Origin: a virus
DNA length: 64,000 bases
Strand: one strand, 5' to 3'
Virus record (IMG/VR): IMGVR_UViG_3300030116_004255
Coordinates: 17,956 to 81,955 of that record
How positions within the stretch are numbered: the first letter of the stretch is position 1; each line of letters opens with the position of its first letter. Both the position numbers and the translations under genes were made by a program. The notes under the pieces are model-generated. The model saw only the letters and a list, made by a program, of their open reading frames with translations. It was not told where the DNA came from and searched no databases. Of this stretch, positions 1-64,000 are shown in pieces.

Positions 1-2
1 CC

Positions 3-3000
3 GTCTGCAAGAGTTAGATCAAGATCCGTTGCTGATGTACCGACATTTGTAAATTCTATAGGATCTGAACTACCATCAGCTAAGGTAAGTGGCATTTCGT
101 CATTAACGCTAAATGTTGCGCTTGCTGCAAAGTTAGACTTAGCTACTTTCTTTAGTGCATTAGCGCTTCCGTCATAAACAACAATAAGATCTGTTTCTGC
201 TGGCGAACTATCTTCTGTTAAAGCTGTAATAGCAGCAGTTGTTATACCAGTTGCATTACCCTCAAATGTACCTGCAACAAATGTTTCAGATCCAACAGTC
301 CACTTGTCTGTTGATTCGTTCCATATAAGTGTTTTATTAGTATCGTCACCTCTTTCAATTTCAATACCACCGTTCTCTGAAGCAGAGCCAGTTGCATTGG
401 AATTGATAACTATGACATTATCAGCTAAGTTTATTGTTTCTGTATTAACAGTTGTTGTTGTACCTGATACAGTTAAGTTTCCTGATACTACTAGATCATT
501 GAAAGTCACATTAGAAGTTGTAGCAACAGCCTGTCCAATAGCTACTTCACCAGAAGAAATAGTCACTCCTGTACCGCCTGTGACATAACTATCTATCTTG
601 GTTTGTACTCTTGCATCTGTGTAATATAGATTTGAAGATCCCTCACTAAGATTATCTGTGTCCTTTGTAGCAAGTCTTGTATCAAACGCAGTATTTACTC
701 TTGCGTCTGTGTAATACAAGTTTGTTGAACCTTCGCCAATATCGTCGGTATCAGCAGTAAAGTTAACAAAAGCAGAACCATTATATTTAATTAACTGACC
801 ATTTGAAGGGGAAGTTATTGTTGTATCAGTCAAACCTGACAAAGTTGCTGTGACATCTCCAGGCTCAAATCTAGAGTTAGAGGAACTATAAACTAGTGCT
901 TGTCCGTCTGATACAGAAGTAGTAATTACATCGCTTAGATCTGCAATAGAAACAGTACCAAAGTCTATATCTATTTCGTCATTTGTAGTATCGTTTGTGA
1001 CAGTTATTTTGGCGGATCCAGCATTGATACCTCTAAATTCAAGATCTTCACCTGTCTTTTGTTTAAATACTCCAATACCTGCTGTGTTTTGATTAGATGC
1101 TGTATTAACTTCACCTGATCCAGATAAGCCACCAAGAGAGGACAGAACGAAACCACCAGAAGTGTCGCTATAAGAAACAACTTTTGCGTCGTCGCTTGAT
1201 GTTGGATCGCTAAACAATACATCGTTTAGATCGTTTAGATCGGCTGCTGCAATTCTTGCGTCTGCTCTAGCGTTAGTAAAGTAAAGGTTTGTTCCACCTT
1301 CAGCAAGACTATCTGTAAAGCTAGGTACATCTGTTGTGTATGCAACAGTTCCAGATTGATTTTTAAATGTTATTGTTCTATCAGCAGTTGGATTAGCAAC
1401 TGTTAATTTTGTTTCAAAACCATTTAAAGAACTACCTTCAAATTTAATAGTTCTTCCTGCGTGTAAATGTAAGCCATCATCGTTAAATTCTGCTACTTTA
1501 CTTGAACTTGTGACTATTTCTAAAGCACCTTTGCTACCAACTGTATCTATTCGTCCCTGTATACTTGCATACTTAAAGTCGCCACCATCACCTGAACCAG
1601 ATGAATTACCATAAAAGTTTATTGTTCCTAATGTGTCGCCTGAACCACCAATGTCTGTTCCACCACCAGCAGGACTATCGCTGTCTGTATAAAAATCTAA
1701 AGCTGGTCCAAAGAAAGTATTGCTACCACTAGCATATAATCTTGTTCCTGTACCAAAAATAGGTGTATCTGTATTAACCCAAGCTGAACCATTGTAAGCA
1801 AGTATTTCGTTTGTTGCTAAAGAGCTTATTGTTGTATCGCTTAAACCTGTAAGACTTGAAGTGACATCACCAGGTTCAAATTCACTATTGCTTGCGTTCC
1901 ATACTAGAGCTTGACCACTAGTAGGTGCAGATGTTGTTATATCTACATCTGATAGATCACCGACACTTGCAGCAGATATTCTTGCGTCAGCTCTAGTGTC
2001 TGTGTAATAAAGATTATTAGGACCTTCACTGAGATTATCAGTATTTTTAGTAGCCAACCTAGTGTCAAAAGCTGAATTGACACGAGTATCTGTGTAATAT
2101 AAATTGCTTGAACCTTCTGACAAGCTGTCAGTATCGTGATTGGAAATACTGCTTACTGTTCCTGTGACATTACCAGTCACATTACCAGTTAAGTTTCCTG
2201 TAAATGTAGAGTAGATACTTCCTGCATCAAATCTTTCTGAGCCAACAGTCCATTTATCATCTGATTCATCCCAAATTAAAGTTTTATTTGTAGAAGTACC
2301 ACGCTCTATTTCTATACCTGCGTTTTCACTTGGCGTTCCTGTGACATTGTTATTTAAAACTATTATGTTGTCGTCAACTGTTAATGTTTCAGTATTAATT
2401 GTTGTTGTTGTTCCACTTACAGTAAGATCTCCAGATACAGTCAGATCATTAAAAGTGACATCACTTGTAGTTCCTACTGCTTGACCAATACTTATTTGAC
2501 CTGAAGATAAAGTGACGCCTGTTCCAGCACTAAAGTGTGATCTAACTTCGCTTGCACTAGGTCCTGTATAAGTTATAACACCAGTGCTTGAATTGTATGC
2601 TAAAGATCCGTCACCACCACTATCAGTGACACTTATAGCACTTCTTGATCTTGCGTCTGTATAGTAAAGATTGCTACTACCTTCTGTAAGGTTGTCTGTT
2701 GTACTTGCACTTAAACTTGAACCAGCAACAGAAACGACAGAGTCTCCACCCATACCTGAGTGTGCAGAACAGTAATAGTATAGAGTGTCTGGTGTTGCTG
2801 CGTTAACGACTATTTGAGTATATGCACCTGAAGATCCTGGTGATCCATTTGTTGTGACACTAGTTGTATATGCAGATCCAGAGTTATGTGTACCGTCTTT
2901 AGTTGTAGACAATACTAATGGGTGTCCATTGTTAGAACTGTCGCTTTGATCAAACCTATATGTGACACCAGGTATAAGCTGTATGCTTGCAGCAGTTTCT

Positions 3001-5786
3001 CCGTCTAAATGATATTTGTTTCCACTAACATTTGCTACTGTGACTGCAAATTCAATTATTGCAGTATTGCTTTCAAAATTAACTGTTTTATTGGTTAGTG
3101 TGTCTGTGCTTGTAGGTGTAAAATCTGCGCTCAGTGATCCTGAAGAATAGGTAAGTCCAGTTCCAATTTCGTTTTCGCCTATTAACTCAACCCAGTTTCC
3201 TGCGTGTGCGTAATATGCTCTACCTGTGCCGTGAACATGAGCAAACATACCATGATAAGTTGAGGCGCTAGGTAGATCACTCTCATTTGAATATATGTTT
3301 GCAAATAATACTTTTTGTCCATTCATATCAAGATCTGAACTATTATCAAAAGCTATTGTTCCAGAACTAAAACTTATATTTGTACCACCACTAAAACTAG
3401 AAAGAGTTGTAAAAGCAGAAGTAGAGTTGTCATAGTTTGACAAGTCATTATCTACAACAAAGTCATAATTATTATTTGCATCGTCATAAGTAATAGTAAT
3501 AAGTGTCTGTGTTCCCATAGTAAGAGCTGTTCCAAGTGCGTCTTGTGCTCTTTCATTTGTAAAGTATAGATTTGTAGAACCTTCAGATAAATTGTCAGTA
3601 TCAAACGCTGACATATTGACAGCAACAGTTGGGGTAGCTGTTTCACCACTGTTGTTAGAAAGTGTTATACCTGTTCCAGCAACAAGACTTGCTACATAAG
3701 CACCCTCAGTATCAGTTCCCAAGTTAAGAGGTTCATTTACAAAAGCAGAACCGTTATATCTAAGTATGTCACCTGTTGTAGTTGAAGTCAGTGTGACATC
3801 TGTTAGATCTCCAATACTAGCTGCTGCTATACGAGCATCTGCTCTAGCGTTTGTATAATAAAGATTTGTGCTACCTTCTGATAAGTCGTCAGTATCTTTT
3901 GTTGCGAGTCTAGTATCAAAAGCACTGTTGACTCTGGCATCTGTATAATAAAGGTTTGTACTTCCCTCACTTAAATCATCTGTGTCTTTAGCTGTAAATG
4001 CACTATCAAATCTTGCTTGTGTGTAGTAAAGGTTGCTTGATCCTTCAGAGAGATCGTCGGTAGTATTGTTAGAAAGATCATCCTCAGTTGCAGATATTGT
4101 TAATGTTCCAGCAGCGTCATCATAAGTAAGACTTACATTTGATCCTGCTGTTAATAATGTATTAACTTGATCATCTACTCGTTCAGCAGTGAAGTATAAA
4201 TTAGAAGATCCTTCACTCAAACTATCTGTATCGTGATTTGAAATACTAGAAACTGTACCAGTGACAGTACCTTCTAAGTTTGCGATTAATGTACCAACAG
4301 TGTGTCCAGTTGCAGTTATGTCAACAGTAGAGGTTGGCTCAGTCTGTAATCCGTGAAATAATCTAAATTTATCAGATTGGCTTGCGTCCCAAACTAAACC
4401 TGCATATTTTGTTGTTGATGATTGTACATATTCACCATAGAAACCAATATCAACTGAGTTTCCAGAGTTTTCGTCAGCATACTTAAATAATGGATCATTG
4501 ACAGTCACAGTAGTTGAGTCAACTGTTGTAGTAGTTCCCTGTACTGTTAAGTTTCCTGTAATTGTTGCATTACCAGCAACACTAATATTTGTAGATGTAA
4601 TGTCGTCAGAAGTTAATGTTCCGTCAACTTGTACATTGTTAAACTGTACATTATCAGTAGTTCCTACGGCCTGACCAATAGATATTTCGCCAGACGAAAT
4701 ACCAACACCTGTTCCTGCACTAAAATGCGCTCTGACCTCTGATGCTGATGGACCTGTGTAAGTAAACACTCCTGTCGTGTTGTCATAACTTAGCGATCCA
4801 TCTCCACCAGCATCAGAAACAGATAAACCTGTTAATGTAATAAATGCTGAATTTGTATTTGAATAGTTTGCTAGATCATTATCTACAACAAAATCAAATC
4901 TGTCATTTGTGTCGTCAAAAGATACTGTAATTAAAGTTTCTGTTCCGCCAGTGACCATTGCACCAACTTTATCTGTAAAACTTTCGTCTATTTCAGTTAG
5001 ATCTACAACAAAAGATAAAGTACCTGAGCTTTCAGTAATATCTACACCTGCACCACCAGTAAAGGTAATAGTATTACCTAAAGCAATATCAGTTGAATTG
5101 CTACCGTCAGTGACAGTTATAGAGCTATTAGTAAAAGCTGAGTTTGGTAAATTAGTAATTGTATTACTAGCACCACTTATTGTTTTGTTAGTTAATGTAT
5201 CAGTTGAGCTTTGTGTAATAAGTTCGTCATAAGATTGATTTTCGCCAGCAACCCAACGATTAGCTGAAACATCATAAAATATTCTTGCGTCGTCTGTGTC
5301 GCTTGTTTCGACAATAATACCGCTATCTACTTCGCCATTACCATTATTTAATTTTATAAACGCGTCATCAACATATACGACTTCAGCAGAAGTATTTAAA
5401 AATTCACCAGCAACACTTAAATTACCACCTATTGTCACAGATCCAGAAGTTGTTAATGTATTAAAAGTGACATCATCGCTTGTACCAAGACTTAAACTAT
5501 CTCGTGCTGTTGAACCACTTTCTACAACCCATTGTGTTCCGTCTGAAACTATAAAAGATCCGTCTGCGTGTACTAAGTTAGCTAGTGTAGTGAGATCGGC
5601 GTCATAGGCTTGTACATCAGATCCAATTTGTAGACCTATACCAATTCTTAATGCAGCTAGAGTAGCATAACTTGCACCAGTACCACCATCGTCTAAACCA
5701 ATGTAATCTGCCGATTGAAACTCCGCAAAACCGTCAGGATTTCCTTCGCTATCAATATTCAGCCTTATGGGGTTTTTTTCTGCCAT
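3..5786 (-). CDS. Giant tail fibre/structural protein (>1900 aa, runs off left edge; absent from ORF track)
   Basis: ATG at 5786 overlaps the TAA of the upstream gene (TAATG); reads MAEKNPIRLNIDSEGNPDGFAEF...; T/S/G-rich with about 11 TDxLxEGxxNLY(Y/F)T repeats. Frame checked by spot translation, not codon by codon. Confidence 0.85.
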   Translation of the reverse strand, partial: MAEKNPIRLNIDSEGNPDGFAEFQSADYIGLDDGGTGASYATLAALRIGIGLQIGSDVQAYDADLTTLANLVHADGSFIVSDGTQWVVESGSTARDSLSLGTSDDVTFNTLTTSGSVTIGGNLSVAGEFLNTSAEVVYVDDAFIKLNNGNGEVDSGIIVETSDTDDARIFYDVSANRWVAGENQSYDELITQSSTDTLTNKTISGASNTITNLPNSAFTNSSITVTDGSNSTDIALGNTITFTGGAGVDITESSGTLSFVVDLTEIDESFTDKVGAMVTGGTETLITVSFDDTNDRFDFVVDNDLANYSNTNSAFITLTGLSVSDAGGDGSLSYDNTTGVFTYTGPSASEVRAHFSAGTGVGISSGEISIGQAVGTTDNVQFNNVQVDGTLTSDDITSTNISVAGNATITGNLTVQGTTTTVDSTTVTVNDPLFKYADENSGNSVDIGFYGEYVQSSTTKYAGLVWDASQSDKFRLFHGLQTEPTSTVDITATGHTVGTLIANLEGTVTGTVSSISNHDTDSLSEGSSNLYFTAERVDDQVNTLLTAGSNVSLTYDDAAGTLTISATEDDLSNNTTDDLSEGSSNLYYTQARFDSAFTAKDTDDLSEGSTNLYYTDARVNSAFDTRLATKDTDDLSEGSTNLYYTNARADARIAAASIGDLTDVTLTSTTTGDILRYNGSAFVNEPLNLGTDTEGAYVASLVAGTGITLSNNSGETATPTVAVNMSAFDTDNLSEGSTNLYFTNERAQDALGTALTMGTQTLITITYDDANNNYDFVVDNDLSNYDNSTSAFTTLSSFSGGTNISFSSGTIAFDNSSDLDMNGQKVLFANIYSNESDLPSASTYHGMFAHVHGTGRAYYAHAGNWVELIGENEIGTGLTYSSGSLSADFTPTSTDTLTNKTVNFESNTAIIEFAVTVANVSGNKYHLDGETAASIQLIPGVTYRFDQSDSSNNGHPLVLSTTKDGTHNSGSAYTTSVTTNGSPGSSGAYTQIVVNAATPDTLYYYCSAHSGMGGDSVVSVAGSSLSASTTDNLTEGSSNLYYTDARSRSAISVTDSGGDGSLAYNSSTGVITYTGPSASEVRSHFSAGTGVTLSSGQISIGQAVGTTSDVTFNDLTVSGDLTVSGTTTTINTETLTVDDNIIVLNNNVTGTPSENAGIEIERGTSTNKTLIWDESDDKWTVGSERFDAGSIYSTFTGNLTGNVTGNVTGTVSSISNHDTDSLSEGSSNLYYTDTRVNSAFDTRLATKNTDNLSEGPNNLYYTDTRADARISAASVGDLSDVDITTSAPTSGQALVWNASNSEFEPGDVTSSLTGLSDTTISSLATNEILAYNGSAWVNTDTPIFGTGTRLYASGSNTFFGPALDFYTDSDSPAGGGTDIGGSGDTLGTINFYGNSSGSGDGGDFKYASIQGRIDTVGSKGALEIVTSSSKVAEFNDDGLHLHAGRTIKFEGSSLNGFETKLTVANPTADRTITFKNQSGTVAYTTDVPSFTDSLAEGGTNLYFTNARADARIAAADLNDLNDVLFSDPTSSDDAKVVSYSDTSGGFVLSSLGGLSGSGEVNTASNQNTAGIGVFKQKTGEDLEFRGINAGSAKITVTNDTTNDEIDIDFGTVSIADLSDVITTSVSDGQALVYSSSNSRFEPGDVTATLSGLTDTTITSPSNGQLIKYNGSAFVNFTADTDDIGEGSTNLYYTDARVNTAFDTRLATKDTDNLSEGSSNLYYTDARVQTKIDSYVTGGTGVTISSGEVAIGQAVATTSNVTFNDLVVSGNLTVSGTTTTVNTETINLADNVIVINSNATGSASENGGIEIERGDDTNKTLIWNESTDKWTVGSETFVAGTFEGNATGITTAAITALTEDSSPAETDLIVVYDGSANALKKVAKSNFAASATFSVNDEMPLTLADGSSDPIEFTNVGTSATDLDLTLAD

Positions 5787-6967
5787 TATTCGCTCATATC
5801 TATATTTTCTGTTTCCGTAGTCCCATCAGCTTTAGTTCTTGTGAAAACTAGTGATTTACCGTCTGAGGTTGGGGGCATAATAATTCTGGACAAAGTGCTA
5901 CCGTCTGCTTGTAGAACTTCTATTGCTCTTGTACTCATAGCCACCGTTGATCCACCACCATTTACCGATGCTGTCGTTGTGACAGGAATAAAATGATTTT
6001 TAAGCGGAACACCACTACTCGAACCAGTTTTCAACGCTAGTGGCATTTTACCACTATGACTTAGAGTTATTGGTATCTTGGCTGATAGGTTAACAATCCT
6101 TTGCGTTGCGTCAGTTGTTATATCAAGTTTTCCAGATCTTTCAACTCTATTTATTGAGGGTGTAAAAGTTTCCAAACTTAAAGTATCTGTGGTGCTACTT
6201 GCTGCAACAGTAGTTTCATTTGCTACTGCTATGTTTTGAAATATGTTTTGTGATCCTGATCCGCTAGCAGTGGAGGTTATAGTTATTTGATCATTGTTAG
6301 AATCAGAAGTTAATGTAATACCGCTACCTGCAATAAAAGTAAGTGTGTCTGAAGAGGAGTCTGCTACTACTGAAGATCCACTAGCACTTCCAGATCCAGC
6401 ACTTACGCCGAAATTTGTAAAAGCATTTGCTGCTGTGTTGGTGTTTGCAATAGTGACTTTTTTTGGTGTAGCACTTGTATCCGTGCTGATAGAAATACCA
6501 GAACCAGCCTCAAACTCTACATTTTCAGAAGTTGAACTAGCTGATATTGTGGTATTACCATTTACAACAATTCCTGCAAAAGCATATTGTGCTGTTGCTG
6601 GTGTTGACCAAGATATATTACCTAACCCATCTGTTGTTAATACTTGTCCAGAATCACCGTCAGAACCGTTAATTCTTAATTTAGCTGAAAGAATATCAAT
6701 TCTTTGTGAACTATCAATTTTTAAAGCCTCAGTGCTTGCAGTACCAAATTTTATATATGTATTTGACGCAGTAGTACCAATAGATAAATTACCGTCTGAT
6801 ACTACTGTTTGTCCGTCAAGATATAAGTTATCGTTTAAAGATACGATTTGCACAGTTGCATTTGATAGGGTATATCCTTCGCCAGAACTAGAGCTGTCGA
6901 AAAAATCGTCTTGTGTTGTTAAATTGTTTATTTCTAAAGTTGATCTGCTATGTGTTGTTAAAGACAT
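5786..6967 (-). CDS. Tail fibre-like structural protein
   Basis: S/T/G-rich; GQVLTTDGLGNISW and DTLTFIAGSGITL fibre-type motifs. Confidence 0.75.
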   Translation of the reverse strand: MSLTTHSRSTLEINNLTTQDDFFDSSSSGEGYTLSNATVQIVSLNDNLYLDGQTVVSDGNLSIGTTASNTYIKFGTASTEALKIDSSQRIDILSAKLRINGSDGDSGQVLTTDGLGNISWSTPATAQYAFAGIVVNGNTTISASSTSENVEFEAGSGISISTDTSATPKKVTIANTNTAANAFTNFGVSAGSGSASGSSVVADSSSDTLTFIAGSGITLTSDSNNDQITITSTASGSGSQNIFQNIAVANETTVAASSTTDTLSLETFTPSINRVERSGKLDITTDATQRIVNLSAKIPITLSHSGKMPLALKTGSSSGVPLKNHFIPVTTTASVNGGGSTVAMSTRAIEVLQADGSTLSRIIMPPTSDGKSLVFTRTKADGTTETENIDMSE

Positions 6968-7205
6968 TGCTTAACTCCTGTATGTCGTAAGAACCCCCTA
7001 AACTTACATATACATCTTTTAAATTCTTTGTTTTACTTTTAAGGTCTTCTAACTGATATTTCCACTCTTCATAATCAGGGTGAGATTGATCAAGTGGTTC
7101 TAATAAAATAGTGAATATCTGGACTTCGCTTTGTAGTATTTGATCAATTAAAAATCTTCTTTTTAATTTGTCGTTAAATACATTAAATTCATAAGATTCA
7201 GACAT
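6948..7205 (-). CDS. Hypothetical protein
   Basis: GGGAG RBS; in tail operon. Confidence 0.7.
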   Translation of the reverse strand: MSESYEFNVFNDKLKRRFLIDQILQSEVQIFTILLEPLDQSHPDYEEWKYQLEDLKSKTKNLKDVYVSLGGSYDIQELSNVFNNT

Positions 7206-7264
7206 AGACTCCCTATTAGATACTTTTTATATTACTTAGGGATTTTTGGATTTAAGGTTTTTGG

Positions 7265-7456
7265 TTATTCCTGCAATTCAGTAAGTTTAGCTTTTAGATC
7301 TGTAATTCTATCTGTAAGAATAGCAATTTCATTATCGTGGCCACCTTCAGCATTTGAAAGTTCCATTTCAAATATTCTTTCCTCTTCACTTTTAATTCTT
7401 GCTTGAACGAAAGCTATTTGATCTTCAGTTGATAAGTATTCGTATGTATAAGGCAT
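7265..7456 (-). CDS. Small coiled-coil protein
   Basis: 63 aa acidic coiled coil, similar in character to 8227-8439. Confidence 0.65.
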   Translation of the reverse strand: MPYTYEYLSTEDQIAFVQARIKSEEERIFEMELSNAEGGHDNEIAILTDRITDLKAKLTELQE

Positions 7457-7465
7457 AGTTAAATA

Positions 7466-8230
7466 CTACCTTTTATCTTTAAATCTTTGAGTAATTGCTC
7501 TATAAGAGTTTTTGAATTTAGAATTAAGTTCACTCTTTTCAACTCTATCTAAATCTATATCTTTTTGTGTCATTTGATCAACTTTAAAATCCCAATCTTC
7601 TCTTTTAAAAGGTATGACTTGTATAAAAGGCGTTCCTCTGTCTATGACTACATCTTTTGTTGAGTGCCATATTGTAGGAAAGTTTATGTGGTGATAGTGA
7701 TCTGTTTCTACTATGCCAGGCAACACAGTAAATCTTTTTTCAAACTGATACACAGGTTGCATAAATAAAACTGAATATCCTGGTGGTGTGTAAATGCGCC
7801 ACGGATTATTAAATTTTACCCCTTCTTTAAAATCTGTTTTCTTTAATGGCCAATTATATATTTGTTGATTCGAGTGAAAATCTATACCATATTGGGACAT
7901 ACCTTTATTGTCCCACTCCAAAGTTTCCATATCTCTTTGAACTAAAAAGTCAGCCCACATTGGAATAATATAACCCTGAGTTATTAGATCGACAATAGCA
8001 GGACATCTTTTTACTGTTCCACCACTCCATTTAATAGCCGTTTCTTTTGATTTTCCAAAGTAATTTGGTTTACCTTTTTCGTGAACAGCTTCTTGAATTA
8101 TGTATTCATTCATACTTTTAAACCAATTAGGTATAAAAAATTTAGATGGTTTTATACGAGCATAATTTTCAAGACCTGCAACATCCGTCTTAAATTCTAT
8201 AAACTTGTTTCCCCCCAAATCAAATTTCAA
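7466..8230 (-). CDS. Conserved phage protein, possible dUTPase-like beta fold
   Basis: KRCPAI..GYIIP, FNNPW..TPPGYS, LPGIVETD, GTPFIQVIPFKRE motifs, recognised from aquatic phage proteins. Confidence 0.55.
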   Translation of the reverse strand: MKFDLGGNKFIEFKTDVAGLENYARIKPSKFFIPNWFKSMNEYIIQEAVHEKGKPNYFGKSKETAIKWSGGTVKRCPAIVDLITQGYIIPMWADFLVQRDMETLEWDNKGMSQYGIDFHSNQQIYNWPLKKTDFKEGVKFNNPWRIYTPPGYSVLFMQPVYQFEKRFTVLPGIVETDHYHHINFPTIWHSTKDVVIDRGTPFIQVIPFKREDWDFKVDQMTQKDIDLDRVEKSELNSKFKNSYRAITQRFKDKR

Positions 8231-8439
8231 TCGAATGTACCTCCTGCATCAGTATATTCAGTAGCTTTAGCGTTAATTTCATTTTCTATTTCGGTAAGAA
8301 TGTCATCTTCTTTATCAGTTCTATTTTTGTAATTGTAATGTTTCATTTCAAGTTCTTGCAATTCATCTTTAAGTCTTTCAAGTAATTCTTCATTAGACTC
8401 TGATTCTGGCTCTTCAAAAATTTTATATGTTATAGTCAT
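8227..8439 (-). CDS. Small coiled-coil protein
   Basis: 70 aa, coupled to neighbours. Confidence 0.65.
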   Translation of the reverse strand: MTITYKIFEEPESESNEELLERLKDELQELEMKHYNYKNRTDKEDDILTEIENEINAKATEYTDAGGTFD

Positions 8440-11400
8440 TAAGCACCTTCTAGCTCATCTATTCTTGCTTCTAATACATCTATCTTAGCTGATAATTGCT
8501 GAACTGCTTTTACTAATGGTCCTACAAATTGTGTATAGTCGACTCTTCCAAAGTCATCTGAATCACTTGTATAACTTTTATCTGTTTCAGTTATATCACC
8601 TATCTTTAAGCCACCAAAAGCATTATTACTCCCTGTTTCTGCAAACACAGCACTTTTAACTTCCTGTGCTATAAAACCCTGTTGAGTATTTCCAACTAAA
8701 CTTTTATATTTAGATGCTTCATCGTTATCATCGCTATACTCATTGTCTAAATATGATGATTTCCAATTAAAATCTCTTGGTTGTAATCTATTAATGAAAT
8801 CAAGACCTAATGTTATGTCTGTAATATTTTCTTTAAGTCTTTCATCAGAGTGACTCACATCAAATCTGTGTTGAGTGATTTGTCCATTTACATAGTTTTG
8901 ATTTGCGTAGTTTGAGTGATTATGATTATTACCTGTTATTCCGTGTGGGTTTGTGGAGTTCATAACATGGCTAACTGAAAGTAAGCCGTTATGTGTATTG
9001 TGTATTCCACTATGATTGTGTGCGTTTCCATCTATATTATTGTTTGTTAAGTTTGAATTACCATTTCCATTTCCATTACCATTACCAGTTCCGTATGGGT
9101 GATTATGTCCTGCTGAAATATTAGTGCTATTATTTCCAAAACTTAAATTTATATTTCCATTTGAATTGTTAATGGTTATACCATTTGAGTTGTTAGAAAA
9201 GTTAGAAGTTGTTTCGACATTACCCCAAGACATACCATTTCCATTACTTTTTAACACTTGACCTGAATTACCTGTATTACCTGATAATGACAAAGCTGTA
9301 CTAACAGGTGTATAAATAGTCAAATTTGAAGTTGATGATCCTGATAGTGTAAGACCTTCTGCTCTAAGTTCCATATCACCCTGACCAGATAATCCACCTG
9401 CATATATCTGTATATCATCCCCTATTTCATAACCATAAATTCTAAATATATCAGTTCCAACAGCTTCTATAATTCCTCTTGTTCCTGAACTATAAATAAA
9501 GTCAATAGCAGAGCCTAAAGCAGCACCTATTTTTACTCTATTAGCACCTGTCGAAGATTGTATAATTCCATTAGATCCACCACTTAAAGATGTGTCAACA
9601 GTTCCACTTATTGTTCCCCTAGCAGTCACATCATTAAAGAAAGCATCGCCATCTGACTCAATGCGGAAACCCTGACTAGAACTATAATTTGTAGTTCTTA
9701 TATTGTCGCTATCAATAGTTATTCCACCTAAAGTTCCACTTGTTAAAGCATCACCATCTTGAAAAGGTGTAAAATTTAGTTGGTTAGTTGTTATAGTGCT
9801 TGAAGCTATTTGACTTGCTGTAATAGAGTCAGCAGTAATTTTACCACCATCAATAGTCGTAGAGTTTGAGTTTACATCACTTGCTGCACCACTAACTTGA
9901 ATAAAACTAGTATTTAATAAAGAAGCATTTAAAGTTCCTGTTGTAATATCACTAGCGTTTAGTGATCCTCTTATAGTTGCATTTTGAAACTCAGCGCTAC
10001 CATCAGAATTTATAGACCAACCTGCTGATCCTGTTGAATAATTAGATGATTTTATAATAGAGTCATTACCAGTATCGCCACTAGCGTCAAGAATTATTGT
10101 CTGTCCTGATATTGTACCTGCGGTGACTTTGCCTGCTGAAACATCAGCAACTTTTAAATCTGTTATTGCTGCATTAGCTATAAGTGCATTTGTGACAGCT
10201 AGGTTTGCAATATTTTGTGAATCAACTAAATCTGCACTACCGCTTTGTTCGTCAGAGGGTTCAGACTCATTACCAGAACTATCAACTGCTGTCACTCTAA
10301 AGTAATGAGTATCTGCATTATCTAGATCTATGTAGCCAACAGCAGCAATACTATTTTGTATATGTGCAGATGTTGCAACTAACTCACCAATTTTAAAACC
10401 TGTTTGTGTGACTTTTTTTGTTGTTGAGTTATATTCAAGATCAAAACCAGTAGTGGTTGAAGCATATATATTTAAATGGCTAATATCTTTTGCAAGTGTA
10501 AAGTTTACAACTGGACTTACTGCATTACCATTGCTATCTTTTGCTTGTCCTAAGTTATGTACAAATTGAACTCTTAGTGGATTTGAGGCAATAGTTGCAA
10601 ATCCGTCTGGTTTGTTTGGTGCGCCTGAGTCAGCAGGGGTTTGTATTGAACTAACTGTTGAGTATGCACTGTCAAAACCTGCTAAGTCAACTGCTTGAAC
10701 ACCTATCTCATAATAAGTATTAGGTGAAAGATCATAAATAATAAATTCTCTTGTATCAAACTCAACTGCTGAATATACATATTGAGTAGCTTGGTTATCA
10801 TTAGTGTCAATAATATTATTACCGTCACTATCTTGAACTACACGCCATCTAATTCTGTAATAATCACCGTCAGTAATTGTAGATCCGTCAGTGTTGGTCG
10901 GTTGATTCCAAGTGACTTTTACAAATGCTTTAGATATACCATTACCGTCTGAGTAAACACCAGCAACAGTATCTATACCATTATTACCAGCAGAGTTAAC
11001 AGGTTGATCTGGAATAGACTTATCTGGGGAACCTGTTTGGTCAACAGTATAACCACTCATTCCCAAACTCTCGCCAATAGTAGGTGCGACATCGCCAATT
11101 TCTAATTGGACATCTCCACTTTCCCAAAGTACATAATCAGTAAGTTCTGTATAGTTTCCATCTTTATCTCTGTAAAAAACACCATAACCCTGTTTCACAG
11201 GCCAAGTGACACCTAATATTCTTATCTTTGACGGATTAAGTATTTGTCCCTGATAAACAGTTTCGTGTAATGAAGATCTCCCATCTTCTATTCTGTCTGC
11301 TTCTGTATCTACAAAACCTATATCAGGATCAAAAATAAAAATTTTATCGCCGACTGTAAAGTCTCCAGATATGTCATACTCCTCTAAAGAAACATTTAAA

Positions 11401-12293
11401 GTTTTCTTTAGTTCGTTCATTTCATTTAAATATGAAGTAGCCCTAGTAGTTTTGTTTTCACTTGTAGTTTGTGGATCTGAAACATATTGGGTTCTTGATA
11501 AAGCTGATCCAAATAAATCTTTGTATGGATTACTACTTACAGTTGCTTGTCCAATATTTGCTTCTGCACCATACTTATTAGCTATTAACTCTACTGATTT
11601 TACAAACTCACTAGCGTCATACTGAGCAACTAAAGTTGTTGTGTTTATACCAGAAATATTAGGATCGTCACCACTTTGTCCTCTCACAATAATTGTGGAG
11701 GGATCACTTGTGTGTCCAGAAAATATAGCGCCTACCGGTCCAGCGTCAATGAAACCTTTATTATCTACTTTAAATTCAACATTTAAATCTTGACATACAT
11801 ACTTAATTGCTTTTATTGCTGATTCTGCATAATGTTTACCAGTATATTTTTTGCTGTCAGTTGGCTCTGTTATAGTACCTTTTCTAATAGGTCCCTGACC
11901 ACCAGATTCGTCCCTTAATAATCCTCTTGGTGTTCCTGTAAAATCTAATGTGTCCTCTAATGTTTTATTTTTATATGACCTAACACCAGTAGGACCACCT
12001 GTTTGAGCTATTGGCATACCTCTTGTGTCACTGTCACCTAAATAAGCAATCAAGCCCTGACCAGTTATTAAAACACTCTCGTCATCTCCTATTTCTAAAG
12101 AATAAACAATACCTGTGTATTCTGACGCTGATAGCAAAACACTATCAGAAAATTCTTGCACATTTAGATCTCCTGGAACTATAACTATATGTCCCCAAGC
12201 ATCTATTGTATTTATAACTGAGTTAGGTGTTATCTCTTTATTTAAAGACAAACTAAATTGTCCTGGAGCCATTAATTTTTCGGTGACAGACAT
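8439..12293 (-). CDS. Tail hub/central fibre with FN3 domains and C-terminal S74-type intramolecular chaperone
   Basis: FN3-like LSPNTYYEIGVQAVD and YFRVTAVDSSGNES; SDERLKENI..GFIAQEV..VDY..LVKAVQQL chaperone signature. Confidence 0.85.
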   Translation of the reverse strand: MSVTEKLMAPGQFSLSLNKEITPNSVINTIDAWGHIVIVPGDLNVQEFSDSVLLSASEYTGIVYSLEIGDDESVLITGQGLIAYLGDSDTRGMPIAQTGGPTGVRSYKNKTLEDTLDFTGTPRGLLRDESGGQGPIRKGTITEPTDSKKYTGKHYAESAIKAIKYVCQDLNVEFKVDNKGFIDAGPVGAIFSGHTSDPSTIIVRGQSGDDPNISGINTTTLVAQYDASEFVKSVELIANKYGAEANIGQATVSSNPYKDLFGSALSRTQYVSDPQTTSENKTTRATSYLNEMNELKKTLNVSLEEYDISGDFTVGDKIFIFDPDIGFVDTEADRIEDGRSSLHETVYQGQILNPSKIRILGVTWPVKQGYGVFYRDKDGNYTELTDYVLWESGDVQLEIGDVAPTIGESLGMSGYTVDQTGSPDKSIPDQPVNSAGNNGIDTVAGVYSDGNGISKAFVKVTWNQPTNTDGSTITDGDYYRIRWRVVQDSDGNNIIDTNDNQATQYVYSAVEFDTREFIIYDLSPNTYYEIGVQAVDLAGFDSAYSTVSSIQTPADSGAPNKPDGFATIASNPLRVQFVHNLGQAKDSNGNAVSPVVNFTLAKDISHLNIYASTTTGFDLEYNSTTKKVTQTGFKIGELVATSAHIQNSIAAVGYIDLDNADTHYFRVTAVDSSGNESEPSDEQSGSADLVDSQNIANLAVTNALIANAAITDLKVADVSAGKVTAGTISGQTIILDASGDTGNDSIIKSSNYSTGSAGWSINSDGSAEFQNATIRGSLNASDITTGTLNASLLNTSFIQVSGAASDVNSNSTTIDGGKITADSITASQIASSTITTNQLNFTPFQDGDALTSGTLGGITIDSDNIRTTNYSSSQGFRIESDGDAFFNDVTARGTISGTVDTSLSGGSNGIIQSSTGANRVKIGAALGSAIDFIYSSGTRGIIEAVGTDIFRIYGYEIGDDIQIYAGGLSGQGDMELRAEGLTLSGSSTSNLTIYTPVSTALSLSGNTGNSGQVLKSNGNGMSWGNVETTSNFSNNSNGITINNSNGNINLSFGNNSTNISAGHNHPYGTGNGNGNGNGNSNLTNNNIDGNAHNHSGIHNTHNGLLSVSHVMNSTNPHGITGNNHNHSNYANQNYVNGQITQHRFDVSHSDERLKENITDITLGLDFINRLQPRDFNWKSSYLDNEYSDDNDEASKYKSLVGNTQQGFIAQEVKSAVFAETGSNNAFGGLKIGDITETDKSYTSDSDDFGRVDYTQFVGPLVKAVQQLSAKIDVLEARIDELEGA

Positions 12294-13528
12294 TAGGCTC
12301 TAACCAATCTGACAACTTCATAGACATTGTCTAAGTATTGATCTCTGATCTTGTCAGCAGTATCAATAGAAGTTGCAGATGTCCCATCAAATTCAAAGCC
12401 TATAAATGCTTTGAGTGTTGCAGTGTTGCTTGTGCTATTAATACCACCATTAGTTGTGTCAACATCAAAGTTGTTTGGTGATCCTAAAACAATTCTATTA
12501 CCTTCTGTATCGTTAGCTGTTGAGGTTGAATAACTTGTGTTATCAGTGTAAGCGATAGCAGTAGTTGGCTTTATATTGAATTGAGCAGAAGACCATTGTG
12601 ACGCAACTATTGAAAAGTGCCTAGCACCTCTTCTTAGTGTCACATCAAAAGTTAGTCTTTGATCACGATCAGTAGCGTCGTAATAACTTGTAAGTCTGAT
12701 TGTTGCTACTTCAGGTTCGTTTTTTAAAATCTTAATTGATCTCCAACCCTGCCACTCTGTAAAGCTCGTACCTCTTGAAACAGCAAATTCAGTTGCAGAT
12801 TTATAACCGTCACCATCATAAGTTTGTATAGTAAACCTAGTTTGTGCTGTGTTGTTATCAAAAGTCATTTTTACTAAACCATTTTCCAGTATGGTTGATG
12901 ACGGTGAGTTGTTAGGTGACTCTAGACCACATCTTAGTCTTGACACATCAGCAACATCGTCAGTGTATATCTTGCAAGAGTTCTTATAAAAATCGTCAGT
13001 ATCTATCAAATATTTAGCGTTGTATGATCTTATATCTGACGCATACCTTACTATCGTATTACCGTCTGCACCTACTCTTGTAAAGTTTGACGGTGTATTG
13101 CTATGGCTATGGTTATATGAGTCAACTGGTCCTGCATAAAACTGTGTTGTTGTAGAAGTAATAGAGTGATCATTTTCTATCAAACCACCAGAAAACTGGC
13201 TTTCAAATTCCAGTTCACCCATATTTCCTAAATAATCTAGATCTATATTGTATTCATATCCACCGATCATGACTCTGTTGGTACTAATACCAGCACCCAT
13301 AACTTTTACATATCCAGACATTGAACTATCCCCAGACCAAATAAAAGGAACTGTATAATATCCATTTGCACAAGCAAGTAATTCATCCCTTAAATACTTA
13401 ATAGTGTCTAAGCTACTATCAACAAAAACTCCATTTAAACTTAAAGAGTGTTCATTACCGCTTTTATTTTGAGTTAAAGATCCTGGTGAAGTAAAAGTTA
13501 ATCTACCTATTGTTATTGTATTAGACAT
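12293..13528 (-). CDS. Minor tail protein (distal tail position)
   Basis: Between tape measure and hub; beta-rich. Confidence 0.65.
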   Translation of the reverse strand: MSNTITIGRLTFTSPGSLTQNKSGNEHSLSLNGVFVDSSLDTIKYLRDELLACANGYYTVPFIWSGDSSMSGYVKVMGAGISTNRVMIGGYEYNIDLDYLGNMGELEFESQFSGGLIENDHSITSTTTQFYAGPVDSYNHSHSNTPSNFTRVGADGNTIVRYASDIRSYNAKYLIDTDDFYKNSCKIYTDDVADVSRLRCGLESPNNSPSSTILENGLVKMTFDNNTAQTRFTIQTYDGDGYKSATEFAVSRGTSFTEWQGWRSIKILKNEPEVATIRLTSYYDATDRDQRLTFDVTLRRGARHFSIVASQWSSAQFNIKPTTAIAYTDNTSYSTSTANDTEGNRIVLGSPNNFDVDTTNGGINSTSNTATLKAFIGFEFDGTSATSIDTADKIRDQYLDNVYEVVRLVRA

Positions 13529-13640
13529 TTCTTAACCTACACTTTGGACACACTTGATGATTACCCATTTGATAGAAGTAATCACTACAACCATCTTGTT
13601 GACAATAAATCATATTTTCTACCTGTTTATTGTCGATCAT
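13521..13640 (-). CDS. 39-aa Cys4 zinc-ribbon microprotein (not in ORF track)
   Basis: MIDNKQVENMIYCQQDGCSDYFYQMGNHQVCPKCRLRNV; TAATG-coupled to tape measure stop. Confidence 0.55.
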   Translation of the reverse strand: MIDNKQVENMIYCQQDGCSDYFYQMGNHQVCPKCRLRNV

Positions 13641-16600
13641 TATCTACCTCTAATACCTGTTCCTATTAATCCTTCTCTATCGAGTTTGGACAATTCTTTT
13701 CTAATTGCGATTGCTGCTTTTCTTGCTTGCATTGGATCAGAAGGAACACCTGAAACATTTACATTTAAATTTTGTACGCTAATACTACTACCAGTTGTTT
13801 TACCTATTGGTGTTATATCAACTCCACCACCAGGTATTGCTCTTATCAACTCTGGTCCGTACTCACCAACTAGACCAATTCCAGCGCCCAAGAAACCACC
13901 GCCGTAATATCCTGGTATCCTACCGCCTTTGTAATTACCATAAATTGTTCCACTACCAGTAGTAAGTTTTATAGTTCTTTCTTGTCCAGTCACTCTTTCT
14001 AGATCTTGTTCTATTTGATCTAGTCCAGCATCAAATTGTGATTTATCAATATTGATTGTTATTGCTTCTTGCTCTATCTTTAAGTTCGTATTGAAATATT
14101 TTTCTGCTATTCCGTCAACTTCATTTGCAAAGTCTTGACCAAGAGTATCTGCAAGTTCTGATGTCGTATCAACTATTTTGTTTATAACATCATTGTCAAT
14201 ACCTACTACTTGTCCTAGTTTTTTAAATGTTTCAATAGCACCAGGTCCCATTTGTAGTAATTGAAATGCTTGATTTGCTAAACCAAATTGCTGTTGTGCT
14301 AAACGCATTTTTGCGTCTTCTATTTCTTCGTCTAGTTCACTTAATCTATTTGCTCTTGCGTTTTCAGCTTTATCCAACTCTTGCTCTGCTAATTGATATT
14401 CTGCAAGAGATATGGTGCCTTCTTCGTAAGCAAGTTTTAAGAAATCTCTTTTATCTGTGGCGTCCTGTATAGCTTTATTTTGTGCTGCTGTATTACCTTT
14501 AAGTAATTCTGTTTGTTCCGATATAAGTTCGTTTAAGTTCTTTTCAGCTTTTGCTCTACTTCTTTGAGCATTAAATACACCAAATTGAGAACCAAATGCT
14601 GAATTAATTTCATTTGTAGCCTCACCAACAGATTGTTTAATTAGATCTAAAAAGTCAATCATTGTTCCTTTAAATTCCATTTCTAAATTTGGATAACCCT
14701 GTTGTATACCCTCTACAAAACCTAACATTAAGAAATTACCAAGTTCTTTTGTGACTCTTGATGGTGATCCGAATCCACCCTCTTCTTCTATAACTTTGAT
14801 AGTATTATCAAAAACTTTTCTCATTGTTTTGTATAATTCTGGTGATTCTTCCCTGATACCCTCGATCATACCGCCAATAGTATTACGGCCTAATTCTGTC
14901 ATTTTATCTACGGCCTCTTCACTTACACCATCAACACTGTCAAATAATGCGTCTTTTAATTCGTTAGAGGTAGATAGGTTTGCACCTTCAAGCATTACTT
15001 CAAATAGATTTAATTGATCAGCATCGTTTAATAAGTTTTGTATAACTTGTGCATATTCAGGTCCTAGAGATGAAAACAATAATGCTGCGTCGTCAAAGCC
15101 CTCTTGGACTAAGAAATCAATTTGTTGTTCAAATATTTCTTTAAGTCTTATTTTGTCAGCTAAATTTTTATTTATTTCTTCAGCAGACATTTGGGCTAAT
15201 TCCCCAACACCGTCTAAAGTATTAAATAAACCTTCAGCACCAGCTCTAGCTTGTTCTGCAATTCTTTCAAAAATATTTTCACTATTTTTAACTTCGTCAA
15301 ATAGACTTGAATAACTATCTTCCGCGTCACCATTTAAACGAATTTGTTCCATTGTTTGACGGATCATAGTCTCTTGTGCAGGGAACATAACTTCGGTTAT
15401 ACCAAGCTGTTCCATAGCTTGTATTCTTAGTGTTCTTTCTTTTTCGTCATTGTAAGCCTTTACAACTTGTCTATTTTTTTCAATAGGTCCTAATATTCCA
15501 TTGTAAAAACTTACTAGTTCTTGATTTTGAGTGACCATCATTGCTCGTTCTTTTGGACTCATCATTAAGAAATCAAACAAGACAGATTTATCTATATAGT
15601 CGTCCTCGTACCCAGCCGTAATGTCTTCAATAAAGGCCTCGACACCTTCTCTTGTTTTTGTGACTGTGTTATCAAACCCCTCTATAAAACCACTTTCTAA
15701 TAGTTTATAACCTTTGCTTGATCCTGGACCGCTAGCTAAAAAGTTATTTATATCACCCATAGCTGCTACAAATTGTTGTTCATTTAATATTTGATCTACA
15801 AATGCTTCCCAACCGTTTGTATCGCCAGCAATAGCAAAAATTGTTTTTTCAAGAAAAGCATCTTTATCAAAACCCTCTGGTGCTTTTTCTAAGGCCTCTT
15901 GAAACTCCGCGCTGTTAAACAACATTGCTTGTACACCCTGAGCATCTGGTCCATCAATACCTGAAAACGCTTCTAATGTACGCCTCATCATTTCTAGCTC
16001 ACCTGTGGCTGCTGCTGATCTTGCACCTATAATTCCAAGAGTTGTTCCTAGTAATACAAAGAACCCTGCTGGACCACTAACTAATCCCATAGCTATGGCT
16101 TGTACTCTTTGTAGCTGTGCGCCAAAAATAGCTAATGCTAATGTCAAAGATCCAAGAGCTACTTTCAAAAATCCCATTGCGTTTTCTGACTCAACTATTC
16201 CTAATAAAAAGTTTTGTACAAACCTGTTAGCATCTTTAAGAGTTGGTACTAATTGATCTCCAATTTGTACTTGTAATTCGTTAAATATGTTTTTAGTTAT
16301 TTGTAATTGTGATTCTAAAGTTGCATATTTCTTTAAGGCCTCTTCTGTTGCTGCTGTGTTCTCTATCATTGCTTTTGTAGCTAGATCTAGAGTTTCGCCA
16401 ACCAAACCACCTGCTTCAGCAAGACCAAGAAGTGCAAGCATTGTTCTACGCTGTGACAGGCCTAGCTTATCTAATAATCCAACTACATCTGTACCACTAT
16501 CATTTAAAGCACCTAATCCTTCAATAAAGGCCTGTACTGCTCTTGCAGGATCGTCTTGGAAAAATGCGGAAAAAGCCTCAGTGACAGATCCACCAAAGTC

Positions 16601-17386
16601 AGAAAAATCTTGTGTTCCGTTAGCTGCTATTTGTGCAAATAACTGTACTTCGTCACCAGCAGATATTACAGAAGAGTTAATACTTTGAAATACACGAGCA
16701 ACCGCAGTACCACCAGCCTGAGCAGGAACACCGATTGCTTGTAAAGCTGTTGCAAATGCTAACGCATCTTCAGTACCAGCACCTACCTGAGCTGCGGCCT
16801 GTTGGATACGCAAAACAGTAGTCATAATTTCTGACTCTGTTGCAGCAAAGTTGTTTCCTAGATCTACAATTACAGAAGCTATATTTGAAAAAGTTTCGCC
16901 ATTTGTTTGTGCAATAGCATCTAACCTAGCAAGACCTAGTGCTGCGTTTTCAACTGTTAAGTTAGTTGTGACAGCTAATTGAGATACAACTTGAATAAAT
17001 GATGGTAAGTTTTCTACCGCTACACCTAACTGTCCACCAAGCTCACCAATTCTATTTAAGTCGTCAGTGCTGACTGGTGATATTGTAGATAATTCTTTTA
17101 CAGATTCAGCTAAGGCATCAAATTGTTCTTCAGTAGCCTCTACTGTTTTTCTAATACCAGCAAAGCTAGCTTCAAAAGCTATAGCAGATTGAGCAGCTTT
17201 AAAAAATTCAATAGTGATTGCGCCGATACCGATCATTGCAGCAGAGGCAGCTTTCGCAGCTTGGGCTGCTACCATTTGTTGCTTTTGTGCAGTTTTCTCT
17301 ACTACATCATCAACATCTTTTTTAAGTTCAACAAAGCCCTTTTGTTCTATGGGGGTATATACATTAATTACTGCTGGTCTGGTCAT
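13640..17386 (-). CDS. Tape measure protein
   Basis: 1248 aa Ala-rich helical; FEASFAGIRKTV / LGNNFAATESEI TP901-like core; C-terminal VGEYGPEL. Confidence 0.92.
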   Translation of the reverse strand: MTRPAVINVYTPIEQKGFVELKKDVDDVVEKTAQKQQMVAAQAAKAASAAMIGIGAITIEFFKAAQSAIAFEASFAGIRKTVEATEEQFDALAESVKELSTISPVSTDDLNRIGELGGQLGVAVENLPSFIQVVSQLAVTTNLTVENAALGLARLDAIAQTNGETFSNIASVIVDLGNNFAATESEIMTTVLRIQQAAAQVGAGTEDALAFATALQAIGVPAQAGGTAVARVFQSINSSVISAGDEVQLFAQIAANGTQDFSDFGGSVTEAFSAFFQDDPARAVQAFIEGLGALNDSGTDVVGLLDKLGLSQRRTMLALLGLAEAGGLVGETLDLATKAMIENTAATEEALKKYATLESQLQITKNIFNELQVQIGDQLVPTLKDANRFVQNFLLGIVESENAMGFLKVALGSLTLALAIFGAQLQRVQAIAMGLVSGPAGFFVLLGTTLGIIGARSAAATGELEMMRRTLEAFSGIDGPDAQGVQAMLFNSAEFQEALEKAPEGFDKDAFLEKTIFAIAGDTNGWEAFVDQILNEQQFVAAMGDINNFLASGPGSSKGYKLLESGFIEGFDNTVTKTREGVEAFIEDITAGYEDDYIDKSVLFDFLMMSPKERAMMVTQNQELVSFYNGILGPIEKNRQVVKAYNDEKERTLRIQAMEQLGITEVMFPAQETMIRQTMEQIRLNGDAEDSYSSLFDEVKNSENIFERIAEQARAGAEGLFNTLDGVGELAQMSAEEINKNLADKIRLKEIFEQQIDFLVQEGFDDAALLFSSLGPEYAQVIQNLLNDADQLNLFEVMLEGANLSTSNELKDALFDSVDGVSEEAVDKMTELGRNTIGGMIEGIREESPELYKTMRKVFDNTIKVIEEEGGFGSPSRVTKELGNFLMLGFVEGIQQGYPNLEMEFKGTMIDFLDLIKQSVGEATNEINSAFGSQFGVFNAQRSRAKAEKNLNELISEQTELLKGNTAAQNKAIQDATDKRDFLKLAYEEGTISLAEYQLAEQELDKAENARANRLSELDEEIEDAKMRLAQQQFGLANQAFQLLQMGPGAIETFKKLGQVVGIDNDVINKIVDTTSELADTLGQDFANEVDGIAEKYFNTNLKIEQEAITINIDKSQFDAGLDQIEQDLERVTGQERTIKLTTGSGTIYGNYKGGRIPGYYGGGFLGAGIGLVGEYGPELIRAIPGGGVDITPIGKTTGSSISVQNLNVNVSGVPSDPMQARKAAIAIRKELSKLDREGLIGTGIRGR

Positions 17387-17707
17387 AGTCTTCCTTAACT
17401 ACTCTTTTTTGATCTTCCAAAAGTTGATCAACAGAAGTAGGAACACGATTTCTATTTCTACCCATTCTGCGATCAAGCTCTTCTTTATACCAGCCTGGTG
17501 GTGGATCATCGCCTTCAGCTTCTTTACTGTTAGAGAGTTCTTCCATAGCAGGCCTAAAGAAGTTTGATTGTTCTAAGGGCATTTTACCAAGTAATCTATA
17601 AAATTTGCGCCATTCAACTTCTAGGGGTTCATGTAGATTATAAAATCTGAGAAAGTCAGATTCCACATCAGACCATCGATCTACTATGTCAATGATCTTG
17701 TATGTTA
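17364..17707 (-). CDS. Tail assembly chaperone frameshift extension (gpT-like)
   Basis: -1 frame is open from the slippery site and joins ORF 17364-17666 (ITYKIIDIVDRWSDVESDFLRF...). Confidence 0.8.
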
Positions 17708-18058
17708 TTTTGGGGAATCAGCGTCATCCTCATCAGTTGGCAGTTCTTGATCTTGGACTACATCTGCGCCTAGGCCATATTGTTCCATTAGCCAAGCTGA
17801 TATTTCTTGTAGGGTTTTGAAATCGACTTCTTTTTCTAGTGCGACTAAATTTTCAAGACCGAAAATTGAACTAAACCATTGTTTTAAATTTGAGGCTGCT
17901 AGCGAGCCATCGTCATTCATCCAAGTCATTTGATCTAAAACAACTTTGGCTGATAAGAATGGTGGAAAGTTATATTCTTTTCCATTTACCTTAACCACTA
18001 TTGGTTCGGTATTACTCGCTTCTTTAGCAGCATCAAAATCTTTAAAACGCTTACTCAT
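17705..18058 (-). CDS. Tail assembly chaperone (gpG-like)
   Basis: Between tail tube and tape measure; GGGAGG RBS. Confidence 0.8.
   Translation of the reverse strand: MSKRFKDFDAAKEASNTEPIVVKVNGKEYNFPPFLSAKVVLDQMTWMNDDGSLAASNLKQWFSSIFGLENLVALEKEVDFKTLQEISAWLMEQYGLGADVVQDQELPTDEDDADSPK
17708..17714 (-). other. -1 programmed frameshift slippery site C CCA AAA
   Basis: XXXYYYZ heptamer in frame directly before the TAA of the chaperone gene. Confidence 0.85.
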
Positions 18059-18085
18059 TGTATCCTCCCATCTTAATTAAGCATT

Positions 18086-18742
18086 TTAGTTGACGGAACC
18101 TTCAGTTGTACTGTTGGTGTTGTCAACAATTCTAAACAGATTGTTCTTACCGTCAGTAGTTCCTACTGCGGTTGATGAGCTATCTGGTACTAATATTTTA
18201 AACTCAACAGCAATAAGCACTTTTTGAGGTGCTTTTTGGTGAGCCATAGAAAAAGCTCCAACATTGACAGCACGAGGGATCTGTATGTGACGGATAGCGC
18301 CACTTGGACCACTTGTGACCAACAATAAGGCTTTTTCACCAAAAGTAGTTGTTGCAGGTGGAACTAATGAATCATAACCAGTTCCATAAGTTGCATCGTT
18401 TTCACTTAATTGTGAAGATGTACCACCAAAAGCAACATTTAAATTTGCTAAACTAGCTTGTGCTAGAGTACCAGTTAGTCGAACTTCTTGTGCAGTCTTT
18501 ACAGACTTAATAGGATCAATTTCTTCTGCGACCATAATGTCTTCAAAAGTCTTGTCATATTCAAGAGTCCAGCCATCTTCAGAGTATCCTATGTCGCCCC
18601 AGGAAGAGCTATTGTCTGCCCATTCAGTAGCAGTTGTACTGTCTGCGCCTGGAAATGCTGTTCCTTTATCTGCTGTATATAGAACACCTGTACCAATAAG
18701 AACATCGGATATAGTACCTGATGTATTATATGTTGTTGGCAT
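18086..18742 (-). CDS. Major tail (tube) protein
   Basis: WGDIGYSEDG motif, size and synteny. Confidence 0.85.
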   Translation of the reverse strand: MPTTYNTSGTISDVLIGTGVLYTADKGTAFPGADSTTATEWADNSSSWGDIGYSEDGWTLEYDKTFEDIMVAEEIDPIKSVKTAQEVRLTGTLAQASLANLNVAFGGTSSQLSENDATYGTGYDSLVPPATTTFGEKALLLVTSGPSGAIRHIQIPRAVNVGAFSMAHQKAPQKVLIAVEFKILVPDSSSTAVGTTDGKNNLFRIVDNTNSTTEGSVN

Positions 18743-18789
18743 ATATTCTCCTAACTTAACTTATACTTTTAATATGTTTGCAAACATAT

Positions 18790-19098
18790 CTATTCTTCCT
18801 CAGAGAACCAATCCTCTTCGGAAACAGTGTCATCTACCTCATCGCTAGATTTATCGTCATTGTCTTCTGATAAAACAGTCTGACTGACTTCTTTGACTTC
18901 CCAATCTGATCCTTCTTCAATGAATTTAGGTATCCCTAGAGTACCGTTCCATTGACGACCAGTTGACTCTTTAAGTCTTTTCCAATCAGTCCCATTAACT
19001 TCTGTCCACTCATCTTTCGTAAATGTCAACCCAGTAATTTCATCACCGATTGTCCCTGCTGGGTACAAAGGGTTAACTTTTATTTTTACTTTAGCCAT
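18790..19098 (-). CDS. Hypothetical protein, acidic C-terminus
   Basis: AGGAG RBS with TATAAT upstream. Confidence 0.7.
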   Translation of the reverse strand: MAKVKIKVNPLYPAGTIGDEITGLTFTKDEWTEVNGTDWKRLKESTGRQWNGTLGIPKFIEEGSDWEVKEVSQTVLSEDNDDKSSDEVDDTVSEEDWFSEEE

Positions 19099-19144
19099 AA
19101 TTTACTCCTGAGATTATATTAGAGGATTTTTTTGCAGATTAGTG

Positions 19145-19624
19145 TTATTCAGTATATCGATAAGTCATTGCAACACTGATTTGGAATTGTGCTACTTGTA
19201 TATCTCTTTGTTCTACTCTTGTAGGGGCTACTTGTACTTCAAAATCGTAAATGAGAGCTTTAACTCCAGATCCAGTTGTGACTTCTATTTGTCCCTCAGT
19301 AAAGGCCTCTTTAAATATTATCTGTGCAATATTACTAGCAGTAGTAAAGTCTGGTTCTGATTTAGTACCATCACTACCCCATCTACCTGCATATACGATC
19401 ATTGTCATGTCAGCTATATTGACTGCTGATTGAGAAGCTGGATCTAATAAAGAATTTCCGTTATTTGTTATAACAATAAAAGGTAATGTAGGACTACTAG
19501 GTAATCTAGTAGATATTCTTGTTGACACCTCGTCTGTTATGCTTGTTTTACTTAAAAGCCACGCCCTTAATACAATTTCAGGATCAGGTGGCATATTTGC
19601 GTTATCATTTATTCCAAAACCCAT
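19145..19624 (-). CDS. Tail terminator/completion protein
   Basis: RISTRLP..PTLPFIVI motif and synteny. Confidence 0.7.
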   Translation of the reverse strand: MGFGINDNANMPPDPEIVLRAWLLSKTSITDEVSTRISTRLPSSPTLPFIVITNNGNSLLDPASQSAVNIADMTMIVYAGRWGSDGTKSEPDFTTASNIAQIIFKEAFTEGQIEVTTGSGVKALIYDFEVQVAPTRVEQRDIQVAQFQISVAMTYRYTE

Positions 19625-20604
19625 TAGAAAGGAACCTCTCCACTACCGCTTACAAATTCTATTGCTTGTGTTTCACCAGCATTTTCTACACTTAATTCAT
19701 CTGCATCTTGCGGTGGTCTTACTGGCTGATAAGACATATAATTCATCTTATTAGACATTTTCTTACCATTTACTACTAAATCATAATCAACTTGTGGAAA
19801 ATAATGGGTTAATGCGGCCATAAGAGATTTACCTAACCAACCAAAGTTTCTTGCAGGACTAAAACTTTCTCTACCAGGATACCAACCACCATAAACAGTT
19901 TTCCACCAGTATGGAGCTTGATCCGCCTCACGAAGATTACCACCTGGTCCTGATCCAATACTAATACGACCAGTTGCTACTGATCTTGCGTCGCTAAAAT
20001 AAATACCCCTAATTCTTATACTATCTCTTAAATTACCAGTGACAATAGGTGCCTCTCTATTACCATCAGCATTACCAGTCTTCACTCCACCAATCATGTT
20101 GTACTGTATATCCCTAAGTAAGTTGGGCATACTAAACTCTTCAATCGTCAAACCTTTTTTTTGCATATCCTTTAGAGCCTTTAAATATTCACGCTCTAAC
20201 TTACCACCCATTTCTTTATTAATTTTTGCTTTTACATCTTCAGTTAATACTTGTCCAAACACTTGCGTTTTTTGTTGAACTTTGTTGTTATAGTAATTCT
20301 GCACTTTTTGTGTTGCAATTTTTCCGTAAAACCTATTTGCAATACGAGTTGCTACACCCATAGTTTGAGGTATAACAGTTTGTCCAATACGACCAGATAT
20401 TCTACCTGCAACTCTTCTTTGTATACGCAAAGAAGCACCCTGTCCTCTAGGTGTTAAAGATTTTAAGTCAGCACCAATTCTTGCATATTGTAGGCCTAAA
20501 CTTCTTATAGGACGCAAGCCCTGATCAAGAACATTAAGAGATATAACATCGCCAATACCTATGGAAGTTTGGTATAAAAGATCTGTAAAACGATTGCTAG
20601 CCAT
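19624..20604 (-). CDS. Neck protein with HK97 gp10-like segment
   Basis: APIVTGNLRDSI motif; long basic N-terminal extension. Confidence 0.55.
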   Translation of the reverse strand: MASNRFTDLLYQTSIGIGDVISLNVLDQGLRPIRSLGLQYARIGADLKSLTPRGQGASLRIQRRVAGRISGRIGQTVIPQTMGVATRIANRFYGKIATQKVQNYYNNKVQQKTQVFGQVLTEDVKAKINKEMGGKLEREYLKALKDMQKKGLTIEEFSMPNLLRDIQYNMIGGVKTGNADGNREAPIVTGNLRDSIRIRGIYFSDARSVATGRISIGSGPGGNLREADQAPYWWKTVYGGWYPGRESFSPARNFGWLGKSLMAALTHYFPQVDYDLVVNGKKMSNKMNYMSYQPVRPPQDADELSVENAGETQAIEFVSGSGEVPF

Positions 20605-20936
20605 TAGCTACTCTTTCTTACTTGTAGCCTTTTTATAACTGCACTTCCGTGTCTATTTTTCATAATACTAATACCAATGATTTCGTAATATGTTGAACCA
20701 ATAGCAATACGATTACCATTATTTACAGTGACGCTAGCTGGTATGTAAAGATCATATTCGTCAACAAGAAGTTCTTTATTCTCTTGTGTTTCATCAGATC
20801 TTTGGGTGACTAATCTACCCTTAGTTGTAGTTGAAGTTGTCCAACTAGAACTATACAAACCTCTGTCATCTACTGAAGAGGTATCTACTGTTTGAACTGT
20901 TATATCTTCTTTAAGATTTTTTGTATATACTGACAT
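20604..20936 (-). CDS. Head closure (stopper) protein
   Basis: 110 aa, SPP1 gp16-like pattern (GNRIAIGSTYYEI). Confidence 0.7.
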   Translation of the reverse strand: MSVYTKNLKEDITVQTVDTSSVDDRGLYSSSWTTSTTTKGRLVTQRSDETQENKELLVDEYDLYIPASVTVNNGNRIAIGSTYYEIIGISIMKNRHGSAVIKRLQVRKSS

Positions 20937-20975
20937 ATCATTACTTTAGTAAGCAATTCCAGAATCATAAGGATT

Positions 20976-21509
20976 TTAGTTTTCTAGTTTTTTTCTTAAT
21001 TTTTCTAGAGTTTCTCTTTTTTTCTGTATGTCAGCTAATTTACCGCTAGGATTTTCTAAACAATTTTTACAAACTTTTTGTCTACCGTCTTTGTATTTTT
21101 GTGTCTTACCAAAACTTTTTATAGGTACTATATCACCACATTTAGCACATTGTTTTTCTGTTGGGTTCCAACTTTGTTTTTCTACATACTGCTGTGCTTC
21201 TTTGACGCCAAGCCAAATAGCAGGATCTTCTTTCATCCAACTTAAAAACTTTTCTAGGCCTATTGGTAGATCTTCATACAATTCTCTAACAGTAAGGCCG
21301 TATTTACCATCTCTAATTCTGTCAATAACAGTAATTGCTACTTGATGATCTATTGCAGATATAGGATCAAAGCCTGCTTGTTCTCTTAATTGTCTAACTC
21401 TTTCGTGTGAACACTCCCACTCTCTAGCCCAATCACTTAAAGGTTTGTGTGGATCAGCTTTAAATAATTCATAAGCCTTTTCAACATTAGGTACTTTTCT
21501 ACTTGGCAT
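20976..21509 (-). CDS. HTH plus CxxC zinc-finger DNA-binding protein
   Basis: LSDWAREWECSHERVRQL HTH; KQCAKC...CKNC. Confidence 0.65.
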   Translation of the reverse strand: MPSRKVPNVEKAYELFKADPHKPLSDWAREWECSHERVRQLREQAGFDPISAIDHQVAITVIDRIRDGKYGLTVRELYEDLPIGLEKFLSWMKEDPAIWLGVKEAQQYVEKQSWNPTEKQCAKCGDIVPIKSFGKTQKYKDGRQKVCKNCLENPSGKLADIQKKRETLEKLRKKLEN

Positions 21510-21789
21510 CTTTCCTCTTTCTAGTTAGTCCTCTTTCTTTTCTAATTTTCCTACGCTCTCTTTCTGATAGTCCACCCCATATACCAAACTTTTCATTATT
21601 CACTATGGAATATTCTAAACAGTGTTCTTGGGCAACACAGGAATTACATAATTCTTTTGCTTTTCTTGTGCTTGCACCTCTATCTGGAAAAAATAGATCA
21701 GGATCTTCGCCTATGCAGTTGGCATCAACCTGCCACCATAACTCTTGTAGTCTTAGTAGATTACTTAGAGCTTCCTGTTTATAGTCCAC
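21499..21789 (-). CDS. whiB: WhiB-family Fe-S transcription factor
   Basis: C..DPDLFFP..AKELCNSC....CL...GIWGGLSERER signature. Confidence 0.95.
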   Translation of the reverse strand: MDYKQEALSNLLRLQELWWQVDANCIGEDPDLFFPDRGASTRKAKELCNSCVAQEHCLEYSIVNNEKFGIWGGLSERERRKIRKERGLTRKRKDAK

Positions 21790-21938
21790 TGTTCACCCTT
21801 AATGATTTCATCAAATTGTTTGTTTACTTCTATCATTTGATTCACATTTTTTCTTGTGTACTCATTAAGGTGTGCGTGTAGCAAACCGTGGTAATTTAAA
21901 AATCCAATTAGCCAAGTGTATGTTGCTAGATCTAGCAT
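21765..21938 (-). CDS. 57-aa hypothetical (not in ORF track)
   Basis: TAATG-coupled; MLDLATYTWLIGFLNYHGLLHAHL... Confidence 0.55.
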   Translation of the reverse strand: MLDLATYTWLIGFLNYHGLLHAHLNEYTRKNVNQMIEVNKQFDEIIKGEQWTINRKL

Positions 21939-22576
21939 TAAACAAACACCTGTTTTTTATAAGGTGCTAATAATAACTTATCACTTTCTCTAAGTAATGG
22001 TCCATCGAAATATGCTAAAGGATCAGCATACTTTACATCTAAATCGCCGATGCGTTCTTCAATAACTGTGTTCATATTTGCCCCATTGGTCGAGTCCGCT
22101 AAATGAGTGTTCACAGCACCACTATCAGCGTTTGAACTTAAATTCAAACTCGACAATATTATTCTTGCACATATTCTTGCGCTTGTAAACTTTATATCGT
22201 CAGGAATTGTTGAATAGCCTGCATTGTAAGATACTGATATATTCTTAGGTTTAGCACCTGACCAACGACCTAATACTCTTTCTACTCTACCGTTAGAGTG
22301 AAATACAAAATCATTTTCATTACCTTCAGTAAGAGCATTACCATCTTCAGTGATAGAGCTGACAGAGTTTACAGGAATATGTTTTAAATTAATTTCTCTG
22401 TTATTGTCACCAAATAGTGTTTCAGTTTGATTTGCTGCCTCAACATCATATCCTAGATATGTTTTAATTATTTGATCAGCAAAGGGAATGATCGAATTGG
22501 TCACAGTTGTTTCAACTGTTGAACTTAGATCTACACCTAATATAGTTTCGACATCAGTGTAAGCGCAAAGAGCCAT
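21938..22576 (-). CDS. Head-tail adaptor
   Basis: PVNSVSSI, NISVSYNAGY..IPDDI, LLAPYK gp6/gp15-like motifs. Confidence 0.8.
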   Translation of the reverse strand: MALCAYTDVETILGVDLSSTVETTVTNSIIPFADQIIKTYLGYDVEAANQTETLFGDNNREINLKHIPVNSVSSITEDGNALTEGNENDFVFHSNGRVERVLGRWSGAKPKNISVSYNAGYSTIPDDIKFTSARICARIILSSLNLSSNADSGAVNTHLADSTNGANMNTVIEERIGDLDVKYADPLAYFDGPLLRESDKLLLAPYKKQVFV

Positions 22577-22587
22577 TTAGGATCTCC

Positions 22588-22830
22588 TTACTTATTTTCA
22601 GATGGTTTAACTGCTTTTGTTTCTACTTTTTTCTTTGGAGCTTCTTTTTTCTTAGCAGGAGCTTTTTTACCCCAACCTTTTTCTTTTAACCAGCTTTCTG
22701 GATATGTTTTTCCAGCTCCACCAATTTTAGAAGCATTTGATTTAGGAAGTTCAGCTTTAGGTCCTTCAAATAAAGTACCATCGCCTAATTCCCAAAGATC
22801 TTTTTCCAATTTAACGAATTTTTCACTCAT
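22588..22830 (-). CDS. Lys-rich hypothetical (head region)
   Basis: KKVETKAVKPSENK tail typical of post-capsid genes. Confidence 0.65.
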   Translation of the reverse strand: MSEKFVKLEKDLWELGDGTLFEGPKAELPKSNASKIGGAGKTYPESWLKEKGWGKKAPAKKKEAPKKKVETKAVKPSENK

Positions 22831-22853
22831 AATTATTTAATCCTAACTTATTT

Positions 22854-22916
22854 TTATCTCTTTTTAGGTCTTTTACCCATAGGCTTTTTTTTCTTTGGCT
22901 TATTATGATAAGGCAT
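22854..22916 (-). CDS. 20-aa highly basic peptide (not in ORF track)
   Basis: MPYHNKPKKKKPMGKRPKKR with AGAAAGGA RBS. Confidence 0.55.
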   Translation of the reverse strand: MPYHNKPKKKKPMGKRPKKR

Positions 22917-22997
22917 AATATTCCTTTCTGTCGTGGTAGGTGGCTAAGTATGCCCTTACTTTATATCGCTTTGAAACCTACCGATTGTATACAATCT

Positions 22998-23033
22998 AAA
23001 AAAATATAGGGGCTATTGCTAACCCCTATATTT
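22998..23033 (-). terminator. Intrinsic terminator after capsid gene
   Basis: AAATATAGGGG/CCCCTATATTT stem plus T-tract on minus strand. Confidence 0.8.
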
Positions 23034-23047
23034 AAAGTTAAATGCTA

Positions 23048-24289
23048 TTAAGCACTTGTGATCTTGTGGAAAGCCTCTTGTCTGTAAACAGGGAATCCAA
23101 CGCGCATTGTAGCTCTGATCACCATGATGTTCTTTGTAAAGTTTTCACCGTGGGAATCGCTAACTGCGACATCAATACCTTGCCTCATTACGACATGAGC
23201 TGCTTCACCGCCACCGAACTTACCAACTAGGATAGTTCCTTCAGAGATTGCAGTTGTTGGAACAACTTTTAATCCCCAAAGTTGGTTAGCTACTGCACCA
23301 GCGTATCCGCCTGCGGATGTGAACACTGGAGCTTTTGCTGCATAACCAGCAGATGATGTGCCAGCAAAATCTTCGTCTAATTGAAGAACGATTTGTGACC
23401 AATCATTTGGGTGGATTACGATAGCATCTGGCTCTGTGAAAGCATTTACTCTAATATCTGTAATTGCTCCATAGATTGCGCCAATTCTACCAAGTCCGCC
23501 TGCATAAGATCCATAAGCAGTAGATCCAACATTGGATTTTCCTGCGTCTAATAGACCTTCTAGGTTAGGTGATGTACCATCACCAGCAATAAGCTGACCG
23601 TCTAGTCTTAATCTCATCATGGTTTGTAGTCTAGAGTTCAAATATGATTCTAAACCGCTAACATCTTGCATCAACTCATCTGTGACTGGAATGTTAACAC
23701 CAAGTTTTGAGATTGTGGCTGTTCTCTCGGTGAATGCTAATGCTGCTTCTCCAACTGCTGCTGCTTCTGCGGCTTCAGCTGCGTTATTTGTGAAAGTAGT
23801 TTCTTCCAAATATACGAAAGCATTTTGATCTGTTTGAATTTGATCAAACAAGTTAATTACTGCATTAGGATCACGAAGAGCTGTTTCTAAAATACCAGGT
23901 TGTCTTAATGACTCTGGTGGGTATCCTGTTGTAGTTAAGTTTGTTTTTAACTCAAAAGGAACTGTGGATTGAATATTCTTCGCACCATTTTCGACATAGC
24001 TTTTGTAAGCTGCTGATTTCATAACCTCAGCACCGAAAGATCCAACTTTTGGCTCTTCTGATGGGTTAGGAACAGATGCTACTGCATTATCAGAAAGATC
24101 TAATTTAGATTTAGCTTCAGCTACTTTTAAATCATCTCTTAAAGATGCAAGTTCTTCATTTCTGTCAATGATTGCTTGCTTTTGCTCAGGGGTAGCACCA
24201 CCTTCTTGACCTTTAACTTCGTCAAAAAGATTTTTTAATTCACCAGACTTTTGCGCTATATCATCACGAGTTTTTACAACTTCGCTCAT
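23048..24289 (-). CDS. Major capsid protein, HK97 fold
   Basis: N-terminal coiled-coil delta domain; LWGLKVV, FTKNIMVIRA..R....V..EAF. Confidence 0.95.
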   Translation of the reverse strand: MSEVVKTRDDIAQKSGELKNLFDEVKGQEGGATPEQKQAIIDRNEELASLRDDLKVAEAKSKLDLSDNAVASVPNPSEEPKVGSFGAEVMKSAAYKSYVENGAKNIQSTVPFELKTNLTTTGYPPESLRQPGILETALRDPNAVINLFDQIQTDQNAFVYLEETTFTNNAAEAAEAAAVGEAALAFTERTATISKLGVNIPVTDELMQDVSGLESYLNSRLQTMMRLRLDGQLIAGDGTSPNLEGLLDAGKSNVGSTAYGSYAGGLGRIGAIYGAITDIRVNAFTEPDAIVIHPNDWSQIVLQLDEDFAGTSSAGYAAKAPVFTSAGGYAGAVANQLWGLKVVPTTAISEGTILVGKFGGGEAAHVVMRQGIDVAVSDSHGENFTKNIMVIRATMRVGFPVYRQEAFHKITSA

Positions 24290-24294
24290 AATAT

Positions 24295-25785
24295 TTACTC
24301 CTCAATAATCTCGTTATCTTGTACTTCTACATCGACTAATATTGAGTCTGTTAAGATTTCTTGTGATTCAAGCCATAGCTTGTCCAACTCGTCATCTAGG
24401 ACTTCTTCTGTTGGTAATTCAGCTTCGTCAATAGGATCTTCCTCTGTTCTTTCGTCCCCTGTGTCTACTTCTGGTTCAGGATCTGCCACAACGGTTTCTA
24501 CTTCAGCTTGCGCCTCAACAGTTTCCTCTGCTTTAGGTTCTTCCTCAGTTGTATCTACTGGTTCTGTTTGAACTTCGGTTTCCTCGACTTCTACTTCATT
24601 TACAACTTCTGCTGTTTCTGACAAATCGCCCTCACTTCCAAATTCATCTACGAATTTATCTATTTCCGCAAAAGCGTCTGAAACGCTTTCTTGGACTGCT
24701 CTGAGAGCTTCTGTCGCTGAAACTCCCAACTTCCTACCATTCTTTTGCCTGAGTTCCCCAATGGATTGAACTCTGGCCACTAGGCTATTCAATGCAGCAA
24801 GCACATCTTTTACCTCATCAGAAAATCGCTTACCTTGCACGCTGGCACGATCTTCTAAAACCTCTTCGCCTTTTACTACTGACATTTTTTTTGCTATTTC
24901 ATTTAACAGATCTAGCGAGTCTTGATCTGTTGGTACTTCTTTGAGTATGTCTTTCATATTCAAAGCTATGTCATTTAAAACTTCCATAGCTTTTTTGGTT
25001 TTACCCATTACTTTGTCATAGTCTTCGTGTGTAGCACACGGCATATAAAAAATTTGTCCATCTGCGTCATGAGTATGTGATCCACTGCAACCTAATTGTT
25101 TAGCACGATCTTCAGCTTCTTCTGCTGACATATACATATCGCCAGTAGGTTTTGCTTTTTCTTCTTTCATACCCTCTTTAGCACATTTACCTGTCTTGTC
25201 GTAATCACACTCACCATATCCTTTTTCTTCCTCTTCAGGATCTTCTTTTTGGATACTGTCGTGTGATAAAACACCTTTTTGATCTGTATCATCTTTTTGA
25301 CTTTTTATAGCCATAGTAAATGTTTCTTGATTAGCACCGACTAATACTGGGCTTACTTCATAAACGCTTAGATCTTTTAAGTATCTAACATCTTGTTCTT
25401 CGTCATTTGCACTTTTAGCAAACTTACCATATTCACTGTCATTTACTCTAAAACCAAATGACCATTGTTGTAGATTACCCATATTCTTGACGAGCTTGTA
25501 GGCCTCTGCACCAGACTCGGTGTCCATAAAAAATTCACCGTCAAAAATTGCTTTCTCTTCGTCTTTTACAATTTTACCTTTACCGATTGGTTTATCCCAT
25601 TGGTGCGCCCAGACCATTGGTACTGTTTCTGATTCTTTATCAAAGCCTGATTTGATAGCTTGTGGTAATACAACATCGCCATCTGTATCAATGTCGTTGA
25701 ACAGTGAGAATACTGCTGCAACCTTTCCTTTTTCCTCGTCACCTTCTTTAAATTCTACTTGTATTTTTTTATACTCGTCTGACAT
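24295..25785 (-). CDS. HK97-type prohead protease with long C-terminal extension
   Basis: DTDGDVV..H.W..PIG, WSFGF, EVSPVLVGAN; likely start 25785 with GGAG RBS. Confidence 0.9.
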   Translation of the reverse strand: MSDEYKKIQVEFKEGDEEKGKVAAVFSLFNDIDTDGDVVLPQAIKSGFDKESETVPMVWAHQWDKPIGKGKIVKDEEKAIFDGEFFMDTESGAEAYKLVKNMGNLQQWSFGFRVNDSEYGKFAKSANDEEQDVRYLKDLSVYEVSPVLVGANQETFTMAIKSQKDDTDQKGVLSHDSIQKEDPEEEEKGYGECDYDKTGKCAKEGMKEEKAKPTGDMYMSAEEAEDRAKQLGCSGSHTHDADGQIFYMPCATHEDYDKVMGKTKKAMEVLNDIALNMKDILKEVPTDQDSLDLLNEIAKKMSVVKGEEVLEDRASVQGKRFSDEVKDVLAALNSLVARVQSIGELRQKNGRKLGVSATEALRAVQESVSDAFAEIDKFVDEFGSEGDLSETAEVVNEVEVEETEVQTEPVDTTEEEPKAEETVEAQAEVETVVADPEPEVDTGDERTEEDPIDEAELPTEEVLDDELDKLWLESQEILTDSILVDVEVQDNEIIEE

Positions 25786-25919
25786 AGCATTTAACTCCAA
25801 TTCAAAAATATATTTTCTATCGCTATTATGCAATATTAACTAAAAATTTTTTACTTTTGTGTATTTACGATAGCCAACAGTAAATACTCAAATGTTGCAT
25901 ACTAGTGGTATAATTGCCT

Positions 25920-26159
25920 ATGGACGATATATTAGTGATTGCGACACTTCATATCTCCTCTGGAAGTTTCCAGATGACTGTAAAGTCTGACAAGACTGCG
26001 ACTGCGGAAATTTTCGGTGAATTAATCACATTAAAAATGATTAATAATAAAATAGAAATATCAGACAAGTTCAGCGCTAGTCAATTTAAAGGCGGTGCTG
26101 AAGAAAGAGATGAATTAATCAAATGGCTGAAACAAACAATGAAAGAAGCGCTAGCATAG
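25920..26159 (+). CDS. Hypothetical, antisense insertion in head operon
   Basis: TGnTATAAT 5 nt before ATG (leaderless). Confidence 0.6.
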   Translation: MDDILVIATLHISSGSFQMTVKSDKTATAEIFGELITLKMINNKIEISDKFSASQFKGGAEERDELIKWLKQTMKEALA

Positions 26160-26353
26160 ATAGTTCAAATGACAACTTTGCTCTTTTTATGGACGCTATA
26201 TCAGTATCAGATCGATCCAACAGAAATAAAATTATAACTGATTGGTTGGCTGTTTTATCTGCATCTGATCAAGATAGATTAGTTAACAAACTAAAAAATC
26301 GTGGTATTGAATATCAACCAAAAGAAAATTCTAGATTTTTTGAAAATTCTTAA
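26123..26353 (+). CDS. Hypothetical, antisense insertion
   Basis: 76 aa filling the gap to the portal stop. Confidence 0.55.
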   Translation: MAETNNERSASIDSSNDNFALFMDAISVSDRSNRNKIITDWLAVLSASDQDRLVNKLKNRGIEYQPKENSRFFENS

Positions 26354-28977
26354 TTTCTGAAGTCTTTAATTTTTCTTAATTTAGATATTGGTTGAGTGAC
26401 TGACCTGTCAGTTTTCTTATGTGATCCATCTTCCATAATAGCCCACACAACCATAGTGGCTTCGTTATCAGTGTTATTTACTGAACTAACTATTCCGTGA
26501 ACAGTTGATGGCGGATCAGGATCTTTATTTATTGACCAAGAAACAGCATCTCCCACTTTTACTGAATCTGCTTTTTCAGATCTAGCTGAGTTCATTTCTA
26601 CTTCTGATAAGGCCTCGGCCTCTTCAGTAGATACATTTATTTCCTCAATAACATCAAAAGCATTTTTCTTAGAACTTAGTGGATGACTGCTAGGTAGTAA
26701 ATCAGTATCGTATGGTTTTCTTTTAAACTTACCTGTTCTTAAAGCTCTTAATAGGCCATTCACTCTGGCCATTGCCCACTGGGCTGGACCTGCAACATTA
26801 CCTCTTACTGATCCAGGGTTATTTTGATACGCTGCTAAACCTCTGTTATAACAAGCAGTCAACATTCTTAAAGTTGCTCTATGTCTAGGATTTTTAGCGT
26901 TATGATCGTCTACTTTTTTCTGCAATGCTTTTCTTGTTGCTGCACTAAGAGCTTTAGCTTCTATTTCATCTAGTAAAGCCTCTTGTATCTTTCTTCTTTC
27001 ACGAATAACTTTTTTGTATTCGTTAACTGTTTTTTTCATAGCACTAACACCAGTTTTTGTAGTACCGCCCCATTTCATTACAGCAATGTATCCATTTAGT
27101 TTTGTATTACCAGAGTGTCTGGCCATAAAACTTTCACGCCTTTTAACCCAGTTCAATACTGATTCTGATCTATCGCCAGATCTGTATTTTGTCCACCTGT
27201 TGAAAGCATCATTACCAGTAAAAGAGGTTGGTGGATTACCACCTGTACCAGCTCTACGCCAGATTTCAGGCCAGTTCTCTTTAAGATCTTTTACATAGTT
27301 ATAATCTGGAAATTGTTTAAATTTGCTATTACTAATCGATATAGTTTGGTTATCTCCAGAACTTGGAAAGTTTGTTTTCTTTGGTGCTTTACCTTCTTTT
27401 TTCATACGACCTAAAGCGTTTCTTGCTTGATCTTCATTTTCATAACATTTAATTACTTCGTTAGTATCGTGATCTAATATACACCAAGCACCATTAGGCA
27501 TTTCAGCAACATACTTTTCCTCATTCAATTCAGTAGGTTTTGGTTTTAAAATTTGTGATCTAATTGACTCAACATCAACAGAAATAGTTGTCATAACTTT
27601 TTCTTTAAGTTCTTGCATATCATTTCTTAGTTTCGCTACTTCTTCCTCTGTTGTGATTTCTGGTTGTTCTGTTTCCTCAACAGGTTTAGCGTCTATTGAT
27701 CTTTCAACCATATTCATAGGTCTTAAATATATATCGTGTGTTTCATCTGAATTAAGGCCTGCTTGTTTTCTGGCCTCTCCGATTGTGATCCAACCACCCT
27801 GAACAGCAGTATTCATTCTTTTATAAATATCATCTTTGTCTTGTGATAAAGCCCTTACATCTTCTAAATTGTAATTTACATACATACCCTCAGCGTCATA
27901 ATCTTTTCTAAGAAGTTGATGTGTTAACTCTGACGCAACTGATTTCCATAAAGGTACTAATTTTTGTTCTGTAAAAAATTCTCTAAGTTCTCTGGTGTTG
28001 TTATAAGTAGCTGCGTCCAAACCAGCACCTAAACCTGCAAGAATAGCTGGGACACCAAGAACTGCTGATACTCTTTCTTCTGGTAATTTTCTTAACTCTG
28101 TTAAATTCATTTGATCAGGTGAGAAAGATACGACTTCTACATTCATAGATCCAGATAAGACCATAGGTGCGCCACGATTTTTTCCGCCAAACTTTTGTTT
28201 GTACATAGCGGATATTGCTTCGGCCTCTTCTTTTGAGGGTCCGCCCATTGAGTCATCTTTTGGTGAGAGGATGACACCTGGTACAGCCATGTTATGTAAG
28301 AGTGCTGCTGCATACTGTCCTGCGGCCTCGTCACCTAAAATTTCTCTTAATACAGATTTTAGAGGAGCAAAGCCTCGCCTATGGTTATTTGGATCAATTC
28401 CGTTTCGGATATGCACTATATCATTGGTTGGAACGACTATACTATTACCCCCAAGTCCACCGTGAGGTGCATACTTGAAGTGAGTTATTAAAGTATCTTC
28501 ATTACCTTTTGGTTCAACTAAGTTAGGCATCAAAGGAACTAGCTGTACCACATTTCCATCTGAGTTTCGGTTTTTATATAAAAAAGCATCTCCATAAGCA
28601 GATAAAGCAACAACTATGTAATGTGCTAATAGGTTTCCAGAAGTAAAAGGATTTGGCCTATCAAGTAGTTTTGATAAAGGGTGTTGTTTGACTACTTCTT
28701 GATCTCCATCTTCTTGATCAGTTAAAACTCTTATTCTTGGTTCTGCAAAAGAAGTTGCTAAAACATTTAAACAAGCGACTACTGCTGAGTTATTAGATCC
28801 ATCACCAATATCATCTAATTGTGAAACAGGCCAATAACCTGAGTCTGTATTATATCCGTAAACCGCTCTGTCTAAACTTGTTTGTTGATTGTATCTACTG
28901 TATTTTTGTTCTTGTCTTTTCGTAGGTGCGTTTAAATAATCTACTACTCTTCTGTACCTCGATTTATTCTCAGCCAT
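26350..28977 (-). CDS. Portal protein (HK97 family) with about 430-aa C-terminal accessory domains
   Basis: SAVVAC, HPLSKLLDRPNP, PGVIL, VSAVLGVP, GWITIGEAR. Confidence 0.93.
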   Translation of the reverse strand: MAENKSRYRRVVDYLNAPTKRQEQKYSRYNQQTSLDRAVYGYNTDSGYWPVSQLDDIGDGSNNSAVVACLNVLATSFAEPRIRVLTDQEDGDQEVVKQHPLSKLLDRPNPFTSGNLLAHYIVVALSAYGDAFLYKNRNSDGNVVQLVPLMPNLVEPKGNEDTLITHFKYAPHGGLGGNSIVVPTNDIVHIRNGIDPNNHRRGFAPLKSVLREILGDEAAGQYAAALLHNMAVPGVILSPKDDSMGGPSKEEAEAISAMYKQKFGGKNRGAPMVLSGSMNVEVVSFSPDQMNLTELRKLPEERVSAVLGVPAILAGLGAGLDAATYNNTRELREFFTEQKLVPLWKSVASELTHQLLRKDYDAEGMYVNYNLEDVRALSQDKDDIYKRMNTAVQGGWITIGEARKQAGLNSDETHDIYLRPMNMVERSIDAKPVEETEQPEITTEEEVAKLRNDMQELKEKVMTTISVDVESIRSQILKPKPTELNEEKYVAEMPNGAWCILDHDTNEVIKCYENEDQARNALGRMKKEGKAPKKTNFPSSGDNQTISISNSKFKQFPDYNYVKDLKENWPEIWRRAGTGGNPPTSFTGNDAFNRWTKYRSGDRSESVLNWVKRRESFMARHSGNTKLNGYIAVMKWGGTTKTGVSAMKKTVNEYKKVIRERRKIQEALLDEIEAKALSAATRKALQKKVDDHNAKNPRHRATLRMLTACYNRGLAAYQNNPGSVRGNVAGPAQWAMARVNGLLRALRTGKFKRKPYDTDLLPSSHPLSSKKNAFDVIEEINVSTEEAEALSEVEMNSARSEKADSVKVGDAVSWSINKDPDPPSTVHGIVSSVNNTDNEATMVVWAIMEDGSHKKTDRSVTQPISKLRKIKDFRN

Positions 28978-30222
28978 TTAGTAAGCACTCCATTCTCGTC
29001 TTATTTGTGCGCTTATAATTCCATATCCTATTGCGTCTACAATGTCATCATGATGACCTACTGGAAATGTCATTAATTCTCTTTCCACTTCCACTAACCA
29101 AGTAGCGCCCTGTCTGAAATAAACATCTCCAGCTTCCATACGAGCAGCTAGAGGTAAAGCTCTTGAAACTTTATCTTTATCTGCACGCAACTCTTTAACG
29201 GCTAGTCCATCTCGTTTCGCAAACTGAATAAGCGAAAGCTGGAAACCTGCTCGTTCCATACCAACCCATTGTAAATCATATTCTGCCATTTTTTGTCTTA
29301 TTCGAGGTATTATGTCAGGAGCTTCCATACGCTTTCGATCAACATCTAAGACTAAAATTTTACCTTTTGGTGTTATTGCAAAGCTAGCTATTACTGTATA
29401 ATCAGCACCTTTTTCGACAGAAGTAGCTAAGTCAACTGTGCAAAATCTAGTACATTCGTATAGATCTATGTTTTCACCACTAGCAAAAAACATACCATTT
29501 TTTTCTTTAAAGTACCTTAACCACTCTGGTTGTAGTATTCCCTGTCCTGCTTCTACAAATTCAGCTAAATATTCTTGTGCAAAAACTATTGATCCTACTT
29601 CGTCTTTGGCCTTTTCAACCTCTTCTCTTTCAATAAAAGGATTATCCCAAGTAGCAAATTGGAATCTTTCCCAATCAGGTTTATCTTGTGCAAACTCCCA
29701 TAATTCATAAAACCAATTATTCATACCCATAGGTGTACTAATAAATAAAGCTGATCCTCTTCTTTCAGTTAAAGTAGGCCTTAACACCTGGTGCCATACA
29801 TCTGGTTTTACGAAAGCAGCCTCGTCCATTACTAAGAAATCCAAACCCTCACCTCGAAGTCTATGTGGTGTATCTGCTGATCTTACTGCTATTGATCCAC
29901 CGCCAGGAAACTTAACTTCCATATTAACTAACGATATTTCTGGCTCTATTGCTTCTGGAAAAGATCTTGCTGCCTCTAAAATATCACGCCAACCAACACG
30001 AGCAATAGTATAAGTTGGTGCAACCCACCAAGCTCTTTTACCAGCTAAAGCAATTTGTAAGCATAATTGGACACCAAGTCTTGATTTTCCAAATCGTCTA
30101 CCAGCACATAAAATTTTCCAACGAGCATCGCTTTCTGTGACTTTTAGTTGAGCCTCGTGTAGTGGTGGTAGTTTAGCAATGGCTTTTCTACCATCTTTCA
30201 TCTTTACTTGTGTTTCCATCAA
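28978..30222 (-). CDS. terL: Terminase large subunit
   Basis: Walker A GRRFGKS, Walker B LVMDEAA, ISTP, C-terminal HDDIVDA nuclease. Confidence 0.95.
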   Translation of the reverse strand: MMETQVKMKDGRKAIAKLPPLHEAQLKVTESDARWKILCAGRRFGKSRLGVQLCLQIALAGKRAWWVAPTYTIARVGWRDILEAARSFPEAIEPEISLVNMEVKFPGGGSIAVRSADTPHRLRGEGLDFLVMDEAAFVKPDVWHQVLRPTLTERRGSALFISTPMGMNNWFYELWEFAQDKPDWERFQFATWDNPFIEREEVEKAKDEVGSIVFAQEYLAEFVEAGQGILQPEWLRYFKEKNGMFFASGENIDLYECTRFCTVDLATSVEKGADYTVIASFAITPKGKILVLDVDRKRMEAPDIIPRIRQKMAEYDLQWVGMERAGFQLSLIQFAKRDGLAVKELRADKDKVSRALPLAARMEAGDVYFRQGATWLVEVERELMTFPVGHHDDIVDAIGYGIISAQIRREWSAY

Positions 30223-30237
30223 GTAAAGTATAGCGAT

Positions 30238-31299
30238 TTATTTGATCAGAACTAGTATGTAGGCGAAGTCGTCTAATAGTTTCTTATTAGCTATTGCTTC
30301 TATTTGATCTTCTCTTGTATATTTCTTTTTAGTATGTGTTGCAATAAATTCATTAACGCCAAATTCTGTGCTGTCGTAGATTAAAGAAAATGTATTTTCT
30401 AATTTCATAGTTTCAAACTCTGGTGATATAACAATCAGCTTTGATCCTGTTTTCATATATTGATTAAAGTTTAAAATATTAGCTTTTAAATAATTTTCTG
30501 GATCAACCTCTAAAGAACTATCGTCAACAACATCAAGCATATTTAAAATTACTACATCGGCTTGGGTTATTTCGTCAGGCCACATTTCATTAACAAAATC
30601 AAATTTAGAAACTTTTTTAGTTAGTAAGTTTGGGTTTAGATCATAACTAGCAACTTTATAACCCATAGCTAAACCTATGTCGTATGTCACTTGGTACTTA
30701 TCTGATATATCAATAATTTTTGTATTGTCTGGATCGTCACCAAAAAAGTAAAGCAAATTTGCAATCATTTGAGGTGGTGTCTTTTTAGTGCTGTCATACC
30801 CAAACAATTCATTGTTTATTCCAAATGACCAGTTGTTTGTAGGTTTGAAGTTTATATTAAGCGTATCAAGATCAACATTTGTATTTGTTGATTCTAATTT
30901 TTCTACAATCTTTTGTTTTTTTACAAGTGTCCTCAAAGCCTTAACACTCATTTTTTTATCGTAAGCTGTTTTTAAATATTTGTCTTGATCTTGCTCTTGT
31001 AAGGACGCTACTTCTTGATGATGAGAAAAAGTAAGTTCTTTTACTCTACGCTCTGAAGGTATTTTATTAGCCACATAAGAGGCGGTTGCAAATGTTGAAT
31101 AAGGAATATCCATATCCAAAGCCTGCGCTGCTAATTCGCCGTACTTTCTTTCGCCAAAATTCCACCAGTCACCAATCCACCACATTATATTTTGAGTGGC
31201 CTGAATTAAATTTTTTCCTATTTCTATCCACTGATCATAAGTTGTATCGTCAGCAAATACATAGTAATTAGAATCTCTGTGTGTAGTTATCTCTCCCAT
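30238..31299 (-). CDS. LmbU-like N-terminal domain fused to degenerate methyltransferase fold
   Basis: WWIGDW..GERKYG, LTFSHHQEVA; C-terminal YDLNP present but FxGxG and DPPY absent. Confidence 0.55.
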   Translation of the reverse strand: MGEITTHRDSNYYVFADDTTYDQWIEIGKNLIQATQNIMWWIGDWWNFGERKYGELAAQALDMDIPYSTFATASYVANKIPSERRVKELTFSHHQEVASLQEQDQDKYLKTAYDKKMSVKALRTLVKKQKIVEKLESTNTNVDLDTLNINFKPTNNWSFGINNELFGYDSTKKTPPQMIANLLYFFGDDPDNTKIIDISDKYQVTYDIGLAMGYKVASYDLNPNLLTKKVSKFDFVNEMWPDEITQADVVILNMLDVVDDSSLEVDPENYLKANILNFNQYMKTGSKLIVISPEFETMKLENTFSLIYDSTEFGVNEFIATHTKKKYTREDQIEAIANKKLLDDFAYILVLIK

Positions 31300-31330
31300 A
31301 CTGTTATTTTACTACCTTTCTGTTATATGC

Positions 31331-31392
31331 AATTAAATAAAAAAAATCTGATAGCCCCTAGACAAACAAAGCAAACTAGGGGATACCAGAAA
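31331..31392 (-). terminator. Intrinsic terminator after thioredoxin
   Basis: CCCCTAG/CTAGGGG stem, T-tract on minus strand. Confidence 0.6.
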
Positions 31393-31394
31393 TA

Positions 31395-31718
31395 TCAAAC
31401 AACTATGTGTTTCTTAAAGCTGTCTTTTATGTTTCCAATATTTACATTAGATCTAACCTCTGCGACAGGTACACCTAACTTGAAAGCAATAAATGTAGGT
31501 ACAGACTGAATTTGATAATGATTTGCTATCGTTGGATTTTTATCAATATCTACTGCAACAAACTCACAATCTTGATCAGCCCAGTCATTAGAAAGATCTT
31601 CTACTGCTGGGGTGATTTGTTTGCATGGCTGACACCAATCTGCTTCAAACTTTACAACGGTGGTTGTGTCCCTAAGAACTGCATTTGTAAAATCTTCACC
31701 GTTAACTTTTCGAATCAT
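31395..31718 (-). CDS. trxA: Thioredoxin
   Basis: FEADWCQPCK active site; IQSVPTF. Confidence 0.92.
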   Translation of the reverse strand: MIRKVNGEDFTNAVLRDTTTVVKFEADWCQPCKQITPAVEDLSNDWADQDCEFVAVDIDKNPTIANHYQIQSVPTFIAFKLGVPVAEVRSNVNIGNIKDSFKKHIVV

Positions 31719-31767
31719 AGTTTTTTAATAATAACATAATTCAGAAATAATTAAGTAAAATTTAAAT

Positions 31768-31935
31768 ATGAAAATTAGAACAGTACAAAAAAATTATGCA
31801 CCAACTCTCAATCGTAAAGCGAGAAGACAGCTAGCAAAAAAGATTAGAAAAGATTTAAAGATTGAACAATCTAGATCTAAAAAAGGCAAGGCTGAACCTC
31901 TCGATTCAGCCGATGATGGGAGGAAGTCGGTTTAG
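31768..31935 (+). CDS. 55-aa basic protein (not in ORF track)
   Basis: MKIRTVQKNYAPTLNRKARRQLAKK... Confidence 0.5.
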   Translation: MKIRTVQKNYAPTLNRKARRQLAKKIRKDLKIEQSRSKKGKAEPLDSADDGRKSV

Positions 31936-31982
31936 TAGCCGACCTATTCACTATACAACATCGGACTTTGATTTTAGGTAAA

Positions 31983-32080
31983 TAAAAAGCAGGTGTCTTG
32001 GCACCTGCTCTTTATATCAGTATTTCCAGAAAGGCTAGTTTATGGAAAACCTTACTATGACACTTAGCCATAGACGATTA
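31983..32080 (-). ncRNA. Candidate anti-SD small RNA or structured 3' UTR
   Basis: Three hairpins; middle loop carries CUAGCCUUUC; ends in terminator. Confidence 0.45.
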
Positions 32081-32091
32081 CTTAATATATA

Positions 32092-32289
32092 TTACTTCTC
32101 TTCAAATTTTTTGCAAATTCCTAGATACAAATTTACTAGATCATCTGCGTCTTGAACTAAATTAATTCCTTTGATCCTCATATAATTAAATTGCTTTAAC
32201 ACAACTTCTTTTAGATCAGAATCGCTAATAAGTTCGTCTATTGCATCTTCTCTTTTTGTACCTGGCGGAAAATCTGGTATCTCTGCCAT
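32092..32289 (-). CDS. Hypothetical protein
   Basis: 65 aa, TAATG-coupled. Confidence 0.6.
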   Translation of the reverse strand: MAEIPDFPPGTKREDAIDELISDSDLKEVVLKQFNYMRIKGINLVQDADDLVNLYLGICKKFEEK

Positions 32290-32528
32290 TATGCTGTCCC
32301 TTCTGCTTTTATACCAGTATAGGCTTCATTACTATCTGATAAAGCTGGTCTTATACTACAAGTAGGGAAATCATCTTTACGATAAACAAAATGTTCTAAC
32401 ATTTGTATTTTAAAATTCTTAAAAGCGTCCTCATCATCTTTACCTTCAACTGTAAAAACAATTTCATAGTCTAAAATCGGTTCACTCATTTGTTCCCTCA
32501 ATACTTTTATATTTCTTGTGTATGTCAC
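32289..32528 (-). CDS. Hypothetical protein
   Basis: ORF in operon; start uncertain. Confidence 0.55.
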   Translation of the reverse strand: MTYTRNIKVLREQMSEPILDYEIVFTVEGKDDEDAFKNFKIQMLEHFVYRKDDFPTCSIRPALSDSNEAYTGIKAEGTA

Positions 32529-32691
32529 TATGATACTCTATATTGCTTTGCATTAAGAGATCATTTTGACTTGTTTGTTTAAAATCAAATATTTTTTGTA
32601 CTTCTTTTAAAGCATCTGATTCATTATCAGCTTCTATAATGTAATCTTCAGTTAATTCAAAACTAACCATTATTTTCATTTTTACTGACAC
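32482..32691 (-). CDS. Hypothetical protein
   Basis: GGGAG directly upstream; IEADNESDA motif. Confidence 0.55.
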   Translation of the reverse strand: MSVKMKIMVSFELTEDYIIEADNESDALKEVQKIFDFKQTSQNDLLMQSNIEYHSDIHKKYKSIEGTNE

Positions 32692-32700
32692 CTCCCAATA

Positions 32701-32781
32701 TCTATTCTACTCTATTCTATTCTTATCTACTCTATTCTACTCTATTCTAGGGCGTGACTGTCACAAATGTCACATGTGACA
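32701..32781. repeat. (TCTAY)n pentamer run plus four GTSAC sites
   Basis: TCTATTCTACTCTATTCTAT... then GTGACTGTCACAAATGTCACATGTGAC. Confidence 0.85.
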
Positions 32782-32901
32782 TAAAAACTTTGATTTCCTT
32801 ATTTTTATTGACTTTTTTAAAAGTCGCAGTCGGAAACAGTTAACAAAAATTTAATACTGAAATATTTGGTTTTCCGAACAAATGTTCTACTATGGTCAGC
32901 T

Positions 32902-33048
32902 ATGGATTATTTAATAGGATTTATATTTGGATATTTTGTTAAAGAAACTTTTGCATTTCTGAAAAGATTAAGCGAATGGGACTGGCAAAATCGTTTGGTT
33001 TATGACCAAGATATATTTATGCCTCTTACTGAGGATGATTTACCCTAA
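32902..33048 (+). CDS. Small membrane protein
   Basis: MDYLIGFIFGYFVKE hydrophobic N-terminus. Confidence 0.55.
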   Translation: MDYLIGFIFGYFVKETFAFLKRLSEWDWQNRLVYDQDIFMPLTEDDLP

Positions 33049-34491
33049 AACCTCTTGATCAAACACAAGTGTGTCTTGTATCAAAGATCTAATAACTAAT
33101 CGACCTGTTAATTCTGCAAAATGTGGTACAACTGCATTTCCGAGAGCTTTAAGTCTATCAATATCGTTTTCTTGTCTTTCTGCAACTCTTAGTATGTTAT
33201 TTTCCCATTGACTATCTACACCCCAAGAATTTGTCATTCCAAGTTCAGCCAACCATCTGGGTAGCCCATAAGTCTGTTCACCCAAGCTGGGTTCAGTCGC
33301 ATACCAATCAATTCTGGATTCCGTTCCCCAACATCCATCTCCAGCGTAGAGCCGTGTGATCCACTCGCCACTGAGGGAGCTTTCTTGTTTACTGGCTTGC
33401 TGGCCTGACTGGCTCTGGGTGTCGAAAATGTCTCCTTTTCCACCCACTCTATCACTTCTATTGTCGTCAGTTCTTTCTCGAACTTTATTTCGTTCAAGTG
33501 TGGTTTGATCTTGCTCCAGTCCTCCAGACTCGGATAACTGAATCCGCTCTGATCGTAGCGATACCAATGATCCACTGTCGTTTTCTTTATCTTGGTCAGC
33601 TTTGCTAACTTGGTCGCCCCTATCTGACTTCTTATGTAGTCCACCCAGTCCTTCTGTGGTGGTAGAAGTGGTCGATTGATCATCTCGTGATCCTGATAAT
33701 AAACCATTAGGCTCGGATCTTTCTCTATCATATCCATCCAAACTTGATCGCTCAATGTTCTCTGTATCCTGTGGCCTGACGATCTCCTGGTTTTCCCCTG
33801 CATTAGTTTCGTCGCGTGTTTCAAGCTGTCGTCTTTCTGATCCATTGTCGTTGGTGTTAACCAAATCTTTGGGTTCTCTCGTAAGTTCCCAGTACCTTTT
33901 CTTTTGCTCTTCCTCTCTGGATCTCCACGATACAACGCTCTCTCCAAAGCGTCCCCTGATCTCGGTTCTAAGTGATCCAAAGTGTTCGGTGTCTCCCACG
34001 ATTCCAACTCCCACCCATCTTTGTCTTTTGTGTCTTGCTCCAACGAATTTTGCTGATACAAGTTGCCATTCAAATCGATAGTACCGCATTTTGGCCACAC
34101 CTTTGAGGACACGGTTAATGGCTTCTCCGTCACTTGCTCTGAGGATGTTTGGTACATTTTCCAAGAGGAAGATTGGTGGTCGTAGCTCATCAATAAATCT
34201 TTCGACTTCATCCCATAACCATCTTTCATCTTTTACTCCTTTCTGGTTTCCTGCAACACTTACAGGCTGACATGGAAATCCAGCACTTAATATATCTATT
34301 TTAGGTAGATATTTTGTATTTATCTCTTCTACGCTTTTATTTAAAACTAAACTATTAGGAAAATTTTGTTGTAAAACCTTTGTACAAAATTCGTCATTGT
34401 CTATCTGCCAAGCTACATCTGAAACCAGGCCTGATCTAATAAGGCCTAACTCTATACCGCCGATACCAGCAAACATACTTCCTAACTTCAT
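33040..34491 (-). CDS. C5-cytosine DNA methyltransferase, alpha chain
   Basis: FAGIGG, GFPCQ, ENV, HKRQR, motif X LKALGNAVVP; central region low complexity. Confidence 0.93.
   Translation of the reverse strand: MKLGSMFAGIGGIELGLIRSGLVSDVAWQIDNDEFCTKVLQQNFPNSLVLNKSVEEINTKYLPKIDILSAGFPCQPVSVAGNQKGVKDERWLWDEVERFIDELRPPIFLLENVPNILRASDGEAINRVLKGVAKMRYYRFEWQLVSAKFVGARHKRQRWVGVGIVGDTEHFGSLRTEIRGRFGESVVSWRSREEEQKKRYWELTREPKDLVNTNDNGSERRQLETRDETNAGENQEIVRPQDTENIERSSLDGYDRERSEPNGLLSGSRDDQSTTSTTTEGLGGLHKKSDRGDQVSKADQDKENDSGSLVSLRSERIQLSESGGLEQDQTTLERNKVRERTDDNRSDRVGGKGDIFDTQSQSGQQASKQESSLSGEWITRLYAGDGCWGTESRIDWYATEPSLGEQTYGLPRWLAELGMTNSWGVDSQWENNILRVAERQENDIDRLKALGNAVVPHFAELTGRLVIRSLIQDTLVFDQEVLG
33234..34229 (-). 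CDS. Nested alternate-frame C5-MTase beta chain
   Basis: WETP/WLTP/FSTP modules and terminal LNPAWVNRLMGYPDGW (motif IX-like). Confidence 0.8.
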   Translation of the reverse strand: MKDGYGMKSKDLLMSYDHQSSSWKMYQTSSEQVTEKPLTVSSKVWPKCGTIDLNGNLYQQNSLEQDTKDKDGWELESWETPNTLDHLEPRSGDALERALYRGDPERKSKRKGTGNLRENPKIWLTPTTMDQKDDSLKHATKLMQGKTRRSSGHRIQRTLSDQVWMDMIEKDPSLMVYYQDHEMINRPLLPPQKDWVDYIRSQIGATKLAKLTKIKKTTVDHWYRYDQSGFSYPSLEDWSKIKPHLNEIKFEKELTTIEVIEWVEKETFSTPRASQASKPVNKKAPSVASGSHGSTLEMDVGERNPELIGMRLNPAWVNRLMGYPDGWLNLE

Positions 34492-35234
34492 TTAATTCTT
34501 TCTTTTGCTATCCTGCAATATTTTTCCATTATTTCTATTCCTATAAAATTTCTATTAGTGTTTAGACAAGCAACACCAGTAGATCCTGATCCCATTGTAA
34601 AATCTAGCACTGTTTGATCTTCAAGCGTATAAGTTTCTATTAAATATTCTAATAAAGCAACTGGTTTTTGTGTTGGGTGATATGACTTCTGATTTTTCTT
34701 TTGGTTATCTCTTGGAAAGTAAAGCATGTTGTGTTTTGTTCTGTGTGTGTAGGTCACATACTTTCTACGGCCATTTTCTAAATTCTTTTTAGCAGTGGAA
34801 AAACTCTCGCCACCAGAAATTGTGCGGACTCTAGTTATAGGCTTTGCTAGTTTTTCCCCCTGCCAATCGTAATCAGGTTGTTCTTTATAAAATATAGATA
34901 TGTTTTCGTTTTTTCTCATAGGTTGTTTTTTACTAAAGGCCTGACCAGTTCCTTTATCTTTTTCCCAGATCCAGTCATATCTATATTCCTCTATGTTAGA
35001 TAATCTTAAAAAACTACTAAAAGGTTCTAGGCCGAATAAAGCTATTGCTGTTCTGTCTTTTCTAATTCTTTTTATCTGACTCCACATTTCCTCTACTGGT
35101 ACTTGTTTGTCCCAGTCGTATTGAGTAGTTCCGTAAGGAAGATCAGTTAGTATAAAATCAATAGAGTTGTCGTCAATTAATTTCATAATCTCTAAACAGT
35201 TTCCGTTATACAGCTTCAATTCTTTCCTTTGCAA
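34488..35234 (-). CDS. N6/N4 DNA methyltransferase (beta class)
   Basis: DLPY ... HPTQKP ... DFTMGSGSTG. Confidence 0.93.
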   Translation of the reverse strand: MQRKELKLYNGNCLEIMKLIDDNSIDFILTDLPYGTTQYDWDKQVPVEEMWSQIKRIRKDRTAIALFGLEPFSSFLRLSNIEEYRYDWIWEKDKGTGQAFSKKQPMRKNENISIFYKEQPDYDWQGEKLAKPITRVRTISGGESFSTAKKNLENGRRKYVTYTHRTKHNMLYFPRDNQKKNQKSYHPTQKPVALLEYLIETYTLEDQTVLDFTMGSGSTGVACLNTNRNFIGIEIMEKYCRIAKERIK

Positions 35235-35868
35235 TGTTGTAATAATCCTCTACCAGCTCTATTCCTATAAATGCTCTATTTAGTTTTTTACAAACAACTC
35301 CAGTAGTCCCTACACCTAAGAAAGGATCAAGTATTAACTGATTTTCACTTGTAAAGTTTTCTATAAAGTAATGTGCAAGTTGTTCAGGCATAACAGCATT
35401 AAAGTCGCCATAGCTTTTTGTTCCTTTTGGTATATCAACAAAGTTTGTTATGAAATGTGTGTTTGCTTTTACTTTTTTCTTAGAGAAACATAAAATATAT
35501 TCGACTGAGTTAGTCACATAGTATTGTGCTGAACTAGGTGTAGCATTTTTCTTATACCAAATAAAATTTTGTTCTAATAGATCTGCATAATGGCCTATTA
35601 ATTTAAATACTTGTTTTTTGTTTCTAGCATTTGCTTGTATGTTCCAGAAAACATAGTGGTCTGTAATTCTTAATAGCTCGTCTATGATTTGTGTACACCA
35701 ATCAAAATAGTCAGGCCTTTTGTCTTTAAATTGATCGTATTTAGATTTTGCTTTAGAGTCTAATTCTTTGTTAAGGCCTATATTGTAAGGTGGACTTGTA
35801 AATGTATGATCTACTGTGTTTTCACCGAGTTCTTTTATAATTTCTAAACAGTCACCGTTATATATCAT
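35206..35868 (-). CDS. N4/N6 DNA methyltransferase
   Basis: TSPPY ... DPFLGVGTTG. Confidence 0.93.
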   Translation of the reverse strand: MIYNGDCLEIIKELGENTVDHTFTSPPYNIGLNKELDSKAKSKYDQFKDKRPDYFDWCTQIIDELLRITDHYVFWNIQANARNKKQVFKLIGHYADLLEQNFIWYKKNATPSSAQYYVTNSVEYILCFSKKKVKANTHFITNFVDIPKGTKSYGDFNAVMPEQLAHYFIENFTSENQLILDPFLGVGTTGVVCKKLNRAFIGIELVEDYYNIAKERIEAV

Positions 35869-36925
35869 CAACCTGTTCCCAAGTTCTGGTGCGATCACCA
35901 AAATGAGAAAATTGACTATCTTTGTAATATTGCACCTGTTTTAAATTCAATCTTTCTATTATTGCTTCAGGCCTAAAGTCAAAGCATTGAATAAATTTCT
36001 CTATACTTGCACGCCTCTTTTTTTCTGTTCCATTAAAAGCTACACTTAGTTCTATTGGGTGTTCCATACCTATTCCATAGGACAACCTAACTAAGGCATC
36101 TTCGCACATACCATGTTCTACTAAATTGACAGCTAAGTGTCTAGCAGCATAAGCGCCAGATCTGTCAACTTTACTTGGATCTTTACCAGAGAAAGCACCA
36201 CCGCCAACAGGTATTGTAGGTCCGTAGCTATCTACTACTATTTTCCTACCAGTCACTCCTGTGTCTGCTGCTGGTCCACCTTTTGTAAAAGATCCAGATG
36301 GATTTACATGAAGTGTAAAATCTGGACCTATTATATTTTCAACTAAGCTAACTAACTTACCTTCGTATTCATTTTTTTCTAATTCTGTTTGTACTGAGAT
36401 AACTACTGTATATCCGCCATTTTCAGTCACTTGTACTTTTGAGTCCAAGCCATAAAAATAATCATACTTTTGTAGCTCCCATAGATCCATTTGTATTTCT
36501 CTAGCTAAATCAAATTCGTGAGGTAAAAGCGTTGATGTTTTATTTGTTGCAAATCCAATCATAATACCCTGATCTCCTGCACCCTTTTTAGCTACAACTG
36601 CATCTCTAATTTCTATACTTTGTGGTGATATATTTTCACTAAGAGTATATTTATTTAGATCAAATTCTTTATGACTGTTTCTTATGTTTTTTTCTAAAAC
36701 ATCTTTGACTAGATAAGGTATTGTTTGTTTTATTTCGTGATAGGTAGTTTCTGTCATTTCGCCACCCAACACAACTAATCCTCCACTTTCATTACCAGTA
36801 ATTAATGTTTCTATTGCTACTTTACAATCTGGATTTTCTACTAAAGCTCTGTCTAATATTCTGTCAGAAATTTGATCTGCTATTTTATCTGGGTGTCCAG
36901 GGGACACAAATTCTGCTGTTTTCAT
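35858..36925 (-). CDS. metK: S-adenosylmethionine synthetase
   Basis: EFVSPGHPDKIADQISD, GAGDQG, GRKIVVDSYG, GGGAFSGKDPSKVDRS. Confidence 0.95.
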   Translation of the reverse strand: MKTAEFVSPGHPDKIADQISDRILDRALVENPDCKVAIETLITGNESGGLVVLGGEMTETTYHEIKQTIPYLVKDVLEKNIRNSHKEFDLNKYTLSENISPQSIEIRDAVVAKKGAGDQGIMIGFATNKTSTLLPHEFDLAREIQMDLWELQKYDYFYGLDSKVQVTENGGYTVVISVQTELEKNEYEGKLVSLVENIIGPDFTLHVNPSGSFTKGGPAADTGVTGRKIVVDSYGPTIPVGGGAFSGKDPSKVDRSGAYAARHLAVNLVEHGMCEDALVRLSYGIGMEHPIELSVAFNGTEKKRRASIEKFIQCFDFRPEAIIERLNLKQVQYYKDSQFSHFGDRTRTWEQVDDI

Positions 36926-37458
36926 TTACTCAACCTTTCCATAATGATTTGTTTTGGTAAAAAGTTCCAACAGTAGTAGGAACTAGAAAAAGTAGGGCTA
37001 CCCATACTCTTACCATCTTTAAAATATTGTATACGCTTATCAAACATAAGTAGTTCTAAATCACGATTTTCAAATAAATACTTAGGTGCGGAGTCATTTA
37101 GCCAAGTATTAGACATAAGCAGTGCAAAAGGTTTATTAAAAAATAAAGCTCTTTCAAATATTTGTCTTTTGTTGGTAAATGGTGGATTACTAACAATAAT
37201 GTCCCAATGTTCGTCAGGTTCATAGGTATAAAAGTCTTGTCCGTCAAAAATGTGTGAATTTATAACTTTATTGCGTTCCTGGATCTTTTTTACAAAAAAA
37301 CTGTGTTCTTGATCAAAAGGACACCAAACTACTGCATTTTCAGGAATATATTTTAAAATTGGCTGAACTGCGTATTCTGGGGTATAACACTCGTCATTTT
37401 TACCTTTTGAGTATAAAACTTTATTACTTTCTAACCCCCAGCGATCAGTTGACTTCAT
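36922..37458 (-). CDS. Small adenine methyltransferase
   Basis: DECYTP, WCPFD, SNPPF. Confidence 0.8.
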   Translation of the reverse strand: MKSTDRWGLESNKVLYSKGKNDECYTPEYAVQPILKYIPENAVVWCPFDQEHSFFVKKIQERNKVINSHIFDGQDFYTYEPDEHWDIIVSNPPFTNKRQIFERALFFNKPFALLMSNTWLNDSAPKYLFENRDLELLMFDKRIQYFKDGKSMGSPTFSSSYYCWNFLPKQIIMERLSK

Positions 37459-37984
37459 TTCCCCAGCTATCCCATCCTTCGGCTGTTTCTCTTGCGAATA
37501 ATTCTATTCTAGGAAGATCTCCACAAAGTTCAATGATATCGTTCCTAATTCTGTCAGGTTTCTTGCTGTGTCTTGATCGTGGTTCAATTACTAATTCTTT
37601 TACAGCTTTAGAAACTCTGCTTGGTTTTCCTTTTGTAGCTAATAAACATAATTCTGGATTACCTCTTGTCCAATAACCTAAACCAGTAAAAAATCCCTCT
37701 GACTTAATATTTTTCTTTATCCAGTTAAAAGCTACTGTTTTATAAGTAAATCCCCAACTATCGATTACTTCAAAGGCCTGTGGTAATGAGTGATTAACTA
37801 CCCAAAGAAATAAAACACAATTAGTATCTGCAATATCGTTTACTGGTAATGACTTTATCCAGTTAAGATCTTGTGTTTCGTAATGTTGATTAGGATTTCG
37901 TCCCTCGCCTTTTTTACTAAAGTTTTTAAAACTCCACGGTGGATCTGCATAAATTATGTTGTATTTATTATTTGGGAACTCCAT
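37445..37984 (-). CDS. MT-A70 family adenine methyltransferase
   Basis: IYADPPW, LFLWV, HSKKP, IELFAR..GWDSWGNE. Confidence 0.93.
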   Translation of the reverse strand: MEFPNNKYNIIYADPPWSFKNFSKKGEGRNPNQHYETQDLNWIKSLPVNDIADTNCVLFLWVVNHSLPQAFEVIDSWGFTYKTVAFNWIKKNIKSEGFFTGLGYWTRGNPELCLLATKGKPSRVSKAVKELVIEPRSRHSKKPDRIRNDIIELCGDLPRIELFARETAEGWDSWGNEVN

Positions 37985-38042
37985 AAATAAATTATAGAAA
38001 TATTACAACTTAAAATCAAGTTATGCTAAATTATATATATAA

Positions 38043-38128
38043 CGAGAAAGTCAATCTGTACTTCTGTACAAGACTGATCCTTTTTTGTTCGATACTGATC
38101 AGAGGCCTCACGCAAGTGAGGTCTTTGT
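38043..38128 (+). ncRNA. Candidate small RNA antisense to early-cassette leaders
   Basis: Terminator with GCAA loop and G-U pairs valid only on the plus strand although both flanking genes are minus. Confidence 0.5.
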
Positions 38129-38132
38129 GATT

Positions 38133-38798
38133 CTAGCTCGAATAACGGATTTCAAAGACGATTGGCTTATCACTGTCGTCTTTTTCTTTATGTTCTCGTC
38201 TTGACCAATCTTTAGGGTTAGATCTCTCTAAAAACCATGCACTAGCCTGCCAAACACCATTACTAGCTGCGTCTGTAATCACTGCTAAATGCGAAATTTC
38301 GCCATCAACTTTTGCTTTTTTTATAGACTCCCAAAACTCCCATAAATTTAAATCATCAGCGTTTTTTATGAGATCTGGATCACCACCGCAGGCCTCATCT
38401 ATCTTTTGCGCCTCTTGTTGCCACCTATAAAAGGTAGTTTCAGAGATCCCTGCAAATGTAGCTGCTTTAGAATTAGCAAGTCCTAATTTCAGTGCTTTAT
38501 CCAATTTTCCAATAGTATCAGTATTTAATTTACTAGGCCTACCAGTTGGTTTTCCTAATACTTCAACTTTTTCCTCTATTTCATCAATTTCGGCTGAATT
38601 TTCAACGATTTCGACTTCTTGAACCTTATCGTCGACTGTAAATTCTGTATCCGCCAGCTTTATATCGTCTATACCTAGATCATCTAGCGCTATTGGATCT
38701 GGATCCGCTACTGTGTTCTCTTGATCTATATTATCTTGGGAAACTGGATCATTATCTTGATCATCTTGCATTTGTTTCCAAATATTCGTCATATCCAT
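38133..38798 (-). CDS. Terminase small subunit-like HTH protein
   Basis: GRPSKL..AGISETTFYRW..WQASAWFLER. Confidence 0.7.
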   Translation of the reverse strand: MDMTNIWKQMQDDQDNDPVSQDNIDQENTVADPDPIALDDLGIDDIKLADTEFTVDDKVQEVEIVENSAEIDEIEEKVEVLGKPTGRPSKLNTDTIGKLDKALKLGLANSKAATFAGISETTFYRWQQEAQKIDEACGGDPDLIKNADDLNLWEFWESIKKAKVDGEISHLAVITDAASNGVWQASAWFLERSNPKDWSRREHKEKDDSDKPIVFEIRYSS

Positions 38799-38911
38799 AA
38801 TTATTACTATACATTAGATCTTTGATTCTTTGTGCATATCTGCTGTTATACATAATTCCATTATTATTAGCGCGCATAGCATAATAATTAGGGCAAAAAA
38901 ATTTTTTTTTA

Positions 38912-39026
38912 AAAAATATGGGGTATTGGGATAGGAAATGGCTGGTAATGGGAGGAAATTCATACCCCTGGGTAGGGGGGCTAGGCCTAGGGTAAAGGAG
39001 GCGAAACCCCTAAGCCTAACCGTGCA
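38912..39026 (-). ncRNA. Candidate C-rich anti-SD small RNA
   Basis: Hairpin loop GUUUCGCCUCCUUUA; second stem encloses UUUCCUCCC/UUUCCUAUCCC; T-tract end. Confidence 0.45.
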
Positions 39027-39067
39027 TCTAAGTTTATTTTAGTGTGTCGATCTTGATCTTAGGGATA

Positions 39068-39112
39068 TAAGAAAAGGGACTACCGTGTCCATACAATAGT
39101 CCCTATCTCTTC
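39068..39112 (-). terminator. Minus-strand terminator with no adjacent ORF
   Basis: AGGGACUAUUGU/ACGGUAGUCCCU stem plus UUUUCUU. Confidence 0.55.
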
Positions 39113-39486
39113 GCAACTGTGAATCGCTTATAGATCATAGTAATACCAGATCTTCATATTGTATAGTATCGACTTGTATTTTTATTGCCGATCTGCTGAC
39201 GCAATCAATTTCCATTATGATCGTGCTGGGGTATATTTTTGCTCGCATTAATTTTCAATAGCGATTTTTTTAACTACCCCTACCCCTAGCAGTCCATAAG
39301 ATTCTAAAGCTGAGGACCAGGTCCCCTGTGGACCTCAAATCAAATTAGCCGAAGTTGATCCAGAACAGCTACATTTTTGGTCTTTCGTAGATCTATTTTA
39401 GCTATTTAGATTTTTCTTAGAAAAGGGGTGCATACCTGTGATTTGCTGTTTAATATGGTTGTATCGGTTAAAGAAAGGTTAGAAAA

Positions 39487-39915
39487 ATGACTGATAAAAA
39501 AGTGGTTATAAAGGCGAAAGCTAAGACCAAAAGTAATAGAAAAGCAGAACGACCAGAAATTAGAATATTTAATTCTGGTAAGTTCAACAATGATACAAAT
39601 GGGGACAAAGAGGTTTTTAGAAATCTAAAGTCCTCTAGTATCTGTTCTCTTAAAATGGAACGCACTAGCGAAACTACTTGTAAAGTGTTCGTTGGGTTCG
39701 TTGGTTATACTACCGTTGAGGGCGACAAGAAAGACGATACTTTGTATGTCGTTCACGCTGTCCCTCTAGCTGAGTGGCGTAAACTTCGTTCAAGTATCCT
39801 TAAAGGTAATAGCGTTGGTCGTGCTTACGGTAAGTTCAATAGTCCTATTGAAAGTATTAACGACAACCACGAAATTGAAAAGACACCACGATACGAAACA
39901 GAAAGACTAAAGTAA
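39487..39915 (+). CDS. KTSC-like domain protein (cassette 1)
   Basis: SSSI..V.F..Y..VP..W..L..SVG pattern; AGAAAGGTTAG RBS. Confidence 0.55.
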   Translation: MTDKKVVIKAKAKTKSNRKAERPEIRIFNSGKFNNDTNGDKEVFRNLKSSSICSLKMERTSETTCKVFVGFVGYTTVEGDKKDDTLYVVHAVPLAEWRKLRSSILKGNSVGRAYGKFNSPIESINDNHEIEKTPRYETERLK

Positions 39916-40055
39916 TGGAGTTTTATTGTTTCGTTTGTGATAAGGAAGTGGGCGACAATCAAGCACAATATTGCGACTGGGATAATATCCCAGTTGCATT
40001 TTGTCCTGACTGTAATGTTTCACTAAATAGAATAGTTATGAAAGTAGGTAAATAA
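39915..40055 (+). CDS. 46-aa CxxC zinc-finger microprotein
   Basis: MEFYCFVCD...FCPDC; TAATG-coupled. Confidence 0.6.
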   Translation: MEFYCFVCDKEVGDNQAQYCDWDNIPVAFCPDCNVSLNRIVMKVGK

Positions 40056-40202
40056 ATGTTATCAATACAGGGACTAATATTAGTTTCAATGTTTTTCTTT
40101 GCAGTAGGCTTTTTCACTGCTGAGGGAATTTGGATACTAAAAGATTATAAATTAGATAGAGAAGTCAAAAAGACTTATAAAGATATGGGGGTGCATAGTT
40201 GA
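40056..40202 (+). CDS. 48-aa membrane microprotein
   Basis: MLSIQGLILVSMFFFAVGFF. Confidence 0.55.
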   Translation: MLSIQGLILVSMFFFAVGFFTAEGIWILKDYKLDREVKKTYKDMGVHS

Positions 40203-40284
40203 GGTTCTTATTTAAAATATTAGAACACACACTCAACCCACCACCACCGAAAAGAAAGTATAAAAAGAAAAAGCAATAGGACAG

Positions 40285-40320
40285 AAAGTCCCCTCTAGGA
40301 AACTAGGGGGGATTTTTTTT
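40285..40320 (+). terminator. Cassette 1 terminator
   Basis: Stem with GAAA loop plus T8. Confidence 0.85.
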
Positions 40321-40440
40321 ATGCTTTGATATGCGTGTCGCTGATCAGATTTCGCTAGATTAAGGGAAATTTTCAATCTCGTTTTAGAAATCTCGGAGCA
40401 TGATCTGATTCAGCTAAATTTATAAATCCACCTTTAATAC

Positions 40441-40469
40441 TTGACGATCTTGCGTCGCTAGATCACAAT
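40441..40469 (+). promoter_or_regulatory. Sigma70-type promoter, cassette 2
   Basis: TTGACG-N17-CACAAT. Confidence 0.65.
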
Positions 40470-40490
40470 AAGAGTAGAAAGGTTAGGTAT

Positions 40491-40673
40491 ATGATTAGAA
40501 AAAAGTGGTTATCTTTTGTTAGTCGTTTAAGTGATATTATTATCGCTTATCTACTTGAAAGAGAAATACCAATTTATTTTGACAGTTCTTTTATTTGCAC
40601 AGAGGAAATATTAGATAGCTGTTATGTTGAACAAAAACACGACTGCAAGTATTGGGGGTATGACAATGACTAA
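40491..40673 (+). CDS. Hypothetical (cassette 2)
   Basis: AGAAAGGTTAG RBS. Confidence 0.65.
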   Translation: MIRKKWLSFVSRLSDIIIAYLLEREIPIYFDSSFICTEEILDSCYVEQKHDCKYWGYDND

Positions 40674-41238
40674 AAGCAGAGGCGACAGAGTAGAAATCTG
40701 CAAGAAGTGTAGGTCTATCAGTTCTCTTTACAAAGGGTTCTGGTTAGGTCTTAACTTTGGAACTCCTGGCGGTCCAGTAGAGGAAGTTGACCTATATTGT
40801 TCGCAATGTAGTTCTTTAGAACCTGAAACAGTGGAAGTCTACGCAAGACAATGCACTTTTTGTTCTAAAGGTTTTAGTCAGGGTTATCTAAGTGGGGACG
40901 AATACTTTTGTAATCAAGAGTGTGAAGTCAACCAATGTATTAAAAGACAAAGTTGCAAGTGCTTTGAAGTTCTTGTAAAAGAAATTGATACAACTAAGTT
41001 AGCGACTTCTGATCCTCAATGGTTAAAAATGACTATTAAGGGTGCGTTAGCTAAAGACTTGGGACAGATTGAACTAACTTCTAAACAATGGTATGAATTT
41101 ATTGAAACAGAAATCGGTTCAGACTATTTTGAAAAGTTAGACAATGAGTGGTGGTATTGGTCAGAGTGGGACTTGTCAGATTGTATTGGCGATATGGTTT
41201 ATACAAGTAAAGGTAAGGAATACTTTTTAGAGGACTAA
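40666..41238 (+). CDS. Cys-rich zinc-finger protein (cassette 2)
   Basis: Several CxxC pairs. Confidence 0.7.
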   Translation: MTKSRGDRVEICKKCRSISSLYKGFWLGLNFGTPGGPVEEVDLYCSQCSSLEPETVEVYARQCTFCSKGFSQGYLSGDEYFCNQECEVNQCIKRQSCKCFEVLVKEIDTTKLATSDPQWLKMTIKGALAKDLGQIELTSKQWYEFIETEIGSDYFEKLDNEWWYWSEWDLSDCIGDMVYTSKGKEYFLED

Positions 41239-41255
41239 ACCAGCTTTAGCAGTAG

Positions 41256-41287
41256 AAAAAGAGGGACCTGGTGTCCCTCTTTTTTTT
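41256..41287 (+). terminator. Cassette 2 terminator
   Basis: AAAAAGAGGGAC/GTCCCTCTTTTT. Confidence 0.85.
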
Positions 41288-41582
41288 AGCGTAAGGAGAT
41301 CTCCTGGTCCTCTGATCAGAAATCGCTAGTTAGCGTTTTCCGGTCTTGGCTTTTATAGATCTACATAAGAGTTGGATATTCTCTTTCTTTTTTTTTTCTC
41401 ATTTCATTAATTCACATTTTCAATCTCGTTTTCTGTGGGGTTGGGTTAAGGTCTGATTTTTTTAAACGCTTAAATCGGTTTTAAATGGTCTGTTTATTTT
41501 AGAAAATCTTAATTTTTAGTGATTTTACGAAAAAACGAGTATATAATTGAATCTAGTATCGGTTAAAAAAAGGAAAACGATT

Positions 41583-41939
41583 ATGAGTAAAGAAATACAG
41601 GAATTGTTTGACGCTGACGACTTAGGACTAGACATAACTGGTTTTAAGTTTATGGGTAAAGTCCCAGTTGATAGCGGTTCTGTTTTAATTACTGACGGTT
41701 GTTATACAAAATATATTGAGAGTGAAAATGAAACTTTTGATAAATGGTATGACAAATATTGTAAGACATTAGACAACAACGGTGGTCGAGGTGGAAATAT
41801 GGACGACAAACTTATGTTTGCAAGTCCTACTTCTCACGGCGACGGACATTTTCCAGTTTATAGAGTTATGGACGAGGAAAATGGGTTTAGAGGTCTGTTC
41901 GTTGATTTCTGTGATTATGGGGACGCGTTCAATGTCTAA
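41583..41939 (+). CDS. DUF4241-like protein (cassette 3)
   Basis: VDSG..I.D.CY and T..GDG.FPVY motifs. Confidence 0.6.
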   Translation: MSKEIQELFDADDLGLDITGFKFMGKVPVDSGSVLITDGCYTKYIESENETFDKWYDKYCKTLDNNGGRGGNMDDKLMFASPTSHGDGHFPVYRVMDEENGFRGLFVDFCDYGDAFNV

Positions 41940-42162
41940 AAACGATTTAACCCCAGAACAAATTAAAAACATAAAGGAATTTGAGGCGAAAATTCCAGAC
42001 GAAATTAAGCGACTAACAGAAAAGGTTGGGGACTTAACAGAACTTATCAATGAGTTAAGGTGGGACAATTACAACCCAGAATACATTGAAAAAAAACAAC
42101 AAGAGAGATTCGAGTTAAACCAAGAAATTGAAAAACTAAAATCTCAATATAGGTCGTCTTAG
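41932..42162 (+). CDS. Coiled-coil protein (cassette 3)
   Basis: MSKNDLTPEQ..., overlaps upstream stop. Confidence 0.65.
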   Translation: MSKNDLTPEQIKNIKEFEAKIPDEIKRLTEKVGDLTELINELRWDNYNPEYIEKKQQERFELNQEIEKLKSQYRSS

Positions 42163-42190
42163 TTTCTAACCACTACTAAGACACTTACGG

Positions 42191-42224
42191 AAAAGGGACT
42201 GACGCCTCAGTCCCTTTTTCTTTT
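42191..42224 (+). terminator. Cassette 3 terminator
   Basis: AAAAGGGACTGA/TCAGTCCCTTTT. Confidence 0.85.
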
Positions 42225-42360
42225 GTCCAAAATTTAAAGCTGTTGATCAACTTTGAGAATTTATTATTGATTTTATTTTTATTACATTAATGCTCATTTT
42301 CAATCTCGTTTTAAGGGGATCAATTTCTTTTTTAATTCATTATTGGGCATTCTCAATCCC

Positions 42361-42398
42361 AAAAAAAAACAACCCCAGAATTTCTGGGGCTGTCTTTT
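42361..42398 (-). terminator. Cassette 4 terminator
   Basis: CCCCAGA/TCTGGGG stem, T-tract on minus strand. Confidence 0.8.
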
Positions 42399-42414
42399 GT
42401 TTATCGGTTATTGG

Positions 42415-43275
42415 TTAGGTTAAAGCGTCTATTATTTTATTAGCTGTATTGTAAATATTGCTTAATGAGTTCTTGAAGGTTTTTTTATCGTCCTCCTGCC
42501 AGCCTGCAATATATTTAAGGCTGTAATCGTCTGTTTTAAATCCAAAGTAATTTAAAACTATGTAAGCAACAGACTCAGCCTCCACTTCTGCAATTTCTCG
42601 GCATTCTAAATAATTAAGTTCTTTGTGCATCAACTTGTGGGCAACTTCGTGGGCTAGCGTCTTTGTTTTTTGTAATTGACTCATATCCTTTTGAATTTGA
42701 ATTAATTTCTGGGTAAAGTTTGTGAAGCCGTTGCTTGCGTCATAGTAATTGACTACACGAAGGTGCCACTGATCAGCCTCAATTAATTTCTCTTGTATAG
42801 CAGTGAATAATTCGGCACTGTCCTCCCCTTTTAACAGTTCTGGCATATAAGGGTTTACAATCTCTATGCCGTCATCGTTTAATGGTTCAGTATCTTTTAA
42901 ATCAAATACATAATAAGCCCTATAATAAATTCTTTTGTCCTCTTCCTTTTGATTCTTATCTTCGATTATTATCGGTCTAAATTGTGGAATCTTTAAAGGG
43001 GCTAGGCGTTCCTTACATTTACATTCTTTATTTTTAAAAGCTCTGCAAGTGATACAAGCAACAACGATTCTATTTTTTTCTATCCATTGTTTATAAGTTA
43101 AAACAAGCTGGGCTTCTTTGTTATAGATAAAAATTAAAAATGTATTGTTAAATGATCGGCGTCGGTCATTGGACTTTACAAAATTTAAATAATTTAAATA
43201 TTGCTGTTCGTCAATAACAATAGAATTTAATTTAGTTTCTAATTCGTCAGTAATTTTTTTAATAACTGGATTCAT
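42415..43275 (-). CDS. ArdC-like ssDNA-binding plus zincin metallopeptidase (anti-restriction type)
   Basis: SFNNTFLI..TYKQW..VFD..DT N-domain; TLAHEVAH, EVEAESVAY, YSLKYIAGW. Confidence 0.8.
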   Translation of the reverse strand: MNPVIKKITDELETKLNSIVIDEQQYLNYLNFVKSNDRRRSFNNTFLIFIYNKEAQLVLTYKQWIEKNRIVVACITCRAFKNKECKCKERLAPLKIPQFRPIIIEDKNQKEEDKRIYYRAYYVFDLKDTEPLNDDGIEIVNPYMPELLKGEDSAELFTAIQEKLIEADQWHLRVVNYYDASNGFTNFTQKLIQIQKDMSQLQKTKTLAHEVAHKLMHKELNYLECREIAEVEAESVAYIVLNYFGFKTDDYSLKYIAGWQEDDKKTFKNSLSNIYNTANKIIDALT

Positions 43276-43308
43276 TTTTTAACCTTCTTTTATTACGATA
43301 CTTATTTA

Positions 43309-43337
43309 ATTATATAAAGGTTTTTTAAATATATCTA
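43309..43337 (-). promoter_or_regulatory. Promoter, cassette 4
   Basis: TAGATA-N17-TATAAT. Confidence 0.6.
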
Positions 43338-43571
43338 ATAAAATAAAATTTTTTCTGTTCTCTGGATCTATTTCTGAATTAGATCTGTAAAAGGTAAAGC
43401 TGACCGTGAAATTTTACTTTGATTGTTGTGTTTCTTTTTTTTTCTCATTGCATTAGTTCAGATTCTCAATCTCGTTTTTAAAAGGTCTTAAAAATTAATT
43501 TGTTTTAATACTTGTATTATCTCTGAAGTTGATCAATAATTATATAAGTATCGTATAAATTAGGAGGACTT

Positions 43572-43907
43572 ATGAAGGCTTTTAGTTTAGAAAACTTAAA
43601 AGACTACATTGAGAATCACGAAAAAACTATGTCTAAAGATTATGACATAAGTGCTGACGACATTGATAGAGTTATGAAAAATAATGTTGAAATGGATGTC
43701 AGTTGGGAAGTTGGATTCTTAAAAGGAATGGAGCATATAGTCAAGACCTTTGACATAGAAAGTTATGAAAAAGGTAGAGAGGGCTTACAAGAGGCTTATT
43801 CTTTTGCGTTAGAGTTGTTAAGCGAAAGAGAGTTAGAGATACACAACAAATGGTCTGATGCTGATCCAGAAGAGAGAAAGCATATTGAAGACACTTGGGA
43901 AGTGTAA
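43572..43907 (+). CDS. Hypothetical (cassette 5)
   Basis: AGGAGG RBS. Confidence 0.75.
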   Translation: MKAFSLENLKDYIENHEKTMSKDYDISADDIDRVMKNNVEMDVSWEVGFLKGMEHIVKTFDIESYEKGREGLQEAYSFALELLSERELEIHNKWSDADPEERKHIEDTWEV

Positions 43908-43908
43908 G

Positions 43909-44229
43909 ATGCCTACATTCTATATAACTGAAACAGATAAAACCACTTACGAAATTGAAGCGTCCAGTGAAGAGGACGCTTTGAAAAAGTTTGAAGACAG
44001 TTATGATATGAAACCTAGCAACTTTGAGAGAATTGACTTTTCTATTAAGGAAGTTGGGGCTAAAGATAACTGGGTTTATGTTTGCACAGATTGTAAAGGG
44101 ACTGAAGTATATACAGATATATGGCAGAACATTAACGATGAATCAGAGTTAAGTGAGGGTGCAGGCGAAAGATATTGTCAAGATTGTGCGTCATCGTGCA
44201 AGACAGAATATATATTAGAGGAGGAATAG
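43909..44229 (+). CDS. Zinc-ribbon hypothetical (cassette 5)
   Basis: IEASSEEDA; CTDC..CQDC. Confidence 0.7.
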   Translation: MPTFYITETDKTTYEIEASSEEDALKKFEDSYDMKPSNFERIDFSIKEVGAKDNWVYVCTDCKGTEVYTDIWQNINDESELSEGAGERYCQDCASSCKTEYILEEE

Positions 44230-44774
44230 TGAGTAGAGAGAGAATTAGGTTAGAAATAGACCTAGATTTTAGTAGGTTATTCTCTGGTTCATTTCAGTCA
44301 GCATTTGACGAAGTGGACTTTGAAAATAGCAGTATAAAAGAAATTGGGGATTCTATATCTAGTGAAATAATATCAACAGTGCAGGACGGTCTTAAAGACT
44401 GCAATATAAAAGTTAGGTGGTTTGATACAGTATATTTTTGGAATGAGTTTAAAAATGAAGATCACTTGCAAGACTGCATTAAGGATATGCTGGAGGAATA
44501 CCTAGCAGAAGTTGGGTGTAAGGAATTAGACGAAAACGAAGTCGGTATGAACAGTCGCAGGTTTGATTTGTTTGCTGAGTCATTGGGCGTAGACTTTGAC
44601 AGAGATAACGCTTATGAACCGTCTAAGGATACGAGATTCATCGAAGGTCTAATGGCTTTGAATAAATCTTGTGAGTATCCAGTAATTAAAGATAAATTTA
44701 ATGAAATCTTTAAATATATGGAGTCAATGGGGTTTGATATATTTGACCAATACCAAGACTGGTTAAACGAATAA
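44229..44774 (+). CDS. Acidic hypothetical (cassette 5)
   Basis: GTG start with GAGGAGG RBS. Confidence 0.7.
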   Translation: MSRERIRLEIDLDFSRLFSGSFQSAFDEVDFENSSIKEIGDSISSEIISTVQDGLKDCNIKVRWFDTVYFWNEFKNEDHLQDCIKDMLEEYLAEVGCKELDENEVGMNSRRFDLFAESLGVDFDRDNAYEPSKDTRFIEGLMALNKSCEYPVIKDKFNEIFKYMESMGFDIFDQYQDWLNE

Positions 44775-44794
44775 CCAACACCACTTAATTAATT

Positions 44795-44828
44795 AAAGAC
44801 TGGGGATCACAATCCCCAGTTTTTTTTT
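44795..44828 (+). terminator. Cassette 5 terminator
   Basis: ACTGGGGAT/ATCCCCAGT plus T-tract. Confidence 0.85.
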
Positions 44829-45162
44829 GGATTGAAAACGAGTCATAATGGTTGGGATTGGGATTGTAAATCTAATATAATGGATATTTTTTATTTCATT
44901 AATGCAGATTCTCAATCTCGGTTTTGGATTGGATTAGGAATATAATGGTAATGGCGTAAGTTCTTTCTTTCTGTATTTCATTATTGCTGATTTTCAATCT
45001 CGTTTGATCAGTGCTACCGATCCAGCTACGCTACCAAAATAGATCTAAACAGCAAGACGATCAGTTCCCAGCTTTAAGACGATTTTTCCTTTCTACTGCT
45101 ATTTTTAATTTGTGTTGCATACCGATAATCTGCAACTATAATTAAATTTAGAAAGGTTAGAT

Positions 45163-45450
45163 ATGAACGATATTCAAAACAAAAACAAAGTTGAAGTCAT
45201 TAACCCTAGAACTAACGAAGTAATGATTCTAGAAAATGACTTGCTTGATTTGGTTGAGGGAATTAATTATATCTGTGATTTTTACAGAAATAAAAAAGGC
45301 TTTGACCAAAATAAAGTTCTGGATACTTTTATCAAAGTGAGAGAGATCGAGAGGCTAAGAGGCTTCAACACCTCTCAATCGTTTTCTATTGATAGTTTCA
45401 GTAGAGAACAAGTCTTTGAGTTAGTGACCAGAGAAATGGACAATGGGTAA
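45163..45450 (+). CDS. Hypothetical (cassette 6)
   Basis: TTGCAT-N16-TATAAT promoter; AGAAAGGTTAG RBS. Confidence 0.75.
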   Translation: MNDIQNKNKVEVINPRTNEVMILENDLLDLVEGINYICDFYRNKKGFDQNKVLDTFIKVREIERLRGFNTSQSFSIDSFSREQVFELVTREMDNG

Positions 45451-45453
45451 TGA

Positions 45454-45777
45454 GTGACCTTTACAGAACTTATACTGTTGAGAAAACTATTACCCAGACC
45501 TGTGAGATATGTTTATCCAGCGATTACGAAATGGCTTTGGACAAAACTGACACAGGTTTTAAACACGAGGAGTGTAATTATGGGGACGATTGAAGTAGAC
45601 ATAGAGGTCTATGATCAAATCAGTAAGGTTAGGGAATCAGGTGTCACTAATATGCTGGACAAGAAAAGAGTTAGCGAATTAGTAAATGATAGAACTAAAC
45701 AATGGATAACCGATAACCCTGAAATGTATTTATCAGGGATTATGTTAGGTTTCACTGTTATCACGGATACTACCTAA
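45454..45777 (+). CDS. DUF5049-like protein (start may be 45580)
   Basis: QISKVRESGVTNMLD motif. Confidence 0.6.
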   Translation: MTFTELILLRKLLPRPVRYVYPAITKWLWTKLTQVLNTRSVIMGTIEVDIEVYDQISKVRESGVTNMLDKKRVSELVNDRTKQWITDNPEMYLSGIMLGFTVITDTT

Positions 45778-45797
45778 CCTAGTATACGATACGAAAA

Positions 45798-45830
45798 GAA
45801 AACCCCAGACTTAAAAATCTGGGGTTTTTC
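45798..45830 (+). terminator. Cassette 6 terminator
   Basis: AAAACCCCAGA/TCTGGGGTTTT. Confidence 0.85.
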
Positions 45831-45999
45831 TTATTTACTGCTATCCGTTTGGGATAACCGTGTTGATTAGATCTATTTATCTTGACATTGCATAACCTCC
45901 AGTTTGTTTATTTTTTATTGCATTAATAGTGATTCTCAATCTCGTTTTGGATCTTGATCACTTACTACAAATAAGACTGTATGAGTTTTTTGATTTTCT

Positions 46000-46028
46000 T
46001 TGAATTAATTTTATTTTCTTTATATAAT
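46000..46028 (+). promoter_or_regulatory. Promoter, cassette 7
   Basis: TTGAAT-N17-TATAAT. Confidence 0.7.
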
Positions 46029-46062
46029 GGGTTTTAGTATTGGACAATTAAAGGAGTTAAAA

Positions 46063-46704
46063 ATGCCTACTTGGTGTGAAAACGATATAACTATCGTTGG
46101 GACTAAAACAAACCTTACAAAGTTGATCAAAGACGCAAAGCAAACTACTGAAAGTAGTGACAGCGAACTCAACTTGAATCGTTTGTATCCAGTTCCAAAC
46201 TTTTTAGAAAAGATACACTCTGGTGCGAACAATATAAATGGTCAGCGATATGACTACTGGTTAGAGGTAGAAAATGAAACTGGCGACATTATTGGAGTTG
46301 ATAAGCATTTAGAAAAATCAAAGCGTATTGATATTGGTATCAGCGAGGACACAGCAGTGTGGATAAAAAAAATGTTCGGTGGTAAGAACTGGTATGACTG
46401 GCAGACTACAAACTGGGGCGTGAAGTGGGGTGCTTATGAAGTCTATTCCTCTCTTAATATTGAAAAGATTGAGGGTAATAGTAAATATAAGTTAGACGCT
46501 TTTACGCAATGTGCTTGGGGTATTCCAGACGGACTATTCCAAAAAATATGCAACGATTACAACTTGATAATGATAATTCAATATCAGTATGAGGGTGGTA
46601 TGGAAGGGGGTTGGTTTCGTATCGTAGACGAAAAGATTGAAGCAAAGAACCCTAACATTAAAACTGGCGATATTGAGGTGTTTGATCTTGCTGAATATGT
46701 ATAA
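46063..46704 (+). CDS. DUF1281/YubB-like ferredoxin-fold protein
   Basis: MPTWCEN, WYDW..NWGVKW, AW..P. Confidence 0.75.
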   Translation: MPTWCENDITIVGTKTNLTKLIKDAKQTTESSDSELNLNRLYPVPNFLEKIHSGANNINGQRYDYWLEVENETGDIIGVDKHLEKSKRIDIGISEDTAVWIKKMFGGKNWYDWQTTNWGVKWGAYEVYSSLNIEKIEGNSKYKLDAFTQCAWGIPDGLFQKICNDYNLIMIIQYQYEGGMEGGWFRIVDEKIEAKNPNIKTGDIEVFDLAEYV

Positions 46705-46754
46705 AAGTTATGGGACTGGCTACGGTCAGTCCCATAGATCACGAAAGGGCTTAA

Positions 46755-47141
46755 ATGGTATATGGATTGTGGGACTTTATGTCTAAAGCAATAATCATAA
46801 GTGAGGAATCAATGATAAACGCAAATACAAAAAAGAGGATCACTGAAACAAAAGTAAACCAGATCAGTGCCTCTATGACCTGTCCTCATGGTAAGCGTGC
46901 TTATTGGTGGGAAGTCTTGGACTCCTCTGGTGGCACAGCTTTACAAAGGTATAAATCTGGATCAACTGGCGAAAGGATCTTTAATTACTGTGATCACTGT
47001 TTACACTGTGACTCTTGTAAGTTATGGATCACTAGCGATGTTCACACACCTAGCAAAAATGGTAGGTATTTGGACGAGAGTTATTGTAGAAAGTGTTTTG
47101 ATCGTATTGGCATGAGTCCAACTAACGATTGGGACAATTAG
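46755..47141 (+). CDS. Cys/His-rich hypothetical
   Basis: CPHG, CDHC, CDSC, CRKC. Confidence 0.65.
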   Translation: MVYGLWDFMSKAIIISEESMINANTKKRITETKVNQISASMTCPHGKRAYWWEVLDSSGGTALQRYKSGSTGERIFNYCDHCLHCDSCKLWITSDVHTPSKNGRYLDESYCRKCFDRIGMSPTNDWDN

Positions 47142-47155
47142 TAGAAAGGTAAATT

Positions 47156-47626
47156 ATGGGCGATAGAGTTAATGTAATCATACATAACAAACAAAAGACA
47201 GAGTTTTCCCCTGTGATCTATTCACATTGGGGTGGGGACTCGGTTGCATGGTTATTAGAAACAATGCGAGAGGAATACTCAATGAAACACAAAACAGAGG
47301 ATCTAAATTGGTCTGTTGGATACAGACTGGAGATCCCTAGAGTGTTTACAAAGTTAGTAAGCGAGATGGTTAAGAAAGAATTAGAACCACAAGTTTACAA
47401 CTGGAATAGCAGTAAATATGCGAAGAAAAAGGAATTACCATTACCTAACGATCTTCCAATAGTTGCTGACGATAGAGGTTGCTACTTTTTAGAAGTTGAA
47501 TCGTTGCAATTCAAAAATGTTCCTTACGATTGGGACTTAGACGAGTGGCGTTGGTCAACACAACAAAAAATGAAACCACTTAAAAAGTTTCTTTATAAGA
47601 TCAAAACCCTGTTGAAACGATCTTAG
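47156..47626 (+). CDS. Hypothetical, MGDR..IYSHWGG family
   Basis: GAAAGG RBS; recurrent phage/plasmid early-gene motif. Confidence 0.7.
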   Translation: MGDRVNVIIHNKQKTEFSPVIYSHWGGDSVAWLLETMREEYSMKHKTEDLNWSVGYRLEIPRVFTKLVSEMVKKELEPQVYNWNSSKYAKKKELPLPNDLPIVADDRGCYFLEVESLQFKNVPYDWDLDEWRWSTQQKMKPLKKFLYKIKTLLKRS

Positions 47627-47632
47627 AAAGAT

Positions 47633-47666
47633 AAAGAGAGGGGGGCGAAAGCCCCTCTTTTTTTTT
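47633..47666 (+). terminator. Cassette 7 terminator
   Basis: GGGGC-GAAA-GCCCC plus T-tract. Confidence 0.85.
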
Positions 47667-47879
47667 GTCCTTTGATCCTTTAAATCTTTCTTTATCTTTT
47701 GTTGCATTAATGCACACTTTCAATCCAGTTTCTTTTTTATTCCATTGATTGACACTTTCAATCCGAAATTAAGGATCATTACTCGCTAAACGGATCTACT
47801 GATCAAGAAAATTAGAAAAAGTGGTTATTTAATTGCGTATCTGTGATATGCTTAGAGGGTATTGGACGAAAGGATAATT

Positions 47880-48242
47880 ATGAACGAAAACTATGGTGTT
47901 AAAAACCCTGACTGGTTGGACGACACTTTAGCTAGGGATTTTGGAACACAAATTCCTGATACCGTTGTAGTGACCACTAAGAACGAAATACCTGATATGG
48001 TAGAGTTCCAAACTGGGAACATTAACGGTAAAGATACCTTAGACAAGTTAATGAAAAAAGTTATCGTTGACTGGAACTATGAGTATCTAATTTATGACGG
48101 TAAGGTCACTGACGCTTATGTTGTTCTTACTTTGGTAGACGCTAAAGGGAATAGACTTAATGTGACAGTGCAAGCTGATCCAGAGGCTAACGCTGGTGGT
48201 TTCTTGGACGCTAGAGAGTGGAAAGTTGGTAATAATGAGTGA
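47880..48242 (+). CDS. Hypothetical (cassette 8)
   Basis: GAAAGGA RBS; DPEANAGGFL motif. Confidence 0.7.
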   Translation: MNENYGVKNPDWLDDTLARDFGTQIPDTVVVTTKNEIPDMVEFQTGNINGKDTLDKLMKKVIVDWNYEYLIYDGKVTDAYVVLTLVDAKGNRLNVTVQADPEANAGGFLDAREWKVGNNE

Positions 48243-48480
48243 AAAATACGAGATAAAAGAAAATCGTTCTGTAATCGTAGAAAAGACACTTACTATTACA
48301 GCAGAGTGGTCTTGTAGCTGGTGTTCTGAATATGGGGAATACACTTGGTCTGTTCCCTTTGACTTGCACACAGCTTTAGAGTGTCCAAAGTGCAATCAGG
48401 ATAACTTGATCATAGACGAGGAATTTATGAACACTGCTTATCCTGATTTATTAAAGAAAGCAGGTATCAGTTATGAGTAA
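48235..48480 (+). CDS. Zinc-ribbon protein
   Basis: CSWC..CPKC. Confidence 0.65.
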   Translation: MSEKYEIKENRSVIVEKTLTITAEWSCSWCSEYGEYTWSVPFDLHTALECPKCNQDNLIIDEEFMNTAYPDLLKKAGISYE

Positions 48481-48805
48481 GGTAGCAGTTGATAACGAGT
48501 GGACTTGTGTAGGTTGTGAGAAAACCTTTATTCCTAGAGAGGACAAAGGTATCTTGGAACACTTTTTATACTCTTGTTTGGCTTGTGTCCAACTGGATAA
48601 AAGAAACCAAGCACTTGATCTTTTAGAGAGGACAAGTGCTGAGGTAAGTAAGTTGGCTACTAAGTTAGCGAAACTCAGGTTAGAAAGTATTGACGATTAC
48701 ACTGAGGGTTGCACACCGAAAAATGTGTGGCTTGAAATGAATACAATGACAAATCGGTTATTAACCATATCAAAAAGGTTAAAAAGGATTGGTAAAAAGG
48801 TGTAG
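48473..48805 (+). CDS. Zinc-ribbon plus coiled-coil protein
   Basis: CVGC..CLAC. Confidence 0.65.
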   Translation: MSKVAVDNEWTCVGCEKTFIPREDKGILEHFLYSCLACVQLDKRNQALDLLERTSAEVSKLATKLAKLRLESIDDYTEGCTPKNVWLEMNTMTNRLLTISKRLKRIGKKV

Positions 48806-48826
48806 TCCAATACCTAACTACTAAAG

Positions 48827-48853
48827 AAAGAGGGGCTTGTCCCCTCTTTTTTT
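48827..48853 (+). terminator. Cassette 8 terminator
   Basis: AAAGAGGGG/CCCCTCTTT. Confidence 0.8.
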
Positions 48854-48863
48854 GTGCTATCAA

Positions 48864-49300
48864 GATCTATAAAGGTTTGATCAATGGATCTACGCTTACT
48901 TTTTTGTGCATTATCGCACATTTTCAATCCCATTTAGACTCAAATTCAATCCCAGATCCAGATCGGACTCTGATCCTGATCATGATCCTGATCTTTGATC
49001 CAGTTTCGCAGATCGTTGATCCAGTTTTGCTAGATCTATGGAGCATTAGCACTGATTTACAATCCCATTTAGGATCATTCTCAATCCCAGATCTAGATCC
49101 AGATCACGATCCTGATCAGATCTAGATCCTGATCCTGATCGCTTGACAGATCATTGAAATTCGTTATATTGTGTGTTTTTTGGAACATTATTGCTGATTC
49201 TCAATCCCAAATTAGATCTAAACTGGTTGATCCAGCATTGCGTAAAGCTGATCCATGACTGCGAAATTTATTTAGATCTATTTACGATTAAAAGAAGATC
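48864..49300. repeat. GATC array
   Basis: About 29 GATC in about 440 bp, with 6-bp periodic runs such as CAGATCTAGATCCAGATCACGATCCTGATC. Confidence 0.92.
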
Positions 49301-49309
49301 ATGTATAAT
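49281..49309 (+). promoter_or_regulatory. Promoter with no downstream ORF
   Basis: TTTACG-N17-TATAAT. Confidence 0.6.
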
Positions 49310-49314
49310 CTTTG

Positions 49315-49396
49315 TAGCAATTTCTTTCTCTCTCAAAAAGGTAATTTGCTAATCCAATAGAAAGATCCCACTGCTAAGGTGGGATCTATCTTTTTT
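49315..49396 (+). ncRNA. Candidate CU-rich small RNA (about 80 nt)
   Basis: Promoter, hairpin carrying UUUCUUUCUCUCUC, terminator with T6. Confidence 0.55.
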
Positions 49397-49414
49397 CAGT
49401 TGACTGTAAGATTA
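49336..49414. repeat. Left arm of perfect inverted repeat
   Basis: Exact reverse complement of 63922-64000. Confidence 0.95.
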
Positions 49415-49936
49415 CAACGGTAAATCTTTGTAGGTATTACCCTCTGGATACTGTCCTAATTGGTCTATTGAATACCATAATTGAGCTAATTTTAAAAATG
49501 GTATGTATTTTGGTATTTGATTTACGCTAGGTTGTTCAAAAAAGAACACACCGATCTCAAAAGGTCTTTCTTTTGGATTATCGTTGTTAAGTTCCATACA
49601 GTAATTGTAAAGACTCTCTAAATTGACATAATCTCTAGTTTTAAATCGTTTAGTTCCTTTAACTTCAGCTAAAAGGATCTTCTCTGGTGTTTTAGGGACA
49701 ATGAGATAATCTGGTATTGTCCAGATCTCTTGAACACGCCAAAAGTAAGGTATAAAATTCTCTTTGGGATCAAAACCTATTTTGGCGTAAACACCTTTTT
49801 CTTGATCGTTAAGATCTTTGACTTGTTTATTTTTTACAAATCCTTTGTATTCCAAATACTCTTTCATTCTTTGGTCAGCAAGATCTATTTTGTTGTTGAA
49901 ATTGCGTTCCTCAAAACTATTTGTGAATTTGTCCAC
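49412..49936 (-). CDS. PD-(D/E)XK nuclease-like protein
   Basis: IPDY..LAEVKG. Confidence 0.65.
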   Translation of the reverse strand: MDKFTNSFEERNFNNKIDLADQRMKEYLEYKGFVKNKQVKDLNDQEKGVYAKIGFDPKENFIPYFWRVQEIWTIPDYLIVPKTPEKILLAEVKGTKRFKTRDYVNLESLYNYCMELNNDNPKERPFEIGVFFFEQPSVNQIPKYIPFLKLAQLWYSIDQLGQYPEGNTYKDLPL

Positions 49937-49938
49937 TA

Positions 49939-50856
49939 CTACCTTAACGCTTTGATAATCTCGTCAGCTTTAGCACTAGTAATTGTTCTATTACTTACAG
50001 ACTCAAGAACTGAACTGTCTTGACCATAAGTGCTGTCTGGGTTTGTGTTTAACAAACTTGTCACCCAACGAATTTGTTTATCGCTAGCAACCTTATTTGG
50101 ACTTGCTACGATCTGTTGATCTGGAGCTTGATCCACTGGTTGTGCTTGTGGTTGAGGTGCTGGTTTAAATGAATTAGTTGCGTCAATACCGTCCATCTCT
50201 TCCTTTGGTGTAGGTTCGTATCCTGCAAGTTTTACGATTGAGGACAAAGCCATTCGTAATGCTTTAGAACTTGCACGAGTTTGAGCCATTGACATAAGAT
50301 GGTTTGCGTCTTTACCTTTCCAGTTTCTTTCTGAAAACATACAAACTGACTCACTAGCCCCTCTCTGATTACCGTTTACATCTAAAGCAAGAACACGAGC
50401 CTTAAATCCTAAGATCTCGCCAGTGTTTTCGTCTTTGATTTCATTTACCCACTCGGTTTGTGGTGTGATAGCAGTAGGAAGCATAGATCCTAAAAACTGC
50501 CAACCCTCAAATGTCACATACTTTTTACCCTGTATGTTTGCATATAGTTCTTGATTCTCTACTACATCCACAAGTGCTTTTGCATACTCTTGTGACTTGC
50601 TAACAAAGTCAGCAGGATTTGTAGTTCCGAATATATTTTGTGTTAAAGAATTGTTGTTATCTTGATCTACAACTATTTCAGTTGCGACTTGATCTGTGGA
50701 AAGATCTTCTACTGATACAACGATCTCTTTTTCTTTATTAGTGCTTTCTTTTTCTTGATTCACTTTCTCTCCTAACTTATAACTTACATCTCGCCAACCA
50801 TATTCGCCAAATGTAATATCCAAATTATCCTCTAGTTTATCTGGTTGGTGTGACAT
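49939..50856 (-). CDS. ssDNA-annealing recombinase-like protein
   Basis: IQGKKYV..EGW, MAQTRA.SKALR, TP.EEM; C-terminal ASDKQI. Confidence 0.7.
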   Translation of the reverse strand: MSHQPDKLEDNLDITFGEYGWRDVSYKLGEKVNQEKESTNKEKEIVVSVEDLSTDQVATEIVVDQDNNNSLTQNIFGTTNPADFVSKSQEYAKALVDVVENQELYANIQGKKYVTFEGWQFLGSMLPTAITPQTEWVNEIKDENTGEILGFKARVLALDVNGNQRGASESVCMFSERNWKGKDANHLMSMAQTRASSKALRMALSSIVKLAGYEPTPKEEMDGIDATNSFKPAPQPQAQPVDQAPDQQIVASPNKVASDKQIRWVTSLLNTNPDSTYGQDSSVLESVSNRTITSAKADEIIKALR

Positions 50857-50858
50857 AT

Positions 50859-51089
50859 TTACAGGACGATCCTGTTTTTATTTCTACCAGTTGCGTTAGC
50901 CCAATTCACGACACTGGATTTTTTCCAAAGTGCTACTTGTCCACCAGATACAACTGCGTCTGGATGTGGAAACTGTTTTCTTTGTCGCCAAGACGATACT
51001 GTCGTCCTAGAATAACCAAGAAGATCAGCTATCTCTTGCACTCCAAGTGGTTGATCTTTAGATTCCCACTCGTTTGGTAAGTTAACCAT
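50859..51089 (-). CDS. AlpA/excisionase-like HTH regulator
   Basis: LGVQEIADLLGYSRTTVSSWRQR..FPHP; AAGGAG RBS before ATG at 51089. Confidence 0.8.
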   Translation of the reverse strand: MVNLPNEWESKDQPLGVQEIADLLGYSRTTVSSWRQRKQFPHPDAVVSGGQVALWKKSSVVNWANATGRNKNRIVL

Positions 51090-51205
51090 TCTTTCTCCTT
51101 TAATTGTTGCGTTTATATGATATACATTATATACTTGTTTATGTGTTAGGCAACTACCAATAGGCAGTAATCTGACACAACAGTATTGAATAAAAAAGGA
51201 ATAAT

Positions 51206-51553
51206 ATGACATTACAAAATGAAACTGTCGTGAAACTAAATAAGAAACACGACATAAGCGTTTCCCATACTGGTGGTGGTTGTTATCACTTTGAAATGAG
51301 GGGACACAATCCAGAAAAAGAATCACATTGGTTGATCAATGAAAGAACAGAGGATCTAAACTTTGTTTTAGAAAATATGAAACCAGATACTTTTTGTCAC
51401 TTTGGTTATCAAGATCTAGATAACGATCATGGATATTACTTTGAGGCACAGTATCAAACTGGTGTAGAAATGATTGCACAGTTTGGATCACTAATTGTGA
51501 AAATGTTAAAAGAACAAGAACAATTTGAAAAAGCTGGAGGTAAATTATGGTAG
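51206..51553 (+). CDS. Hypothetical (HTGGGC motif)
   Basis: AAGGA RBS; first gene of rightward operon. Confidence 0.7.
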   Translation: MTLQNETVVKLNKKHDISVSHTGGGCYHFEMRGHNPEKESHWLINERTEDLNFVLENMKPDTFCHFGYQDLDNDHGYYFEAQYQTGVEMIAQFGSLIVKMLKEQEQFEKAGGKLW

Positions 51554-52038
51554 GGATCTACGAAATGTATGACATAGGTAATTATGGCGACAAAGAAGTT
51601 TTTGGCGTTGGAACTATTGATAGTCTTACAGAAAAAGTTTTAGAGTGGAACAAAGAGAGTCAATATGCTGATCAGTCAGAAGTTGACGAGTGGGTTAAAG
51701 CTGGTGGTTTTAAATTTACAACTAACTGGGAAAACCCTTTTGGTATGTCTATAAGACATTTAACTGACATAACTATGCACGAAATTGAAGTAGCACATAG
51801 AAACGAAGCTAATACTCGTATTAAAGAGAGTAAAGAAGATCAGTTTGGTTTTATGTCAATAGTTCTAAATCTTGCTGTAAAAGGTAAGTCAGAAAAAGAA
51901 ATGCAAGAGAACGCAAAAGAGGAATTGAAAGATCAAGAATATTATTTAGTGAAAGATATTATTAGATCTGAAAATCCTTTTATCTTTACAGAAACTATGG
52001 ATAAATCTGAAGCAAAAGATTATGGGTTAGTTGAATGA
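51547..52038 (+). CDS. Hypothetical
   Basis: GGAGG RBS. Confidence 0.7.
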   Translation: MVGIYEMYDIGNYGDKEVFGVGTIDSLTEKVLEWNKESQYADQSEVDEWVKAGGFKFTTNWENPFGMSIRHLTDITMHEIEVAHRNEANTRIKESKEDQFGFMSIVLNLAVKGKSEKEMQENAKEELKDQEYYLVKDIIRSENPFIFTETMDKSEAKDYGLVE

Positions 52039-52187
52039 AAGTTAAAGAATTAATAAAAAAACTGGAACAGTGCGATCCTAATATAGAAGTAAGAGTTATA
52101 GAAGATGTTGATGACGGAAACCCAAATTACTGGGTTGAGTTAGTTGACGAGAGAGAATCAGAAGTTCTGATCATAGGAAAGGAATAG
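52035..52187 (+). CDS. 50-aa MKVKELI-family protein (not in ORF track)
   Basis: ATGA overlap; N-terminus similar to 53760. Confidence 0.6.
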   Translation: MKVKELIKKLEQCDPNIEVRVIEDVDDGNPNYWVELVDERESEVLIIGKE

Positions 52188-52188
52188 C

Positions 52189-52485
52189 ATGGACAATATG
52201 ACAGACGAAAGTATTGTTCACATGATCTTTACCGACTGGGTTGAGAATTGTGCAACAGACGAAAAAGAAAAACAAAAAGCACAGGATCTATACAACAAGT
52301 ATTTTCCTGTAAATCAAACAATAGATGAGATACCAACTAATGTGGTGTTAGAAGTAAAGATTGATCCTTTTGACATAACAGTTAAAAATGGATTATCTGA
52401 AACTAAGCTCCAAAATTCTGTCTGGAAACAGGTAAGAAAATTTGTAGCACAAAAGAAGATCAGTTATGAATGGAAGGCTAAATAA
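52189..52485 (+). CDS. Hypothetical
   Basis: Operon member. Confidence 0.7.
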   Translation: MDNMTDESIVHMIFTDWVENCATDEKEKQKAQDLYNKYFPVNQTIDEIPTNVVLEVKIDPFDITVKNGLSETKLQNSVWKQVRKFVAQKKISYEWKAK

Positions 52486-53015
52486 TGAATAAATATGAAG
52501 TTAGATTTCAGGGATCTAAGACAGTTCTTGCTGACAGTTTAAGCAGAGCTGACGAGATGGTTGCTGAAATGTTAAAATATTTCCCCTCACAATACAAAAT
52601 GAGAGGAACAATAACCAAATCTATCAACACAAAAAAAATCAATGAGGATAGATATTTTCTTGTTCAGGAAAAATTCAGAGAGGATTACAACGGAACAAGA
52701 GTTGTAAAAGTAAAAGCTAAAAGCGTAGAGGATATTTTAGCTGGTAAATATGACGACAAAGATCCAGTTGACGAAATATGGTCAGATGGCGAAATTACAG
52801 AAACTAATTTGATAACAAACAAATTAGATCTATTAAACGATTGGAAAGAAGCATTTGTTGAGTGCAACGCTGGTGGTGTTCCACTGTTAGCAACTGATGA
52901 TCCTAATAAAACTATTGAATATCACGAGAACTATAAAATAAAAGATCTTGATGACGCTATGGAAGTCTTTAGAATCCATAACATAAATGTTGAAAGGGTT
53001 GAAAGCAATGAGTAA
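52485..53015 (+). CDS. Hypothetical
   Basis: TAATG-coupled. Confidence 0.7.
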   Translation: MNKYEVRFQGSKTVLADSLSRADEMVAEMLKYFPSQYKMRGTITKSINTKKINEDRYFLVQEKFREDYNGTRVVKVKAKSVEDILAGKYDDKDPVDEIWSDGEITETNLITNKLDLLNDWKEAFVECNAGGVPLLATDDPNKTIEYHENYKIKDLDDAMEVFRIHNINVERVESNE

Positions 53016-53376
53016 AGCAGGATTTGACGATATAGATAGAGTGAGTGAGATAGATCGTATGCAAAAAACTATTTCAAGAGATAGTGTTAAACATATAAGT
53101 GTTGAAATAGCTGATATGTTGATCAAAGAAAAGTATGCACACGATAAAAATATGACTTCAGAAATTATTGACGAGGAAAACGGAATGTCACAATACTTTC
53201 CAGAGGTTCAAGAGGAATTTAATAGTTTCTTTGACACAGTTGAGAATTTAATTGTTGAGAACTTTAAATTAACTGAATACTCCAACACTGGCGACTATTA
53301 CATAAATCCTTTTAACGATCTATGTGATGACGGTTGTGAGGACGAGTTAGCTGTAAGGAATTGTCCAGATGCCTGA
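53008..53376 (+). CDS. Acidic hypothetical
   Basis: Operon member. Confidence 0.65.
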   Translation: MSKAGFDDIDRVSEIDRMQKTISRDSVKHISVEIADMLIKEKYAHDKNMTSEIIDEENGMSQYFPEVQEEFNSFFDTVENLIVENFKLTEYSNTGDYYINPFNDLCDDGCEDELAVRNCPDA

Positions 53377-53563
53377 TTTGATTGAGAGAATCAACGACTT
53401 TGGTAGCACTGATTTCTTTGTAGATCACAAAGACTGTGGTTGGTTTCATACTTGTTATTCTTGTGGCGATATGATTTTGTATTCAGAAGATCACTTCCTA
53501 CAAGTAAAAGGTATGTTCGCTGGTCACAACCAGTGCAAAATTTGTTGGAAAGGGGAAAAGTAG
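53369..53563 (+). CDS. Small zinc-finger protein
   Basis: CYSC..CKIC. Confidence 0.6.
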   Translation: MPDLIERINDFGSTDFFVDHKDCGWFHTCYSCGDMILYSEDHFLQVKGMFAGHNQCKICWKGEK

Positions 53564-53760
53564 TGACACTTTTATGGATAAACTGTAAGTGTGATCGTTG
53601 TGAAAAAGAATTTCAGATTACAAAAGAGGAGCTTGATCAGTTAGAAAAAGACGAGGGATTCAGCGTAAAGATTGATGACGCTTGGTATTGCGAGGATTGT
53701 TTTAAGTGGTTAGCACAAATAAAATTACCAAACACAAAGTATAAGAGAAAGGAAGGCTAA
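53563..53760 (+). CDS. Small zinc-finger protein
   Basis: CDRC..CEDC; GTG start coupled to upstream stop. Confidence 0.6.
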   Translation: MTLLWINCKCDRCEKEFQITKEELDQLEKDEGFSVKIDDAWYCEDCFKWLAQIKLPNTKYKRKEG

Positions 53761-54074
53761 TGACTGTTAAAGAGTTGATGGAAATGTTAGAGATTGCAGA
53801 TCCAAACAGCGAGGTTGTTTTTGATCTTAGAGATTATAAGAACAATGCTGTTGGATACTTTGATATTCACTCAAACTGGGTAGAAACAGGGGGATATGAT
53901 CCAGACGAACTGGATTATTTCAAAGTAAAGAAAAATGCAAAAGTTGAACTTTGTATGAAGTTTGACGACAATGAAAAAGCAAATATGTTGTGTGTGACAG
54001 ACACATACGGAGAGAGAGATCTAAAGGAATGGAGAGAGTTGCATGATAAAGAAATTGCTGAACAAACTTCTTAA
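53760..54074 (+). CDS. MTVKEL-family hypothetical
   Basis: TAATG-coupled. Confidence 0.7.
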   Translation: MTVKELMEMLEIADPNSEVVFDLRDYKNNAVGYFDIHSNWVETGGYDPDELDYFKVKKNAKVELCMKFDDNEKANMLCVTDTYGERDLKEWRELHDKEIAEQTS

Positions 54075-54315
54075 ATGGCGTATAAATGGACAGAAAGTTA
54101 TTTGGTTTCGCTTTACCTATCACTATTGGGACAGCAAAGACAATAAACAGATCCACATTTACACATTTGAGGGTAATAGGAAGTCCATAGCTGAATACTA
54201 TTGTCAAAACAATATGTGGTGGGACGCTTGTGACACTATGAAATTAAAAAGTATAAGACCAATGCTCCCTAAAGTTGATAAAAGGAGCTGGCATACTAGA
54301 AAGGTATTTAAATGA
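54043..54315 (+). CDS. Hypothetical
   Basis: Operon member. Confidence 0.6.
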   Translation: MIKKLLNKLLKWRINGQKVIWFRFTYHYWDSKDNKQIHIYTFEGNRKSIAEYYCQNNMWWDACDTMKLKSIRPMLPKVDKRSWHTRKVFK

Positions 54316-54836
54316 GAGATCTTATATGGGAAATTGCTAAGAGTGGTGAAGAGGATCTGACTAATACAGAACTTCAAGCAATTAGTGATCCTAAAGAACT
54401 TCATGTAGCTTGGGGTTTAAGTGGCGAGGCTAAAATCAATACAACAAATGTAGATCGCTTTGTTAACAAAAAGATTGCAAGTGATGTAGAGGAAAAAGGT
54501 GCGATACGACTTGGCGAAGTTGTTTTTAATTATTCCAAAGGTTATAAGACGACTACACAAGATCTAAGAAAACTTTTAACTTGGGCTACAAGTAAAGAAT
54601 TGTCAGAAGAGTCATTGGACAATCTAGTAGCACTTATTGGGAATAACTTTGTTCCTAAGTTAAGAGGCTTAGACGCTATCGCTAATAAAAAAGGTATGGA
54701 CAAGCAACTTGCAAGAGATACCTTTACACACAAAGAGTGGGATACTGATCCAAAACTTAGTGTGATTAATATAAGACAACAAATTGCACCAAAGTGGGCT
54801 AAAGAACTAAAACATGGACAAAGGAGAACTAAATAG
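54312..54836 (+). CDS. Hypothetical
   Basis: ATGA overlap. Confidence 0.7.
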   Translation: MRDLIWEIAKSGEEDLTNTELQAISDPKELHVAWGLSGEAKINTTNVDRFVNKKIASDVEEKGAIRLGEVVFNYSKGYKTTTQDLRKLLTWATSKELSEESLDNLVALIGNNFVPKLRGLDAIANKKGMDKQLARDTFTHKEWDTDPKLSVINIRQQIAPKWAKELKHGQRRTK

Positions 54837-55105
54837 TGTTTGGTTTGATAATTGCACTTGGTATGAACTTTGGTTGGGGAAACCACCCAACCTTTTCAAA
54901 TTATCATTACTGGAATAACTTTCATAACATTTATTGTGAGGAAGTTAATGAGCAGGGTTGTGTTCATAGGGACGAATATGACTTCATTTACTTTTGTAAT
55001 GGAGTAATTTGTGACGATCACGACCTAACTTCTATACCAGAGGACTGCACGATAAACAGTATTGAGAATAACGAATGTAGGTTTGGTGTTCTAAGTGATA
55101 GCTAG
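54836..55105 (+). CDS. Cys-rich, possibly secreted small protein
   Basis: Hydrophobic N-terminus, six Cys. Confidence 0.55.
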   Translation: MFGLIIALGMNFGWGNHPTFSNYHYWNNFHNIYCEEVNEQGCVHRDEYDFIYFCNGVICDDHDLTSIPEDCTINSIENNECRFGVLSDS

Positions 55106-55628
55106 TTGTATGATTTTCTTAGCCAGCTTTAGTTCTGGGATTTCGCCAAGTGTTGACGAAATGATCAAAATAAATAATTGTCTTGATCAGTTTCCTAGAT
55201 CTATGATCCAACACATAGATTTGTATGTAGAGTTTTATGATGAGGAAAACTTATACACTGCTATGAGGATCGGTTGGTGTGAGTCAAGAGGTAAAGCAAC
55301 AGCACATAGAACAGAGGACAGGGACTCAGGTGTTATGCAATTTATACCGAGAACTTGGCGTTGGATCGTTGAGGAATACGGTATTCCTGACTGGGACGAG
55401 TGGGTTATTATGCGATTTGGTCGTCCTTATCTAAAAGACGAAGTGTCAAAGTCAGATTTTGGTTTTAGCCACCAAAAAGCACAGAACACAGCATATTGGA
55501 ATATAAAAGCAAGCTCCCATTTAGCTGAAGATATCTACAACAAAACACAGTGGAAAGATTGGAACTCTAGTAAGTGGTGTTGGGGAGATCCAGTTAAGTG
55601 GAATAAATATTGGAAAGAGGAAAAATAA
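55095..55628 (+). CDS. SLT/Rpf-like lytic transglycosylase
   Basis: Signal-like N-terminus; CESRG, SGVMQF..TW, W..S..CW. Confidence 0.75.
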   Translation: MIASCMIFLASFSSGISPSVDEMIKINNCLDQFPRSMIQHIDLYVEFYDEENLYTAMRIGWCESRGKATAHRTEDRDSGVMQFIPRTWRWIVEEYGIPDWDEWVIMRFGRPYLKDEVSKSDFGFSHQKAQNTAYWNIKASSHLAEDIYNKTQWKDWNSSKWCWGDPVKWNKYWKEEK

Positions 55629-55630
55629 TT

Positions 55631-55750
55631 ATGAATAGACACGAAAGGCGAAAAGCCAAAAGTAAAAAAAAGAAGCAATATCGTGGTTTAAAAAGACCAA
55701 GCCAAAGCGATATGCAAGCCAAAGACGGTAATGATAGCTGGAAGAGTTAA
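55631..55750 (+). CDS. 39-aa basic peptide (not in ORF track)
   Basis: MNRHERRKAKSKKKK. Confidence 0.5.
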   Translation: MNRHERRKAKSKKKKQYRGLKRPSQSDMQAKDGNDSWKS

Positions 55751-55950
55751 TGTCAGTTTATCAATTTGGAAACAAAAGACCTGACGCAACAAGAAAATCT
55801 AAAAACTTTGGCAAAGGAAGAGTCTGTGCGTCAAAACAGTGCGAACAAGTTTTAAATCAATATAACAAAAAAGATCATTGCTACCAGCACGCACCTCGTA
55901 GCTATGGTAAGAACAGGGGTTGGATAAGCCCAGAGAGGAAAAAAGTATGA
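55750..55950 (+). CDS. Small Cys/His protein
   Basis: RVC....C...L..YN....C..H. Confidence 0.6.
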   Translation: MSVYQFGNKRPDATRKSKNFGKGRVCASKQCEQVLNQYNKKDHCYQHAPRSYGKNRGWISPERKKV

Positions 55951-56141
55951 GTCAAGATCCAGAATTAACAGTTAAAGTTCATTTCAGCATATCTGATGAT
56001 TTACAATTTAACATTTTTACACAGGAACAAGATCCAAAAGCAACAATAGTCAATTACATTGACAAGCAACTTAAAGAGAAAGGAGTTGAAGCGTTCCCTT
56101 TTAGGTTTACCCACCAAGTTAGATCTAAGAATTACAATTAA
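55947..56141 (+). CDS. Hypothetical
   Basis: ATGA overlap. Confidence 0.6.
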   Translation: MSQDPELTVKVHFSISDDLQFNIFTQEQDPKATIVNYIDKQLKEKGVEAFPFRFTHQVRSKNYN

Positions 56142-56171
56142 TTTTTTGTAATAACGACTAGTATGGTAAAT

Positions 56172-56336
56172 ATGTCATACAAAAGTCGCCACCGAGTCGG
56201 ATCAGACGAGTGGTGGCAGAAAAAAATAGATGATGGAGTAATAAAGGGCAGGTTAGACACTGGAATTTGTATTCTTTGTGGTTTAAAATCAAGCAATAAC
56301 ATTTGTAAAGACTGTCCTAAAGAAAGGAAACAATGA
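56172..56336 (+). CDS. 54-aa zinc-finger protein (not in ORF track)
   Basis: CILC..CKDC; ATGA overlap with next gene. Confidence 0.55.
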   Translation: MSYKSRHRVGSDEWWQKKIDDGVIKGRLDTGICILCGLKSSNNICKDCPKERKQ

Positions 56337-56842
56337 TAGATCCAGAAAATTTAGACGAAACAAACGAAGATTATGATCCTTTAGAGGAGGACTTTGAGTT
56401 TGATACAGAATTTTTAGACCGAGTTATATTCGCAAAGCACATGGATCAAGCAATAGACGGTTTTAAATTCTTTATTAGATCTTTTATTGAGTTCGCAAAA
56501 GAAAGTCAAATTGAGTATGACGAAACAGGCGACTTTGATTGGTATGAAAGATTTTTACAAAACAAAGATAATCCAAACAACAAGCAGTTAATTATAGATG
56601 TAAGCGACACTGATCTGCTTGATCTAGCAAGTGTTGTAAGCTCCTTACCACCTGACAGCAAAGAATATAAAGACGCTGTGATCTGGTGTATGGAGCAGGA
56701 TACATTAGACGAGTTTTACAAAATATTAGACGCATTTGGATATTTTGATACAAAATTAAAAACTATAAATAACTTTCAAGATTTTGTTGATGCTAGCGAT
56801 AATAAATTTCTTACAGATCACTTTGAGCTAGAAGAAGAATGA
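56333..56842 (+). CDS. Very acidic hypothetical
   Basis: D/E/F-rich 169 aa; GAAAGGA RBS. Confidence 0.7.
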   Translation: MIDPENLDETNEDYDPLEEDFEFDTEFLDRVIFAKHMDQAIDGFKFFIRSFIEFAKESQIEYDETGDFDWYERFLQNKDNPNNKQLIIDVSDTDLLDLASVVSSLPPDSKEYKDAVIWCMEQDTLDEFYKILDAFGYFDTKLKTINNFQDFVDASDNKFLTDHFELEEE

Positions 56843-57303
56843 GTGACGAAAACAACCGATCTGAAGAAGAGAAGTGTCACTTCTGTAATGCTAACGCCTT
56901 TATTGATTGCACACCAGATTGTCCTACTAACTTCGCAAAGTTCGGAACTGTTTTACCAGACTCACTAAGACACTTGATCACAAATGAATTGATCAAACAA
57001 GCTGAATACATTTACGAAAGAAAACAACAAGAGTGGTATAACCAAATGCTTTTAGAAAGAGTGCAAGATGTTATGAAAGATTGGTCTATCTTTATGTCTT
57101 TTGTAAAAGTTCTAGATCAAGTTCACTACTTTAGATCTACAACAGACCTTATAAAATTTTTAGAACAACCGAGTATAGAAAACAATACTTTTATGTTGTG
57201 GTGTGAAATGGGTAGTCCAACAACACCAAACTCAAAACATTGGGAATTGTTTTTACAAGCATTACAAAATAAAGGAGTAGAAGATGGCAGGACAGATCAA
57301 TAA
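56839..57303 (+). CDS. Hypothetical with N-terminal Cys cluster
   Basis: CHFC..C..C. Confidence 0.65.
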   Translation: MSDENNRSEEEKCHFCNANAFIDCTPDCPTNFAKFGTVLPDSLRHLITNELIKQAEYIYERKQQEWYNQMLLERVQDVMKDWSIFMSFVKVLDQVHYFRSTTDLIKFLEQPSIENNTFMLWCEMGSPTTPNSKHWELFLQALQNKGVEDGRTDQ

Positions 57304-57796
57304 ACCAAACAATCGTGAATTTGATATAAGACCAGATGAAACTTATAGCGATTGGAAAAGGCGTAAAGCTGAAGAAGAGGGAAAAGGATCTGGTATAGGA
57401 CAGAAAAATAAAAAAGATACTTCTAACTGGACTGAAGCACAAAAGCGTGGGAGAAGATCACGCAACAAAGGTATGAGAAAACAAAATGAAGCCAGAAAAC
57501 AGTTAAGAATACCTAACGCAAAGTTTAGATCTAATATGGGAAACGAAGAGAACTGGCGTGGGGAACTTAGATTTGAAGTTAAAGCTGGTAAACAAGTCCA
57601 AACATTTTGGACAAAGTTTTTAAAAATGCAAGAACAATCAGACGCAAACCTTTCTGATTACGGTGTAAATGCTAAACCTTTTGTAGCAGTGGTTAAGCCA
57701 GACGGAACTTCTGACGGCTTAGTAATGTTTAAAATAAGTGATTTAGAAAATGTTATCACTGGTTTTATTATGAACTGGGAAAATTATGACGATTAA
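57284..57796 (+). CDS. Holliday-junction-resolvase-like PD-(D/E)XK protein
   Basis: SRNKG..Q, FEVKAG, KPFVAV. Confidence 0.6.
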   Translation: MAGQINKPNNREFDIRPDETYSDWKRRKAEEEGKGSGIGQKNKKDTSNWTEAQKRGRRSRNKGMRKQNEARKQLRIPNAKFRSNMGNEENWRGELRFEVKAGKQVQTFWTKFLKMQEQSDANLSDYGVNAKPFVAVVKPDGTSDGLVMFKISDLENVITGFIMNWENYDD

Positions 57797-58073
57797 ACTT
57801 TATACTTTAGATTTTTACATTGATAACGAAAAACATTTATTATTTTTATCAAGTCCAGAGGACGCACAAGAAGGTAAACAAGAAAAACTAGCTGATTCTT
57901 TTTACAAACAAACTAACAGTGCATTGGACATAACAAAGATCACAACACACGAATTTGAGGACGAAGTTGGTTTAGCTAACTTTTTAAATGCAAACACAAC
58001 ACACTTGACAGAAGATCAGTTAAGAGAAATAGAAAAGGATACAGGTTTAGAACAATGGCTATCACACCGATAA
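57786..58073 (+). CDS. Hypothetical
   Basis: Operon member. Confidence 0.6.
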   Translation: MTIKLYTLDFYIDNEKHLLFLSSPEDAQEGKQEKLADSFYKQTNSALDITKITTHEFEDEVGLANFLNANTTHLTEDQLREIEKDTGLEQWLSHR

Positions 58074-58285
58074 TTGTATTTCACGACAGACATAAGATCC
58101 AAGAAAAAGATTGGGCTTATGTTTCTGACTGCACAATTATTTGGGTAGACGAAGAGGATTTAGTGACAGAGGACGATGATGTTGTCCAAAGTGAAGACAT
58201 AAGAAAAGAAATGATCTTAGACAGTAAAAGTTTGACAGATCTAATAAAGGAAAAGCCAGTAAAGGAAAGTTATTTTATATTATGA
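58055..58285 (+). CDS. Hypothetical
   Basis: Operon member. Confidence 0.6.
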   Translation: MAITPIIVFHDRHKIQEKDWAYVSDCTIIWVDEEDLVTEDDDVVQSEDIRKEMILDSKSLTDLIKEKPVKESYFIL

Positions 58286-58665
58286 GTGACGAAGGAACAA
58301 AAGCAAGACAATCAGGTTTTAAATTACAAGAAAGAGCTAGAAAGCTCCTTAGAGTCCCAGACAGAGAGTTTGGTGCTAGTAATTTAGATGAGGAACTTTG
58401 GAACTCTGCTGTTCAATTTGAAGTTAAGAGTGGAAAGCAAGTTGATAAGATCGCTAGCCACTTTTTTAGAGTAGAGGACGAGGTTGATCGTAAAATAAAA
58501 AATACCGAAGGAGTTGAAAAAAATAAACCTTTCGCTATGATTTGTATGCCGAGTGGAACTGGAGACGGAATACTACTAACACGAATAAGTGATTTAGAAG
58601 GATTAGTTGAGGGACTGCTTACGAACTGGAATAAGGAGAAAGAAAATGGCTTGGATAAAGAGTGA
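58282..58665 (+). CDS. Paralog of 57284 resolvase-like protein
   Basis: EE.W....FEVKSGKQV, KPF, G..DG, ISDLE shared. Confidence 0.65.
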   Translation: MSDEGTKARQSGFKLQERARKLLRVPDREFGASNLDEELWNSAVQFEVKSGKQVDKIASHFFRVEDEVDRKIKNTEGVEKNKPFAMICMPSGTGDGILLTRISDLEGLVEGLLTNWNKEKENGLDKE

Positions 58666-59404
58666 TGAAACATTATCACAGCATCCAAAAGTTGATCTTC
58701 TTGCTGATCTCTTACAGATTACACCAGTTCAGGTAGTTGGACATTTACACTATTTATGGTGGTGGTGTCTTAGCTACGCTGACAATGGGGATTTAACAAG
58801 ATACAGAAAGATGATTGCTAAAGCGTCACGATTTGACGAAAGCAAGAACGACACTTTTATAGATGCATTAGTAGAAACTGGTTGGCTAGATCAAAAGAAC
58901 GACAAACTTTGGGTTCACGACTGGGAGGACTATCACGGTGCTTTGATGGAAACTCGTGAGAATAATAAGATAAGACAGCAAAGACACCGAGCAAAGAAAA
59001 ACGAAATAGAATTAGTTGAATCAAATAACGAAACAACTGATCAAGACATTATTAGATCTAAACCAAATAAAAGCGAAATGTTTAAAGCAATGGTAGAAGT
59101 TGTCTTAGGTAAATCTTATGAGCAAGTTGCTAGTGATATTACAAAAGACGAAAGAGGTAGGATCAACACAGCAGTAAAGCAACTCGCTGAAATTGGTGCT
59201 ACACCAGAGGACATACACGCAAGAGGTTTAAATTATATGATCAAATATGGGGAAAGACCTACCCCACAAGCCCTTACTGGTGGTTGGAATAGGTATGAGA
59301 AGATCACAACTGAACAACAGAGAAAAAAGAATGTAAAAAAGGTAAATTCTTATAAAGCAAGTAGTGATCTCATGGAATGGGCTAAGGAGGTTGATAACGC
59401 ATGA
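58646..59404 (+). CDS. Replication initiator (replisome organiser)
   Basis: MAWIK..HPK..G.L..LW, LVE.GW..HDW.DY..R..R.R; AAGGAG RBS. Confidence 0.75.
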   Translation: MAWIKSDETLSQHPKVDLLADLLQITPVQVVGHLHYLWWWCLSYADNGDLTRYRKMIAKASRFDESKNDTFIDALVETGWLDQKNDKLWVHDWEDYHGALMETRENNKIRQQRHRAKKNEIELVESNNETTDQDIIRSKPNKSEMFKAMVEVVLGKSYEQVASDITKDERGRINTAVKQLAEIGATPEDIHARGLNYMIKYGERPTPQALTGGWNRYEKITTEQQRKKNVKKVNSYKASSDLMEWAKEVDNA

Positions 59405-59895
59405 CAGCAAGCGAGTGGGCTAACTGTGTAAATGTAATGAGGTTAAAGTGGACTAATTTTCACTGGGACGAGGAAACGATCAAATCTGTTTATAACGATC
59501 TTAAAGGAATCCATATTAAGTATGTAGAAAAGGCTATTGAACAATTTTTTAAAAAGGGGACAGAGTTTCCACCTAACCCTAGCCAGATCTATTCTACTGC
59601 TACGGAGATCATGAGATATGATATGACAAACACTGATCAACCTCAGATAGAATACAAAGGTATATCTTTAAGAGAGTTTTTAAAATTAAAAGGTTGGGAA
59701 TCTGTCGCAGAGGGTATGTATCATTTTGGTAGAGCAAGACAGCTTAAAGGTATTAAAGAAGTTTACGAAACATTTGACTACTCAAAAGAGTGGAATGATG
59801 GTGGTAAAGAGGCTTATATTGAGCATACTGGTATGGGAAGCAGTGGCTTGATTAAGACATTAGAACAATTAGATAGAGAAAGTGAGGACGAATAA
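59401..59895 (+). CDS. Helicase loader/inhibitor-like protein
   Basis: Follows initiator; FPP.PSQI motif. Confidence 0.55.
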   Translation: MTASEWANCVNVMRLKWTNFHWDEETIKSVYNDLKGIHIKYVEKAIEQFFKKGTEFPPNPSQIYSTATEIMRYDMTNTDQPQIEYKGISLREFLKLKGWESVAEGMYHFGRARQLKGIKEVYETFDYSKEWNDGGKEAYIEHTGMGSSGLIKTLEQLDRESEDE

Positions 59896-60320
59896 TGGCG
59901 TTTCCAAACGAAATTACCTTTTCAGGAACTCTATGCAACATAGAGTATAAACAATCTAACAACGGCAACTTTTTTACAAAAGGTGCTTTAAAGATCTATC
60001 AAGGTCAAGAAAAAGATGACGCTTGGTATGATGTGGTCGTATTTAACAATGAAAGACAGAATCTAGCTGACAATGTTGCAGATTGTTTTTCCCCACAGGT
60101 TAAGAGCTTACCAGTAATCATAAAAGGTAAGTTAGATCAAAGTGAGTGGACAAAGCAAGATGGATCTAAAGGTAGAAATTATACGATCATAGCAAGTGAA
60201 GTTGCTGTATCTACTGTATTTGGTGCAGTAGGGATCATAAAGTCTGGCGAACCACAGGCAGTTCCAGAGCCACAAGCCAGACCAGTAGAGGAGATCGCAG
60301 AGGGAGAAGCTCCTTTTTAA
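59895..60320 (+). CDS. ssb: Single-stranded DNA-binding protein
   Basis: OB-fold pattern, LADNV, G.L....W...DG, C-terminal EAPF. Confidence 0.85.
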   Translation: MAFPNEITFSGTLCNIEYKQSNNGNFFTKGALKIYQGQEKDDAWYDVVVFNNERQNLADNVADCFSPQVKSLPVIIKGKLDQSEWTKQDGSKGRNYTIIASEVAVSTVFGAVGIIKSGEPQAVPEPQARPVEEIAEGEAPF

Positions 60321-60962
60321 ATGAAAATAGAGTATTTAAAACTACACGAAATATTACCTGCTGACATAAACCCAAAGGATCACGACATTGGCGATATTTA
60401 TATGTCAATGAAAAGATTTGGGTTTACTGAACCACCAGTAAAAAACGAAAAGACTGGAAAATTAGTTGCTGGTCACGGTAGGTTGGAAACATTAAAAATA
60501 TTAGAGGCAGAGGACATAACTACGCCACCACATAACATTAAGTTAGACAGTGACGGTAATTGGTTAGTTCCTGTCATTGCAGGAATAGAATTTGAAACTG
60601 ACGCTGAAGCAGAGGCTTACTTAGTAGCCTCGAATCAACTAACTATCAAAGGTGGTTGGAAAACTAGCGAATTAACAGATCTATTAGAAAGAGTTGTAGT
60701 TGATACAGAGGATCTATCTGGAACTGGCTTTGATCTTGACGATATTGACAATTTGATAAACACAATGGAATCAAAAGTCTTTGAGGACGAGGACATTGCA
60801 GAAGTAGAGGACGAAACAACAGTTAGATTTAAATTAGGTCGTTATAAGTTCGGTATTGATGCTGATCACTTCTACGACTGGGAAGAAAAAAGAAATAAAG
60901 ATCTAGGATCAAACAGTCCACAGGACTTGATCGCTTGGATAAAAGAAAGACTAGAACTTTAA
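60321..60962 (+). CDS. ParB/Srx N-terminal domain protein
   Basis: NPKDHD, FGF..P, VAGHGRL, YLVASN. Confidence 0.8.
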   Translation: MKIEYLKLHEILPADINPKDHDIGDIYMSMKRFGFTEPPVKNEKTGKLVAGHGRLETLKILEAEDITTPPHNIKLDSDGNWLVPVIAGIEFETDAEAEAYLVASNQLTIKGGWKTSELTDLLERVVVDTEDLSGTGFDLDDIDNLINTMESKVFEDEDIAEVEDETTVRFKLGRYKFGIDADHFYDWEEKRNKDLGSNSPQDLIAWIKERLEL

Positions 60963-61042
60963 GGGGCAGTGTTGGTAAAGTCGTGTTTAGGTATCCAGTT
61001 CCTAGACACGAAACAGGGGTTCGAATCCCCTCTGCTCCACTA
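60963..61042 (+). ncRNA. tRNA-like RNA resembling an isolated tmRNA tRNA-like domain (Ala identity)
   Basis: GGGGCAG/CTGCTCC-A acceptor with G3-U70; AGGGG-TTCGAAT-CCCCT T-arm; no D-stem; 11-bp helix. Confidence 0.8.
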
Positions 61043-61278
61043 GGGTAAGACAATTATTATTTAAATAATGATGTTGTATGGGGATACAATTTAAGTATAA
61101 GCAATCTTACCCTAAGTTTTTACAGAGTAAATAGATCAAGTAAAGGGCTTGATCGTAAGCAAGCTAGCTTATATAAATATCTACCTCTGTAAAAGGTTGG
61201 GAGATGTCCACAATTATGACACAACTAGTTGTAAATTTAAGAGGATACTGGGGAATAAGATATTCCCCACCAACCAAT
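61041..61278 (+). ncRNA. Candidate structured RNA
   Basis: Several long stems: TAGGGTAAGA/TCTTACCCTA, TTTTACAGAG/CTCTGTAAAA, GGGGAATA/TATTCCCC. Confidence 0.4.
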
Positions 61279-61286
61279 TTTTTATT

Positions 61287-62024
61287 ATGATCTTTAACAA
61301 AAATTGTTTTGATGTTTTAGGAAAGATTCCAGACGAAAGTATCCAACTGATCTATTCAGATCTACCTTACAATGAAACTGGTAATAAGTGGGACAAGAGT
61401 GTTATTGATCTTGATCAACTCTTTGATCAATACCTTAGAATCTTAAAACCAGACGGAACTATCGCTTTGAACTCAACAATGAGGTTCGCAAACAAATTGA
61501 TCAATACTGCACCAGACTTTTATAAATACGAGTGGGTTTGGGAAAAAGACAATGGAACAAATTTTATTAGCAGTAAGTATCAACCTTTAAGAGTTCACGA
61601 GTTCGTGTTGATCTTTACAAAAGCAAGAGTGACTTATGGTAAGACTTTAGGCGTTAAATACAATCCACAAATGACAGTTGGTAAACCCTACAAACAGATC
61701 TCTGGTAAAAGTAGTGAGAACTGGAAAGGAAAGCCACTAAAAAATGTTGAAACAGATAATAAAGGAACTAGACACCCAAGAACAGTAAAGTTTTTCAAGA
61801 GAGATACGCCAAAGATCCACCCAACACAAAAACCTTTGAAACTTGCAGAGCTGATAGTCAACAGCTACACTGATAAAGGCGACATAGTGTTGGACAGTTT
61901 TATGGGATCTGGAACAACAGGTGTTGCTTGCAAACTTAATAAAAGAAAGTTTGTCGGTATTGAACTAAATGTGGATTATTTTAAAAAGGCGAAAGAGAGG
62001 CTAAATGATATACCTAAGAAATGA
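61287..62024 (+). CDS. N6/N4 DNA methyltransferase
   Basis: DLPY, HPTQKP, DSFMGSGTTG; likely start MIFNKNC. Confidence 0.93.
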   Translation: MIFNKNCFDVLGKIPDESIQLIYSDLPYNETGNKWDKSVIDLDQLFDQYLRILKPDGTIALNSTMRFANKLINTAPDFYKYEWVWEKDNGTNFISSKYQPLRVHEFVLIFTKARVTYGKTLGVKYNPQMTVGKPYKQISGKSSENWKGKPLKNVETDNKGTRHPRTVKFFKRDTPKIHPTQKPLKLAELIVNSYTDKGDIVLDSFMGSGTTGVACKLNKRKFVGIELNVDYFKKAKERLNDIPKK

Positions 62025-62772
62025 CGATTGCTTTACAGCTTTAAAAGAATTAAATGACGATCTTGTTGATATGGTTTTTGTAGATCTACCTTATGGGACA
62101 ACAGCTTGTAAGTGGGACACAGTAATTGATCTTGAAAAAATGTGGAGTGAGTTAGACAGAATCACGAAAGACAACGCACCTATGTTGTTTACTGCTAGCC
62201 AACCATTTACAAGTCGCTTAGTAAGTTCAAACTTTGACTGGTTTAGGTATGAGTGGATCTATCAAAAGATAGCTGGTAGCAACTTCGCACAGGCTAAGTA
62301 TCAACCAATGAAAGAACACGAAAGTGTTTTGATCTTTAGTAAAAAACCAAGACCAATATACTTTCCGATCAAAGAGGAAAGACGAGGAACTGGTAGTGAC
62401 AGAGCGAAATATAAATATACTGACAAATCCAGAAAACAAGTCGGACAATTTATGGGACAGAGTATTAACGAAAGTGAATTTGATTACAGCAACGACAGTG
62501 GTAATGACAAACTAAGATACCCAAGTTCTGTTCAGATCTTTAACAACAGAGCCAAAGGGGATAGAGGATTGCACCCTACTCAAAAGCCAGTTGCTATGGT
62601 TGAGTATTTTATTAAGACTTACACTCGTGAAAATGAAACAGTATTAGACTTTACAATGGGTAGTGGGACAACAGGTGTAGCTTGTAAAAACTTGAACAGA
62701 GGTTTTATAGGAATAGAACAGGACAGGGATATATTTGAAATCGCTTACAACAGAATTTCAACTGATCAATGA
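62005..62772 (+). CDS. N6/N4 DNA methyltransferase
   Basis: DLPY, HPTQKP, DFTMGSGTTG. Confidence 0.93.
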   Translation: MIYLRNDDCFTALKELNDDLVDMVFVDLPYGTTACKWDTVIDLEKMWSELDRITKDNAPMLFTASQPFTSRLVSSNFDWFRYEWIYQKIAGSNFAQAKYQPMKEHESVLIFSKKPRPIYFPIKEERRGTGSDRAKYKYTDKSRKQVGQFMGQSINESEFDYSNDSGNDKLRYPSSVQIFNNRAKGDRGLHPTQKPVAMVEYFIKTYTRENETVLDFTMGSGTTGVACKNLNRGFIGIEQDRDIFEIAYNRISTDQ

Positions 62773-63652
62773 GGACATAAACTCTGGTTTAAGTCTTTTA
62801 TCTGACAAATCAGTTTCAATGACGATACTTGATCCACCCTATTATCGTAAAGTTGATCAAGACTGGGACAAGCAGTGGTTTACTTTTGATCAATATTTAG
62901 AGTGGTGTGAAGTCTGGATCAAAGAAGTTAGTAGAGTTTCAATGGATTCTGGGACAGCTTGGTTGTTTGGTTATCCTTATGAATTGTCAAAACTTTTACC
63001 GTTGTTTGAAAAATACGGTTTTAAATTAAAGCAACAGATTGTCATAGACAAAGGTTTAAAAAGTATTGCTGGTAGATCTAGTGATCAACTTAAACAATTT
63101 CCTACTGCAACCGAGTATTTATACTTCTTTTACAAAGATTCAAGAGAAATGATCAGACAACTACTTCAAAGCGAAAGGAAAAGACTTGATCTAACTGGTA
63201 ATCAAGTTAACCAACACTTAGGTAAAGCTGTGACTGGTGGTGGAACATTTAGCACGATAGCGTCTTTGAAAAAACCTTTAGAGTATATTGTTTACCCAAC
63301 TGAAAAGGATTGGATCAAGCTCCAAGAAATCTTTGATCTACCAGAATACGACACAGTTGTGTTTCGTTTTAATAGTTCTTTTGGTATCACAGATGTTTGG
63401 AACGACATAGACTTTTATATAAACAAAAAGGATAAGATCCACCCAACACAAAAGCCAGTAGATCTAATTAATAGAATCATTGATACTGGAGTTCCTAACA
63501 AACATATACTTGATTGCTTTATGGGAAGTGGGACAACTGCAATTTGTAGCAACGGTAAGTCTGATCGCTTTACTGGTATAGAAATTGACCAAGATATGTT
63601 TGATCAAGCATTTGATAGAATCCACCTGCATATCCCCCATTTGCGATCTTAA
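62735..63652 (+). CDS. N6 DNA methyltransferase with HTH-like insert
   Basis: DPPY, HPTQKP, DCFMGSGTT. Confidence 0.92.
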   Translation: MKSLTTEFQLINEDINSGLSLLSDKSVSMTILDPPYYRKVDQDWDKQWFTFDQYLEWCEVWIKEVSRVSMDSGTAWLFGYPYELSKLLPLFEKYGFKLKQQIVIDKGLKSIAGRSSDQLKQFPTATEYLYFFYKDSREMIRQLLQSERKRLDLTGNQVNQHLGKAVTGGGTFSTIASLKKPLEYIVYPTEKDWIKLQEIFDLPEYDTVVFRFNSSFGITDVWNDIDFYINKKDKIHPTQKPVDLINRIIDTGVPNKHILDCFMGSGTTAICSNGKSDRFTGIEIDQDMFDQAFDRIHLHIPHLRS

Positions 63653-63693
63653 CTTCTTTCTGCTAAACTTATAAAAGAGAGAAAGGAGTTGAC

Positions 63694-63924
63694 TTGGCGA
63701 AACCTCGTTTAGTGCAATTCACTTGTGCTGGATCTCGTTGGGACGAAAATGACTGTGGCGAAAAAGCAGTTTTCAATATGAACGATCCCCAAGATCTAAA
63801 AAAGTTAGACAATGGGTATGGACGAAACTTTTATACTTGTGAATCTTGCAAAGAGATAATTGATCTAAAGGTTAAGCAAATGGAGTTAAAAGCACAGAAG
63901 TTGTTTTTAGAAATATTTGGCTAA
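63694..63924 (+). CDS. Small zinc-binding protein with own promoter
   Basis: TTGCGA-N17-TAAACT at 63641-63669; GAAAGGAG RBS; Cys pairs. Confidence 0.65.
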   Translation: MAKPRLVQFTCAGSRWDENDCGEKAVFNMNDPQDLKKLDNGYGRNFYTCESCKEIIDLKVKQMELKAQKLFLEIFG

Positions 63925-64000
63925 TCTTACAGTCAACTGAAAAAAGATAGATCCCACCTTAGCAGTGGGATCTTTCTATTGGATTAGCAAATTACCTTTT
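63922..64000. repeat. Right arm of inverted repeat (truncated by window edge)
   Basis: Exact reverse complement of 49336-49414. Confidence 0.95.

What the first reader, a model, noticed from the sequence alone, without database searches (positions are those of the whole stretch)
39420..49210. Array of about eight autonomous gene cassettes separated by a conserved bipartite site with dif-like geometry
Seen: each unit has an RBS, 1-4 small ORFs and an intrinsic terminator, and most have a recognisable sigma70-type promoter. Every spacer carries 1-5 copies of (Y)TTATTNCATTA-N6-ATTYTCAATCYC(GTTTT), about 17 in total, two of them inverted at 44829-44882. The arms are conserved while the 6-bp centre differs in nearly every copy. 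Known: 11-6-11 sites with a variable centre are the layout of XerC/D dif and pdif-module sites. Inference: this is a cassette-shuffling system for early or anti-defence cargo (ArdC-like, KTSC-like, DUF4241-like, DUF1281-like). An alternative is an operator for one regulator, since the right arm ATTTTCAAT resembles a Zur/Fur half-site. No recombinase is encoded in the window and the inner bases are not palindromic as in true dif.
Basis: partly seen in the sequence, partly recalled or inferred. Interest (0 to 1): 0.9.

Follow-up and report, generated by a model that had tools for sequence, protein, structure and literature searches.

The report
One-way boundary motif between phage cassettes
An uncultured marine phage separates its small early genes with a conserved one-directional DNA word placed just after each terminator; it is most likely a protein docking site, not a dif-like recombination site.

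Summary
CATTA-N6-ATTYTCAATCYC occurs 14 times on the + strand and twice inverted, and only in window 40358-49208 of a complete 82-kb phage genome. Eight self-contained gene units lie between the copies.

The same motif punctuates the equivalent region of six related IMG/VR contigs and 106 marine metagenome stretches, with 463 copies one way and 5 the other.

The dif/Xer reading is not supported:
- The arms have no dyad symmetry.
- In tandem arrays the "left arm" is the tail of a 22-bp unit.
- All copies are direct repeats.
- The genome has no tyrosine or serine recombinase.
- Strain variants from three other studies are collinear across every copy.
- Only 46 of 477 homology breakpoints fall in the motif (21 expected), at variable positions.

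The array is nevertheless hypervariable between relatives, and a few junctions lie exactly at the motif. This fits occasional homologous exchange of the PeSL kind.

The motif sits 20-60 nt after intrinsic terminators and 19-115 nt before ordinary TTGCAT-17-TATAAT promoters. My best reading, at 0.5, is a strand-fixed docking site for an unidentified protein that insulates or regulates the units, like a stoperator.

This scan has noted the same kind of element, with other motifs, in other phage lineages.

The parts
40358..40380 (+). motif copy; left arm degenerate (GATTA)
41405..41427 (+). motif copy CATTA-N6-ATTTTCAATCTC
42285..42307 (+). motif copy; first of a pair that faces the 3' end of the convergent - strand gene
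42338..42360 (+). motif copy; second of the pair, directly followed by a bidirectional terminator
43451..43473 (+). motif copy
44828..44850 (-). inverted motif copy (right arm GTTTTCAATCC)
44860..44882 (-). inverted motif copy (right arm ATTTACAATCCC)
44897..44919 (+). motif copy
44979..45001 (+). motif copy
45921..45943 (+). motif copy
47705..47727 (+). motif copy; first of a pair 38 bp apart
47743..47765 (+). motif copy; second of the pair 38 bp apart
48909..48931 (+). motif copy; start of the terminal cluster
49044..49088 (+). two motif copies 22 bp apart (head to tail) in the terminal cluster
49186..49208 (+). last motif copy of the terminal cluster
39246..39259 (+). spacerless variant, CATTA directly followed by ATTTTCAAT, upstream of unit 1
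   Evidence: read
39487..40318 (+). unit 1: ORFs 39487-39915, 39915-40055, 40056-40202; terminator 40283-40318
40491..41287 (+). unit 2: ORFs 40491-40673 and 40624-41238; terminator about 41259-41287
41547..42220 (+). unit 3: ORFs 41547-41939 and 41782-42162; terminator 42189-42220
42364..43340 (-). unit 4 on the - strand: ArdC-like/Peptidase_M78 gene 42415-43275, own promoter about 43309-43337, hairpin 42364-42398
43572..44824 (+). unit 5: three ORFs up to 44774; terminator 44795-44824
45163..45829 (+). unit 6: ORFs up to 45777 (the last has DUF5049); terminator 45798-45829
46000..47664 (+). unit 7: promoter TTGAAT-17-TATAAT at 46000-46028; ORFs 46027-46704, 46755-47141, 47156-47626; terminator 47633-47664
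47862..48853 (+). unit 8: ORFs 47862-48242, 48196-48480, 48473-48805; terminator about 48823-48853
48930..49140 (.). dense GATC cluster interleaved with the terminal motif copies

Best explanation
The motif is a family-specific, strand-fixed recognition site on double-stranded DNA. Its core is CATTA, six weakly constrained bases, then ATTTTCAATCYC. In tandem it forms a 22-bp direct-repeat unit.

It marks the boundary of each transcription unit in a hyperplastic early-gene region of an uncultured marine siphophage lineage. It lies a few tens of bases behind each intrinsic terminator and ahead of the next ordinary sigma70-type promoter. It always points the way the region is transcribed.

Inferred mechanism: an unidentified sequence-specific protein binds each copy asymmetrically and acts in a polar way on what passes along the DNA. 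Most likely it blocks or insulates read-through transcription between units and into convergent genes, as stoperators do, or it shuts the region off as a block. The binder could be phage-encoded; a small conserved HTH_17 protein lies beside the array. It could also be a host protein.

Because the same 28-38 bp recur in every spacer, they also give portable homology, so units are occasionally exchanged at them by ordinary homologous recombination. That is a side effect and not site-specific recombination.

Shown here: the motif, its polarity, its confinement to the array, its conservation, its position relative to terminators and promoters, the turnover of cargo, and the breakpoint statistics. 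Inferred: the binding and the roadblock function.
For: Significance and confinement:
- 11 matches against 0.11 expected.
- All copies lie in one 9-kb region of the complete genome.
- The same holds in complete relatives: G002 has 14 of 14 copies in one region, G003 14 of 15.

Conservation: the core is nearly invariant in 90 copies from 7 phage contigs whose shared genes are only 66-85% identical in DNA. Flanks and centre vary, and nothing is conserved beyond about 8 nt downstream.

Polarity:
- 463 copies in each locus's majority orientation against 5 opposite, in 106 metagenome stretches.
- The - strand ArdC-like gene is flanked by + copies in G0, G1 and G3, so orientation follows the region and not the neighbouring gene.

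Position:
- 204 of 269 distinct motif-bearing spacers have an intrinsic terminator ending within 200 nt upstream, mostly 20-60 nt. Random positions score 258 of 1345.
- The next promoter's -35 starts 19-115 nt downstream with no fixed phase.
- No gene starts closer than about 67 nt, apart from 4 doubtful calls.

Other points:
- Copies point into convergent genes (42285 and 42338, and the terminal cluster before the - strand operon at 49412-51326). That fits a blocker better than a promoter.
- Tandem arrays at 22 bp occur, with six copies in G001.
- The single strand does not fold: MFE 0 to -3.6 kcal/mol in 5 of 5 copies.
- There are no arrays in 185,579 representative prokaryote genomes, only 11 single hits in unrelated taxa.
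- Stoperators are asymmetric, intergenic and orientation-dependent (PMC9283540, abstract and introduction passages seen).
Against: - No binding protein is identified, and nothing here tests binding or roadblock activity.
- The phage shows no integrase or recognisable repressor, unlike the temperate phages that use stoperators.
- Near-invariance of the core across diverged phages would be unusual for a co-evolving phage regulator and its sites. It could instead point to a host factor or to RNA polymerase.
- Common short spacings (38, 54, 62 bp) are not all whole helical turns.
- Groups before - strand ORFs have no more copies on average than groups before + ORFs: 1.59 against 1.51, using crude gene calls.
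- In one relative (G006) a TTGACT lies 17 bp before TTCAAT inside the motif, which looks like a promoter.
- The two inverted copies at 44828-44882 have no obvious target.
Confidence: 0.5

Rival explanations
1. The motif is a phage-specific promoter of a second temporal class. It would be read by host RNA polymerase carrying an unrecognised phage sigma-like or appropriator protein, and would sit in tandem with the ordinary early promoter of each unit, as T4 middle promoters do.
For: - Copies point the way the units are transcribed and lie upstream of each unit.
- In G006, 8 of 14 copies have TTGAC(T/A) exactly 17 bp before TTCAAT.
- Lineage A has a T-rich tract upstream.
- High conservation across diverged phages is what a polymerase-recognised element would show.
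Against: - TTCAAT lacks the A at position 2 of a -10 hexamer (sequence; the importance of -11A is established knowledge).
- The -35-like hexamer is not kept in the sister phage G002, which mostly has AAAACT, nor in lineage A, which has TTTTTA.
- No Sigma70_r2 match in the genome and no ORF large enough for a single-subunit polymerase other than structural proteins.
- Copies fire into convergent genes or straight into a terminator, as at 42338.
- Six copies at 22-bp spacing are odd for promoters.
- Every unit already has a good TTGCAT-17-TATAAT promoter.
Confidence: 0.2
2. The copies are iterons. They would be binding sites of the phage replication initiator, with the terminal cluster plus GATC run as the origin and the scattered single copies as control sites.
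For: - A 22-bp direct-repeat period in tandem arrays.
- A terminal cluster of 2-6 copies in all seven phage contigs.
- In the window the cluster is interleaved with a GATC run of 25 per kb, against 5-9 per kb in most of the genome.
- The phage encodes an initiator, a helicase loader and an SSB.
Against: - The initiator gene (58607-59404) lies about 9 kb from the cluster and has no Pfam Rep_3 or other match.
- One or two copies in every spacer over 10 kb is not how iterons are laid out.
- The GATC peak does not go with the motif cluster in G002, where it lies inside a gene, or in G003, which has no peak.
- Tight coupling to terminators has no place in this model.
Confidence: 0.1
3. The motif has no binding function and persists mainly as shared homology that lets units be exchanged by homologous recombination, a pure PeSL-like role.
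For: - The array is hypervariable between relatives.
- Block ends are enriched about 2-fold at the motif in the loose set: 46 of 477 against 21 expected, maximum 35 in 300 randomisations.
- Eleven pairings of 92-97% blocks end in the motif, about six of them distinct junctions, at variable positions inside it.
- PeSL-mediated exchange is documented in T4-like phages (PMC2839356 and PMC4122927, abstracts seen).
Against: - Homology alone does not explain near-invariance of specific bases beside a free centre, or the strict polarity.
- In the strict set, 6 of 100 ends are in the motif against 4.5 expected.
- 73-86% of ends fall inside crudely called ORFs.
- Strain variants sampled over ten years are collinear.
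Confidence: 0.12
4. The copies are dif/pdif-like or attC-like sites where a tyrosine recombinase (host XerC/D or other) excises and inserts cassettes.
For: - A conserved-variable-conserved layout with a 6-bp centre.
- Cassette turnover between relatives.
- Some junctions lie at the motif.
Against: - No dyad symmetry between the arms.
- The 6-bp 'centre' is the variable part of a 22-bp direct repeat.
- Orientation is 463 direct to 5 inverted.
- Centres differ between copies, which would block strand exchange between partners (established knowledge of tyrosine recombinases).
- No Phage_integrase or Resolvase match in the complete genome.
- Crossovers lie left of, inside and right of the motif, not in the centre.
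- More than 90% of breakpoints lie elsewhere.
- Strain variants are collinear.
- The single strand does not fold.
Confidence: 0.03

Closest known systems
PeSLs (promoter-early stem-loops) of T4-like phages (Arbiol et al. 2010, PMC2839356; Comeau et al. 2014, PMC4122927; abstracts and outlines seen)
   Same: Both are hyperplastic regions of small, mostly unknown early genes. Each gene or unit has its own sigma70-type promoter and stem-loop terminator. Conserved short regulatory sequences recur in every spacer and serve as points of homologous exchange.
   Different: In PeSLs the conserved element is the promoter plus the terminator itself. Here a separate 28-38 bp strand-fixed motif lies between terminator and promoter. 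The phage is a siphovirus of an uncultured marine lineage. Exchange at the motif is only weakly enriched, and no mini-circles were looked for.
Stoperators of cluster A mycobacteriophages (L5, TipsytheTRex; PMC9283540, abstract and passages seen)
   Same: Both are asymmetric sites in short intergenic spaces, present in many copies. Their orientation follows the direction of transcription. In the known case a monomer binds with two DNA-binding domains and blocks elongation only in one orientation.
   Different: Stoperators are 13 bp, spread over the whole genome, and belong to temperate phages with an immunity repressor. One copy overlaps the early promoter. Here the site is 23-28 bp and confined to one 10-kb region. 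No integrase or repressor was found, no copy overlaps a promoter, and binding is untested.
Iterons of theta-replicating plasmids and phage origins (R6K, F, P1; recalled from my own knowledge, no paper read here)
   Same: Both are asymmetric direct repeats of about 20 bp that can stand head to tail at a 22-bp period, with extra copies outside the main cluster.
   Different: Here one or two copies sit in every spacer of a 10-kb gene array. The site is coupled to terminators and far from the initiator gene. No Rep_3-type initiator was detected.
XerC/D dif and pdif module sites
   Same: The overall length is about 28 bp, with conserved flanks around six variable bases.
   Different: dif arms are partial inverted repeats that bind two recombinase monomers, and pdif sites alternate in orientation around modules. 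Here the arms are unrelated, the copies are direct, and the crossover points are not fixed.

Membership tests
XerC/D dif or pdif site | Two about 11-bp arms that are partial inverted repeats of each other around a 6-8 bp centre | tested here: not met
   Inner left arm CATTA against inner right arm ATTTT (reverse complement AAAAT): 1 of 5 positions agree. The consensus of 90 copies shows no dyad.
XerC/D dif or pdif site | pdif modules are flanked by sites in alternating (inverted) orientation | tested here: not met
   14 direct against 2 inverted copies in the window. 463 against 5 in 106 metagenome stretches, with orientation set per locus by the majority.
XerC/D dif or pdif site | A tyrosine recombinase acts on the site | tested here: inconclusive
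   No PF00589 or PF00239 match in the complete 82-kb genome, and the controls rang. The host and its Xer proteins are unknown, so host action is not testable.
XerC/D dif or pdif site | Exchange junctions lie in the central region | tested here: not met
   Junctions of 92-97% identical blocks lie before the left arm, inside the motif, or after the right arm. 46 of 477 block ends are in the motif window.
Integron attC | An imperfect palindrome that folds as a single strand, plus an IntI integrase | tested here: not met
   Single-strand DNA folds of 5 copies give 0 to -3.6 kcal/mol; 4 of 5 are no better than shuffles. No integrase found.
PeSL-type mobile regulatory cassette region | An early sigma70 promoter plus stem-loop terminator in each spacer of a hyperplastic region | tested here: met
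   Terminators: 24 found against 6.3 expected, plus two folded. Family-wide promoters: TTGCAT in 42 and TATAAT in 45 of 86 good promoters. The region shares no DNA similarity between relatives.
PeSL-type mobile regulatory cassette region | Insertions, deletions and replacements between close relatives have their ends in the conserved element | tested here: inconclusive
   Loose set: 46 of 477 ends in the motif against 21 expected. Strict set: 6 of 100 against 4.5. About six distinct junctions lie at the motif. Ends in promoters or terminators were not scored separately.
Stoperator-type polar operator | An asymmetric site in intergenic spaces, with orientation tied to the direction of transcription | tested here: met
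Stoperator-type polar operator | Bound by a phage repressor that also silences an early promoter; the phage is temperate | not testable with these tools
   No binding assay is possible. No integrase.
Iterons | Tandem direct repeats at about 22 bp next to or inside the initiator gene, bound by a Rep protein | tested here: inconclusive
   A 22-bp period is seen (six copies in G001, one pair in the window). The initiator gene is 9 kb away and has no Pfam family.

The most novel reading that the evidence does not exclude
The motif would be the recognition site of a so far unknown, sequence-specific, orientation-dependent DNA-bound factor that works together with intrinsic terminators. It would wall off each early-gene unit, and the convergent conserved operon, in an apparently virulent marine siphophage lineage. 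Such strand-fixed 'punctuation' sites, each lineage with its own word, would be a general and undescribed organising principle of hyperplastic early regions in tailed phages. They would at the same time set where units can be swapped.
Probability: 0.3. Interest if true: 0.7.

Novelty: new variant of a known kind. Interest (0 to 1): 0.5.

Why it matters
Early regions of phages hold most of their unknown genes, including counter-defence genes. How these regions are kept modular and yet regulated is poorly understood outside T4 (PeSLs) and mycobacteriophages (stoperators).

Here a third arrangement is seen: a conserved one-way site separate from both promoter and terminator. It is present in more than 100 marine contigs and more than 550 copies, and it has been stable in the sea for at least ten years of sampling.

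Three practical consequences follow:
- Identifying its binder would give a handle on early-gene control in an abundant uncultured phage group.
- The motif itself is a cheap marker for finding the accessory-gene arrays of this group in metagenomes.
- This case is a warning that a conserved-variable-conserved layout is not enough to call a recombination site.

Tried and rejected
Searches for relatives and hosts:
- A near-identity search of the region against cultured phage records found nothing. The portal protein has only 28-35% identical relatives over 42% of its length. No cultured relative or host could be named.
- The strict motif in 185,579 prokaryote genomes gave 11 single hits in unrelated taxa and no arrays. 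No prophage relative, host regulon or host dif candidate was found.
- No RNA holder was listed among the sequencing runs, so expression could not be examined.

Read laying:
- Many 'joints' lie at motif copies, but their shorter sides are only 20-46 letters and the runs are metagenomes. I read them as motif copies inside contigs of other phages and not as rearrangements.
- The strain variant carries a 4-7% divergent block from about 39.3 to 44.5 kb, against 0.8% or less elsewhere. Its right edge is inside ORF 44175-44774 and not at a motif.

Ideas considered and dropped:
- A genome end beside terS, with the array as the first-injected DNA. The contig ends of G0 and G2 are explained by a perfect 79-83 bp inverted repeat, and nothing shows a physical end near 39 kb.
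- Copy number of motif groups before - strand against + strand ORFs showed no clear difference: 1.59 against 1.51, with crude gene calls.
- Helical phasing of the motif relative to the -35 showed none.
- IHF, DnaA, CtrA, sigma54, sigma28, sigma32 and Fur consensus sequences were compared by eye from memory. None fits, and this was not a test.

The neighbouring 305-aa protein:
- The Atlas gave only leads, including a Sak annealing-protein cluster at 0.88.
- A PDB profile search gave nothing credible.
- A homologue search found 2643 relatives without any Pfam domain among the 120 listed.
- Its function stays open.

Literature: a search for the motif's ten-base core together with 'phage' gave only unrelated papers. 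I did not ask for supplementary files.

Full report
**Where the window lies.** The window is bases 17956-81955 of an 81,955-bp IMG/VR virus record rated complete by CheckV.
- PHROG matches identify terminase small subunit, portal, protease, major head protein, tape measure and tail fibres on the - strand of window 1-38798.
- From 39487 onward nearly all genes are on the + strand.
- After the array come a conserved - strand operon (49412-51326: a 174-aa protein, a 305-aa protein and an HTH_17 protein), then a replication module (initiator, helicase loader, SSB), a ParB-like protein and DNA methyltransferases.
- It is therefore a siphovirus. No cultured relative was found.
- The region occurs in marine, seawater and estuary metagenomes of 11 studies from 2014 to 2024.

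**The observation.** The motif is real.
- A core scan of the whole genome gives 14 + copies and 2 - copies, all within window 40358-49208.
- Eight units lie between them, each ending in a hairpin with a T-run.
- Of 19 array ORFs tested, Pfam supports only the ArdC-like protease (Peptidase_M78 above threshold, ArdcN below) and a DUF5049.

**The motif in relatives.** Exact-pattern scans found the motif, always in multi-copy arrays, in six further IMG/VR contigs and in 106 marine metagenome stretches.
- In 90 copies from the seven phage contigs the core CATTA ... ATTTTCAATC(Y)C is almost invariant.
- The six central bases carry little information, nothing is conserved beyond about 8 nt downstream, and the left flank differs by lineage: T-rich in one, ACTYAT in the other.
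- In G001 six copies stand head to tail at exactly 22 bp. There the unit reads ATTTTCAATCCCATTA plus six variable bases. The '11-6-11' picture is thus one and a third turns of a direct repeat.
- Other frequent short spacings are 38, 54 and 62 bp.
- Orientation is 463 to 5 in the metagenome set.
- The strict pattern has no arrays in 185,579 prokaryote genomes.

**Position of the motif.**
- Across the family, 204 of 269 distinct motif-bearing spacers have an intrinsic terminator ending within 200 nt upstream, mostly 20-60 nt. Random positions give 19%.
- Downstream there is an ordinary promoter: TTGCAT in 42 of 86 and TATAAT in 45 of 86 good cases, with a leader of 20-35 nt. Its -35 begins 19-115 nt after the motif, with no phasing.
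- The motif is therefore a free-standing element between terminator and promoter, closer to the terminator.
- It keeps its strand even beside the - strand ArdC-like gene in three phages.
- In all seven phage contigs the array ends in a cluster of 2-6 copies. In five of them (G0, G1, G2, G4, G5) the cluster faces the 3' end of the convergent 305-aa/HTH operon; in G3 and G6 an inverted segment puts other - strand genes there.

**Test of the recombination reading.**
- *Recombinases.* No tyrosine or serine recombinase is present in the genome.
- *Strain variants.* Logan contigs of four runs from four studies were laid on window 37000-52000. Contigs of three of them (X9, X13, X14; 2021-2024) together bridge every motif-bearing spacer with the same neighbours as in the window. 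Short-term order is therefore invariant.
- *Divergent block.* These variants carry a 4-7% divergent block from about 39.3 to 44.5 kb in an otherwise 0.8% or less divergent background. Its right edge is inside a gene.
- *More distant relatives.* Flanks align at 66-85% DNA identity, but the array shares only the motif and part of the ArdC-like gene. Shared cargo proteins are 26-54% identical, and their order partly differs.
- *Breakpoints, loose set.* In an all-against-all comparison of 113 arrays, 46 of 477 distinct ends of blocks at least 85% identical fall in motif windows that make up 3.5% of the sequence. Expectation is 21, with a maximum of 35 in 300 randomisations.
- *Breakpoints, strict set.* For blocks of at least 92% identity and 400 bp the count is 6 of 100 against 4.5 expected.
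- *Breakpoints and ORFs.* 73-86% of ends lie in crudely called ORFs.
- *Clean junctions.* They exist, for example a 4331-bp block at 94.8% that ends right after the motif. The switch point lies before, inside or after the motif in different cases.

This is what occasional homologous exchange at a shared 30-40 bp would give. It is not what a recombinase cutting in the centre would give.

**What it most likely is.** An asymmetric, strand-fixed, unstructured, highly conserved, phage-specific site that floats between terminator and promoter is best explained as a protein recognition site on DNA with a polar action.
- The nearest worked-out example is the stoperator.
- I give 0.5 to a regulatory or insulating binding site, 0.2 to a special promoter, 0.1 to iterons, 0.12 to pure homology and 0.03 to dif-like recombination.
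- The promoter reading gains from TTGACT-17-TTCAAT in G006. It loses from the absent -11A, the non-conservation of that hexamer in G002 and in lineage A, the lack of a sigma or polymerase gene, and the copies that face convergent genes.

**Comparison and novelty.** The cassette array as such is of a known kind: PeSL regions of T4-like phages. A separate one-way site between terminator and promoter is not described in those abstracts.
- My text search for the core sequence found no relevant paper. I did not search beyond.
- This scan has already noted analogous one-way boundary motifs, with different words, in other uncultured phage lineages. No look-alike of this DNA was on record.
- I file it as a new variant of a known kind.

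**Limits.**
- Gene calls in the family-wide scripts are crude ORF sets.
- Related contigs are not independent samples.
- No RNA data were available.

Noticed in passing
window 49336-49414 and 63922-64000: A perfect 79-bp inverted repeat, containing a terminator hairpin, flanks the 14.5-kb segment that holds the conserved - strand operon, the replication module and the methyltransferases. Relative G002 has the same repeat at 83 bp. In both records the second arm runs to the last base of the contig, which explains why the assemblies end there.
   Followed up: partly
G006 (L148/L149) and G003 (L136/L137) against window 49400-64000: In G006 the array end is joined to the methyltransferase genes in reverse, as if the whole repeat-flanked segment were inverted. 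In G003 a sub-segment (window 49650-61073) is inverted, with its left end at the array end. The module has apparently been inverted more than once in this group.
   Followed up: partly
window 49281-49395: A good promoter (TTTACG-17-TATAAT) is followed about 55-80 nt later by a + strand terminator, with no ORF between them. This may be a small RNA. Relatives G002 and G006 have a similar short unit after their last motif copy, sharing a CTCTCTCA..AAGGTA stretch.
   Followed up: no
window 48930-49140; whole genome: GATC is 2.3 times over-represented genome-wide (618 against 270 expected) and peaks at 25 per kb in the terminal motif cluster. G002 shows the genome-wide excess, but its peak lies inside a gene. 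G003 has no peak. The phage has at least five methyltransferase-like genes.
   Followed up: partly
window 50859-51326: The 155-aa HTH_17 ORF is probably shorter in reality. Homologues in relatives are 73-89 aa (one of 126) and align only to residues 68-155.
   Followed up: partly
window 49939-50856: The conserved 305-aa protein belongs to a large family: 2643 relatives at E of 0.001 or below, none of the 120 listed with a Pfam domain. An Atlas lead at 0.88 points to Sak-type single-strand annealing proteins. If true, the phage would carry its own homologous-recombination function.
   Followed up: partly
window 39460-39486, 41556-41583, 43546-43571: Several units share the leader GTATCG(G/T)... 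just after the -10 element, and the - strand unit 4 has it too. The family-wide promoters are unusually uniform: TTGCAT-17-TATAAT, some with TGTGATATGCT.
   Followed up: no
window 39300-44500: Strain variants from 2021-2024 differ by 4-7% over units 1-5 but by 0.8% or less elsewhere. This looks like a recent allelic replacement of about 5 kb.
   Followed up: partly

Follow-up and report, generated by a model that had tools for sequence, protein, structure and literature searches.

Tag-less forms of tmRNA have been described from several sources. Hudson, Lau and Williams (2014) list 'Mycobacterium phage DS6A (TLD only)' (PMC4131195), and the same source, citing Mao et al. (2009), states that a DS6A-like molecule, whether chargeable or not, strongly inhibits tmRNA, perhaps via titration of SmpB. 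A 2025 database paper restates this and reports CDS-less tmRNAs from mitochondria, from two plastids and from DS6A (PMC11915505), and a review describes interactions between the D-loop and the T-loop as required for SmpB binding (PMC3968760). In the literature searched, tag-less look-alikes come from one phage, DS6A, and a few organelles; the supplementary tables of PMC11915505 and PMC9004378 may list more. The DS6A element (28478-28560 of JN698994) is unannotated in its record and is not called by ARAGORN.

The window analysed here is a stretch of 64,000 nucleotides at the end of a virus record of 81,955 bp, which CheckV rates as 100% complete; the GC content of the window is 35.9%. Direct reading of the sequence places an RNA gene of 77-80 nt at 60963-61039, or to 61042 if a trailing CUA is counted. 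On balance, we read this element as a divergent phage tag-less (TLD-only) tmRNA, probably alanylated, that would interfere with trans-translation. The element and its flanks comprise the following features.

60321..60962, plus strand: ParB-like nuclease-domain gene, 213 aa (phrog_620, E 1.2e-28; full-length relatives with 69-77% identity in nine loci)
60963-60969, plus strand: acceptor 5' strand GGGGCAG, with G3 at 60965 (direct reading and RNAfold)
60970-60980, plus strand: stemless D-loop UGUUGGUAAAG, 11 nt, containing GG; unpaired in the MFE and centroid structures and aligned to the D-loop of the Rfam tmRNA model
60981-60991 with 61001-61011, plus strand: 11-bp helix with one G-U, in the tmRNA H2/P2 position (RNAfold; compensatory changes in relatives)
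60992-61000, plus strand: 9-nt apical loop UAUCCAGUU, closing the 11-bp helix
61012-61014, plus strand: AAC linker from the helix to the T-arm (direct reading and RNAfold; AAC also in the five relatives of type II, described below)
61015-61031, plus strand: T-arm AGGGG-UUCGAAU-CCCCU with a canonical T-loop (direct reading, Rfam alignment and RNAfold)
61032-61038, plus strand: acceptor 3' strand CUGCUCC, with U70 at 61034 pairing with G3
61039, plus strand: discriminator A73
61040-61042, plus strand: 3' trailer CUA, not CCA; C74 is encoded
61041..61121, plus strand: closing stem of about 10 bp that encloses 55 nt and precedes UUUUU; it starts 1-2 nt past A73 (folding)

The layout given in the preliminary description (an acceptor with G3-U70 and A73, an 11-nt D-loop, an 11-bp helix with a 9-nt loop, AAC, a T-arm and CUA) is exact to the base, and the element does start right after the ParB stop, the TAA of ORF 60321-60962 directly preceding 60963. 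The 7-bp acceptor stem carries G3:U70 and, together with A73, has the identity recognized by AlaRS. In RNAfold, the MFE and centroid structures both equal the structure as read (-33.4 kcal/mol, z -4.55), and none of 200 shuffles is as stable. A motif made from the fixed features of the element has one match in the window and none in 100 shuffles. Neither a tag reading frame nor pseudoknots are present in the 80-nt element, which has a single helix between the D-loop and the T-arm. It is not a canonical cloverleaf: there is no D-stem and no 5-bp anticodon stem with a 7-nt loop.

The best RNA family is the Rfam tmRNA model RF00023, at 32.7 bits (E 1.3e-11) in a 401-nt search and 41.2 bits in a search of the phage's own genome. 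The alignment spans model positions 1-374 with 303 internal positions deleted, and because so much of the model is missing the element cannot itself add a tag or end translation. The score is below the curated gathering cut-off of 47 bits for RF00023, and no Rfam family matches at gathering. The tRNA model RF00005 gives 15.6 bits against a cut-off of 29. ARAGORN, which the preliminary description had proposed alongside Infernal, calls no gene in the window or in the whole 81,955-bp phage and so recovers the element as neither a tRNA nor a tmRNA; the Infernal comparison favours tmRNA over tRNA, but under the cut-off. The UUCGAC...GGAC conserved at the base of H2 in the Rfam tmRNA consensus is missing, and the element has AAAGUC...GAAAC.

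There is a modest chance that the element is instead an RNA derived from tRNA-Ala that has no D-stem and acts independently of SmpB, as a decoy or sponge for AlaRS, EF-Tu, tRNA-modifying enzymes or tRNA-targeting toxins, its likeness to tmRNA being convergent. Of 43 bacterial genome hits to the 25 nt at the 3' end, which come from many phyla, 36 are ordinary tRNA-Ala genes identical over this stretch (at least one of the 43 is a true tmRNA, in a Bacilli MAG), and a scan of viral contigs shows that phage tRNA-Ala genes with the same acceptor stem exist. The D-loop GUUGGUA resembles that of a tRNA-Ala lacking the 5' strand of the D-stem, and the missing UUCGAC...GGAC signature also fits a decoy. 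With the same tool, however, the tRNA model reaches 15.6 bits and the tmRNA model 41.2 bits. The topology, a stemless D-loop and one helix 3 nt from the T-arm, is that of the tmRNA domain and of DS6A, and Pfam and PHROG annotation of the neighbouring genes identified no toxin or partner gene beside the element. Descent is a separate matter: the element may have come from tRNA-Ala rather than from tmRNA, which the identity of the 3' 25-mer and the tRNA-Ala-like D-loop would suit.

Relatives were found via the upstream ParB-like protein alone, so their sampling carries no RNA bias. The search returned one viral contig and ten metagenome loci, the window itself accounting for one of the ten. Each of the nine close relatives, at 69-77% protein identity, has a counterpart of 75-79 nt in the same place, beginning 0-1 nt past the stop codon or 1 nt inside it; the tenth locus, the distant L187 (32% identity), has no counterpart after its match. 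G1 is the last base of the TAG stop of the ParB-like gene in six of the eight distinct sequences and lies directly after TAA in the window. These eight sequences, which form the covariation set, are of three types. Type I is the window. Type II has the acceptor GGGGGUG, the D-loop CAUGGAGUAG, a helix of 7-9 bp with a U-rich loop of 12-20 nt, and the T-loop UUCGAUU. Type III (L121, L184 and L185, two distinct sequences) has a D-loop without GG, the T-loop UGCAAUU and an 8-bp helix with a 7-nt loop. An alanine acceptor and T-arm plus one helix are common to all types.

Two Watson-Crick types, differing on both sides, are found at each of acceptor pairs 5, 6 and 7 and at each of T-stem pairs 1, 2 and 4, and all 96 acceptor and T-stem cells of the eight sequences hold standard pairs. 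By comparison, G1-G4 and acceptor pairs 1-4 never change, and G3:U70 and A73 are present in all eight. The central helix is remodelled with compensation, from U-A to C-G between L182 and L186 and from G-C to A-U between L121 and L185. A second count was made on a model-fitted alignment, which is biased towards structure: here 94.4% of cells are paired against 73.4% in shuffles, and 11 of 18 pairs are doubly changed, neither value being reached in any of 500 shuffles. When the partners are slid by 1-3 columns, 53-65% of cells are paired and at most five pairs show double changes. The preliminary description had considered that homologues might show no covariation or might turn out to be canonical cloverleaves. 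Compensatory changes are instead found in all three helices, and no cloverleaf was found among the relatives. Because its site is fixed in nine close relatives, its three helices carry compensatory changes, and G3:U70 and A73 are invariant, the element is a selected phage RNA gene of tRNA size.

These data also bear on whether the element could be a chance fold, the decaying remnant of a tRNA or tmRNA, or a phage attachment site derived by copying such a gene of the host. The element is below threshold on every curated detector, as a remnant would be, and the closest IMG/VR relative, L121, folds weakly (z -1.45). The compensatory changes in three helices, with none of 500 shuffles as good, and the fixed position in all nine close relatives nevertheless make such an origin very improbable. 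An attachment site was rejected: the acceptor stem has both of its strands, and the phage genome, which is rated complete, contains neither an integrase nor a resolvase gene. The type III sequences fit a tRNA-Ala decoy, given that they have no canonical T-loop or D-loop GG and yet keep G3:U70, A73 and covarying helices.

The apical-loop motif YCC(U)ARUU is kept in all eight distinct sequences while the helix beneath it is completely remodelled; inspection by eye found no pairing partner for the loop that is kept across the relatives. The preliminary description had offered, as an alternative, a tRNA mimic with the anticodon CCA (Trp) on an alanine acceptor, acting as a nuclease decoy or missense tRNA. 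As a decoding RNA it would be a D-arm-less missense or suppressor tRNA charged with alanine. The sequence A-U-CCA-G-U in the loop of the element would supply U33 and a purine at 37, and CCA is in the loop of six of the eight sequences. However, loop length varies (7, 9, 12, 14 and 15-20 nt), the triplet is CCU-A in two of the eight, and two more have C before CCA, so that U33 is absent. ARAGORN in its standard and mitochondrial modes calls no plus-strand tRNA in any of the nine sequences, and when relaxed it assigns conflicting identities, Glu and Lys, to two that are near-identical. We therefore give this alternative almost no weight. The 3' end is CUA in seven of the eight sequences and CAA in one.

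Acceptor-based and type-specific scans of viral contigs matched nothing beyond contigs already found, ordinary tRNA-Ala genes and coding DNA. A search of viral contigs with a degenerate motif returned at least 119 stretches, with 91 unique sequences among the matches listed. Thirty-four of the 91 were set aside, 14 because ARAGORN calls them tRNA and the rest because they fall outside 75-82 nt. The other 57, again among the matches listed, are 75-82 nt long and ARAGORN-negative and align as one family, with the consensus UUCGAC...UAAA-hairpin...GGAC and compensatory changes in 12 of 18 pairs. The Rfam tmRNA gathering score is reached by 16 of 22 members tested (all five chosen by hand and 11 of 17 taken in list order). 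The putative tag-less kind is thus widespread in uncultivated phages, and we somewhat favour the view that the window element is a divergent, sub-threshold member of it, as is DS6A.

A model built from the 57 sequences, R1, gives the window element 54.1 bits and finds it and all of its relatives. Because ordinary phage tRNA-Ala genes reach 40-50 bits with this model, almost as high, R1 was not used as evidence of membership. That R1 fails to separate the element from tRNA-Ala adds to the case for a decoy, which is retained as a serious rival because of this overlap, the lost signature, the tRNA-Ala identity and the type III loss of the T-loop and GG. In genomic position the family is varied. 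Among the matches listed, 13 of the 57 begin -1 to 8 nt from the stop of a long upstream frame, 15 are within 500 nt of a gene called by ARAGORN (mostly tRNAs; three calls are 'tmRNA' and may be the element itself), and others are far from any frame.

The scans also turned up several related or neighbouring RNAs. L034 (4115-4185, minus strand) and at least about 15 more unique sequences (L016-L110) are 71-nt genes resembling tRNA-Ala(UGC) with a shortened D-region; this class looks like a tRNA-Ala(UGC) without a D-stem, and ARAGORN calls about half of those among the matches listed tRNA-Ala. An 89-90 nt relative with the acceptor GGGGCAG/CUGCUCC and a longer middle is found in L134 (6666-6754, minus strand) and likewise in L135, L148 and L150. 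It scores 45.5 bits with R1 and may be an intermediate-size tag-less form. In L073, a Pistol ribozyme (RF02679; 6093-6154, minus strand; 51.9 bits, above the cut-off) is 106 nt upstream of a mini-tmRNA on the same strand (5905-5987, 81.1 bits), and it may be that the ribozyme shapes the 5' side of that RNA. In L032, a ROOL RNA (3239-3835, minus strand, 285.9 bits) is 24 nt downstream of a mini-tmRNA (3860-3941), the pair being inside a tRNA cluster (12 by ARAGORN, 14 Rfam tRNA matches).

In the window, the element is part of a plus-strand block of SSB, the ParB-like gene and three N6/N4 DNA methyltransferases, and the minus strand carries the capsid, protease, portal and terminase genes. The ParB-like protein has no Pfam match at E<0.01. 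A SAM-synthetase-like gene (35858-36925, minus strand) with 38-40% protein identity to metK genes of phages is also present, as are at least four genes for DNA methyltransferases (33040-34491, minus strand, and 61149-63652, plus strand, the latter adjoining the ParB-like gene), in what looks like an extensive phage DNA-modification set. The capsid, SAM-synthetase-like and ParB-like proteins match isolated phages at only 30-42% identity, and these phages have unrelated hosts. A DNA search gives 70% identity over about 147 nt to a methyltransferase of Flavobacterium phages. DNA of the window is present in runs of 11 marine metagenome studies, possibly including the source sample.

The ParB-like gene and the RNA are presumably co-transcribed, because the TAA ends one base before G1. 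Metatranscriptome contigs from two runs of one sample cover only 60288-60511, at the start of the ParB-like gene. A 38-nt metatranscriptome piece over 61016-61053 was rejected as a transcript of the element, since it has three differences and an unlike flank and is attributed to the T-arm of another organism. Two DNA strains are identical across 60516-61318, which is a weak hint. Downstream, the closing-stem arrangement is found in all nine relatives folded, with stem sequences that differ and compensate. The predicted structure at 61041..61121 is possibly a terminator or a 3' processing structure; a simple promoter and terminator scan does not list it and gives no plus-strand site near the element.

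Two palindromes occur in this flank. One, the 14-nt ATTATTTAAATAAT (61056-61069), is inside the closing stem and recurs in most relatives. The other, CAACTAGTTG, is part of a region (61199-61290) that is near-identical in the window and L121, and it is followed by a hairpin (61250-61268) and a T-run. Small frames of 28 and 21 codons in this region end differently in the window and L121. The region may serve the methyltransferase operon as a leader or operator, or it may encode a small RNA.

The arrangement raises the possibility, in our view an unlikely one, that the element is cis-acting tRNA punctuation, in which an RNase P cut at G1 and the hairpin would fix where the ParB-like mRNA ends and set it apart from the methyltransferase operon, while the RNA so released would have no role of its own. 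In the window and its nine close relatives G1 abuts or overlaps the stop codon, in all nine relatives a conserved closing stem begins 1-2 nt past A73, and the 13 elements of the wider family that begin at an upstream stop would suit such a function. An RNase P signal, on the other hand, needs neither G3:U70 nor A73, and both are invariant while pairs 5-7 change. The 15 family members near ARAGORN-called genes, and those far from any frame, are similarly hard to accommodate.

We return, then, to a divergent tag-less tmRNA, the reading that the preliminary description had put forward. Its support lies in the Rfam tmRNA model as best family, the DS6A architecture and covariation around an invariant alanine identity; it is weakened by the missing UUCGAC...GGAC, the sub-threshold score, the tRNA-Ala identity of the 3' part and the type III relatives, whose T-loop and D-loop have lost canonical nucleotides although contacts between these loops are described as needed for SmpB binding (PMC3968760). 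In the corresponding model, the RNA would be transcribed together with the ParB-like gene and cleaved by RNase P at G1, the simplest route given that it abuts or overlaps the stop codon. Host enzymes would trim it after A73 or C74 and add CCA; we take this end to be host-made because only C74 of it is encoded and the phage lacks a CCA-adding enzyme. Host AlaRS would charge the RNA with alanine, and the charged RNA would compete with host tmRNA for SmpB, EF-Tu and stalled ribosomes. The phage genome contains no SmpB, Pth, RF-1/ArfB-type or CCA-adding enzyme gene, so maturation, charging and action on the ribosome would all depend on host factors.

In this way, phage proteins made from broken messages could go without an ssrA tag, through titration of SmpB or through transfer of the nascent chain to the tag-less Ala-RNA. 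The invariance of G3:U70 and A73 beside covarying pairs suggests that recognition by AlaRS is under selection, and argues that charging matters beyond SmpB binding. Pure SmpB titration needs no alanine identity, and we therefore favour a role in which the alanyl-RNA would enter stalled ribosomes with SmpB and EF-Tu and pre-empt tagging, with SmpB titration as a component. It is also conceivable, if doubtful, that production of the RNA and of a non-stop message are the same event. As G1 is the last TAG base in six of the eight sequences and directly follows TAA in the window, release by RNase P would leave the upstream mRNA with an incomplete or 3'-terminal stop codon, a substrate for trans-translation. 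A truncated message and a tag-less, alanine-charged rescuer would then be made one for one, and the nascent chain would not be marked for degradation. On this view the phage would have a complete 'punctuate and rescue' module, which is more than an SmpB sponge.

Standard detection misses the element, which is ARAGORN-negative and sub-threshold in Rfam. It extends the kind to abundant marine phages, and it shows that such an RNA evolves quickly yet keeps its alanine identity and can be placed immediately at a protein gene's stop codon. Three features are not described in the literature searched: G1 overlaps the stop codon of the upstream protein gene, a sister lineage has been rapidly remodelled and has lost its elbow nucleotides, and one loop motif is common to all eight sequences. 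If ssrA tagging is blocked or bypassed, the RNA would be a phage counter-measure against a universal bacterial quality control and a natural small RNA inhibitor of trans-translation.

With bacterial and phage tRNA-Ala, the element has in common the D-loop GUUGGUA and an acceptor stem and T-arm that are identical in many genomes; unlike tRNA-Ala, it lacks a D-stem, a 5-bp anticodon stem with its 7-nt loop, and an Ala anticodon. With bacterial tmRNA (SsrA, RF00023), it shares the alanine identity, the T-arm, the reduced, stemless D-loop and an H2 next to the T-arm, but not the mRNA-like domain, resume codon, stop codon or pseudoknots. The CDS-less tmRNAs of jakobid-type mitochondria and Mallomonadaceae plastids likewise consist of a tRNA-like domain of about 65-80 nt with no tag frame (PMC11915505). 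According to the same source, these co-occur with SmpB of the same cell, whereas the window element is a virus gene without its own SmpB.

The closest counterpart is that of DS6A. Both elements are phage-encoded, are about 80 nt long, and have G3:U70, A73, a stemless D-loop with GG, one helix and a T-arm; neither has a tag frame, both are sub-threshold on RF00023 (34.7 bits for DS6A and 32.7 for the window), and both end in ACUA. DS6A keeps the UCGAC...GCAC and apical GAAAACCGCACGCGG hairpin typical of the large viral family; in the window element, a plain 11-bp helix closed by a loop of 9 nt and the sequence AAAGUC...GAAAC take their place. The elements also differ in GC content (70% in DS6A, 52% in the window element), in gene neighbourhood and in host, which is actinobacterial for DS6A and marine for the window phage. 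The tag-less phage tmRNA is thus a kind already in print, of which the window element is a new and divergent member that introduces no new principle.
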